Origin: Styela clava
Lineage: Eukaryota
Length of the DNA stretch: 64,000 nucleotides
Direction: 5' to 3'
Assembly: GCF_964204865.1 (NCBI RefSeq)
Contig: NC_135261.1
Span: forward strand, 10,602,001 to 10,666,000
In this document: positions 1 to 64,000 of the stretch, piece after piece
How positions within the stretch are numbered: position 1 is the first letter of the stretch
How the letters are laid out: each line of letters begins with the position of its first letter
Program-made: the position numbers and the translations under genes
Notes under the pieces: generated by a model
Databases searched by the model: none
Told to the model about the DNA's origin: nothing
The model's input: only the letters and a program-made list of their open reading frames with translations

Positions 1-256
1 GGAGAATTTACGCATCAAAGCACCTGTCGGTCTAACGGAAATTGGATACGAAGAAGATATATGCGAGTTCTGGGACAGTGTTGGATACTACATGGATCCT
101 ATTCCCCTTGCAACAACAACTGAAGATCCCCATACAGTTGGAAACAGTCAACCCGCAACTCCATTCATTCAAACGACAAGCAATGCTAATTCAATTACTA
201 TAACGTTATCTACCTTAACATTTATTCAAAGCTCTCTTTTAGCTATATTTAGATAG
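1..256 (+). CDS. Terminal exon (partial) of an upstream type-B carboxylesterase paralogue
   Basis: Frame 2 reads ENLRIKAPVGLTEIGYEEDICEFWDSVGYYMDPIPLATTTED...TTSNANSITITLSTLTFIQSSLLAIFR* (TAG 254-256). It aligns with the last exon at 6442-6734 ([40 protein letters not shown]). AATAAA at 300-305. Confidence 0.85.
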   Translation, partial: ENLRIKAPVGLTEIGYEEDICEFWDSVGYYMDPIPLATTTEDPHTVGNSQPATPFIQTTSNANSITITLSTLTFIQSSLLAIFR

Positions 257-1102
257 TAAGTAATGATAATGCTGATATTGAGCTTTATTTCGGATACCTA
301 ATAAAAAACTATCATTTCTACTTAGTTGACTGTGGTTGACGATTTTATGCAAACAGATGTAACAGAATGTTCCTATAAATATTTTTTTTTCGATGGTCAA
401 GGGATTTTTTACATAACTTTTAGGTTAGCGCCTTGAATACCACTTTCGTTTCTTTGTTCAGTACTTATTTGCGGTAGGCTGGGACTGGTAAACTTGCTCG
501 AAATTAGTTTGGATAATCGAATACATTTTGTATTTGTGGATTGGTATTCATTGCACACTATCGTACTCGTCAACTTACCTTATTACTCGAATAACGTGAT
601 TGGGCCCTATTTACTTACGGTAAACGACAGCAAACTGCGTTTAAATGTCTTCCAATTAGCTATACAAACGTCCACAACATCTCAATTATTAATCATTAAC
701 AGAACAGCATTGTTTCACGGATTTCACTGGTTGATAGAACAGTAAAGTATAGTTGATAGAAAGTGAATCAGCTTCGTCGAGTATGAATGGACCAGTCATA
801 CCGTGCGATTCATACTGAAATAGTGGGTTAAATTGACAAAGTATAAGTATATACATAAAGATCCGGTCAGTTATAGATTCAATACGATCGAATTGCAGAT
901 AGAGGTTTTATACAATTTAGATATAATTTGAGGTAGTTGATGTTTTCAGTGCATAAAAACTAGGGCAATGAATGAGAAGTATGTGTTTGAGTATATTTAA
1001 AAGTGAATATGGTTTGGTGGATATTTCAGTATTTAAACTGTATTTTTTTCATTTAATTATTAGATATTGAATAAGTAGGCTATAATAAGAATAAGACGAA
1101 AT

Positions 1103-4100
1103 ATGAGATTAGTGGTTTTTGCAGCTGTGATTCTATCTTTGTTGTATATTTCCAACGCGAATTCAGATTATGCCAAAAATTTAGCGGGTTTATTGGCTCA
1201 TCTTGCCCGGAAAGAAGATCTTTATCACGGACCAATCCATGTTGAAGACTATTCAAAAGTACATTTGCCCACTGATGTTTATAACGAAAAAGGTAAATAG
1301 GTATCTTGTTTTAAGCGTAATGACAAGTTGGAGTCTGGCTGGGCGGAATATTGTAAAAATAGCTATCTTCGAGAAGATTGTAGAACTTTTCGCCGTCACA
1401 GGGTGGTTGACCAAACTGAATGCCCGTTACGACATCGCCCGCTATTTAAGTTCACGCATCTCGAACGATAAACCGCGATGCAAATGTAAGGTTTTCCCAT
1501 GAACCTTTTGCAAATACTGCCAAATAACACATACCACACATTTAATCTTTTACAGCTCAGCGTGTGGGAGAATCAAATCCACTAGTTAATACAACTTCTG
1601 GTGAAGTTGAAGGTATATCTACAGCATTGGCTCATTCGTTTTACCAGATACCGTATGCTGAACCACCTGTCGGAGAATTGAGGTACCCTAATATTACAAA
1701 ATAAATAGATTAGGCATCAATACACGTACTACAGAAAAAAAAAAGATATATATTCCAGATTTCAACCTCCGATCCCTTTGCAAACTCCAAGAAAGATTGA
1801 TGCCACGAATGGAAACGGCCGGAGGTGCCACCAATTTGAGGGACCGAATTGTATTATAACACCAATCGGATGCGGTCGGAATGTATGTATCAGGCAATTA
1901 TTATCGACAAGATTATCAGATTATTACAAGATTATCAGTCTAAACAAAACAAACTATATCATTTTCAAGATTATTTTTAACTTTCGTTCAAATTCCAGAT
2001 GGATGAAGATTGCCTTCTGTTGAATGTCTATGTTCCAATCCACGTTAACTTGTCCGATCCTTCTGAACGTCCACATGACACACTGCCTGTTTTATTTTAC
2101 ATCCACGGTGGTTCGTTCAATAGTGGTTCAGGAACTGGCACGGATGGTCGAGAACTTGCAAATGTTACAAATACTGTTGTAGTAACGATAAATTATCGTC
2201 TTGGTGAGTTTGTTGGGCGGCACATAATGACAAGAGTTGGGATCAGGGGTCTATTCGCTGAACTTCGTAACCAATTAACATGTTAGTAAAGCGCCAACGT
2301 TTTCGTAAAAAGCGAAAATGACATTCACTAAGTAACGTGAAGATTCAAGAATTTTTTTCGCGCCAAATCAGACGTCTCGTAAAGTCGCGTATTCTCACAT
2401 TTTCTCGGGAATTGGAATTCGGCAACACACAAAAGCGCTCGCAAGCGAAAGAAGTCAAATTTTTTCCTCGTTAACAGTTCGGCCCGTTCTCAAAAGGGAT
2501 TCAACTTAAAAAAAAACTTTGCTTACTTCATATCAAATTGAGTTGTTATAGAGACAACACAATCCAGCTAACTGCAATGTTAAAAGATAGTCACAAAAGT
2601 CAACCATTTATGCTTACTTTGTCGAGACCATGCAGTAACTAACTGCCTCACTGCAAGACGGCTACCGGTATGCACACGGACTGGTCCCGATGGCATATTA
2701 ATAGCACAGTATTAATTACACCGATTACGGAATTACAAAATATTTATGAATCGCATATATAAGAGATTTTGCTTTTGCGCTTTTGATAGACTCAGTTACG
2801 TTCTCGTAAACCTCTAGCAAATGCCCTGGTCCAGGACCGATGCAATCAAAACAAGAGAGCGATAAAAATATGGACACTACAGATTGGTACCGGTACGACT
2901 TTAAGACACCAAGTTTGTTGAAAATCGGCGGACGAATTACCAAAATGCTCACTTTACATTAAAATGAAAACAGAAAAATTTGAAGTGAAATATCGGGAAC
3001 CATCGGACGCAGAATAGATCTGACAAAAATAAAAGATATAGCCATCTTCAACCATCTCGAAGAACTTGTTTGAGTTTAGCCAGAACATCAATCTTCTAAG
3101 ACACAAGGTGCCTTACGCATGTGTTGTAACAATGACAATTTTACACAATAATACTGCTCTTTCAATTCATAGGTCCGTTAGGTTTTCTGGTGCACAAAGA
3201 AGTCGGGAAACTGGACATTGAAGGGAATCAAGGGCTGAAAGATCAACAGCTAGCGTTGAAGTGGGTTCAGGACAATATTCCAAATTTTGGAGGCAATAAA
3301 TATGAGGTAAAATCTATTTCTTCTCTTGTACATTGAACATTTGTTCTCTTTCGTAAAATTCTTTGTCAATAATCGTATGACTGCAAACATTTACATTCCA
3401 TGGATTTTTGTTTATCTGCCTTAACACATTTCGGATAGAGTCCAGGTCACCTCACAAATAAATCATGTTAACTATCTCTTCTTGTTTGTAAATAGGTTTC
3501 AACAATTGTGTAGGATTCATCTGATACGAAAAACGACTTTTCTTCTGAACTAAATAATAGAGGGTTATTAGCTAAAAATGTTTGAAAGGGACTAGTCAAA
3601 CGCCTCCTATATGGTTGCTGAATCATAATAGATTTTTCTACCAACTAACCATTATGGAGTGAATACTGCTACAATCGTATATCTTAATACCATTTTTTAA
3701 GCAAGATTTGTATTAGGTATTTTTGCTTCATTTATTACACCTTTACCCATCATTAATTGCAGAAAGATCATACATTTTTTTATCTAATTTAATAGATTAC
3801 TTTATGAACACACTGTAAATGTAAGAGCTAATGATACACTAGTAATATCGATTAATTATGAGAAGAACGTTTTTCGGTAATTTTTCTCTGGCGCAGGTAA
3901 CAATATTTGGAGGAAGCGCTGGTGCTCAGTCTGTGATGTTTCATACACTTTCAAAAATCAGCGAACCGTTGTACGTAAGAGCAATTCAACAAAGCAACCC
4001 AGCGTATATTTCATTTCAAACTCCCGAAGAATCCCTTCAAATCACTGAATATGTCACCGACCGACTGTGCAATGTGTCTATTGAGACTGAAAGAGAATGT

Positions 4101-6734
4101 TTAATGTAAGAATGCTTGTAGTGCTGTATGTTTATGTACGCGTTTATTGAATCAAGAAATCAAGCCACATGGTCGCAAACTAATTACTAGAAAGCCCTTT
4201 GAATGGGACGTCCTGCCTGCACGTCGTTAGACGACAACCAAACCTAAATTTAGTATAGCAGTCAATATAATGTACATTATTTAGAAAAATTTCCGTATAA
4301 CTGGAGCGCTATGTGAACTAACATTCCATGGTAAGATCTGTAATGAGGAATGAAACTGAAAAACATTGTATATAGGCAATGAGGGAGATGTCTTGGGTAG
4401 AATGCGCAGTTGCAATTCCAAAATATCAAAAAAACAGGCTCATTATTTCGTTGAAAATCAATCGTTGTTACAGAAAGCATGCTACAAAAGATGTTAAAAT
4501 TGATACACGAAATAACTAGTAACCGACCATAGCGAATTTTGTTCCTACCCAATGCAAGATACAACCACTTCTACTATCCATATAAAATCTTCATGGGTTT
4601 TCTGCAGGAATGCAGATCCATTGGATCTTGTGAACAGGGAAGTTCCAGTGGTGATCCGAAGTTTGATTGCCGGTGATATAATGGGAATGAGCGAACCGTA
4701 TCGACCAGTCATTGATGGAGTTGAATTCACTGATCAACCAATGTCTTTATATCGGGATGGTAAATGGAATTCGTACAAAAGCATGATTATGGGCGTAAAT
4801 ACGCAGGAATTAGACGACATACCGTACTTTGTTCCTGATCCTGTTCCTACTGGAAAAACACTCTTCACGGTACCGTTTTTTCCGTTATTGTCCCCTTACA
4901 TTAAATAGATTATATGTGAACCAATTTGTTTTTGTAGCAACATACCTATTATTTTTTATTATAGACAACGTAAATTTAGACAAAATATATACCTAAAAAA
5001 TTTCTAGGTAAATATCATAAAATACATAAGTTTTCATTTCTTGTGATATTGTATTTTACCCGATCTTCGGAGGGAGTGAAAAGTTTTTTCTCCCCATCTA
5101 CAGACTCCTCACATTGTTTTTCAAGTACCGTCTAACTGATTTATTTACCTAGTAAAATCAATGACGGTTTTATTATGTATGCTTGCTCAAATTAAAAATT
5201 GATAGTCGGTCGAACAAGTCTGGATACAGGGGACGCAAGGCACCCCTGACGCTGGTTTAGGACATATATATATGAATATATCAATATTTGTACATATTCT
5301 TTTGAAAGAGGTGTTTAAAAATGCTTGTTGTATTGCACGAGACTTGTGAGTACTGTAAATCCTTAATGGCAAACATATTACTAGAAGAATGATTTCAAAA
5401 TCACATATTTTCAGCCACCACAAAATGAATAACAACTAATTTTGATTTTCAAAACTATAGCCGCGTTGTTTTGACAGATTGTTAACTATTACATTCTTGG
5501 ACCCGGAGATACTGACGCTGTTGTCAAGAAATACGAAGAAGCCTTTCCACCCGAAGGAGATGATTATGCACCTACATTTGGCAAGGAAATGAGCCATTTA
5601 TATTTTATCTGTCCAAGCCGTGCAATGGCAAGGTAAATTTGCATGTACGTGGTGCAATTGAAAAAAAAACCTAAGTACCCGAAATATATAGATTTTAGAT
5701 TCACTTCATATGTAACAATAATTGATATTTGATATATCATTTATTGCATTTTTGCAGATTTGCAGCGTTCACAGCGAAAGGTGACTCAAAAGTTTATTTT
5801 TATGCCAATGAACATCCAATACTAGATGGAAATTGCAAAGCAAAAAATAACGGAAGCGAGGAGGGATGCTACTTAGCTTCGCATGGAGATGAAATGCGTT
5901 TTGTTTTCAGATCAACGTAAGTCACTTGTCAAATATCATATTAATTAAAAGGATATATTATGTTATTAGTTCATTAAATGGTTTATTTTTACTACTTATT
6001 AACCAGTAACCTAGACTGAAACAAGCAAAATAATTTCAGAGGAAACCCTACAGACGATGATCAATCTGTTGAAAACCAATTTAGTACTTACTGGGGTAGC
6101 TTTGCTCGTATTGGAGAGCCTTCTAATGGGTTAGAAAACTCTCTTGGAGATTTTCCTGACTGGCCACAGTATTCGTCACCATCAATGGCAAAGTGGAAGT
6201 ATACTCGAAACAATTTTCAGGCGATGATTCATGCTTTTGATAAAGGTGAACTTAGGATGATTAATTTGCCAATAATTAAATTATGAATTGGAATACATAT
6301 TTAAAACTGCACGTGTTTGCAATCGTAGAGGTAGAAATCCGTTCATGTTGTAGTTTACAGGTAGCAAGAGTTATAGCTTTCATATCCTAAAAGCGTTTAA
6401 ATCTTCTAAACTAAACCATTTCATGATTTTTTTACACGAAGTAACAACAAACCATGACTGGGAAAGTCTGCGAATCAAAGCTCCGGAGGGTAAAATTGAG
6501 ACAGGATACGAACAGGATATATGTGACTTCTGGGACAGTATAGGATTCTATATGGATCCAATACCGTTACCGACAACAACAGCTACCGTAGTTACTGAAG
6601 ATGACGCAGGCCGAACGGATCCACCGATTTTCACAACGAGTAATGCAAGATCAGACTCTCAACATTCATTTATTTTTATTTTTTCCTGCCTGCTTCCAAT
6701 TTTATGGTTGAACTTGTATGTCCAGGAAGAGTAA
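1103..6734 (+). CDS. Type-B carboxylesterase (carboxyl/cholinesterase alpha/beta-hydrolase family), secreted, probably GPI-anchored; 11 exons, 687 aa
   Basis: Manual GT-AG model with consistent phases: 1103-1292, 1556-1682, 1759-1882, 1999-2203, 3173-3306, 3897-4105, 4608-4869, 5478-5632, 5758-5916, 6040-6245, 6442-6734 (2064 nt). Motifs: signal peptide, [71 protein letters not shown] (Ser), GVNTQE (Glu), SHGDE (His), YWGSFAR, Thr-rich stalk, hydrophobic C-terminus. Confidence 0.92.
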
Positions 6735-6880
6735 CCTATTATATTGATAACTGATAATAATACGTCATTTGTCTTAAATATAATATTTAATTACCTCATG
6801 AATTAATTATCTTTTCCTGTACTTAATTTCAGCTATCTGAGAATCACTCTACAATACATGAACTGACCTCTATCGACTTT

Positions 6881-6886
6881 AATAAA
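6881..6886 (+). terminator. Candidate poly(A) signal of the esterase
   Basis: AATAAA about 150 nt after the stop codon. Confidence 0.45.
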
Positions 6887-6896
6887 ATACACGCAG

Positions 6897-7245
6897 CTGA
6901 GAATTCGGATTAGTGATGCCCATTTATAAAATATTTTATTCTTGGCTTCAACCAGTTTCCCATTCAGTGATGTTGAAAACGTATTAAGCGTGATGCAACA
7001 AAAAGTGTCACATTAAATGTCATTTGTAATTTTTTTTTCTTAAGTAAAACGACTAGGTTGAGTTCACGAGTTGTCGCAGTCTTCGCGCGCTGCTTTAATT
7101 TTAAAATGTCAACATCTGATCTGATCAAAAAATTGCGATTAATCGGCCATGCGTTCGGTTTTTACCTTTCTAAAAATATGTGACACCCAAAAAGACTCGC
7201 AACCTTTAATTTTGGCCCGCGAGCGACAAAAGGTTGCCGACCTCG
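6897..7245 (+). mobile_element. Right-hand remnant of the same hAT element in U1 (left part deleted)
   Basis: Matches U2 14916-15281; junction acgcag|ctgaga. Confidence 0.7.
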
Positions 7246-7750
7246 TAAAGTTTTCTTGTATATAGTGCACAAATATCACCAGTATATTGTTAATATTACG
7301 TAATTGTGGAATTTGGCAAAAATATGATTGTTCTGAGACATTCTTTTTATTATAATTCCATTTCTCATCCAACGTCATTCCTGAACGTAACAGTTTGACC
7401 TGTATTTCCCATTTTGATTTCTTGTGCATCGCTCAAGGGGTCATCTAAAGTTATCAATTTTTAGAAGTACAATTTCAATGAGAAGTTTGAAAGAATCGGG
7501 TGTGCTTGAATAAGGATTTGGGATATGCATTTTCGACACAACAGCTTTTCCTACTATTTGCACCCTGGCGTTACTGGGCCGCAAATAAAGGAGGTTACAC
7601 GGTGTGTGAAGTATAACCGATGTTATTGCGTAATACAATTTTACATGTAAATGTATAGAAATAGTGTTCAATCCACACGTACTTTCAAATCCCAGTCACT
7701 AAGGATGCTTCTAACCACATTGTAACACTTCTATTTGCATTTGCTTAGAA

Positions 7751-7756
7751 TTTATT
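7751..7756 (-). terminator. Candidate poly(A) signal of the minus-strand gene (conserved in all units)
   Basis: tttatt on + reads AATAAA on -, about 110 nt past the stop. Confidence 0.5.
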
Positions 7757-7868
7757 GTCAATATCATCAGATGGTAAAGGAAATTGGCATAAATTCATCA
7801 GCCTAATCAAAAACTAAGATGAATAATATTTCCATGGTCGTTTGTCGTTCGGTTGATGTCGCCGGTGT

Positions 7869-10532
7869 TTATATACATCTGACATATCTGAAGCATCCGT
7901 CATACTTGACAATGCGGTAGGATTTGTACGTGCTAAAAATAGGATTATGTTAAACAGGAAAAAATCTGATTCAATTCAATTACAAAACTAACTAAGACTT
8001 ACCAGAATTGCTTGTAAGCAAAGCAATAAGAAGAAGACGTGGGCAACACGCAGCCATAATTATAGTTGATCTTAAGTTCTCCAAGTTGGACACAGTATGT
8101 ACATTTTAATCCACAAGCATAATGCTCCTTCAGATCACTGAGATGTTTCCCCCAGTCTTGTTCAATCTTGGTCACTATGTCGGTGTGTTCTTTCTTCGTT
8201 TTCTCTTCGTAGGCGTTGTACAATTTTTGAGCTTCGTTGCCGAGGGGTTTGCCCATATAAAATTCAAGCAGTTTCAAATACTGTTCCGTTCTGAGTTGGG
8301 CAATCTAAACATTTTTGCAAGAATTATATAAATATATATACATATTTTAAACACAATTTCACACACACACACTCAACCTTTTCCAATCTTTCTGTAATGC
8401 ATTTCAGTCTTCTTTCAAACCGTTCCGATAAGCACTTTACGTAGCTTCCGATCTTTGTCTTTCTGGTAGATAGGCATGATGTATATTGTGCAACATATTT
8501 GGCAATTCGCTCATTGAGCCTTTGCTCGTGGCAACCAATCATGTCAGTGTATGCCCTGGAAGCGCGAGAAAGGCGCTCCCCAAGCTTTTTTTCATACTCT
8601 GCAATCACTTTTTTCTTTTGTTCGTCCAATGATTTCTGATATTCTTCTAGGGAAGTCAAGTTATCTGCTGTGATGCAATTGTTTCTGGAAATATAAAGAG
8701 CAACTGAGCCAAAAGTCATCTTATGATATACTTATTCATCGTGAAACTTACTGTACTAAGTAATTTGCTTTATAATACGTTATTAAACATTTGTGTCTCT
8801 CATCAACAATCTTTTTGAAAGACTCCAATGCCTTCTGATTAGTTATTTTTGCTTGCGCATACCAATCATCATATGTTTTCTTCATGGATTCAATTATTGT
8901 CTTAGCTTTATTATCAAGGTCTTCTTTGAATTTTTGTTCGATGATATTAACTTCATCTTAAGTGTAATAAAAACATTAAATTCAGTGAAACATAAAAACA
9001 ATTGAGCATAAGTTTAAGGACTTGCACTAACCGGTTTCACATTTTTTCAGCTCCTTGTATTTGATTGTCCTGTATTGGAATTTGTAGGTCAAGAAACGGA
9101 AGCAACTTCTTTGGGTGGTAATTTTGTACGTCCACCATTTCCCGATACTTCGACTATAAAGAAAAAACCAAGAGTAGAATTATATTGATATATACTATTT
9201 ACCTGCCATTTATTTATAATTACCAATTGGTGTAAAATTGACTTCTGCCAAAACAGAGAGTTCCGCCGTATGCGCACTGATAAGCGCATGCGTAGCTTTT
9301 TACAAGTTCTCCGATAGCTGCAGTTAGCTTCGCGGTGTATTCGTCCAACTGTGTTTGATATGATTGAGTTTCTTTAGTTTTGAAAGCCTGCAAAACTTCA
9401 TTAACGTCTGCTCCGTTCTAATCCTCAGAACCTAAATGTAAAGTTCCATTATGAATAAAAGTATGTGCAAAATTCGAAAGAATAGAAAAAACTCACAGTG
9501 GGCTCTGTATATGAGTTTTTGGAACACTTCAGATCTCTGTTTCACGATGGCTTCCATGACACATTTATATTTTGTCTCGTACTCTGTCACGCGCTTTTCG
9601 AGAACTTTTTTGTATTCTTCTATTTTAGCTAAACGAGTGTTGAAGCATGTAACAGACCTGAAATAAGAAAGGTTCGAATTTTTTGTTCTCTTGTAAACGA
9701 TCTTTTGAACTTACAGTAACCAACCTCTCCACAAGTTTTTTGTGATATTCCTGCACACAAGCGAATCTTTTCTGCATGTCCTCGTTATAATTTTTTTTTG
9801 CCTCTCCCAACAATGAATCTAGTTTTGTATTATATTTTTCAATAGCCTTCTTGTTGGTCTCCTTCATTTCTTCTGACTCTTCCTGCAATCCCGTAATTCT
9901 AAAAATTCACGATGTTAGTAATTTGAGTAAGAAAAGAATACGTAAGAAAGAATTGTAAGAAGAAATACAAACTTCAAATACTGCTTTGTATATTCCTCGA
10001 TAGCGTCTTCGTGCTTTGTCTTTGCCTCGGTATTTTGATTTGATGCAGTTTCAACCCAATCATCATATTTTTGTTGCATATCAAGATATATTTTATCGGC
10101 CACTTCTTTCAATTGTTTTTTAACTTTAGTTTCAAAAACAGCGACCGTCATCTCTATAATACAAAAATTCATGCCTAAAAATGTGTGTTTCTCAAATTAT
10201 TCAGCAAAACTTATCAAGATACAATTCAGAATTACCTTCGAATCCATCCTCTGTGCATTTCTCTCCTGGATAGCTCTTCAGAACATTAGAGTAATATTTC
10301 GTTGTGAACCAAGCAGGACAGTAGTAGCTTCGGAAACTGTAGCATCCGTAATTGATTCGGTAAAATTGTCCGACATTGTAAATAACATATCCGCAATGAC
10401 TCGGTTGGTATAGAGCGGCATTGGCAACCTGTAAACATTATCATTTAGGCAAAATTGATAAAAAGAAACGAAGGTCAATATTTATCAAATACTTACGGCC
10501 AAACAGCCTAGAAGTAACAATAAAATCTTCAT
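7869..10532 (-). pseudogene. Copy 1 of the secreted helical Tyr/Cys-rich protein gene; premature stop in exon 6
   Basis: Exons on the minus strand: 10532-10497, 10428-10236, 10153-9973, 9898-9725, 9657-9497, 9431-9224, 9153-9032, 8956-8752, 8684-8378, 8304-8003, 7932-7869 (1953 nt, phases consistent). The codon at 9420-9418 is TAG where all other copies have TGG. Confidence 0.8.
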
Positions 10533-10589
10533 GATCGTCTTTATTCAGGTTGTTGAACAACGACTTGTCGAATCCCTGTTGTGCGCTTG

Positions 10590-10597
10590 TATATATA
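10590..10597 (-). promoter_or_regulatory. Candidate TATA box of the minus-strand gene
   Basis: TATATATA about 60 nt upstream of the ATG at 10532. The AT-rich context makes this weak. Confidence 0.3.
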
Positions 10598-11064
10598 GGA
10601 TTTCTTCCCTCTCTTCAAAATCCAAGTACCAGCTCCGTTAGGTTTTGATGTTACTTTAGTGAGCGCTTGTCTCGACCACAATGATTGAAATTGTCGAAGC
10701 GCAACAAATGTTTACCTCGAATCGCTATGCTGTAGTTATAACAGAAAGTTTATTTCATTTAAATCTTCTATCAATGTGCATTTAGTAAAAATGTAATTGT
10801 TAGTTAGTCTTTTTATTGTGAAGTACATTATTTTTCAACTAATAAGATACCACCTCGACATAGCTATTCACTTTATCAGTACGCATTGTTTATATAAATA
10901 TAACTTCAGGGTTGAAGATAGTTAGTCAATAGCTATTACATCCAATTGAACAACATTACTAAAAAAAAATAGAAGTTTTTCAACAACACTTTATTTTTAT
11001 TATTCACTCTTTGGTATACGCATACAATTGTTTTAACAGCAAAATGTACGACTTTTGAATCATA

Positions 11065-12081
11065 GATTGATTGACGTTCTCATGCTTGACAGCGTCAATC
11101 AATCAAAATAATTTTCTGATCATATAAGCATTAACAATGTATCTGGAATAGCCATAATGAATGGACACTGTAATATGAGTTATTCGGACATGAATTTTGC
11201 ACACGAAGAATATTTCACTCGTTGTCAGTGGTATTGGAGTTGGGAACTATCTTTTCACCTCCAAAATGATAAAGCGGAAATTAGTGTAGAATACTCCAAT
11301 TAATTTAAAAATGAATTTTATGTTCTGTTTATTTGCTGGCATTTAAACATATATATATATCTAACGCCAACGACAACCTCTAAATGAAAAGATAACGTTT
11401 GTATTAATATCGGGATCGACACAAAACAGAATTATACAGAACTCAACGACGTTCGTCGACAACACCAATAAAGTCGAAATATCCAGTTTCATAACGTTTC
11501 GTCATAGGTCTCAAAGTCGAAAATTTTATTTCCGAATTCGGAATTCTCAAAACATTCGAATCCTACTTGAACTATGTAAAGTTGAAAAGTACTAAATATT
11601 TTTAGTGTATTTCCATCATATTCAAGGCAAAAACACAAAATGTTGAAATAAATACCAATTTTGAATATTTATATATTTATAATCAAGAGCTGTCATATAT
11701 CACAAATAAACCATTTGTTTTTGACGAAGCACTCATATCCTTATGTTAGAACAAGCAGTTTATTTTGCATATTCGTATGCAAGTAAACCGTTGATGTTTC
11801 GATAGATTGATTGACGTTGTCATTCTCCGAGAATACTGAATCCCAAAAGAATATTTCAACTACTTACCTAGCATCTAGCGGACAGTTTCATATCGGGCGC
11901 CTTTAAATATATGGACTTTAAGATATTTTTTTTGCAATTCGAAACAAATTTCCAAACATCATCAATATTTCCCGGATTCTCCTCATGCATAAATATTTCT
12001 ATTTCTGAAAATATTCAATATGCTAATGTGCAGCTCGACTTTTGACTCGCTTCAAATATTGTTTGACAACGTCAATCAAAC
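11065..12081. repeat. Four copies of an 18-mer (consensus gattgattgacgttgtca) in alternating orientation, repeated at the end of U1-U6
   Basis: Forward at 11065-11082 and 11805-11822; reverse at 11087-11104 and 12064-12081. Confidence 0.85.
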
Positions 12082-12328
12082 AAAAAATGTCATTGTTTAG
12101 ATAATAGATGCTCAAAAATTGTATGCGAAACAATGTTTGTGATTGCACCCTGGAAGAAGTGGATAATTGAGAATCGAAGGTCAGCCATCATCAGAATTTG
12201 TTAGAACTCGTCAGTTGTCAAATATCATATTAATTAAAAGGATATATCATGATATTAGTTCATGAAATGGTTTATTTTTACTGCCTAATAACCCGTAACC
12301 AAGACTGAAACAAGCAAATTAATTTCAG

Positions 12329-13591
12329 TGGAGACCCTAAAGCCGATGATCAATCTGTTGGGGTAGCTTTGCTCGTACTGGAGAGCCTTCTAATGGGTTA
12401 GAAAACTCTCTTGGAGATTTTCCTGACTGGTAACAGTATTCGTCACCATCAATGACGAAGCGGAAGTATCCTCGAAACAATTTTCAGGAGATGATTCATG
12501 ATTTTGATTAAGGTGAACTTAGGATGATTAATTTGCCAATAATTAAATTATGAATTGAAATACATATTTATAACTGAACGTATTTGCAATCGTAGAGGTA
12601 GAAATTAATAACATACATATATTCGATTTAGCAAAAAAATAAATATGACCAACATGTCCTTATAATATCCTGGGCATCATTTTTTTTTATCGTCACTTTT
12701 CAATTCCCCAAGTTTTACGTTAACTTAAAATAACCAAATCGGTCTGACTTTAGCACATTGTACAGTTTTACTATCAACTGCCGAGCAGGATAATGGTGTT
12801 CAGCACAACACCATCGTCGGCAATATACTGTGTGAAGGCATGCATCTTTCAAAAATCCCATATTTTATTTCACCAAAGACCAAAATTTGATGGAAAATCC
12901 AATTTTTAAAAAATTAAGTTAAAATTTAAATTAATCTAAATTAAGAAATGAAGACCTAAAATTGAACATTTCATATGACATTGAATTATTTTGCACAAAT
13001 CCTGGAATAACATAATATACATATGTACGATTCATAACATGCATTAAGTGGCAAAACTGTTCTAATCATACAATATTAAATAGCTGATCCCACCTTTGGG
13101 GGTAGCCCACAGAATTTCTTTATTATTTCTCCTTTTTTAAGGGCTGATCCAAAGATGTCTAACTTGATTATCCGTTCATTTTGTAGTTTACAGGTGGCAA
13201 GAGTTATAGCTTGCATATTTTAAAATCGTTTAAATCTTCTAAACCATTTCATGATTTTTTTACACGAAGTAACAACAAACCATGACTGGGAAAGTCTGCG
13301 AATCAAAGCTCCGGAAGGGTGAAATTGAGGGAAGGGTACGAGCAGGATATATGTGACTTGTGGGAAGGTATAGGATTCTGTATGGATTCAATACTGTTAC
13401 CGACAACAACAGATACCGTAGTTGATGTAGAACGGATCCACCGATTCACCGAACGGATTCGGACAGGCCGAACGGATTCACCGATTTTCACAACGAGTAA
13501 TGCAAGATCAGACTCTCAACATTCATTTATTTTTATTTTTTCCTGCCTGCTTTCACTTTTATGGTTGAACTTGAATGTCCAGGAAGAATAA
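12329..13591 (+). pseudogene. Decayed duplicate of esterase exons 10-11 (U2)
   Basis: Homologous to 6040-6734. It has a 22-nt deletion (gaaaaccaatttagtacttact), CCA>TAA, a +1 frameshift near the start of the last exon, a local duplication of gaacggat(c/t)caccgatt, and no upstream exons. Confidence 0.9.
12606..13170. mobile_element. About 565-bp insertion (MITE-like, degenerate ends) in the duplicated esterase intron 10, present in U2-U7
   Basis: U1 reads gtagaaATccgttc; U2 reads gtagaaATtaataac...acttgattATccgttc. The two ends are weakly inverted-similar (taataacatacatatattcgatttagc vs taatcaagttagacatctttggatcagc). Confidence 0.5.
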
Positions 13592-14433
13592 CCTATTATA
13601 TTGATAACTGATAATAATACGTCTTTTGGCTTAAATATATTATTTAATTACCTCATTAATTAATTACCTTTTCTTTAATGTACTTTATTTCAGCTATCTG
13701 AGAATCACTCTACAATACATGAACTAACAACCTCTATTGACTTGAATAAAATACACGCAGTCAATACATCTTGCTATATGAAATCCTATTTCATAAATAT
13801 ATATACCAAATAGGCTATGATGGATGCTTACCTGCCCTTTCACCCCAATTAATTCATTTATATATTTTACCATATTTCCATGCATATTTTGAGGTTGTTT
13901 TTTCGAGTTGCGCCTAAAAGTGGTTTGCGTGTTTAAAACTATAATTTCACATGACATTTAACGGTATTAATTCCGAATGTCAACCCAGGTAGATCCAAAT
14001 TTTAACTTCGTTCCATGACTCCAATATTAGGAAATCGTTTGGGTTACTACTGTTTGATGAATAAAGTTGAATAAAATCCAGAAAAACACATTTAGTGTTA
14101 CAACAACGTACAATGTTTTTGAAATTTGTTCCGGAGAATACAAGCAAACGAACAGTAACCCCAACACCTGTTTTGCATAGTCGTTCCCGAAGTTGGCGAT
14201 TAATCATCAGTGGCTTTAAAAAACTATAATGACGTCATATTGGATATAACGCATTGAGCCAAATAAAAAAATAACGTTGTACTTAAGTTTTCAATTTGTA
14301 AACTGAATTTATTAAGATCGGATGCTCTTGATTCTTCTGATTATATTCTCCAAGTTTTTGTTACTCTAAGTTTAGGTAATGTTTCCTAATTATCAATAAA
14401 ATACCAGTCTTTCGAAACAGGAATGTACTAGAG

Positions 14434-15281
14434 CAGGCGTCAGCCTACGGCCCGCGGGCCAGATCCTGTCCGCGGAGTAAAATAATCCAGCACGCGATTC
14501 TTTACTGAATTATAGAAATCGGCTGTTTTGATGATTATATTCTTTACGTAACAGAATTTATTTTAAGTCACGTGTAGACTAATTTATACTATAACCTAAC
14601 AAGTAAATAAGTAGGCTACTCGTTTATTAATTATAATTAGACAAATGGCAACAAACCGCAGAATAGTTTATGCTAAGTGCAAAGGGGTCAATGGCGCAGA
14701 AAATATTTAAATGAATTTTATTGAGATGAAGAAATAAATTTATATTCCTTTTTAAGAAATGTATCTTTGCTTGATTTTTATAAAAAAGTAACTTCTTGAA
14801 AGAAAACCTTACCCCAATTTGAGTGACAAATCATGCGAATAACTTTCTATCGATGTTTGGAAGTACATATGTACGCGAACAATTATTTCAGAAAACGAAC
14901 ATTACAAAGAACAAGCTGAGAATTCGGATTAGTGATGCCCATTTATAAAATGTTTTTATCTTGGCTTCATTCAGTGTCCCATTCAGAAAACGTTTCCCAT
15001 TCAGTGACGTTGAAAACGTATTAAGCGGGTTGCAACAAAAAGTGTCACATTAAATGTCATTTGTAATTTTTCTTCTCAAGTAAAACGATTAAGTTGAGTT
15101 CACGAGTTGTCGCAGTCTTCGCACGCTGCTTAAATCCTAAAATGTCAACATCTGATCTGATCAAAAAATTGCGATTAATCGGCCATACCTTCGGTTTTTA
15201 ACTTTCTAAAAATATGTGACACCCAACAAGATTCGCAACCTTTAGTTTTGGTCCGCGAGCGACAAAAGGTTGCCGACATCA
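14434..15281 (+). mobile_element. Degenerate non-autonomous hAT (Charlie/SPIN/Buster-like) element; also at about 22498-23345, 33565-34412, 44632-45479, 52709-53556, 60774-61621
   Basis: Left end cagg(g/c)gtcagcctacggcccgcgggccagatcc; right end ttgg(c/t)ccgcgagcgacaaaaggttgccgac. An internal relic translates LSMFGSTYVREQLFQKTNITKNKLRIRISDAHL*NV, resembling the hAT C-terminal dimerisation region. No clean TSD. Confidence 0.75.
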
Positions 15282-15941
15282 TAAAGTTTTCTTATATGGT
15301 GCACAAATATCACCAGTATGTTATTAAGATATACTAATTGTGGAATTTGGCAATAATATGATTGTCCTGAGACATTCTTTTTAATATAATTCCATTTCTC
15401 ATTCAACATTTGTCATTTCTGAACCTAACAATTTGACCTGTATTTCCCATTTTGATTTCTTGTGCATCGCTCAGAGTTTCATCTCAAGTTATCAATTTTT
15501 AGAAGTACAATTTCAATGAGAAGTTTGAAAGTATCGGTTGTGCTATAATAGGGATTTGGGAAATGAATTTTCGGCACAACAGCTTTTTCTACTATTTGCA
15601 CCCTGGCGTTACCGGGTCGCAAATAAAGGAGGTTACAAGGAGTATGAAGCATGCATGTTGAAAAATAAAGCGCCTTGTGCTTTGCGAAGTATGTAACTGA
15701 TGTTATTGCGTGATACAATTTTACATGTAAATGTATAGAAATAGTGTTCAATCCACACGTACTTTCAAATCCCGGTCACCAAAGATGCCTCTAACCACAT
15801 TATAACACTTCTATTTGCATTTGCTTAGAATTTATTGTCAATATCAGCAGATGGCAAAGGCAATTGGCATAAATTCATCAGCCTAATCTAAAACTAAGAT
15901 ATTTCCATGGTCGTTTGTCGTTCGGTTGATGTCGGCGGTGT

Positions 15942-18589
15942 TTATATACATCTGACATATCTGAAGCATCCGTCATACTTGACAATGCGGTAGGATTTGT
16001 ACGTGCTGAAATAGGATTATGTTAAACAGGAAAAACTCTGATTCAATTCAATTACAAAACTAACTAAGACTTACCAGAATTGCTTGTAAGCAAAGCAATA
16101 AGAAGAAGACGTGGGCAACACGCATCGATAATTATAGGTGATCTTAAGTTCTCGAAGTTGCACACAGTATGTACATTTGAATCCACAAGCATAATGCTCC
16201 TTCAGATCACTGAGATGTTTCCCCCAGTCTTGTTCAATCTTGGTCACTATGTCGGTGTGTTCTTTCTTCGTTTTCTCTTCGTAGGCGTTGTACAATTTTT
16301 GAGCTTCGTTGCCGAGTGGTTTGCCCATATAAAATTCAAGCAGTTTCAAATACTGTTCCGTTCTGAGTTGGGCAATCTAAACATTTTTGCAAGAATTATA
16401 TAAATATAAATACATATTTTAAACAAAATGTCACGCTGTCAACCTTTTCCAATCTCTCTGTAATGCATTTCAGTCTTCTTTCAAACCGTTCCGATAAGCA
16501 CTTTACATAGCTTTCGATCTTTGTCTTTCTGGTAGATAGGCATGTTGCATATTGTGCAACATATTTGGCAATTCGCTCATTGAGCCTTTGCTCGTGGCAA
16601 CCAATCATGTCAGTGTATGCCTTGGAAGCGCGAGAAAGGCGCTCCCCAAGCTTTTTTTCATACTCTGCAATCGCTTTTTTCTTTTGTTCGTCCAATGATT
16701 TCTGATATTCTTCTAGGGAAGTCAAGTTATCTGCTGTGATGCAATTGTTTCTGGAAATATAAAGAGCAACTGAGCCAAATGACATCTTATGATATACTTA
16801 TTCACCGTGACACTTACTGTACTAAGTAATTTGCTTTATAATACGTTATCAAACATTTGTGTCTCTCATCAACAATCTTTTTGAAAGACTCCAATGCCTT
16901 CTGATTAGTTATTTTTGCTTGCGCATACCAATCATCATATGTTTTCTTCATGGATTCAATTATTGTCTTAGCTTTATTATCAAGGTCTTCTTTGAATTTT
17001 TGTTCGGTGATATTAACTTCATCTTAAGTGTAATAAAAACATTAAATTCAGTGAAACATAAAGACAATTGAGCAAACGTTTTAGGACTTGCACTAACCGG
17101 TTACACATTTTTTCAGCTCCTTGTATTTGATTGTCCTGTATTGAAATTTGTAGGTCAAGAAACGGAAGCAACTTCTTTGGGTAGTAATTTTGTACGTCCA
17201 CCATTTCCCGATACTTCGACTATAAAGAAAAAACCAAGAGTAGAATTATATTGATATATACTATTTACCTGCCATTTATTTATAATTACCAATTGGTGTA
17301 AAATTGACTTCTGCCAAAACAGAGAGTTCCGCCGTATGCGCACTGATAAGCGCATGCGTAGCTTTTTACAAGTTCTCCGATAGCTGCAGTTAGCTTCGCG
17401 GTGTATTCGTCCAACTGTGTTTGATATGATAAAGTTTCTTTAGTTTTGAAAGCCTCCAAAACTGCATTAACGTCTGCTCCGTTCCAATCCTCAGAACCTA
17501 AATGTAAAGTTCCATTATGAATAAAAGTATGTGCAAAATTCGAAAGAATAGAAAAAACTTACAATGGGCTCTGTATATGAGTTTTTGGAACACTTCAGAT
17601 CTTTGTTTTACGATGGCTTCCATGACACATTTATATTTTGTCTCGTACTCTGTCACGCGCTTTTCGAGAGCTTTTTTGTATTCTTCTATTTTAGCTAAAC
17701 GAGTGGTGAAGCATGTAACAGACCTGAAATAAGAAAGGTTCGAATTTTAGTTCTCTTGTAAACGGACTTTTAAACTTACAGTAACTCACCTCTCGACAAG
17801 TTTTTCGTGATATTCCAGCACACAAGCGTATCTTTTCTTCATGTCATCGTTATAATTTTTTTTTGCTTCTTCCAACAATGAATCTAGTTTTGTATTATAA
17901 TTTTCAATAGCCTTCTTGTTGGTCTCCTTCATTTCTTCTGACTCTTCCTGCAATCCCGTAATTCTAAAAATTCACGATGTTAGTAATTTGAGTAGGAAAA
18001 GAATACGTAAGAAAGAATTGTAAGAAGAAATACAAACTTCAAATACTGCTTTGTATATTCCTCGATAGCGTCTTCGTGCTTTGTCTTTGCCTCGGTATTT
18101 TGATTTGTTGCAGTTTCAACCCAATCTTCATATTTTTGTTGCATATCAAGATATATTTTATCGGCCACTTCTTTCAATTGTTTTTTAACTTCAGTTTCAA
18201 AAACGGCGACCGTCATCTCTATAATACAAAAAATCATGCCTCAAAATGTGTGTTTCTCAAATTATTCAGAAAAACATACAATTCAGAATTACCTTCGAAT
18301 CCATCCTCTGTGCATTTCTCTCCTGGATAGCTCTTCAGAACATTAGAGTAATATTTCGTTGTGAACCAAGCAGGACAGTAGTAGCTTCGGAAACTGTAGC
18401 ATCCGTAATTGATTCGGTAAAATTGTCCGACATTGTAAGTAACATATCCACAATGACTCGGTTGGTATAGAGCGGCATTGGCAACCTGTAAACAATATAA
18501 TTTAGGCAAAATTGATAAAAAGAAACGAAGGGCACTATTTATCAAATACTTACGGCCAAACAGCCTAGAAGTAACAATAAAATCTTCAT
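15942..18589 (-). CDS. Uncharacterised secreted 650-aa helical/coiled-coil, Tyr/Cys-rich protein, copy 2 (11 exons)
   Basis: Begins MKILLLLLGCLA|VANAALYQPSHCGY (signal peptide) and ends CTYKSYRIVKYDGCFRYVRCI*. Same GT-AG junctions as copy 1, TGG at the exon-6 position, no stop or frameshift seen. Confidence 0.85.
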
Positions 18590-20384
18590 GATCGTCTTTA
18601 TTCAGGTTGTTGAACAACGACTTGTCGAATCCCTGTTGTGCGCTTGTATATATGGGATTTTCTTCCCTCTCTTCAAAATCCAAGTACCAGCTCCTTTATG
18701 TTTTAATGTTACTTTAGTGAGCTCTTATCTCGACCACAATGATTGAAATTGTCAGAAGCGCAACAAATGTTTACCTCGAATCGCTATGCCGTAGTTATAA
18801 CAGAAAGTTCAGTTTATTTCATTTAAATCTTCCATCATTGTGCATTTAGTAAAAAGGTAATTGTTAATTAATCTTTTTATTGTGAAGTACATTATTTTTC
18901 AACTAACAAGATACCACTTCGACATAGCTATTCACTTCATAAGTACGCATTGTTTATATAAATATAACTTCAGGGTTGAAGATAGTTAGTCAATAGCTAT
19001 TACATCCAATTGAACAGCATTACTAAAAAAATAGAAGTTTTTCAACAACACTTTATTTTTATTATTCACTCTTTGGTATACGCATACAATTGTTTTAACA
19101 GCAAAATGTACGACTTTTGAATCATAGATTTATTGACGTTCTCATGCTTGACAGCGTCAATCAATCAGAAAAAATTCCTGATCATATAAGCATTAACAAT
19201 GTATTTGGAATAGCCATAATGAATGGACACTGTAATATGAGTTATTCGGACATGGATTGTGCACACGAAGAATATTTCACTCGTTGTCAGTGGTATTGGA
19301 GTTGGGAATTATCTTTTCACCTCCAAAATGATAAATCGGAAATTGGTGTAGAATACTCCAATTAATTTAAAAATGAATTTTATGTTCTGTTTAATTGCTG
19401 GCATTTAAACATATATATATCTAACGCCAACGACAACCTCTAAATGAAAAGATAACGATTGTATTAATATCGGGATCGACTCAAAACAGGATTATACAGA
19501 ACTCGACGACGTTCGTCGACAACACCAATAAAGTCGAAATATCCAGTTTCATAACGTTTCGTCATAGGTCTCAAAGTCGAAAATTTTATTTCCGAATTCG
19601 GAATTCTCAAAACATTCGAATCCTACTTCAATATGATAAAGTTGGAAAGTACTAAATTTTTTTAGTGTATTTCCATCATATTCAAAGCAAAAACACAAAA
19701 TGTTGAGTTATAAATTATATTTTTAATCAAGAGCTGTCATATCCGTATAAATAATATCACAAATAAACCATTTGTTTTTGACGAAGCACTTATATCCTTA
19801 TGTTAGAACAAGCAGTATATTTTGCATATTCGTATGCAAGTAAAACGTTGATGTTTCGATAGATTGATTGACGTTGTCATTCTCCGAGAATACTGAATCC
19901 CAAAAGAATATTTCAACTACTTACCTAGCATCTAGTGGACAGTCTCATATCGGGCGCCTTTAAATATATGGACTTCAAGATATTTTTTTGTAATTCGAAA
20001 CAAATTTCCAAACATCATCAATATTTCCCGGATTCTCCTCATGCATAAATATTTCTATTTCTGAAAATATTCAATATGCTAATGTGCAGCTCGACTTTTG
20101 ACGCGCGTCAAATATTGTTTGACAACGTCAATCAAACAAAACATGTCATTGTTTAGATAATAGATGCTCAAAAATTGTAAGCAAAACAATGTTTGTGATT
20201 ACACCCTGTAGGAAGTGGATAATTGAGAACCGAAGATCAGCCATCATCAGAATTTGTTAAAACTCGTCAGTTGTCAAATATCATATTAATTAAAAGGCTA
20301 TATCATGATATTAGTTCATGAAATGGTTTATTTTTACTGCCTAATAACCGGTAACCAAGACTGAAACAAGCAAATTAAATTCAG

Positions 20385-21639
20385 AGGAAACCCTACAGAC
20401 GACGATCAATCTGTTGGGGTAGCTTTGCTCGTACTGGAGAGCCTGCTGATGGGTTAGAAAACTCTCTTGGAGATTTTCCTGACTGGTAACAGTATTCGTC
20501 ACCATCTATGACAAAGCGGTATCTCGAAAGTATCCTCGAAACAATTTTCAGGGGATGAATCAGAATTTTGATTAAGGTGAACTTATGATGAATAATTTGC
20601 CAATAATTAAATCATGAATTGAAATACATATTTATAACTGAACGTATTTGCAATCGTAGAGGTAGAAATTAATAACATACATATATTCAATTTAGAAAAA
20701 AAAAGGTTATGACCAACATGTCCTCATAATATCCTGAGCATCATTTTTTTTATCGTCACTTTTCAATTCCCCAAGTTTTACGTTAACTTAAAATAACCAA
20801 ATCGGTCTGACTTTAGCACATTGTACAGTTATACTATCAACTGCCGAGCAGGATAATGGTGTTCAGCACAACACCATCGTCGGCAATATATTGTGTGCAG
20901 GCATGCATCTTTCAAAAATCCCATATTTTATTTCACCAAAGACCAAAATTTGATGAAAAATCCGATTTGTTAAAAAATCATCTAAATTAAGAAATGAAGA
21001 CCTAAAATTGAACATTTCATATGGCATTGAATTATTTCGCACAAATCCTGGAATAACATAATATAAATATGTACGATTCATAACATGCATTAAGTGGGAA
21101 AACTGTTCTAATCATAAAATATTAAATAGCTGATCCCACCTTTGGGGGTAGCCCACAGAATTTCTTTATTATTTCTCCTTTTTTTTTTGGGCTGATCCAA
21201 AGATGTCTATCTTGATTATCCGTTCATGTTGTAGTTTACAGGTGGCAAGAGTTATAGCTTGCATATTCTAAAATCGTTTAAATCTTCTGAACCATTTCAT
21301 GATTTTTTTACACGAAGTAACAACAAACCATGACTGGGAAAGTCTGCGAATCAAAGCTCCGGAAGGGTGAAATTGAGGGAAGGGTACGAGCAGGATATAT
21401 GTGACTTGTGGGAAGGTATAGGATTCTGTATGGATTCAATACTGTTACCGACAACAACAGATACCGTAGTTGATGTAGAACGGATCCACCGATTCACCGA
21501 ACGGATTCGGACAGGCCGAACGGATTCACCGATTTTCACAACGAGTAATGCAAGATCAGACTCTCAACATTCATTTATTTTTATTTTTTCCTGCCTGCTT
21601 TCACTTTTATGGTTGAACTTGAATGTCCAGGAAGAATAA
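20385..21639 (+). pseudogene. Decayed esterase exons 10-11 (U3)
   Basis: Same lesions as U2. Confidence 0.9.
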
Positions 21640-24005
21640 CCTATTATATTGATAACTGATAATAATACGTCTTTTGGCTTAAATATATTATTTAATTACC
21701 TCATTAATTAATTACCTTTTCTTTAATGTACTTTATTTCAGCTATCTGAGAATCACTCTACAATACATGAACTAACAACCTCTATTGACTTGAATAAAAT
21801 ACACGCAGTCAATACATCTTGCTATATGAAATCCTATTTCATAAATATATATACCAAATAGGCAATGATGGATGCTTACCTGCCCTTTCACCCCAATTAA
21901 TTCATTTATATATTTTACTATATTTCCATGCATATTTTGAGGTTGTTTTTTCGAGTTGCGCCTAAAAGTGGTTTGCGTGTTTAAAACTATAATTTCACAT
22001 GACATTTAACGGTATTAATTCCGAATGTTAACCCAGGTAGATCCAAATTTTAACTTCGTTCCATGACTCCAATATTAGGAAATCGTTGCGTCTTCAAAAA
22101 GTTTGGGTTACTACTGTTTGATGAATAAAGTTGAATAAAATCCAGAAAAACATATTTAGTGTTACAACAACGTACAATGTTTTTGAAATTTGTTCCGGAG
22201 AATACAAGCAAACGAACAGTAACCCCAACACCTGTTTTGCATAGTCATTCCCGAAGTTGGCGATTAATCATCAGTGGCTTTAAAAAACTATAATGACGTC
22301 ATATTGGATATAACGCATTGAGCCAAATAAAAAAATAACGTTGTACTTAAGTTTTCAATTTGTAAACTGAATTTATTAAAATCGGATGCCCTTGATTCTT
22401 CTTATTATATTCTCCAAGTTTTTGTTACTCTAAGTTTAGGTAATGTTTCCTAATTATCAATAAAATACCAGTCTTTCGAAACAGGAATGTACTAGAGCAG
22501 GGGTCAGCCTACGGACCGCGGGCCAGATCCTGTCCGCGGAGTAAAATAATCCAGCACGCGATTCTTTACTGAATTATAGAAATCTGCTGTTTTGATGATT
22601 ATATTCTTTACGTAACAGAATTTATTTTAAGTCACGTGTAGACTAATTTATACTATAACCTAACAAGTAAATAAGTAGGCTACTCGTTTATTAATTATAA
22701 TTAGACAAATGGCAACAAACCGCAGAATAGTTTATGCTAAGTGCAAAGGGTTCAATGGCGCAGAAAATATTTAAATGAATTTTATTGAGATGAAGAAATA
22801 AGTTTATATTCCTTTTTAAGAAATGTATCTTTGCTTGATTTTTATAAAAAAGTATCTTCTTGAAAGAAAACCTTACCCCAATTTGAGTGACAAATCATGC
22901 GAATAACTTTCTATCGATGTTTGGAAGTACATATGTACGCTAACAATTATTTCAGAAAACGAACATTACAAAGAACAAGCTGAGAATTCGGATTAGTGAT
23001 GCCCATTTATAAAATGTTTTTATCTTGGCTTCATTCAGTGTCCCATTCAGAAAACGTTTCCCATTCAGTGACGTTGAAAACGTATTAAGCGGGTTGCAAC
23101 AAAAAGTGTCACATTAAATGTCATTTGTAATTTTTCTTCTCAAGTAAAACGATTAAGTTGAGTTCACGAGTTGTCGCAGTCTTCGCACGCTGCTTAAATC
23201 CTAAAATGTCAACATCTGATCTGATCAAAAAATTGCGATTAATCGGCCATACCTTCGGTTTTTAACTTTCTAAAAATATGTGACACCCAACAAGACTCGC
23301 AACCTTTAGTTTTGGTCCGCGAGCGACAAAAGGTTGCCGACATCATAAAGTTTTCTTATATGGTGCACAAATATCACCAGTATGTTATTAAGATATACTA
23401 ATTGTGGAATTTGGCAATAATATGATTGTTCTGAGACATTCTTTTTAATATATTTCCATTTCTCATCCAACATTTGTCATTTCTGAACCTAACAATTTGA
23501 CCTGTATTTCCCATTTTGATTTCTTGTGCATCGCTCAGAGTTTCATCTCAAGTTATCAATTTTTAGAAGTACAATTTCAATGAGAAGTTTGAAAGTATCG
23601 GTTGTGCTTTAATAGGGATTTGGGAAGTGAATTTTCGGCACAACAGCTTTTTCTACTATTTGCACCCTGGCGTTACCGGGTCGCAAATAAAGGAGGTTAC
23701 AAGGAGTATGAAGCATGCATGTTGAAAAATAAAGCGCCTTGTGCTTTGCGAAGTATGTAACTGATGTTATTGCGTGATACAATTTTACATGTAAATGTAT
23801 AGAAATAGTGTTCAATCCACACGTACTTTCAAATCCCGGTCACTAAGAATGCTTCTAACCACATTATAACACTTCTATTTGCATTTGCTTAGAATTTATT
23901 GTCAATATCAGCAGATGGTAAAGGCAATTGGCATAAATTCATCAGCCTAATCTAAAACTAAGATATTTCCATGGTCGTTTGTCGTTCGGTTGATGTCGGC
24001 GGTGT

Positions 24006-26654
24006 TTATATACATCTGACATATCTGAAGCATCCGTCATACTTGACAATGCGGTAGGATTTGTACGTGCTGAAATAGGATTATGTTAAACAGGAAAAAC
24101 TCTGATTCAATTCAATTACAAAACTAACTAAGACTTACCAGAATTGCTTGTAAGCAAAGCAATAAGAAGAAGACGTGGGCAACACGCATCGATAATTATA
24201 GGTGATCTTAAGTTCTCGAAGTTGCACACAGTATGTACATTTGAATCCACAAGCATAATGCTCCTTCAGATCACTGAGATGTTTCCCCCAGTCTTGTTCA
24301 ATCTTGGTCACTATGTCGGTGTGTTCTTTCTTCGTTTTCTCTTCGTAGGCGTTGTACAATTTTTGAGCTTCGTTGCCGAGTGGTTTGCCCATATAAAATT
24401 CAAGCAGTTTCAAATACTGTTCCGTTCTGAGTTGGGCAATCTAAACATTTTTGCAAGAATTATATAAATATAAATACATATTTTAAACAAAATGTCACGC
24501 TGTCAACCTTTTCCAATCTCTCTGTAATGCATTTCAGTCTTCTTTCAAACCGTTCCGATAAGCACTTTACGTAGCTTTCGATCTTTGTCTTTCTGGTAGA
24601 TAGGCATGTTGCATATTGTGCAACATATTTGCCAATTCGCTCATTGAGCCTTTGCTCGTGGCAACCAATCATGTCAGTGTATGCCTTGGAAGTGCGAGAA
24701 AGGCGCTCCCCAAGCTTTTTTTCATACTCTGCAATCGCTTTTTTCTTTTGTTCGTCCAATGATTTCTGATATTCTTCTAGGGAAGTCAAGTTATCTGCTG
24801 TGATGCAATTGTTTCTGGAAATATAAAGAGCAACTGAGCCAAATGTCATCTTATGATATACTTATTCACCGTGACACTTACTGTACTAAGTAATTTGCTT
24901 TATAATACGTTATCAAACATTTGTGTCTCTCATCAACAATCTTTTTGAAAGACTCCAATGCCTTCTGATTAGTTATTTTTGCTTGCGCATACCAATCATC
25001 ATATGTTTTCTTCATGGATTCAATTATTGTCTTAGCTTTATTATCAAGGTCTTCTTTGAATTTTTGTTCGGTGATATTAACTTCATCTTAAGTGTAATAA
25101 AAACATTAAATTCAGTGAAACATAAAGACAATTGAGCAAACGTTTTAGGACTTGCACTAACCGGTTACACATTTTTTCAGCTCCTTGTATTTGATTGTCC
25201 TGTATTGAAATTTGTAGGTCAAGAAACGGAAGCAACTTCTTTGGGTAGTAATTTTGTACGTCCACCATTTCCCGATACTTCGACTATAAAGAAAAAACCA
25301 AGAGTAGAATTATATTGATATATACTATTTACCTGCCATTTATTTATAATTACCAATTGGTGTAAAATTGACTTCTGCCAAAACAGAGAGTTCCGCCGTA
25401 TGCGCACTGATAAGCGCATGCGTAGCTTTTTACAAGTTCTCCGATAGCTGCAGTTAGCTTCGCGGTGTATTCGTCCAACTGTGTTTGATATGATAAAGTT
25501 TCTTTAGTTTTGAAAGCCGCCAAAACTGCATTAACGTCTGCTCCGTTCCAACCCTCAGAACCTAAATGTAAAGTTCCATTATGAATAAAAGTATGTGCAA
25601 AATTCGAAAGAATAGAAAAAACTTACAATGGGCTCTGTATATGAGTTTTTGGAACACTTCAGATCTTTGTTTTACGATGGCTTCCATGACACATTTATAT
25701 TTTGTCTCATACTCTGTCACGCGCTTTTCGAGAGCTTTTTTGTATTCTTCTATTTTAGCTAAACGAGTGTTGAAGCATGTAACAGACCTGAAATAAGAAA
25801 GGTTCGAATTTTTTGTTCTCTTGTAAACGAACTTTTGAACTTACAGTAACACACCTCTCGACAAGTTTTTTGTGATATTCCTGCACACAAGCGAATCTTT
25901 TCTGCATGTCATCGTTATAATTTTTTTTTGCTTCTTCCAACAATGAATCTAGTTTTGTATTATAATTTTCAATAGCCTTCTTGTTGGTCTCCTTCATTTC
26001 TTCTGACTCTTCCTGCAATCCCGTAATTCTAAAAATTCACGATGTTAGTAATTTGAGTAAGAAAAGAATACGTAAGAAAGAATTGTAAGAAGAAATACAA
26101 ACTTCAAATACTGCTTTGCATATTCCTCGATAGCGTCTTCGTGCTTTGTCTTTGCCTCGGTATTTTGATTTGTTGCAGTTTCAACCCAATCCCCCTTTTT
26201 TTGTTGCATATCAAGATATATTTTATCGGCCACTTCTTTCAATTGTTTTTTAACTTCAGTTTCAAAAACGGCCACCGTCATCTCTATAATACAAAAAATC
26301 ATGCCTCAAAATGTGTGTTTCTCAAATTATTCAGAAAAACATACAATTCAGAATTACCTTCGAATCCATCCTCTGTGCATTTCTCTCCTGGATAGCTCTT
26401 CAGAACATTAGAGTAATATTTCGTTGTGAACCAAGCAGGACAGTAGTAGCTTCGGAAACTGTAGCATCCGTAATTGATTCGGTAAAATTGTCCGACATTG
26501 TAAGTAACATATCCACAATGACTCGGTTGGTATAGAGCGGCATTGGCAACCTGTAAACATTATAATTTAGGCAAAATTGATAAAAAGAAACGAAGGGCAC
26601 TATTTATCAAATACTTACGGCCAAACAGCCTAGAAGTAACAATAAAATCTTCAT
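24006..26654 (-). CDS. Secreted 650-aa protein, copy 3
   Basis: Same exon structure; ATG 26654, TAA 24008-24006; no disabling change seen. Confidence 0.85.
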
Positions 26655-28890
26655 GATCGTCTTTATTCAGGTTGTTGAACAACGACTTGTCGAATCCCTG
26701 TTGTGCGCTTGTATATATGGGATTTCTTCCCTCTCTTCAAAATCCAAGTACCAGCTCCTTTATGTTTTAATGTTACTTTAGTGAGCTCTTATCTCGACCA
26801 CAATGATTGAAATTGTCAGAAGCGCAACAAATGTTTACCTCGAATCGCTATGCCGTAGTTATAACAGAAAGTTCAGTTTATTTCATTTAAATCTTCCATC
26901 ATTGTGCATTTAGTAAAAAGGTAATTGTTAATTAATCTTTTTATTGTGAAGTACATTATTTTTCAACTAATAAGATACCACTTCGACATAGCTATTCACT
27001 TCATCAGTACGCATTGTTTATATAAATATAACTTCAGGGTTGAAGATAGTTAGTCAATAGCTATTACATCCAATTGAACAGCATTACTTAAAAAAATAGA
27101 AGTTTTTCAACAACACTTTATTTTTATTATTCACTCTTTGGTATACGCATACAATTGTTTTAACAGCAAAATGTACGACTTTTGAATCATAGATTGATTG
27201 ACGTTCTCATGCTTGACAGCGTCAATCAATCAGAAAAATTTCCTGATCATATAAGCAATAACAATGTATCTGGAATAGCCATAATGAATGAACACTGTAA
27301 TATGAGTTATTCGGACATGGATTGTGCACACGAAGAATATTTCACTCGTTGTCAGTGGTATTGGAGTTGGGAATTATCTTTTCACCTCCAAAATGATAAA
27401 TCGGAAATTGGTGTAGAATACTCCAATTAATTTAAAAATGAATTTTATGTTCTGTTTAATTGCTGGCATTTAAACATGTATATATCTAACGCCAACGACA
27501 ACCTCTAAATGAAAAGATAACGATTGTATTAATATCGGGATCGACACAAAACAGGATTATACAGAACTCGACGACGTTCGTCGACAACACCAATAAAGTC
27601 GAAATATCCAGTTTCATAACGTTTCGTCATAGGTCTCAAAGTCGAAAATTTTATTTCCGAATTCGGAATTCTCAAAACATTTGAATCCTACTTCAATATG
27701 ATAAAGTTGGAAAGTACTAAATATTTTTAGTGTATTTCCATCATATTCAAAGCAAAAACACAAAATGTTGAGTTATAAATTATATTTTTAATCAAGAGCT
27801 GCCATATCCGTATAAATAATATCACAAATAAACCATTTGTTTTTGACGAAGCACTTATATCCTTATGTTAGAACAAGCAGTTTATTTTGAATATTCGTAT
27901 GCAAGTAAAACGTTGATGTTTCGATAGATTGATTGACGTTGTCATTCTCCGAGAATACTGAATCCCAAAAGAATATTTCAACTACTTACCTAGCATCTAG
28001 TGGACAGTTTCATATCGGGCGCTTTTAAATATATGGACTTCAAGATATTTTTTTGTAATTCGAGACAAATTTCCAAACATCATCAATATTTCCCGGATTC
28101 TCCTCATGCATAAATATTTCTATTTCTGAAAATATTCAATATGCTAATGTGCAGCTCGACTTTTGACGCGCGTCAAATATTGTTTGACAACGTCAATCAA
28201 ACTAAACATGTCATTGTTTAGATAATAGATGCTCAAAAATTGTAAGCAAAACAATGTTTGTGATTACACCCTGTAGGAAGTGGATAATTGAGAACCGAAG
28301 ATCAGCCATCATCAGAATTTGTTAAAACTCGTCAGTTGTCAAATATCATATTAATTAAAAGGCTATATCATGATATTAGTTCATGAAATGGTTTATTTTT
28401 ACTGCCTGATAACCGGTAACCAAGACTGAAACAAGCAAATTAAATTCAGAGGAAACCCTACAGACGACGATCAATCTGTTGGGGTAGCTTTGCTCGTACT
28501 GGAGAGCCTGCTGATGGGTTAGAAAACTCTCTTGGAGATTTTCCTGACTGGTAACAGTATTCGTCACCATCAATGACAAAGCGGTATCTCGAAAGTATCC
28601 TCGAAACAATTTTCAGGGGATGAATCATGATTTTGATCAAGGTGAACTTATGATGAATAATTTGCCAATAATTAAATCATGAATTGAAATACATATTTAT
28701 AACTGAACGTATTTGCAATCGTAGAGGTAGAAATTAATAACATACATATATTCAATTTAGAAAAAAAAAGGTTATGACCAACATGTCCTCATAATATCCT
28801 GAGCATCATTTTTTTTATCGTCACTTTTCAATTCCCCAAGTTTTACGTTAACTTAAAATAACCAAATCGGTCTGACTTTAGCACATTGTG

Positions 28891-31890
28891 GGGGAAAGGC
28901 AGGTTAGTTGATGCTGTAGTTTAGATGATACAGCGCTTCTCACGGCCGTGCAATGCACTTTAAGAAACTAATGCGCCACCTGGTGTTTGGCTAGAATATG
29001 ATCTTCCTTTCTGTTAGTCGTCTGACGATGTTGGTTGCAGCACGTGTAAAATTTTCGAAAAAAATCAATTTTTGAGATCTGGAGTGAAAACGTCAAATCA
29101 AGGTAAATTGATTATTTTTTCAGGCATTATAAATGAGCGATGCAAGCGAGTATTTCCTTGCAGTAGTGTATGATATCGCTTACATAACAGCCTACATGTT
29201 TCTGGGTACTGATTTGATTTCTTCCCACTACGGGCCTTTTTTTCAAAATGGCCACAGGTTGACTAGTTGATACAATCGTGGTTCCATTAGTTGATACGTG
29301 TATCGACTAACCCTGTTATTTATTCCATGTATTTTTTTAGCATATTTTTCAGCAAATATATTTTCAGACTTTCTTTTAACCGGCTTTTATGGTTTGCAGC
29401 ATTGTCAATATTTTTACGCTGCCAATATTGTTTTCAACGTATTTTAGGTGATGCCTCAGTTCTATAGAAGAAAAACAAACAGAGCCATAAGAACTCCCCC
29501 GGATGTGATGTCGAGGGCGGCTGACGATGTTGTTCGCGGGCGATCATTGAGGAGTGTAGCTGAAGCATTTGGCATCGATAAAATGACTTTGTCTCGTTTT
29601 ATAGCCAAGCGCAAAAATAATCCTAACGCAATTACAGGTTACGCTGCTGTTGCTCATGCACATTATGTTATTCCTCAGCAAATGGAAGAAGATCTGGGAA
29701 ATCATGTCAAACGATTGGCCGACATGTTTTTTGGACTCTCTCTTGAAACAGTGTTGTAAACTAGCTTATGAATTTACATTTCAAAACAAGCTGTATATGC
29801 CATTGTCTTGGAAAATCAACAAAAAAGCGGGAAAAGCTTGGTGGCTAGGGTTCAAAAAACGACAAAATCTTTCCATACGGACTCCAGAGGCAACTTCACT
29901 CGGAAGGGCGACTGCATTTAATCGTCACACGGTTGGTGAATTTTTCGACAACTTAGCACAGGTCATGGATGTGGACGATTTTCACCCTGAAGATATTTAC
30001 AATCTCGATGAAACCGGGTGCACCACTGTTCAAACCCCATCTGATATTGTTACAGCCAAGGGTAAAAAACAAGTGGGTGCAGCTACGTCTGCTGAGCGTG
30101 GTGAACTGGTTACGGTAGTCTACACCATCTGCGCCTCTGGTAATGTGCTTCCACCTATGTTTATATTTCCGCGCGTAAACTTCCACAACCACTTTATCAT
30201 TGAAGGGCCACCGGGCTGCATTGGACAAGCAACAAAGTCTGGCTGGATTAATGAAGAACTTTTTCTCGTTTATCTAGAACATCTGGTGCGCCAGACTCGT
30301 TGTACTCCCGAAAGAAAAATTCTTTTGATTTTGGATAACCACGAGTCTCATATTTCTTTACGTGCTGTTGAGATGGCAAGATCCAATGGAGTAGTTATGC
30401 TTACTTTACCACCTCACACATCTCATCGATTGCAACCGCTTGATAAAACGGTGTATGGTCCTTTCAAAGCCAGTTATAACAGAGCGATGGAGAGTTGGCT
30501 ACGTAGTCATGCTGGGAAAACTGTTACAATATATGATGTTCCTGGCATTGTAAAAGAGGCTCAAATGTCAGCAATGACATCGAGGAATATTCTATCTGGA
30601 TTTCAAAGCACTGGGATATACCCTTTCAATCGCGATATTTTCACTGATGCAGATTTTGCAGCTGCAACTTTGACGGACCGAGAAGTCGTTGGCGTTGATC
30701 GTAATGAACCAGGACAGTCCTCAAAATGCACGGATCCACTGACCCCAGGCTGTAGTACTGAAAATCGTTGCACTCCTAAACCGAGGGTTGATGAATCAGC
30801 GTTTCAGTTACAGAAAACGGGCAACCCAGATCCCGACTTATCAAATTCTTGCTCGTCGTACGTATCGCCAAGCGAGATCCAAAAAATCCCAAAAGCTCCA
30901 CAAAGAAAGACCAAGCGCTCCCGAAAAAAAGGAAAGACAAAGATTTTACCATCCACGCCTGTATTAAAAGAGATTTCCCTAGAGAATGAAAAAAGAAAGA
31001 AAAACAAGATATGCAGTTCGAGAAAAAAACTTTTCGCTACAAAAAATAGGAAAGTTCGCCCCCACAATACTAGCAATAGTTCAGAAGAGGAGTGTGCTGT
31101 TGTTAGATATGATGATACGACTGATGAAGATGAATTATCTGCAGAAGAAATTATGGAAGGTGATTACGTGGTTGTCAAAGTTGACGGGAGATCTAGAAAT
31201 GTACATTACATCGCTCGTATAGATTTGCTGGAAGATAATGAGTATGAGGGAGTTTTTCTAAAGAAAGTTTCTAGTCGAGTTTCTGTCGAAGGAGAGCACA
31301 CTGGTTTTGTATTTGTTCCAAATGAAGATGATGGGGCTTCATTCTCGCATGAGGACATAATATGCAGACTACCTCAGCCAACAATTCTTGCAGGATCAGC
31401 TCGGAGATGTGTTCGACTTAAATTTGATTGCGATTTGAGTAAATGGAATGTAAATTAGAGGTTGTCTACCACCATCCAGCAAACCATTTCGTTAAATGAG
31501 TTATTTGTTCTTTTTTATTTTTTTTGCCGCCGTTTCTGGTGAAACTTTCTCTCTCGTTCTTTTGAAACAAGTTATAAGTGATATTTGTGCCTCGTTCCAT
31601 TTCATTTTTGGAGTAATTGCCTGCTTTTAAAAACTTTATGCAGAGTGTATCAACAAAACTACCACTGCGCATCAAGTAACCTTACCAGGCAGGATATTTG
31701 ATACGTTTGACAAGAAAACTTTAGCGACTGTAAGCGCTAAGTTAGGAAATGACTGAGAGCCCCATTTTGTGGTCATATGTGAGGGACCTATAAATGAATA
31801 AATAGGACAAACCAGAACGGCGATTATTCGAACGGTATTTTTTATGGATCAGTAAAACTAAATTATGTATCAACTTACCTGCCTCTCCCC
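28891..31890 (+). mobile_element. pogo-superfamily (IS630-Tc1-mariner group, DD35D, Fot-like) DNA transposon, 3000 bp
   Basis: Left end ggggaaaggcaggttagttgatgc matches the reverse complement of the right end, ggggagaggcaggtaagttgatac, at 21/24 positions. Inserted at the TA of cacattgTAcagtt (empty in U2, U3, U7); right flank TA, left flank TG. Subterminal gttgatac/gtatcaac repeats near 29260-29310 and 31645-31705. Confidence 0.95.
29451..31458 (+). pseudogene. pogo DDE_1 transposase with a single +1 frameshift (about 668 aa if repaired)
   Basis: The N-terminal HTH region (SLRSVAEAFGIDKMTL...DMFFGLSLE) is in one frame and the continuation QCCKLAYEF...AGKAWWLGFKKR in the next, with an extra A at 29746-29748. 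Catalytic motifs YNLDETG, LILDNHESH, LQPLD (35 residues between D2 and D3). Probable 5'UTR intron 29103-29447. Confidence 0.9.
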
Positions 31891-34800
31891 TACAGTTATA
31901 CTATCAACTGCCGAGCAGGATAATGGTGTTTAGCACAACACCATCGTCGGCAATATATTGTGTGCAGGCATGCATCTTTCAAAAATCCCATATTTTATTT
32001 CACCAACGACCAAAATTTGATGAAAAATCCGATTTGTTAAAAAATCATCTAAATTAAGAAATGAAGACCTAAAATTGAACATTTCATATGACATTGAATT
32101 ATTTTGCACAAATCCTGGAATAACATAATATAAATATGTACGATTCATAACATGCATTAAGTGGGAAAACTGTTCTAATCATAAAATATTAAATAGCTGA
32201 TCCCACCTTTGGGGGTAGCCCACAGAATTTCTCTATTATTTCTCCTTTTTTTTAAGGGCTGATCCAAAGATGTCTATCTTGATTATCCGTTCATGTTGTA
32301 GTTTACAGGTGGCAAGAGTTATAGCTTGCATATTCTAAAATCGTTTAAATCTTCTAAACCATTTCATGATTTTTTTACACGAAGTAACAACAAACCATGA
32401 CTGGGAAAGTCTGCGAATCAAAGCTCCGGAAGGGTGAAATTGAGGGAAGGGTACGAGCAGGATATATGTGACTTGTGGGAAGGTATAGGATTCTGTATGG
32501 ATTCAATACTGTTACCGACAACAACAGATACCGTAGTTGATGTAGAACGGATCCACCGATTCACCGAACGGATTCGGACAGGCCGAACGGATTCACCGAT
32601 TTTCACAACGAGTAATGCAAGATCAGACTCTCAACATTCATTTATTTTTATTTTTTCCTGCCTGCTTTCACTTTTATGGTTGAACTTGAATGTCCAGGAA
32701 GAATAACTTATTATATTGATAACTGATAATAATACGTCTTTTGGCTTAAATATATAATTTAATTACCTCATTAATTAATTACCTTTTCTTTAATGTACTT
32801 TATTTCAGCTATCTGAGAATCACTCTACAATACATGAACTAACAACCTCTATTGACTTGAATAAAATACACGCAGTCAATACATCTTGCTATATGAAATC
32901 CTATTTCATAAATATATATACCAAATAGGCTATGATGGATGCTTACCTGCCCTTTCACCCCAATTAATTCATTTATATATTTTACCATATTTCCATGCAT
33001 ATTTTGAGGTTGTTTTTTTGAGTTGCGCCTAAAAGTGGTTTGCGTGTTTAAAACTATAATTTCACATGACATTTAACGGTATTAATTCCGAATGTCAACC
33101 CAGGTAGATCCAAATTTTAACTTCGTTCCATGACTCCAATATTAGGAAATCGTTGCGTCTTCAAAAAGTTTGGGTTACTACTGTTTGACGAATAAAGTTG
33201 AATAAAATCCAGAAAAACACATTTAGTGTTACAACAACGTACAATGTTTTTGAAATTTGTTCCGGAGAATACAAGCAAACGAACAGTAACCCCAACACCT
33301 GTTTTGCATAGTCGTTCCCGAAGTTGGCGATTAATCATCAGTGGCTTTAAAAAACTATAATGACGTCATATTGGATATAACGCATTGAGCCAAATAAAAA
33401 AATACCGTTGTACTTAAGTTTTCAATTTGTAAACTGAATTCATTAAGATCGGATGCCCTTGATTCTTCTGATTATATTCTCCAAGTTTTTGTTACTCTAA
33501 GTTTAGGTAATGTTTCCTAATTATCAATAAAATACCAGTCTTTCGAAACAGGAATGTACTAGAGCAGGGGTCAGCCTACGCCCCGAGGGCCAGATCCTGT
33601 CCGCGGAGTAAAATAATCCAGCACGCGATTCTTTACTGAATTATAGAAATCGGCTGTTTTGATGATTATATTCTTTACGTAACAGAATTTATTTTAAGTC
33701 ACGTGTAGACTAATTTATACTATAACCTAACAAGTAAATAAGTAGGCTACTCGTTTATTAATTATAATTAGACAAATGGCAACAAACCGCAGAATAGTTT
33801 ATGCTAAGTGCAAAGGGTTCAATGGCGCAGAAAATATTTAAATGAATTTTATTGAGATGAAGAAATAAATTTATATTTCTTTTTAAGAAATGTATCTTTG
33901 CTTGATTTTTATAAAAAAGTATCTTCTTGAAAGAAAACCTTACCCCAATTTGAGTGACAAATCATGCGAATAACTTTCTATCGATGTTTGGAAGTACATA
34001 TGTACGCGAACAATTATTTCAGAAAACGAACATTACAAAGAACAAGCTGAGAATTCGGATTAGTGATGCCCATTTATAAAATGTTTTTATCTTGGCTTCA
34101 TTCAGTGTCCCATTCAGAAAACGTTTCCCATTCAGTGACGTTGAAAACGTATTAAGCGGGTTGCAACAAAAAGTGTCACATTAAATGTCATTTGTAATTT
34201 TTCTTCTCAAGTAAAACGATTAAGTTGAGTTCACGAGTTGACGCAGTCTTCGCACGCTGCTTAAATCCTAAAATGTCAACATCTGATCTGATCAAAAAAT
34301 TGCGATTAATCGGCCATACCTTCGGTTTTTAACTTTCAAAAAATAAGTGTCACCCAACAAGACTCGCAACCTTTAGTTTTGGTCCACGAGCGACAAAAGG
34401 TTGCCGACATCATAAAGTTTTCTTATATGGTGCACAAATATCACCAGTATGTTATTAAGATATACTAATTGTGGAATTTGGCAATAATATGATTGTTCTG
34501 AGACATTCTTTTTAATATAATTCCATTTCTCATCCAACATTTGTCATTTCTGAACCTAACAATTTGACCTGTATTTCCCATTTTGATTTCTTGTGCATCG
34601 CTCAGAGTTTCATCTCAAGTTATCAATTTTTAGAAGTACAATTTCAATGAGAAGTTTGAAAGTATCGGTTGTGCTTTAATAGGGATTTGGGAAATAAATT
34701 TTCGGCACAACAGCTTTTTCTACTATTTGCACCCTGGCGTTACCGGGTCGCAAATAAAGGGGGTTACAAGGAGTATGAAGCATGCATGTTGAAAAATAAA

Positions 34801-35072
34801 GCGCCTTGTGCTTTGCGAAGTATGTAACTGATGTTATTGCGTGATACAATTTTACATGTAAATGTATAGATATAGTGTTCAATCCACACGTACTTTCAAA
34901 TCCCGGTCACCAAAGATGCCTCTAACCACATTATAACACTTCTATTTGCATTTGCTTAGAATTTATTGTCAATATCAGCAGATGGTAAAGGCAATTGGCA
35001 TAAATTCATCAGCCTAATCTAAAACTAAGATATTTCCATGGTCGTTTGTCGTTCGGTTGATGTCGGCGGTGT

Positions 35073-37721
35073 TTATATACATCTGACATATCTGAAGCAT
35101 CCGTCATACTTGACAATGCGGTAGGATTTGTACGTGCTGAAATAGGATTATGTTAAACAGGAAAAACTCTGATTCAATTCAATTACAAAACTAACTAAGA
35201 CTTACCAGAATTGCTTGTAAGCAAAGCAATAAGAAGAAGACGTGGGCAACACGCATCGATAATTATAGGTGATCTTAAGTTCTCGAAGTTGCACACAGTA
35301 TGTACATTTGAATCCACAAGCATAATGCTCCTTCAGATCACTGAGATGTTTCCCCCAGTCTTGTTCAATCTTGGTCACTATGTCGGTGTGTTCTTTCTTC
35401 GTTTTCTCTTCGTAGGCGTTGTACAATTTTTGAGCTTCGTTGCCGAGTGGTTTGCCCATATAAAATTCAAGCAGTTTCAAATACTGTTCCGTTCTGAGTT
35501 GGGCAATCTAAACATTTTTGCAAGAATTATATAAATATAAATACATATTTTAAACAAAATGTCACGCTGTCAACCTTTTCCAATCTCTCTGTAATGCATT
35601 TCAGTCTTCTTTCAAACCGTTCCGATAAGCACTTTACATAGCTTTCGATCTTTGTCTTTCTGGTAGATAGGCATGTTGCATATTGTGCAACATATTTGGC
35701 AATTCGCTCATTGAGCCTTTGCTCGTGGCAACCAATCATGTCAGTGTATGCCTTGGAAGCGCGAGAAAGGCGCTCCCCAAGCTTTTTTTCATACTCTGCA
35801 ATCGCTTTTTTCTTTTGTTCGTCCAATGATTTCTGATCTTCTTCTAGGGAAGTCAAGTTATCTGCTGTGATGCAATTGTTTCTGGAAATATAAAGAGCAA
35901 CTGAGCCAAATGTCATCTTATGATATACTTATTCACCGTGACACTTACTGTACTAAGTAATTTGCTTTATAATACGTTATCAAACATTTGTGTCTCTCAT
36001 CAACAATCTTTTTGAAAGACTCCAATGCCTTCTGATTAGTTATTTTTGCTTGCGCATACCAATCATCATATGTTTTCTTCATGGATTCAATTATTGTCTT
36101 AGCTTTATTATCAAGGTCTTCTTTGAATTTTTGTTCGGTGATATTAACTTCATCTTAAGTGTAATAAAAACATTAAATTCAGTGAAACATAAAGACAATT
36201 GAGCAAACGTTTTAGGACTTGCACTAACCGGTTACACATTTTTTCAGCTCCTTGTATTTGATTGTCCTGTATTGAAATTTGTAGGTCAAGAAACGGAAGC
36301 AACTTCTTTGGGTAGTAATTTTGTACGTCCACCATTTCCCGATACTTCGACTATAAAGAAAAAACCAAGAGTAGAATTATATTGATATATACTATTTACC
36401 TGCCATTTATTTATAATTACCAATTGGTGTAAAATTGACTTCTGCCAAAACAGAGAGTTCCGCCGTATGCGCACTGATAAGCGCATGCGTAGCTTTTTAC
36501 AAGTTCTCCGATAGCTGCAGTTAGCTTCGCGGTGTATTCGTCCAACTGTGTTTGATATGATAAAGTTTCTTTAGTTTTGAAAGCCTCCAAAACTGCATTA
36601 ACGTCTGCTCCGTTCCAATCCTCAGAACCTAAATGTAAAGTTCCATTATGAATAAAAGTATGTGCAAAATTCGAAAGAATAGAAAAAACTTACAATGGGC
36701 TCTGTATATGAGTTTTTGGAACACTTCAGATCTTTGTTTTACGTTGGCTTCCATGACACATTTATATTTTGTCTCATACTCTGTCACGCGCTTTTCGAGA
36801 GCTTTTTTGTATTCTTCTATTTTAGCTAAACGAGTGTTGAAGCATGTAACAGACCTGAAATAAGAAAGGTTCGAATTTTTTGTTCTCTTGTAAACGAACT
36901 TTTGAACTTACAGTAACACACCTCTCGACAAGTTTTTTGTGATATTCCTGCACACAAGCGAATCTTTTCTGCATGTCATCGTTATAATTTTTTTTTGCTT
37001 CTTCCAACAATGAATCTAGTTTTGTATTATAATTTTCAATAGCCTTCTTGTTGGTCTCCTTCATTTCTTCTGACTCTTCCTGCAATCCCGTAATTCTAAA
37101 AATTCACGATGTTAGTAATTTGAGTAAGAAAAGAATACGTAAGAAAGAATTGTAAGAAGAAATACAAACTTCAAATACTGCTTTGCATATTCCTCGATAG
37201 CGTCTTCGTGCTTTGTCTTTGCCTCGGTATTTTGATTTGTTGCAGTTTCAACCCAATCCCCCTTTTTTTGTTGCATATCAAGATATATTTTATCGGCCAC
37301 TTCTTTCAATTGTTTTTTAACTTCAGTTTCAAAAACGGCCACCGTCATCTCTATAATACAAAAAATCATGCCTCAAAATGTGTGTTTCTCAAATTATTCA
37401 GAAAAACATACAATTCAGAATTACCTTCGAATCCATCCTCTGTGCATTTCTCTCCTGGATAGCTCTTCAGAACATTAGAGTAATATTTCGTTGTGAACCA
37501 AGCAGGACAGTAGTAGCTTCGGAAACTGTAGCATCCGTAATTGATTCGGTAAAATTGTCCGACATTGTAAGTAACATATCCACAATGACTCGGTTGGTAT
37601 AGAGCGGCATTGGCAACCTGTAAACATTATAATTTAGGCAAAATTGATAAAAAGAAACGAAGGGCACTATTTATCAAATACTTACGGCCAAACAGCCTAG
37701 AAGTAACAATAAAATCTTCAT
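35073..37721 (-). CDS. Secreted 650-aa protein, copy 4
   Basis: Same exon structure; private missense changes at 35838 (Y>D) and 36744 (I>N). Confidence 0.85.
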
Positions 37722-39957
37722 GATCGTCTTTATTCAGGTTGTTGAACAACGACTTGTCGAATCCCTGTTGTGCGCTTGTATATATGGGATTTCTTCCCTC
37801 TCTTCAAAATCCAAGTACCAGCTCCTTTATGTTTTAATGTTACTTTAGTGAGCTCTTATCTCGACCACAATGATTGAAATTGTCAGAAGCGCAACAAATG
37901 TTTACCTCGAATCGCTATGCCGTAGTTATAACAGAAAGTTCAGTTTATTTCATTTAAATCTTCCATCATTGTGCATTTAGTAAAAAGGTAATTGTTAATT
38001 AATCTTTTTATTGTGAAGTACATTATTTTTCAACTAATAAGATACCACTTCGACATAGCTATTCACTTCATCAGTACGCATTGTTTATATAAATATAACT
38101 TCAGGGTTGAAGATAGTTAGTCAATAGCTATTACATCCAATTGAACAGCATTACTAAAAAAATAGAAGTTTTTCAACAACACTCTATTTTTATTATTCAC
38201 TCTTTGGTATACGCATACAATTGTTTTAACAGCAAAATGTACGACTTTTGAATCATAGATTGATTGACGTTCTCATGCTTGACAGCGTCAATCAATCAGA
38301 AAAATTTCCTGATCATATAAGCATTAACAATGTATCTGGAATAGCCATAATGAATGAACACTGTAATATGAGTTATTCGGACATGGATTGTGCACACGAA
38401 GAATATTTCACTCGTTGTCAGTGGTATTGGAGTTGGGAATTATCTTTTCACCTCCAAAATGATAAATCGGAAATTGGTGTAGAATACTCCAATTAATTTA
38501 AAAATGAATTTTATGTTCTGTTTAATTGCTGGCATTTAAACATGTATATATCTAACGCCAACGACAACCTCTAAATGAAAAGATAACGATTGTATTAATA
38601 TCGGGATCGACACAAAACAGGATTATACAGAACTCGACGACGTTCGTCGACAACACCAATAAAGTCGAAATATCCAGTTTCATAACGTTTCGTCATAGGT
38701 CTCAAAGTCGAAAATTTTATTTCCGAATTCGGAATTCTCAAAACATTTGAATCCTACTTCAATATGATAAAGTTGGAAAGTACTAAATATTTTTAGTGTA
38801 TTTCCATCATATTCAAAGCAAAAACACAAAATGTTGAGTTATAAATTATATTTTTAATCAAGAGCTGTCATATCCGTATAAATAATATCACAAATAAACC
38901 ATTTGTTTTTGACGAAGCACTTATATCCTTATGTTAGAACAAGCAGTTTATTTTGAATATTCGTATGCAAGTAAAACGTTGATGTTTCGATAGATTGATT
39001 GACGTTGTCATTCTCCGAGAATACTGAATCCCAAAAGAATATTTCAACTACTTACCTAGCATCTAGTGGACAGTTTCATATCGGGCGCTTTTAAATATAT
39101 GGACTTCAAGATATTTTTTTGTAATTCGAGACAAATTTCCAAACATCATCAATATTTCCCGGATTCTCCTCATGCATAAATATTTCTATTTCTGAAAATA
39201 TTCAATATGCTAATGTGCAGCTCGACTTTTGACGCGCGTCAAATATTGTTTGACAACGTCAATCAAACTAAACATGTCATTGTTTAGATAATAGATGCTC
39301 AAAAATTGTAAGCAAAACAATGTTTGTGATTACACCCTGTAGGAAGTGGATAATTGAGAACCGAAGATCAGCCATCATCAGAATTTGTTAAAACTCGTCA
39401 GTTGTCAAATATCATATTAATTAAAAGGCTATATCATGATATTAGTTCATGAAATGGTTTATTTTTACTGCCTGATAACCGGTAACCAAGACTGAAACAA
39501 GCAAATTAAATTCAGAGGAAACCCTACAGACGACGATCAATCTGTTGGGGTAGCTTTGCTCGTACTGGAGAGCCTGCTGATGGGTTAGAAAACTCTCTTG
39601 GAGATTTTCCTGACTGGTAACAGTATTCGTCACCATCAATGACAAAGCGGTATCTCGAAAGTATCCTCGAAACAATTTTCAGGGGATGAATCATGATTTT
39701 GATCAAGGTGAACTTATGATGAATAATTTGCCAATAATTAAATCATGAATTGAAATACATATTTATAACTGAACGTATTTGCAATCGTAGAGGTAGAAAT
39801 TAATAACATACATATATTCAATTTAGAAAAAAAAAAGGTTATGACCAACATGTCCTCATAATATCCTGAGCATCATTTTTTTTATCGTCACTTTTCAATT
39901 CCCCAAGTTTTACGTTAACTTAAAATAACCAAATCGGTCTGACTTTAGCACATTGTG

Positions 39958-42957
39958 GGGGAAAGGCAGGTTAGTTGATGCTGTAGTTTAGATGATACAG
40001 CGCTTCTCACGGCCGTGCAATGCACTTTAAGAAACTAATGCGCCACCTGGTGTTTGGCTAGAATATGATCTTCCTTTCTGTTAGTCGTCTGACGATGTTG
40101 GTTGCAGCACGTGTAAAATTTTCGAAAAAAATCAATTTTTGAGATCTGGAGTGAAAACGTCAAATCAAGGTAAATTGATTATTTTTTCAGGCATTATAAA
40201 TGAGCGATGCAAGCGAGTATTTCCTTGCAGTAGTGTATGATATCGCTTACATAACAGCCTACATGTTTCTGGGTACTGATTTGATTTCTTCCCACTACGG
40301 GCCTTTTTTTCAAAATGGCCACAGGTTGACTAGTTGATACAATCGTGGTTCCATTAGTTGATACGTGTATCGACTAACCCTGTTATTTATTCCATGTATT
40401 TTTTTAGCATATTTTTCAGCAAATATATTTTCAGACTTTCTTTTAACCGGCTTTTATGGTTTGCAGCATTGTCAATATTTTTACGCTGCCAATATTGTTT
40501 TCAACGTATTTTAGGTGATGCCTCAGTTCTATAGAAGAAAAACAAACAGAGCCATAAGAACTCCCCCGGATGTGATGTCGAGGGCGGCTGACGATGTTGT
40601 TCGCGGGCGATCATTGAGGAGTGTAGCTGAAGCATTTGGCATCGATAAAATGACTTTGTCTCGTTTTATAGCCAAGCGCAAAAATAATCCTAACGCAATT
40701 ACAGGTTACGCTGCTGTTGCTCATGCACATTATGTTATTCCTCAGCAAATGGAAGAAGATCTGGGAAATCATGTCAAACGATTGGCCGACATGTTTTTTG
40801 GACTCTCTCTTGAAACAGTGTTGTAAACTAGCTTATGAATTTACATTTCAAAACAAGCTGTATATGCCATTGTCTTGGAAAATCAACAAAAAAGCGGGAA
40901 AAGCTTGGTGGCTAGGGTTCAAAAAACGACAAAATCTTTCCATACGGACTCCAGAGGCAACTTCACTCGGAAGGGCGACTGCATTTAATCGTCACACGGT
41001 TGGTGAATTTTTCGACAACTTAGCACAGGTCATGGATGTGGACGATTTTCACCCTGAAGATATTTACAATCTCGATGAAACCGGGTGCACCACTGTTCAA
41101 ACCCCATCTGATATTGTTACAGCCAAGGGTAAAAAACAAGTGGGTGCAGCTACGTCTGCTGAGCGTGGTGAACTGGTTACGGTAGTCTACACCATCTGCG
41201 CCTCTGGTAATGTGCTTCCACCTATGTTTATATTTCCGCGCGTAAACTTCCACAACCACTTTATCATTGAAGGGCCACCGGGCTGCATTGGACAAGCAAC
41301 AAAGTCTGGCTGGATTAATGAAGAACTTTTTCTCGTTTATCTAGAACATCTGGTGCGCCAGACTCGTTGTACTCCCGAAAGAAAAATTCTTTTGATTTTG
41401 GATAACCACGAGTCTCATATTTCTTTACGTGCTGTTGAGATGGCAAGATCCAATGGAGTAGTTATGCTTACTTTACCACCTCACACATCTCATCGATTGC
41501 AACCGCTTGATAAAACGGTGTATGGTCCTTTCAAAGCCAGTTATAACAGAGCGATGGAGAGTTGGCTACGTAGTCATGCTGGGAAAACTGTTACAATATA
41601 TGATGTTCCTGGCATTGTAAAAGAGGCTCAAATGTCAGCAATGACATCGAGGAATATTCTATCTGGATTTCAAAGCACTGGGATATACCCTTTCAATCGC
41701 GATATTTTCACTGATGCAGATTTTGCAGCTGCAACTTTGACGGACCGAGAAGTCGTTGGCGTTGATCGTAATGAACCAGGACAGTCCTCAAAATGCACGG
41801 ATCCACTGACCCCAGGCTGTAGTACTGAAAATCGTTGCACTCCTAAACCGAGGGTTGATGAATCAGCGTTTCAGTTACAGAAAACGGGCAACCCAGATCC
41901 CGACTTATCAAATTCTTGCTCGTCGTACGTATCGCCAAGCGAGATCCAAAAAATCCCAAAAGCTCCACAAAGAAAGACCAAGCGCTCCCGAAAAAAAGGA
42001 AAGACAAAGATTTTACCATCCACGCCTGTATTAAAAGAGATTTCCCTAGAGAATGAAAAAAGAAAGAAAAACAAGATATGCAGTTCGAGAAAAAAACTTT
42101 TCGCTACAAAAAATAGGAAAGTTCGCCCCCACAATACTAGCAATAGTTCAGAAGAGGAGTGTGCTGTTGTTAGATATGATGATACGACTGATGAAGATGA
42201 ATTATCTGCAGAAGAAATTATGGAAGGTGATTACGTGGTTGTCAAAGTTGACGGGAGATCTAGAAATGTACATTACATCGCTCGTATAGATTTGCTGGAA
42301 GATAATGAGTATGAGGGAGTTTTTCTAAAGAAAGTTTCTAGTCGAGTTTCTGTCGAAGGAGAGCACACTGGTTTTGTATTTGTTCCAAATGAAGATGATG
42401 GGGCTTCATTCTCGCATGAGGACATAATATGCAGACTACCTCAGCCAACAATTCTTGCAGGATCAGCTCGGAGATGTGTTCGACTTAAATTTGATTGCGA
42501 TTTGAGTAAATGGAATGTAAATTAGAGGTTGTCTACCACCATCCAGCAAACCATTTCGTTAAATGAGTTATTTGTTCTTTTTTATTTTTTTTGCCGCCGT
42601 TTCTGGTGAAACTTTCTCTCTCGTTCTTTTGAAACAAGTTATAAGTGATATTTGTGCCTCGTTCCATTTCATTTTTGGAGTAATTGCCTGCTTTTAAAAA
42701 CTTTATGCAGAGTGTATCAACAAAACTACCACTGCGCATCAAGTAACCTTACCAGGCAGGATATTTGATACGTTTGACAAGAAAACTTTAGCGACTGTAA
42801 GCGCTAAGTTAGGAAATGACTGAGAGCCCCATTTTGTGGTCATATGTGAGGGACCTATAAATGAATAAATAGGACAAACCAGAACGGCGATTATTCGAAC
42901 GGTATTTTTTATGGATCAGTAAAACTAAATTATGTATCAACTTACCTGCCTCTCCCC
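39958..42957 (+). mobile_element. Second copy of the pogo DD35D transposon, co-duplicated with its unit
   Basis: Same insertion site, same TG left flank and same TIRs; the translated ORFs are identical to the U4 element. Confidence 0.95.
40518..42525 (+). pseudogene. pogo transposase copy 2 with the same frameshift
   Basis: ORFs 40515-40826 and 40717-42525 are identical to those in U4. Confidence 0.9.
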
Positions 42958-45900
42958 TACAGTTATACTATCAACTGCCGAGCAGGATAATGGTGTTTAG
43001 CACAACACCATCGTCGGCAATATATTGTGTGCAGGCATGCATCTTTCAAAAATCCCATATTTTATTTCACCAACGACCAAAATTTGATGAAAAATCCGAT
43101 TTGTTAAAAAATCATCTAAATTAAGAAATGAAGACCTAAAATTGAACATTTCATATGACATTGAATTATTTTGCACAAATCCTGGAATAACATAATATAA
43201 ATATGTACGATTCATAACATGCATTAAGTGGGAAAACTGTTCTAATCATAAAATATTAAATAGCTGATCCCACCTTTGGGGGTAGCCCACAGAATTTCTC
43301 TATTATTTCTCCTTTTTTTTAAGGGCTGATCCAAAGATGTCTAACTTGATTATCCGTTCATGTTGTAGTTTACAGGTGGCAAGAGTTATAGCTTGCATAT
43401 TCTAAAATCGTTTAAATCTTCTAAACCATTTCATGATTTTTTTACACGAAGTAACAACAAACCATGACTGGGAAAGTCTGCGAATCAAAGCTCCGGAAGG
43501 GTGAAATTGAGGGAAGGGTACGAGCAGGATATATGTGACTTGTGGGAAGGTATAGGATTCTGTATGGATTCAATACTGTTACCGACAACAACAGATACCG
43601 TAGTTGATGTAGAACGGATCCACCGATTCACCGAACGGATTCGGACAGGCCGAACGGATTCACCGATTTTCACAACGAGTAATGCAAGATCAGACTCTCA
43701 ACATTCATTTATTTTTATTTTTTCCTGCCTGCTTTCACTTTTATGGTTGAACTTGAATGTCCAGGAAGAATAACTTATTATATTGATAACTGATAATAAT
43801 ACGTCTTTTGGCTTAAATATATAATTTAATTACCTCATTAATTAATTACCTTTTCTTTAATGTACTTTATTTCAGCTATCTGAGAATCACTCTACAATAC
43901 ATGAACTAACAACCTCTATTGACTTGAATAAAATACACGCAGTCAATACATCTTGCTATATGAAATCCTATTTCATAAATATATATACCAAATAGGCTAT
44001 GATGGATGCTTACCTGCCCTTTCACCCCAATTAATTCATTTATATATTTTACCATATTTCCATGCATATTTTGAGGTTGTTTTTTCGAGTTGCGCCTAAA
44101 AGTGGTTTGCGTGTTTAAAACTATAATTTCACATGACATTTAACGGTATTAATTCCGAATGTCAACCCAGGTAGATCCAAATTTTAACTTCGTTCCATGA
44201 CTCCAATATTAGGAAATCGTTGCGTCTTCAAAAAGTTTGGGTTACTACTGTTTGACGAATAAAGTTGAATAAAATCCAGAAAAACACATTTAGTGTTACA
44301 ACAACGTACAATGTTTTTGAAATTTGTTCCGGAGAATACAAGCAAACGAACAGTAACCCCAACACCTGTTTTGCATAGTCGTTCCCGAAGTTGGCGATTA
44401 ATCATCAGTGGCTTTAAAAAACTATAATGACGTCATATTGGATATAACGCATTGAGCCAAATAAAAAAATACCGTTGTACTTAAGTTTTCAATTTGTAAA
44501 CTGAATTCATTAAGATCGGATGCCCTTGATTCTTCTGATTATATTCTCCAAGTTTTTGTTACTCTAAGTTTAGGTAATGTTTCCTAATTATCAATAAAAT
44601 ACCAGTCTTTCGAAACAGGAATGTACTAGAGCAGGGGTCAGCCTACGGCCCGCGGGCCAGATCCTGTCCGCGGAGTAAAATAATCCAGCACGCGATTCTT
44701 TACTGAATTATAGAAATCGGCTGTTTTGATGATTATATTCTTTACGTAACAGAATTTATTTTAAGTCACGTGTAGACTAATTTATACTATAACCTAACAA
44801 GTAAATAAGTAGGCTACTCGTTTATTAATTATAATTAGACAAATGGCAACAAACCGCAGAATAGTTTATGCTAAGTGCAAAGGGTTCAATGGCGCAGAAA
44901 ATATTTAAATGAATTTTATTGAGATGAAGAAATAAATTTATATTTCTTTTTAAGAAATGTATCTTTGCTTGATTTTTATAAAAAAGTATCTTCTTGAAAG
45001 AAAACCTTACCCCAATTTGAGTGACAAATCATGCGAATAACTTTCTATCGATGTTTGGAAGTACATATGTACGCGAACAATTATTTCAGAAAACGAACAT
45101 TACAAAGAACAAGCTGAGAATTCGGATTAGTGATGCCCATTTATAAAATGTTTTTATCTTGGCTTCATTCAGTGTCCCATTCAGAAAACGTTTCCCATTC
45201 AGTGACGTTGAAAACGTATTAAGCGGGTTGCAACAAAAAGTGTCACATTAAATGTCATTTGTAATTTTTCTTCTCAAGTAAAACGATTAAGTTGAGTTCA
45301 CGAGTTGACGCAGTCTTCGCACGCTGCTTAAATCCTAAAATGTCAACATCTGATCTGATCAAAAAATTGCGATTAATCGGCCATACCTTCGGTTTTTAAC
45401 TTTCAAAAAATAAGTGTCACCCAACAAGACTCGCAACCTTTAGTTTTGGTCCACGAGCGACAAAAGGTTGCCGACATCATAAAGTTTTCTTATATGGTGC
45501 ACAAATATCACCAGTATGTTATTAAGATATACTAATTGTGGAATTTGGCAATAATATGATTGTTCTGAGACATTCTTTTTAATATAATTCCATTTCTCAT
45601 CCAACATTTGTCATTTCTGAACCTAACAATTTGACCTGTATTTCCCATTTTGATTTCTTGTGCATCGCTCAGAGTTTCATCTCAAGTTATCAATTTTTAG
45701 AAGTACAATTTCAATGAGAAGTTTGAAAGTATCGGTTGTGCTTTAATAGGGATTTGGGAAATAAATTTTCGGCACAACAGCTTTTTCTACTATTTGCACC
45801 CTGGCGTTACCGGGTCGCAAATAAAGGGGGTTACAAGGAGTATGAAGCATGCATGTTGAAAAATAAAGCGCCTTGTGCTTTGCGAAGTATGTAACTGATG

Positions 45901-46139
45901 TTATTGCGTGATACAATTTTACATGTAAATGTATAGATATAGTGTTCAATCCACACGTACTTTCAAATCCCGGTCACCAAAGATGCCTCTAACCACATTA
46001 TAACACTTCTATTTGCATTTGCTTAGAATTTATTGTCAATATCAGCAGATGGTAAAGGCAATTGGCATAAATTCATCAGCCTAATCTAAAACTAAGATAT
46101 TTCCATGGTCGTTTGTCGTTCGGTTGATGTCGGCGGTGT

Positions 46140-48788
46140 TTATATACATCTGACATATCTGAAGCATCCGTCATACTTGACAATGCGGTAGGATTTGTAC
46201 GTGCTGAAATAGGATTATGTTAAACAGGAAAAACTCTGATTCAATTCAATTACAAAACTAACTAAGACTTACCAGAATTGCTTGTAAGCAAAGCAATAAG
46301 AAGAAGACGTGGGCAACACGCATCGATAATTATAGGTGATCTTAAGTTCTCGAAGTTGCACACAGTATGTACATTTGAATCCACAAGCATAATGCTCCTT
46401 CAGATCACTGAGATGTTTCCCCCAGTCTTGTTCAATCTTGGTCACTATGTCGGTGTGTTCTTTCTTCGTTTTCTCTTCGTAGGCGTTGTACAATTTTTGA
46501 GCTTCGTTGCCGAGTGGTTTGCCCATATAAAATTCAAGCAGTTTCAAATACTGTTCCGTTCTGAGTTGGGCAATCTAAACATTTTTGCAAGAATTATATA
46601 AATATAAATACATATTTTAAACAAAATGTCACGCTGTCAACCTTTTCCAATCTCTCTGTAATGCATTTCAGTCTTCTTTCAAACCGTTCCGATAAGCACT
46701 TTACATAGCTTTCGATCTTTGTCTTTCTGGTAGATAGGCATGTTGCATATTGTGCAACATATTTGGCAATTCGCTCATTGAGCCTTTGCTCGTGGCAACC
46801 AATCATGTCAGTGTATGCCTTGGAAGCGCGAGAAAGGCGCTCCCCAAGCTTTTTTTCATACTCTGCAATCGCTTTTTTCTTTTGTTCGTCCAATGATTTC
46901 TGATATTCTTCTAGGGAAGTCAAGTTATCTGCTGTGATGCAATTGTTTCTGGAAATATAAAGAGCAACTGAGCCAAATGTCATCTTATGATATACTTATT
47001 CACCGTGACACTTACTGTACTAAGTAATTTGCTTTATAATACGTTATCAAACATTTGTGTCTCTCATCAACAATCTTTTTGAAAGACTCCAATGCCTTCT
47101 GATTAGTTATTTTTGCTTGCGCATACCAATCATCATATGTTTTCTTCATGGATTCAATTATTGTCTTAGCTTTATTATCAAGGTCTTCTTTGAATTTTTG
47201 TTCGGTGATATTAACTTCATCTTAAGTGTAATAAAAACATTAAATTCAGTGAAACATAAAGACAATTGAGCAAACGTTTTAGGACTTGCACTAACCGGTT
47301 ACACATTTTTTCAGCTCCTTGTATTTGATTGTCCTGTATTGAAATTTGTAGGTCAAGAAACGGAAGCAACTTCTTTGGGTAGTAATTTTGTACGTCCACC
47401 ATTTCCCGATACTTCGACTATAAAGAAAAAACCAAGAGTAGAATTATATTGATATATACTATTTACCTGCCATTTATTTATAATTACCAATTGGTGTAAA
47501 ATTGACTTCTGCCAAAACAGAGAGTTCCGCCGTATGCGCACTGATAAGCGCATGCGTAGCTTTTTACAAGTTCTCCGATAGCTGCAGTTAGCTTCGCGGT
47601 GTATTCGTCCAACTGTGTTTGATATGATAAAGTTTCTTTAGTTTTGAAAGCCTCCAAAACTGCATTAACGTCTGCTCCGTTCCAATCCTCAGAACCTAAA
47701 TGTAAAGTTCCATTATGAATAAAAGTATGTGCAAAATTCGAAAGAATAGAAAAAACTTACAATGGGCTCTGTATATGAGTTTTTGGAACACTTCAGATCT
47801 TTGTTTTACGATGGCTTCCATGACACATTTATATTTTGTCTCATACTCTGTCACGCGCTTTTCGAGAGCTTTTTTGTATTCTTCTATTTTAGCTAAACGA
47901 GTGTTGAAGCATGTAACAGACCTGAAATAAGAAAGGTTCGAATTTTTTGTTCTCTTGTAAACGAACTTTTGAACTTACAGTAACACACCTCTCGACAAGT
48001 TTTTTGTGATATTCCTGCACACAAGCGAATCTTTTCTGCATGTCATCGTTATAATTTTTTTTTGCTTCTTCCAACAATGAATCTAGTTTTGTATTATAAT
48101 TTTCAATAGCCTTCTTGTTGGTCTCCTTCATTTCTTCTGACTCTTCCTGCAATCCCGTAATTCTAAAAATTCACGATGTTAGTAATTTGAGTAAGAAAAG
48201 AATACGTAAGAAAGAATTGTAAGAAGAAATACAAACTTCAAATACTGCTTTGCATATTCCTCGATAGCGTCTTCGTGCTTTGTCTTTGCCTCGGTATTTT
48301 GATTTGTTGCAGTTTCAACCCAATCCCCCTTTTTTTGTTGCATATCAAGATATATTTTATCGGCCACTTCTTTCAATTGTTTTTTAACTTCAGTTTCAAA
48401 AACGGCCACCGTCATCTCTATAATACAAAAAATCATGCCTCAAAATGTGTGTTTCTCAAATTATTCAGAAAAACATACAATTCAGAATTACCTTCGAATC
48501 CATCCTCTGTGCATTTCTCTCCTGGATAGCTCTTCAGAACATTAGAGTAATATTTCGTTGTGAACCAAGCAGGACAGTAGTAGCTTCGGAAACTGTAGCA
48601 TCCGTAATTGATTCGGTAAAATTGTCCGACATTGTAAGTAACATATCCACAATGACTCGGTTGGTATAGAGCGGCATTGGCAACCTGTAAACATTATAAT
48701 TTAGGCAAAATTGATAAAAAGAAACGAAGGGCACTATTTATCAAATACTTACGGCCAAACAGCCTAGAAGTAACAATAAAATCTTCAT
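46140..48788 (-). CDS. Secreted 650-aa protein, copy 5
   Basis: Same exon structure, offset 11067 from copy 4; no disabling change seen. Confidence 0.85.
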
Positions 48789-50582
48789 GATCGTCTTTAT
48801 TCAGGTTGTTGAACAACGACTTGTCGAATCCCTGTTGTGCGCTTGTATATATGGGATTTCTTCCCTCTCTTCAAAATCCAAGTACCAGCTCCTTTATGTT
48901 TTAATGTTAATTTAGTGAGCTCTTATCTCGACCACAATGATTGAAATTGTCAGAAGCGCAACAAATGTTTACCTCGAATCGCTATGCCGTAGTTATAACA
49001 GAAAGTTCAGTTTATTTCATTTAAATCTTCCATCATTGTGCATTTAGTAAAAAGGTAATTGTTAATTAATCTTTTTATTGTGAAGTACATTATTTTTCAA
49101 CTAATAAGATACCACTTCGACATAGCTATTCACTTCATCAGTACGCATTGTTTATATAAATATAACTTCAGGGTTGAAGATAGTTAGTCAATAGCTATTA
49201 CATCCAATTGAACAGCATTACTAAAAAAATAGAAGTTTTTCAACAACACTCTATTTTTATTATTCACTCTTTGGTATACGCATACAATTGTTTTAACAGC
49301 AAAATGTACGACTTTTGAATCATAGATTGATTGACGTTCTCATGCTTGACAGCGTCAATCAATCAGAAAAATTTCCTGATCATATAAGCATTAACAATGT
49401 ATCTGGAATAGCCATAATGAATGAACACTGTAATATGAGTTATTCGGACATGGATTGTGCACACGAAGAATATTTCACTCGTTGTCAGTGGTATTGGAGT
49501 TGGGAATTATCTTTTCACCTCCAAAATGATAAATCGGAAATTGGTGTAGAATACTCCAATTAATTTAAAAATGAATTTTATGTTCTGTTTAATTGCTGGC
49601 ATTTAAACATATATATATATAACGCCAACGACAACCTCTAAATGAAAAGATAACGATTGTATTAATATCGGGATCGACACAAAACAGGATTATACAGAAC
49701 TCGACGACGTTCGTCGACAACACCAATAAAGTCGAAATATCCAGTTTCATAACGTTTCGTCATAGGTCTCAAAGTCGAAAATTTTATTTCCGAATTCGGA
49801 ATTCTCAAAACATTTGAATCCTACTTCAATATGATAAAGTTGGAAAGTACTAAATATTTTTAGTGTATTTCCATCATATTCAAAGCAAAAACACAAAATG
49901 TTGAGTTATAAATTATATTTTTAATCAAGAGCTGTCATATCCGTATAAATAATATCACAAATAAACCATTTGTTTTTGACGAAGCACTTATATCCTTATG
50001 TTAGAACAAGCAGTTTATTTTGTATATTCGTATGCAAGTAAAACGTTGATGTTTCGATAGATTGATTGACGTTGTCATTCTCCGAGAATACTGAATCCCA
50101 AAAGAATATTTCAACTACTTACCTAGCATCTAGTGGACAGTTTCATATCGGGCGCCTTTAAATATATGGACTTCAAGATATTTTTTTGTAATTCGAGACA
50201 AATTTCCAAACATCATCAATATTTCCCGGATTCTCCTCATGCATAAATATTTCTATTTCTGAAAATATTCAATATGCTAATGTGCAGCTCGACTTTTGAC
50301 GCGCGTCAAATATTGTTTGACAACGTCAATCAAACAAAACATGTCATTGTTTAGATAATAGATGCTCAAAAATTGTAAGCAAAACAATGTTTGTGATTAC
50401 ACCCTGTAGGAAGTGGATAATTGAGAACCGAAGATCAGCCATCATCAGAATTTGTTAAAACTCGTCAGTTGTCAAATATCATATTAATTAAAAGGCTATA
50501 TCATGATATTAGTTCATGAAATGGTTTATTTTTACTGCCTAATAACCGGTAACCAAGACTGAAACAAGCAAATTAAATTCAG

Positions 50583-51841
50583 AGGAAACCCTACAGACGA
50601 CGATCCATCTGTTGGGGTAGCTTTGCTCGTACTGGAGAGCCTGCTGATGGGTTAGAAAACTCTCTTGGAGATTTTCCTGACTGGTAACAGTATTCGTCAC
50701 CATCAATGACAAAGCGGTATCTCGAAAGTATCCTCGAAACAATTTTCAGGGGATGAATCATGATTTTGATTAAGGTGAACTTATGAAGAATAATTTGCCA
50801 ATAATTAAATCATGAATTGAAATACATATTTATAACTGAACGTATTTGCAATCGTAGAGGTAGAAATTAATAACATACATATATTCAATTTAGAAAAAAA
50901 AAGGTTATGACCAACATGTCCTCATAATATCCTGAGCATCATTTTTTTTATCGTCACTTTTCAATTCCCCAAGTTTTACGTTAACTTAAAATAACCAAAT
51001 CGGTCTGACTTTAGCACATTGTAGGTACAGTTATACTATCAACTGCCGAGCAGGATAATGGTGTTTAGCGCAACACCATCGTCGGCAATATATTGTGTGC
51101 AGGCATGCATCTTTCAAAAATCCCATATTTTATTTCACCAAAGACCAAAATTTGATGAAAAATCCGATTTGTTAAAAAATCATCTAAATTAAGAAATGAA
51201 GACCTAAAATTGAACATTTCATATGACATTGAATTATTTTGCACAAATCCTGGAATAACATAATATAAATATGTACGATTCATAACATGCATTAAGTGGG
51301 AAAACTGTTCTAATCATAAAATATTAAATAGCTGATCCCACCTTTGGGGGTAGCCCACAGAATTTCTCTATTATTTCTCCTTTTTTTTAAGGGCTGATCC
51401 AAAGATGTCTAACTTGATTATCCGTTCATGTTGTAGTTTACAGGTGGCAAGAGTTATAGCTTGCATATTCTAAAATCGTTTAAATCTTCTAAACCATTTC
51501 ATGATTTTTTTACACGAAGTAACAACAAACCATGACTGGGAAAGTCTGCGAATCAAAGCTCCGGAAGGGTGAAATTGAGGGAAGGGTACGAGCAGGATAT
51601 ATGTGACTTGTGGGAAGGTATAGGATTCTGTATGGATTCAATACTGTTACCGACAACAACAGATACCGTAGTTGATGTAGAACGGATCCACCGATTCACC
51701 GAACGGATTCGGACAGGCCGAACGGATTCACCGATTTTCACAACGAGTAATGCAAGATCAGACTCTCAACATTCATTTATTTTTATTTTTTCCTGCCTGC
51801 TTTCACTTTTATGGTTGAACTTGAATGTCCAGGAAGAATAA
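50583..51841 (+). pseudogene. Decayed esterase exons 10-11 (U6)
   Basis: Same lesions; excision footprint in the intron. Confidence 0.9.
51022..51027. other. Transposon excision footprint TA-GG-TA
   Basis: U6 reads cacattgTAGGTAcagtt against the empty cacattgTAcagtt: a duplicated TA plus the two terminal Gs of the element. Confidence 0.88.
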
Positions 51842-54218
51842 CTTATTATATTGATAACTGATAATAATACGTCTTTTGGCTTAAATATATTATTTAATTA
51901 CCTCATTAATTAATTACCTTTTCTTTAATGTACTTTATTTCAGCTATCTGAGAATCACTCTACAATACATGAACTAACAACCTCTATTGACTTGAATAAA
52001 ATACACGCAGTCAATACATCTTGCTATATGAAATCCTATTTCATAAATATATATACCAAATAAGGCAAATAGGCTATGATGGATGCTTACCTGCCCTTTC
52101 ACCCCAATCAATTCATTTATATATTTTACCATATTTCCATGCATATTTTGAGGTTGTTTTTTCGAGTTGCGCCTAAAAGTGGTTTGCGTGTTTAAAACTA
52201 TAATTTTACATGACATTTAACGGTATTAATTCCGAATGTCAACCCAGGTAGATCCAAATTTTAACTTCGTTCCATGACTCCAATATTAGGAAATCGTTGC
52301 GTCTTCAAAAAGTTTGGGTTACTACTGTTTGACGAATAAAGTTGAATAAAATCCAGAAAAACACATTTAGTGTTACAACAACGTACAAGGTTTTTGAAAT
52401 TTGTTCCGGAGAATACAAGCAAACGAACAGTAACCCCAACACCTGTTTTGCATAGTCGTTCCCGAAGTTGGCGATTAATCATCAGTGGCTTTAAAAAACT
52501 ATAATGACGTCATATTGAATATAACGCATTGAGCCAAATAAAAAAATAACGTTGTACTTAAGTTTTCAATTTGTAAACTGAATTTATTAAGATCGGATGC
52601 CCTTGATTCTTCTGATTATATTCTTCAAGTTTTTGTTACTCTAAGTTTAGGTAATGTTTCCTAATTATCAATAAAATACCAGTCTTTCGAAACAGGAATG
52701 TACTAGAGCAGGGGTCAGCCTACGGCCCGCGGGCCAGATCCTGTCCGCGGAGTAAAATAATCCAGCACGCGATTCTTTACTGAATTATAGAAATCGGCTG
52801 TTTTGATGATTATATTCTTTACGTAACAGATTTTATTTTAAGTCACGTGTAGACTAATTTATACTATAACCTAACAAGTAAATAAGTAGGCTACTCGTTT
52901 ATTAATTATAATTAGACAAATGGCAACAAACCGCAGAATAGTTTATGCTAAGTGCAAAGGGTTCAATGGCGCAGAAAATATTTAAATGAATTTTATTGAG
53001 ATGAAGAAATAAATTTATATTCCTTTTTAAGAAATGTATCTTTGCTTGATTTTTATAAAAAAGTATCTTCTTGAAAGAAAACCTTACCCCAATTTGAGTG
53101 ACAAATCATGCGAATAACTTTCTATCGATGTTTGGAAGTACATATGTACGCGAACAATTATTTCAGAAAACGAACATTACAAAGAACAAGCTGAGAATTC
53201 GGATTAGTGATGCCCATTTATAAAATGTTTTTATCTTGGCTTCATTCAGTGTCCCATTCAGAAAACGTTTCCCATTCAGTGACGTTGAAAACGTATTAAG
53301 CGGGTTGCAACAAAAAGTGTCACATTAAATGTCATTTGTAATTTTTCTTCTCAAGTAAAACGATTAAGTTGAGTTCACGAGTTGTCGCAGTCTTCGCACG
53401 CTGCTTAAATCCTAAAATGTCAACATCTGATATGATCAAAAAATTGCGATTAATCGGCCATACCTTCGGTTTTTAACTTTCTAAAAATATGTGACACCCA
53501 ACAAGACTCGCAACCTTTAGTTTTGGTCCGCGAGCGACAAAAGGTTGCCGACATCATAAAGTTTTCTTATATGGTGCACAAATATCACCAGTATGTTATT
53601 GAGATATACTAATTGTGGAATTTGGCAATAATATGATTGTTCTGAGACATTCTTTTTAATATAATTCCATTTCTCATCCAACATTTGTCATTTCTGAACC
53701 TAACAATTTGACCTGTATTTCCCATTTTGATTTCTTGTGCATCGCTCAGAGTTTTATCTCAAGTTATCTCAATTTTTAGAAGTACAATTTCAATGAGAAG
53801 TTTGAAAGTATCGGTTGTGCTTTAATAGGGATTTGGGAAATGAATTTTCGGCACAACAGCTTTTTCTACTATTTGCACCCTGGCGTTACCGGGTCGCAAA
53901 TAAAGGAGGTTACAAGGAGTATGAAGCATGCATGTTGAAAAATAAAGCGCCTTGTGCTTTGCGAAGTATGTAACTGATGTTATTGCGTGATACAATTTTA
54001 CATGTAAATGTATAGAAATAGTGTTCAATCCACACGTACTTTCAAATCCCGGTCACTAAGAATGCTTCTAACCACATTATAACACTTCTATTTGCATTTG
54101 CTTAGAATTTATTGTCAATATCAGCAGATGGTAAAGGCAATTGGCATAAATTCATCAGCCTAATCTAAAACTAAGATATTTCCATGGTCGTTTGTCGTTC
54201 GGTTGATGTCGGCGGTGT

Positions 54219-56867
54219 TTATATACATCTGACATATCTGAAGCATCCGTCATACTTGACAATGCGGTAGGATTTGTACGTGCTGAAATAGGATTATGTT
54301 AAACAGGAAAAACTCTGATTCAATTCAATTACAAAACTAACTAAGACTTACCAGAATTGCTTGTAAGCAAAGCAATAAGAAGAAGACGTGGGCAACACGC
54401 ATCGATAATTATAGGTGATCTTAAGTTCTCGAAGTTGCACACAGTATGTACATTTGAATCCACAAGCATAATGCTCCTTCAGATCACTGAGATGTTTCCC
54501 CCAGTCTTGTTCAATCTTGGTCACTATGTCGGTGTGTTCTTTCTTCGTTTTCTCTTCGTAGGCGTTGTACAACTTTTGAGCTTCGTTGCCGAGTGGTTTG
54601 CCCATATAAAATTCAAGCAGTTTCAAATACTGTTCCGTTCTGAGTTGGGCAATCTAAACATTTTTGCAAGAATTATATAAATATAAATACATATTTTAAA
54701 CAAAATGTCACGCTGTCAACCTTTTCCAATCTCTCTGTAATGCATTTCAGTCTTCTTTCAAACCGTTCCGATAAGCACTTTACGTAGCTTTCGATCTTTG
54801 TCTTTCTGGTAGATAGGCATGTTGCATATTGTGCAACATATTTGGCAATTCGCTCATTGAGCCTTTGCTCGTGGCAACCAATCATGTCAGTGTATGACTT
54901 GGAAGCGCGAGAAAGGCGCTCCCCAAGCTTTTTTTCATACTCTGCAATCGCTTTTTTCTTTTGTTCGTCCAATGATTTCTGATATTCTTCTAGGGAAGTC
55001 AAGTTATCTGCTGTGATGCAATTGTTTCTGGAAATATAAAGAGCAACTGAGCCAAATGTCATCTTATGATATACTTATTCACCGTGACACTTACTGTACT
55101 AAGTAATTTGCTTTATAATACGTTATCAAACATTTGTGTCTCTCATCAACAATCTTTTTGAAAGACTCCAATGCCTTCTGATTAGTTATTTTTGCTTGCG
55201 CATACCAATCATCATATGTTTTCTTCATGGATTCAATTATTGTCTTAGCTTTATTATCAAGGTCTTCTTTGAATTTTTGTTCGGTGATATTAACTTCATC
55301 TTAAGTGTAATAAAAACATTAAATTCAGTGAAACATAAAGACAATTGAGCAAACGTTTTAGGACTTGCACTAACCGGTTACACATTTTTTCAGCTCCTTG
55401 TATTTGATTGTCCTGTATTGAAATTTGTAGGTCAAGAAACGGAAGCAACTTCTTTGGGTAGTAATTTTGTACGTCCACCATTTCCCGATACTTCGACTAT
55501 AAAGAAAAAACCAAGAGTAGAATTATATTGATATATACTATTTACCTGCCATTTATTTATAATTACCAATTGGTGTAAAATTGACTTCTGCCAAAACAGA
55601 GAGTTCCGCCGTATGCGCACTGATAAGCGCATGCGTAGCTTTTTACAAGTTCTCCGATAGCTGCAGTTAGCTTCGCGGTGTATTCGTCCAACTGTGTTTG
55701 ATATGATAAAGTTTCTTTAGTTTTGAAAGCCTCCAAAACTGCATTAACGTCTGCTCCGTTCCAATCCTCAGAACCTAAATGTAAAGTTCCATTATGAATA
55801 AAAGTATGTGCAAAATTCGAAAGAATAGAAATAACTTACAATGGGCTCTGTATATGAGTTTTTGGAACACTTCAGATCTTTGTTTTACGATGGCTTCCAT
55901 GACACATTTATATTTTGTCTCATACTCTGTCACGCGCTTCTCGAGAGCTTTTCTGTATTCTTCTATTTTAGCTAAACGAGTGTTGAAGCATGTAACAGAC
56001 CTGAAATAAGAAAGGTTCGAATTTTTTGTTCTCTTGTAAACGAACTTTTGAACTTACAGTAACACACCTCTCGACAAGTTTTTTGTGATATTCCTGCACA
56101 CAAGCGAATCTTTTCTGCATGTCATCGTTATAATTTTTTTTTGCTTCTTCCAACAATGAATCTAGTTTTGTATTATAATTTTCAATAGCCTTCTTGTTGG
56201 TCTCCTTCATTTCTTCTGACTCTTCCTGCAATCCGGTAATTCTAAAAATTCACGATGTTAGTAATTTGAGTAAGAAAAGAATACGTAAGAAAGAATTGTA
56301 AGAAGAAATACAAACTTCAAATACTGCTTTGTATATTCCTCGATAGCGTCTTCGTGCTTTGTCTTTGCCTCGGTATTTTGATTTGTTGCAGTTTCAACCC
56401 AATCCCCCTTTTTTTGTTGCATATCAAGATATATTTTATCGGCCACTTCTTCCAATTGTTTTTTAACTTCAGTTTCAAAAACGGCCACCGTCATCTCTAT
56501 AATACAAAAAATCATGCCTCAAAATGTGTGTTTCTCAAATTATTCAGAAAAACATACAATTCAGAATTACCTTCGAATCCATCCTCTGTGCATTTCTCTC
56601 CTGGATAGCTCTTCAGAACATTAGAGTAATATTTCGTTGTGAACCAAGCAGGACAGTAGTAGATTCGAAAACTGTAGCATCCGTAATTGATTCGGTAAAA
56701 TTGTCCGACATTGTAAGTAACATATCCACAATGACTCGGTTGGTATAGAGCGGCATTGGCAACCTGTAAACATTATAATTTAGGCAAAATTGATAAAAAG
56801 AAACGAAGGGCAATATTTATCAAATACTTACGGCCAAACAGCCTAGAAGTAACAATAAAATCTTCAT
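54219..56867 (-). CDS. Secreted 650-aa protein, copy 6
   Basis: Same exon structure; ATG 56867, TAA 54221-54219; no disabling change seen. Confidence 0.85.
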
Positions 56868-58661
56868 GATCGTCTTTATTCAGGTTGTTGAACAACGACT
56901 TGTCGAATCCCTGTTGTGCGCTTGTATATATGGGATTTCTTCCCTCTCTTCAAAATCCAAGTACCAGCTCCTTTATGTTTTAATGTTACTTTAGTGAGCT
57001 CTTATCTCGACCACAATGATTGAAATTGTCAGAAGCGCAACAAATGTTTACCTCGAATCGCTATGCCGTAGTTATAACAGAAAGTTCAGTTTATTTCATT
57101 TAAATCTTCCATCATTGTGCATTTAGTAAAAAGGTAATTGTTAATTAATCTTTTTATTGTGAAGTACATTATTTTTCAACTAATAAGATACCACTTCGAC
57201 ATAGCTATTCACTTCATCAGTACGCATTGTTTATATAAATATAACTTCAGGGTTGAAGATAGTTAGTCAATAGCTATTACATCCAATTGAACAGCATTAC
57301 TAAAAAAATAGAAGTTTTTCAACAACACTTTATTTTTATTATTCACTCTTTGGTATACGCATACAATTGTTTTAACAGCAAAATGTACGACTTTTGAATC
57401 ATAGATTGATTGACGTTCTCATGCTTGACAGCGTCAATCAATCAGAAAAATTTCCTGATCATATAAGCATTAACAATGTATCTGGAATAGCCATAATGAA
57501 TGGACACTGTAATATGAGTTATTCGGACATGGATTGTGCACACGAAGAATATTTCACTCGTTGTCAGTGGTATTGGAGTTGGGAATTATCTTTTCACCTT
57601 CAAAATGATAAATCGGAAATTGGTGTAGAATACTCCAATTAATTTAAAAATGAATTTTATGTTCTGTTTAATTGCTGGCATTTAAACATATATATATCTA
57701 ACGCCAACGACAACTTCTAAATGAAAAGATAACGATTGTATTAATATCGGGATTGACACAAAACAGGATTATACAGAACTCGACGACGTTCGTCGACAAC
57801 ACCAATAAAGTCGAAATATCCAGTTTCATAACGTTTCGTCATAGGTCTCAAAGTCGAAAATTTTATTTCCGAATTCGGAATTCTCAAAACATTCGAATCC
57901 TACTTCAATATGATAAAGTTGGAAAGTACTAAATATTTTTAGTGTATTTCCATCATATTCAAAGCAAAAACACAAAATGTTGAGTTATAAATTATATTTT
58001 TAATCAAGAGCTGTCATATCCGTATAAATAATATCACAAATAAACCATTTGTTTTTGACGAAGCACTTATATCCTTATGTTAGAACAAGCAGTTTATTTT
58101 GCATATTCGTATGCAAGTAAAACGTTGATGTTTCGATAGATTGATTGACGTTGTCATTCTCCGAGAATACTGAATCCCAAAAGAATATTTCAACTACTTA
58201 CCTAGCATCTAGTGGACAGTTTCATATCGGGCGCCTTTAAATATATGGACTTCAAGATATTTTTTTGTAATTCGAAACAAATTTCCAAACATCATCAATA
58301 TTTCCCGGATTCTCCTCATGCATAAATATTTCTATTTCTGAAAATATTCAATATGCTAATGTGCAGCTCGACTTTTGACGCGCGTCAAATATTGTTTGAC
58401 AACGTCAATCAAACAAAACATGTCATTGTTTAGATAATAGATGCTCAAAAATTGTAAGCAAAACAATGTTTGTGATTACACCCTGTAGGAAGTGGATAAT
58501 TGAGAACCGAAGATCAGCCATCATCAGAATTTGTTAAAACTCGTCAGTTGTCAAATATCATATTAATTAAAAGGCTATATCATGATATTAGTTCATGAAA
58601 TGGTTTATTTTTACTGCCTAATAACCGGTAACCAAGACTGAAACAAGCAAATTAAATTCAG

Positions 58662-59915
58662 AGGAAACCCTACAGACGACGATCAATCTGTTGGGGTAGC
58701 TTTGCTCGTACTGGAGAGCCTGCTGATGGGTTAGAAAACTCTCTTGGAGATTTTCCTGACTGGTAACAGTATTCGTCACCATCAATGACAAAGCGGTATC
58801 TCGAAAGTATCCTCAAACAATTTTCAGGGGATGAATCATGATTTTGATTAAGGTGAACTTATGATGAATAATTTGCCAATAATTAAATCATGAATTGAAA
58901 TACATATTTATAACTGAACGTATTTGCAATCGTAGAGGTAGAAATTAATAACATACATATATTCAATTTAGAAAAAAAAAGGTTATGACCAAAATGTCCT
59001 CATAATATCCTGAGCATCATTTTTTTATCGTCACTTTTCAATTTCCCAAGTTTTACGTTAACTTAAAATAACCAAATCGGTCTGACTTTAGCACATTGTA
59101 CAGTTATACTATCAACTGCCGAGCAGGATAATGGTGTTCAGCACAACACCATCGTCGGCAATATATTGTGTGCAGGCATGCATCTTTCAAAAATCCCATA
59201 TTTTATTTCACCAAAGACCAAAATTTGATGAAAAATCCAATTTGTTAAAAAATCATCTAAATTAAGAAATGAAGACCTAAAATTGAACATTTCATATGAC
59301 ATTGAATTATTTTGCACAAATCCTGGAATAACATAATATAAATATGTACGATTCATAACATGCATTAAGTGGGAAAACTGTTCCAATCATAAAATATTAA
59401 ATAGCTGATCCCATCTTTGGGGGGTAGCCCACAGAATTTCTTTATTATTTCTCCTTTTTTTTAAGGGCTGATCCAAAGATGTCTAACTTGATTATCCGTT
59501 CATGTTGTAGTTTACAGGTGGCAGGAGTTATAGCTTGCATATTCTAAAATCGTTTAAATCTTCTAAACCATTTCATGATTTTTTTACACGAAGTAACAAC
59601 AAACCATGACTGGGAAAGTCTGCGAATCAAAGCTCCGGAAGGGTGAAATTGAGGGAAGGGTACGAGCAGGATATATGTGACTTGTGGGAAGGTATAGGAT
59701 TCTGTATGGATTCAATACTGTTACCGACAACAACAGCTACCGTAGTTGCTGTAGAACGGATCCACCGATTCACCGAACGGATTCGGACAGGCCGAACGGA
59801 TTCACCGATTTTCACAACTAGTAATGCAAGATCAGACTCTCAACATTCATTTATTTTTATTTTTTCCTGCCTGCTTTCACTTTTATGGTTGAACTTGAAT
59901 GTCCAGGAAGAATAA
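58662..59915 (+). pseudogene. Decayed esterase exons 10-11 (U7)
   Basis: Same lesions; retains the ancestral TTTAT codon. Confidence 0.9.
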
Positions 59916-62281
59916 CCTATTATATTGATAACTGATAATAATACGTCTTTTGGCTTAAATATATTATTTAATTACCTCATTAATTAATTACCTTTTCTTT
60001 AATGTACTTTATTTCAGCTATCTGAGAATCACTCTACAATACATGAACTAACAACCTCTATTGACTTGAATAAAATACACGCAGTCAATACATCTTGCTA
60101 TATGAAATCCTATTTCATAAATATATATACCAAATAGGCTATGATGGATGCTTACCTGCCCTTTCACCCCAATTAATTCATTTATATATTTTACCATATT
60201 TCCATGCATATTTTGAGGTTGTTTTTTCGAGTTGCGCCTAAAAGTGGTTTGCGTGTTTAAAACTATAATTTCACATGACATTTAACGGTATTAATTCCGA
60301 ATGTCAACCCAGGTAGATCCAAATTTTAACTTCGTTCCATGACTCCAATATTAGGAAATCGTTGCGTCTTCAAAAAGTTTGGGTTACTACTGTTTGATGA
60401 ATAAAGTTGAATAAAATCCAGAAAAACACATTTAGTGTTACAACAACGTACAATGTTTTTGAAATTTGTTCCGGAGAATACAAGCAAACGGACAGTAACC
60501 CCAACACCTGTTTTGCATAGTCGTTCCCGAAGTTGGCGATTAATCATCAGTGGCTTTAAAAAACTATAATGACGTCATATTGGATATAACGCATTGAGCC
60601 AAATAAAAAAATAACGTTGTACTTAAGTTTTCAATTTGTAAACTGAATTTATTAAGATCGGATGCCCTTGATTCTTCTGATTATATTCTCCAAGTTTTTG
60701 TTACTCTAAGTTTAGGTAATGTTTCCTAATTATCAATAAAATACCAGTCTTTCGAAACAGGAATGTACTAGAGCAGGGGTCAGCCTACGGCCCGCGGGCC
60801 AGATCCTGTCCGCGGAGTAAAATAATCCAGCACGCGATTCTTTACTGAATTATAGAAATCGGCTGTTTTGATGATTATATTCTTTACGTAACAGAATTTA
60901 TTTTAAGTCACGTGTAGACTAATTTATACTATAACCTAACAAGTAAATAAGTAGGCTACTCGTTTATTAATTATAATTAGACAAATGGCAACAAACCGCA
61001 GAATAGTTTATGCTAAGTGCAAAGGGTTCAATGGCGCAGAAAATATTTAAATGAGTTTTATTGAGATGAAGAAATAAATTTATATTCCTTTTTAAGAAAT
61101 GTATCTTTGCTTGATTTTTATAAAAAAGTATCTTCTTGAAAGAAAACCTTACCCCAATTTGAGTGACAAATCATGCGAATAATTTTCTATCGATGTTTGG
61201 AAGTACATATGTACGCGAACAATTATTTCAGAAAACGAACATTACAAGAAACAAGCTGAGAATTCGGATTAGTGATGCCCATTAATAAAATGTTTTTATC
61301 TTGGCTTCATTCAGTGTCCCATTCAGAAAACGTTTCCCATTCAGTGACGTTGAAAACGTATTAAGCGGGTTGCAACAAAAAGTGTCACATTAAATGTCAT
61401 TTGTAATTTTTCTTCTCAAGTAAAACGATTAAGTTGAGTTCACGAGTTGTCGCAGTCTTCGCACGCTGCTTAAATCCTAAAATGTCAACATCTGATCTGA
61501 TCAAAAAATTGCGATTAATCGGCCATACCTTCGGTTTTTAACTTTCTAAAAATATGTGACACCCAACAAGACTCGCAACCTTTAGTTTTGGTCCGCGAGC
61601 GACAAAAGGTTGCCGACATCATAAAGTTTTCTTATATGGTGCACAAATATCACCAGTATGTTATTAAGATATACTAATTGTGGAATTTGGCAATAATATG
61701 ATTGTTCTGAGACATTCTTTTTAATATAATTCCATTTCTCATCCAACATTTGTCATTTCTGAACCTAACAATTTGACCTGTATTTCCCATTTTTATTTCT
61801 TGTGCATCGCTCAGAGTTTCATCTCAAATTATCAATTTTTAGAAGTACAATTTCAATGAGAAGTTTGAAAGTATCGGTTGTGCTTTAATAGGGATTTGGG
61901 AAATGAATTTTCGGCACAACAGTTTTTTCTACTATTTGCACCCTGGCGTTACCGGGTCGCAAATAAAGGAGGTTACAAGGAGTATGAAGCATGCATGTTG
62001 AAAAATAAAGCTCTTTGTGCTTTGCGAAGTATGTAACTGATGTTATTGCGTGATACAATTTTACATGTAAATGTATAGAAATAGTGTTCAATCCACACGT
62101 ACTTTCAAATCCCGGTCACTAAGAATGCTTCTAACCACATTATAACACTTCTATTTGCATTTGCTTAGAATTTATTGTCAATATCAGCAGATGGTAAAGG
62201 CAATTGGCATAAATTCATCAGCCTAATCTAAAACTAAGATATTTCCATGGTCGTTTGTCGTTCGGTTGATGTCGGCGGTGT

Positions 62282-64000
62282 TTATATACATCTGACATAT
62301 CTGAAGCATCCGTCATACTTGACAATGCGGTAGGATTTGTACGTGCTGAAATAGGATTATGTTAAGCAGGAAAAACTCTGATTCAATTCAATTACAAAAC
62401 TAACTAAGACTTACCAGAATTGCTTGTAAGCAAAGCAATAAGAAGAAGACGTGGGCAACACGCATCGATAATTATAGGTGATCTTAAGTTCTCGAAGTTG
62501 CACACAGTATGTACATTTGAATCCACAAGCATAATGCTCCTTCAGATCACTGAGATGTTTCCCCCAGTCTTGTTCAATCTTGGTCACTATGTCGGTGTTT
62601 TCTTTCTTCGTTTTCTCTTCGTAGGCGTTGTACAATTTTTGAGCTTCGTTGCCGAGTGGTTTGCCCATATAAAATTCAAGCAGTTTCAAATACTGTTCTG
62701 TTCTGAGTTGGGCAATCTAAACATTTTTGCAAGAATTATATAAATATAAATTCATATTTTAAACAAAATGTCACGCTGTCAACCTTTTCCAATCTCTCTG
62801 TAATGCATTTCAGTCTTCTTTCAAACCGTTCCGATAAGCACTTTACGTAGCTTTCGATCTTTGTCTTTCTGGTAGATAGGCATGTTGCATATTGTGCAAC
62901 ATATTTGGCAATTCGCTCATTGAACCTTTGCTCGTGGCAACCAATCATGTCAGTGTATGCCTTGGAAGCGCGAGAAAGGCGCTCCCCAAGCTTTTTTTCA
63001 TACTCTGCAATCGCTTTTTTCTTTTGTTCGTCCAATGATTTCTGATATTCTTCTAGGGAAGTCAAGTTATCTGCTGTGATGCAATTGTTTCTAGAAATAT
63101 AAAGAGCAACTGAGCCAAATGTCATCTTATGATATACTTATTCACCGTGACACTTACTGTACTAAGTAATTTGCTTTATAATACGTTATCAAACATTTGT
63201 GTCTCTCATCAACAATCTTTTTGAAAGACTCCAATGCCTTCTGATTAGTTATTTTTGCTTGCGCATACCAATCATCATATGTTTTCTTCATGGATTCAAT
63301 TATTGTCTTAGCTTTATTATCAAGGTCTTCTTTGAATTTTTGTTCGGTGATATTAACTTCATCTTAAGTGTAATAAAAACATTAAATTCAGTGAAACATA
63401 AAGACAATTGAGCAAACGTTTTAGGACTTGCACTAACCGGTTACACATTTTTTCAGCTCCTTGTATTTGATTGTCCTGTATTGAAATTTGTAGGTCAAGA
63501 AACGGAAGCAACTTCTTTGGGTAGTAATTTTGTACGTCCACCATTTCCCGATACTTCGACTATAAAGAAAAAACCAAGAGTAGAATTATATTGATATATA
63601 CTATTTACCTGCCATTTATTTATAATTACCAATTGGTGTAAAATTGACTTCTGCCAAAACAGAGAGTTCCGCCGTATGCGCACTGATAAGCGCATGCGTA
63701 GCTTTTTACAAGTTCTCCGATAGCTGCAGTTAGCTTCGCGGTGTATTCGTCCAACTGTGTTTGATATGATTGAGTTTCTTTAGTTTTGAAAGCCTCCAAA
63801 ACTGCATTAACGTCTGCTCCGTTCCAATCCTCAGAACCTAGATGTAAAGTTCCATTGTGAATAAAATTATGTTCAAAATTCGAAAGAAAAGAAAAAACTT
63901 ACAATGGGCTCTGTATATCAGTTTTTGGAACACTTGAGATCTCTGTTTTACGATGGCTTCCATGACACATTTATATTTTGTCTCGTACTCTGTCACGCGC
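62282..64000 (-). CDS. Secreted protein, copy 7 (part of exon 5 through exon 11; 5' part beyond the window)
   Basis: Stop at 62284-62282; exons 6-11 open; the window ends inside exon 5. Confidence 0.75.

Follow-up and report, generated by a model that had tools for sequence, protein, structure and literature searches.

Secreted helical proteins are known in more than one form: the exchangeable apolipoproteins carry proline-punctuated 22-residue repeats, and the helical silk and egg-capsule proteins of bees, mantises and whelks are secreted helical paralogs that are made in bulk and contain heptad coiled coils. The closest described system for the gene considered here comes from the ascidian Ciona, in which 'Endostyle-specific gene 1' (Ci-Ends1) is named as endostyle-specific in the available part of PMC7347631, a source that also gives qPCR primers for it (ENDS1, AB010895; amplicon 210 bp). 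In the same genus, the vWFL gene KY.Chr1.1785 is described as endostyle-specific in the accessible portion of PMC8462739. The mucous feeding net is secreted constantly and swallowed, according to the available text of bioRxiv 2025.01.21.634085 and of PMC6109156.

The DNA analysed here (the 'window') is a stretch of 64,000 nucleotides from Styela clava (NCBI RefSeq assembly GCF_964204865.1, contig NC_135261.1, positions 10,602,001 to 10,666,000 of the forward strand). On its minus strand, at 15942-18589, lies an intact gene with 11 coding exons (18589-18554, 18485-18293, 18218-18038, 17963-17790, 17723-17563, 17497-17290, 17219-17098, 17022-16818, 16750-16444, 16376-16075 and 16005-15942), the coding sequence of which (1953 nt) encodes a protein of 650 residues; its ten introns are all of the GT-AG type and measure 65-75 nt each. 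This is the model that an earlier note on the same DNA had proposed from the letters alone, and it is now backed by a splice model and by transcript contigs at all ten junctions: six appear in the joints table of run X1, three more are bridged by consecutive record coordinates in X1 and X3, and for intron 1 the evidence is an X6 loose end whose letters are those of exon 1. When splice sites were searched for onward from the ATG at 18589, a version of 1962 nt resulted, with one donor 9 nt further on; the transcript contigs put that donor at 16444, and thus return the coding sequence to 1953 nt and the protein to 650 residues. Contigs of run X15 cover the introns without joints. The runs are labelled 'RNA?', which is a guess, and their tissue labels are coded, but the splicing and the poly(A) ends found in them argue for an origin in RNA. 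The predicted protein shows no differences from XP_077975069.1 (LOC144430813, Styela clava RefSeq), which is annotated as 'uncharacterized'.

Transcript contigs also delimit a 3' UTR at 15814-15941 (minus strand), with an AATAAA signal and polyadenylation at about 15814. The region at 18590-18655 (minus strand) holds a short 5' UTR and a TATA-like element (TATATA, approximately 18652-18647), and is likely to be the main promoter, because contig depth in X6 drops upstream of about 18611. An alternative upstream non-coding exon at 19925-20072 (minus strand), seen in a single low-depth contig, has a GTAAGT donor at 19924, joins an acceptor before 18693, and has a far end that is estimated from a loose end of 146 nt. 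The gene is matched by 11,331 contigs in X6 as against one (depth 20) in X1, and the summed contig depth over its exons in X6 is approximately 1e5-9e5, contig depth being a poor measure of expression; these two runs hint at transcription that is strong and restricted to certain samples.

The gene is part of a tandem array, of which one unit, 8064 bp long (12761-20824), comprises the gene, its upstream region and fragments of a carboxylesterase gene. The units measure about 8.07 kb, or 11.07 kb where a transposon is included, and are 93-99.6% identical to one another. Seven copies of the gene, the minimum that the earlier note had given, fall within the window, all on the minus strand, and all but one of the six complete copies are intact: besides the copy described above, the intact ones lie at 24006-26654, 35073-37721, 46140-48788 and 54219-56867 (17, 14, 12 and 20 nt differences, respectively). 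The copy at the edge of the array (7869-10532) is the most diverged, with 44 nt differences and a stop at codon 253, and the seventh (62282-64000) is cut by the end of the window and is intact in the genome (L012). The claim that this is the only intact host gene of the repeat unit also held up, as no second intact gene was found among open reading frames of at least 65 residues in positions 1-15900 or of at least 120 residues in the whole window, or by Rfam in positions 1-24000. At its left end the array is flanked by the carboxylesterase gene itself (1079-6734, plus strand), and fragments of the last exons of this gene are found again in every unit, as at 12210-12605 and 13170-13760. One unit harbors a DNA transposon of 3001 bp (28890-31890, plus strand), whose ends are inverted and which holds a frame for a DDE_1 transposase, and the next unit contains a second copy (39957-42957, plus strand) that is identical at 3001 of 3001 bases; because it occupies the same site, this second transposon was likely copied along with its unit. 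Another unit carries an apparent excision footprint. Both observations fit unequal crossing-over, through which we infer that the arrays expanded.

The amplification extends well past the window. A search of the genome with exon 10 returned 43 matches, of which at least 42 fall into four arrays that are spread over three contigs; the copy counts (all of them lower bounds) are 14 for array A and 11 for array B on C16, seven for the array on C3 and ten for that on C17. The array of the window gene continues beyond the window to its 14 copies, and array B is inverted relative to it and lies at a distance of about 650 kb. The 43rd match, on C8 (E 0.11), contains two stops and a profile match of 42 residues, and was left out of the counts; when a distant relative served as the query, the genome yielded no array beyond these four. 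Unit lengths in the four arrays are approximately 8, 10.7, 10.6 and 12.1 kb, and their flanks are largely unrelated. When exons were projected onto 41 gene-sized regions (14 in A, 11 in B, seven on C3 and nine on C17), length and GT-AG sites were kept in all, and 38 of these full copies were free of internal stops, the other three containing them; two further copies on C17 are partial. The copies fall into three paralog types, since A and B are 92% identical while the identities are 39% for A/C3, 35% for A/C17 and 32% for C3/C17, and the window type (arrays A and B) accounts for 25 of the 41. All ten intron phases of the window gene are matched by the C17 model, and those of the C3 model match as well once its first junction is placed according to the contigs. 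Mean pN/pS values, calculated from few and non-independent differences, are 0.36 within A, 0.64 within B, 0.53 on C3, 0.52 on C17 and 0.39 between A and B, with pN of 0.002-0.009 and pS of 0.004-0.023 within arrays. The four-array amplification and the polycationic paralog described below are unreported in the literature searched: nothing on such arrays or on an arginine-rich paralog appeared by title, and no paper on LOC120330333, in searches for which most subscription papers lay out of reach.

As to kinship, the earlier note had regarded the protein as unrecognised and had proposed a search for its family and taxonomic range. Word-index searches gave only the Styela C16 type and three fragments, as expected of an orphan, but this status was rejected when HMMER found a family: phmmer, run against 1.84 billion representatives, recovered 25 matches at E<=0.001. 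The 20 that were looked up comprise one Styela protein of the C17 type, two from Clavelina lepadiformis, two from Ciona savignyi, one from Ciona intestinalis and 14 JGI/IMG/ENA/merc/Logan sequences, with no named non-ascidian relative among these 20. The long relatives in the last group sit on contigs of about 2-2.7 kb; that the group is marine and comes from pelagic tunicates would be a guess. Relatives that span the full length of the protein are present in Ciona, in Clavelina and in this last group. The Ciona intestinalis relative (P0027, LOC104265754) contains, exactly, both of the seven-residue peptides that correspond to the Ci-Ends1 primers printed in the available part of PMC7347631, at a spacing of 70 codons, or 210 nt, and it is the only protein with both among those fetched. 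Its alignment with the window protein shows 30% identity over 217 columns (score 284 versus 50+-8 in 30 shuffles; phmmer E 4.6e-16), P0027 being a partial protein of 279 residues for which full-length support comes via its sister in the tree, P0022 of C. savignyi. Because this relative carries both primer peptides 210 nt apart, the window gene is, by sequence, a member of the endostyle-specific Ends1 family, and it is therefore not a new kind of gene, the family having already been named. Scoring of the primer peptides directly on Styela proteins peaked at residue 444 (p 0.012-0.019), which was set aside as an echo in the second of the two repeats described below, the true site lying in the first.

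A tree of 19 rows (a subset without near-duplicates and most fragments) places the Styela types in one clade (99/99), apart from the Ciona and Clavelina paralogs, so that the window gene is a family member rather than a one-to-one orthologue of Ci-Ends1. We take Halocynthia HrEnds2 to be another member, and the site of Ends1 expression is presumably zone 6, a glandular zone. Ci-Ends1 and the C. savignyi relatives H2YML8 and H2YRI4 resemble the Styela proteins in full-length homology (25-30%), length class, signal peptide, cysteine pattern, helix lengths and an 11/3 helical period; Styela differs from them in having three paralog types of its own, some 40 copies, and one type that is polycationic. 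The family has no Pfam model, and no function for it was found in the literature searched.

The protein itself appears to be secreted, as had been claimed: its start resembles a signal peptide, a feature conserved across homologues, and hydropathy peaks there at 2.0 and stays at or below 0.9 thereafter, leaving no transmembrane-like segment. Residues 68-339 align with 354-647 (score 233 versus 56+-10 in 200 shuffles), which reveals an internal two-fold repeat that is echoed by paired introns (76/358 in phase 1, 137/427 and 318/630 in phase 2). Each repeat consists of three helices of about 60, 103-108 and 44 residues. The combination of AlphaFold and Foldseek that had been suggested for this protein gave a model but no fold match: from a 26-row alignment, AlphaFold produced a model with pLDDT 81, with helices at 80-139, 146-248, 255-298, 365-428, 433-546 and 551-594, while Foldseek returned nothing at E<=0.001. 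The pTM of this model is just 0.46, so that the overall arrangement is unsure; a single-sequence model was poor (pLDDT 51, pTM 0.31). VIA, run on the whole model, matched generic helical bundles (best Z 9.7), among them ClyA (Z 8.1; rmsd 7.2 over 201 residues), which does not rise above the helical-model background, and a query of the ESM Atlas (P0003) gave no usable match. Across the family, each of the 15 long rows has long helices of 100-103 and 108 residues, and the cysteines C199, C297, C301, C497, C593 and C597 are conserved in 95-100% of rows.

The hydrophobic period of both long helices is 3.64-3.67 in 11 of 11 sequences (best value for the family profile, 3.66), with autocorrelation peaks at 11 and 22. 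Power at a period of 3.5 is 0.1, as against 19.9 and 18.6 at 3.67, and given this near-zero value the coiled coils suggested by the earlier note are not supported in heptad form, nor is a place among heptad coiled-coil structural proteins; helical silks, being heptad proteins, are an analogy only in that they too are bulk helical paralogs, and no sequence link to them was found. Prolines are absent from 21 of 22 long-helix segments, with one in the remaining segment. The tyrosine- and cysteine-rich ends that had been noticed are both present, but the segments rich in Tyr, Phe, Trp and Cys number three (N-terminus, mid-linker and C-terminus; 23-26% aromatic, 6-13% Cys). The helices of the window type are near neutral (K+R 18%, D+E 18%), and the protein as a whole contains 8-9% Tyr, 12% Ser+Thr and <1% Pro. 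Pfam found no family at its cut-off, in agreement with the claim that no named domain is present, and specifically no vWD, Tg1, ZP or vitellogenin domain. Candidates rejected on these grounds include a gel-forming mucin or vWF-like protein (no vWD match by Pfam, low Ser+Thr and Pro) and a thyroglobulin-like precursor (no Tg1 by Pfam; the Styela precursor is a different protein). Ci-vWFL1/2 and the gel-forming mucins, which are known mucus proteins of the endostyle and gut, are, like the family of the window protein, secreted, cysteine-containing and, in the sources as far as available, linked to the endostyle in Ciona, whereas the window protein has no mucin domain by Pfam and is mostly helical.

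The paralog on C3 departs most strongly from this composition. For the mature proteins, net charge runs from +16 to +24 in array A and from +5 to +16 in B; the C17 copies reach +67 to +69 and those on C3 +223 to +226, as against +38 to +58 for the proteins of Ciona savignyi and Clavelina in which it was measured. The C3 protein, of 636 residues, contains 148 Arg and 85 Lys (233 K+R, or 37%) and seven D+E; among the 89 columns with an acidic residue in the A type, 51 have become K or R, while 183 of 208 large hydrophobic positions have remained hydrophobic. It also carries five RxK/RR sites, at which it could be processed into peptides. Contigs of X6 bridge each of the ten introns of C3, in one case with an offset of 3 letters, and end in poly(A), so that the C3 type is a transcribed gene; C3 exons drew no contigs in X1, X10 and X12, which is not proof of absence there. 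A secreted helical polycation of 636 residues, derived from a near-neutral scaffold with its hydrophobic face kept, is unusual as a material.

Published expression tables bear on the tissue in which the family is active. In the available part of PMC9953650, Table S3 pairs C17-type models with the Ciona genes KY.Chr12.60 and KY.Chr8.1208. In Table S1, KY.Chr12.60 stands at 1436 under the label 'heart', with no value above 0.13 among the ten remaining tissue columns. The vWFL gene KY.Chr1.1785 peaks in the same column of that table, and since it is known to be endostyle-specific we infer that the tissue labels are shifted and that the 'heart' column represents the endostyle. KY.Chr12.60 was not found in the accessible supplements of PMC8462739. 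The Styela model paired with it has a value of only 5.5 in Styela endostyle in the same available part of PMC9953650, which may be due to multi-mapping among copies, and it is a modest to weak marker among the entries listed in the accessible part of the endostyle atlas PMC10980280, in its spatial data for Styela. A search of the PMC13635237 supplement, as far as available, gave no match. Separately, gene model 000008F.103 is a strong single-cell marker; it was kept out of the evidence.

The explanation that we prefer, with a confidence that is evenly balanced, is a putative bulk endostyle secretion of rod-shaped helical proteins that would help to build the mucous feeding net. It draws on the homology to Ci-Ends1, the one-tissue peak of the Ciona relative, the at least 42 matches in four arrays and the deep contigs in X6. 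It also retains the central part of the earlier note's proposal, in which amplification answers a demand for high dosage of an extracellular material: high copy number, the intactness of most copies and very deep contigs in one run speak for that part. The heptad coiled coils are not supported, and the cross-linking through Tyr that the note also named would be a putative feature. In the model, the long helix of each repeat would pair antiparallel with the two shorter ones (60+44 residues against 103, and 64+44 against 108), which would yield a rod-like hairpin some 15-16 nm in length. By arithmetic on the model, helices adding up in this manner would form a hairpin closed mid-way, and would so bring the cysteines together; C199, C297 and C301, and likewise C497, C593 and C597, would meet near the middle of the rod and could lock it by disulfides. 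The spare hydrophobic face might then pack hairpin against hairpin, within or between molecules, and the aromatic, cysteine-rich segments might link rods into filaments or a gel, while the +226 paralog, having lost its acids and kept its hydrophobic face, might bind anionic mucus glycans or bacterial surfaces. A net that is continuously made and swallowed implies a high demand for secretion, and such a demand would explain four parallel arrays, the dosage of every paralog having been increased, on this view, by unequal crossing-over.

Against this explanation stand, above all, the findings, in the available text of bioRxiv 2025.01.21.634085, that ascidian mucus contains minuscule protein (4.4% nitrogen) and no mucus-specific peptides, and the argument made there against special self-assembling proteins; the same text holds that surface charge matters little for capture. 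The peptide search of that preprint, as described in the part available, used Ciona and Ascidiacea UniProt sets, and a search of this kind could miss proteins that are only 25-35% identical. The low pTM of the model, the low endostyle value of the paired Styela model and the five RxK/RR sites of the C3 type count against the explanation as well. A bolder version, which we consider rather unlikely, would have the tunicate net built on tunicate-wide, disulfide-locked 16-nm rods of 11/3 helices, which Styela tunes through three paralogs that were amplified separately and whose charge is graded, the polycation at +226 condensing anionic glycans and gripping bacteria.

Several other explanations draw on the same observations. 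The helical period and the autocorrelation at 11 and 22 are also what would be expected if open 11/3 amphipathic hairpins coated lipid or other hydrophobic surfaces (as a lipid carrier, a surfactant or a pharyngeal catcher of hydrophobic particles) without forming filaments, in the manner of exchangeable apolipoproteins (apoA-I, apoA-IV, apoE and apolipophorin III; PF01442), with which the window protein shares secretion and long amphipathic 11/22-residue helices. Of the 26 members in the alignment, 16 match PF01442 with E<=0.05, the best of them at 1.6e-12, and the family profile, compared with solved structures, has apoA-I at the top (9e-7), with apoA-IV, apoE and apolipophorin III listed too; the lipid-binding alternative of the earlier note thereby gained some support, from weak matches and the 11/3 helices. 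The window protein, however, scores 19.7 bits against a PF01442 cut-off of 90, its long helices contain no proline or one, and it differs from PF01442 members in its aromatic, cysteine-rich segments, its 11 coding exons and its lack of a fold match (no apolipoprotein among the displayed VIA rows, and a blank Foldseek result at E<=0.001). The large number of conserved cysteines and the strictly kept lengths of the three helices likewise speak against this explanation, and the PF01442 match may arise from periodicity alone; we regard it as unlikely. A secreted pharyngeal defence protein, whose cationic helices, whole or cut at basic sites, would kill or clump microbes caught in mucus, seems slightly less probable still. 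The charge of the C3 type, its conversion of acidic columns and its five basic sites would suit such a role, and zone 6 is called an antimicrobial epithelium in the available part of PMC10980280. Yet the window type, with 25 of 41 copies, is near neutral in its helices, there is neither a transmembrane-like segment nor a distinctive pore-former match, and the homogeneity within arrays (pN 0.002-0.009), with pN/pS below 1, is unlike that of diversifying immune families. The helical pore-former that the earlier note had offered as an alternative gained nothing beyond generic helical fold matches.

A further explanation, which we think improbable, is some other bulk secretion in Styela, such as a tunic, egg-coat or storage protein or a tyrosine-rich scaffold for binding iodine. 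The deep run X6 comes from a coded tissue, Tyr reaches 8-9%, the one tissue table, in the part of PMC9953650 available and taken literally, says 'heart', and the separate clade of the Styela paralogs (99/99) means that their role could have shifted. On the other side, Ci-Ends1 is named for the endostyle and the vWFL control points to the endostyle column, so far as the available sources go; none of the four domains sought by Pfam (Tg1, vWD, ZP, vitellogenin) was found, and the thyroglobulin-like precursor of Styela is a separate 630-kDa Tg1 protein, according to the accessible part of PMC12992692. Least probable in our judgment is that the arrays arose neutrally from unstable tandem DNA, or owe part of their copy number to the assembly, and have no meaning for dosage, even if the function is possibly that of the feeding-net explanation. 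The copies are indeed very young (pS 0.004-0.023), gene fragments and a transposon travel with their units, stops interrupt three of the 41 full copies and two on C17 are partial, and the pN/pS values derive from few, non-independent differences. Nevertheless, the same family has been amplified in four separate arrays on three contigs, with differing unit lengths and largely unrelated flanks, and the differences of 12-44 nt among copies, together with one apparent excision footprint, argue that the copies are real.

Tunicates and lancelets feed by means of the endostyle net, which determines the plankton that they remove. Its protein make-up is disputed, and the 2025 preprint (bioRxiv 2025.01.21.634085), in its available text, found no specific mucus proteins. 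The locus gives concrete candidates for net proteins, with sequences that can be used in mass-spectrometry searches and with Ciona homologues for knock-out, and its four parallel arrays of one family offer a clean case for testing selection on dosage. If the charge-tuned rods were real, they would constitute a multi-component protein fibre system in a chordate.

A single low-depth contig from the transcript run X1 joins an upstream non-coding exon of the window gene (window 19925-20072) to position 18693, and therefore suggests that this Ends1-family gene has a second, weak promoter in addition to the TATA-like one at ~18650. Among its relatives, the polycationic paralog of the C3 array (seven copies; L001:2977-6599, in coordinates local to that region) consists of 37% Lys plus Arg, with AGA supplying 90 of its 148 Arg codons; database searches found no NCBI protein for it, despite the fact that its transcripts are spliced in run X6. 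Two protein relatives, P0028 and P0030, carry low-complexity MGGKS repeats as N-terminal extensions ahead of the family core, as some structural proteins likewise do.

Two partial copies at the edge of the C17 array (L048:2805-5717 and L008:2980-4093) lie ~20 kb apart, one harboring exons 1-8 alone and the other exons 9-11 alone. Each of the three stop-bearing copies (L029 and L030 of C16 array B, and the copy at window 10532) is found at or adjoining an array end. A weak, stop-containing match to the family's C-terminal motif on C8 (L011:4305-4556, genomic 16829301-16829558) is possibly an old fragment.

The window also contains a forward-strand carboxylesterase gene (1079-6734; Pfam COesterase), whose product begins with a signal-peptide-like stretch and ends in a hydrophobic C-terminal tail resembling a GPI signal. 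Diverged fragments of its last two exons are present at 12210-12605 and 13170-13760, and in each repeat unit. Identical 3001-bp DDE_1 transposons, presumably pogo-like and enclosing an open frame of 617 codons, occupy the same insertion site in two adjacent units (28890-31890 and 39957-42957). At that site a third unit displays TA-GG-TA (near 51020-51026), resembling an excision footprint; thus, the transposon was probably active recently.

In PMC9953650 Supplementary Table S1, an already known endostyle gene peaks in the Ciona column labelled 'heart', and the Ciona tissue labels therefore appear to be shifted. Such a shift, if real, would bear on the Styela-specific endostyle genes listed in that paper.
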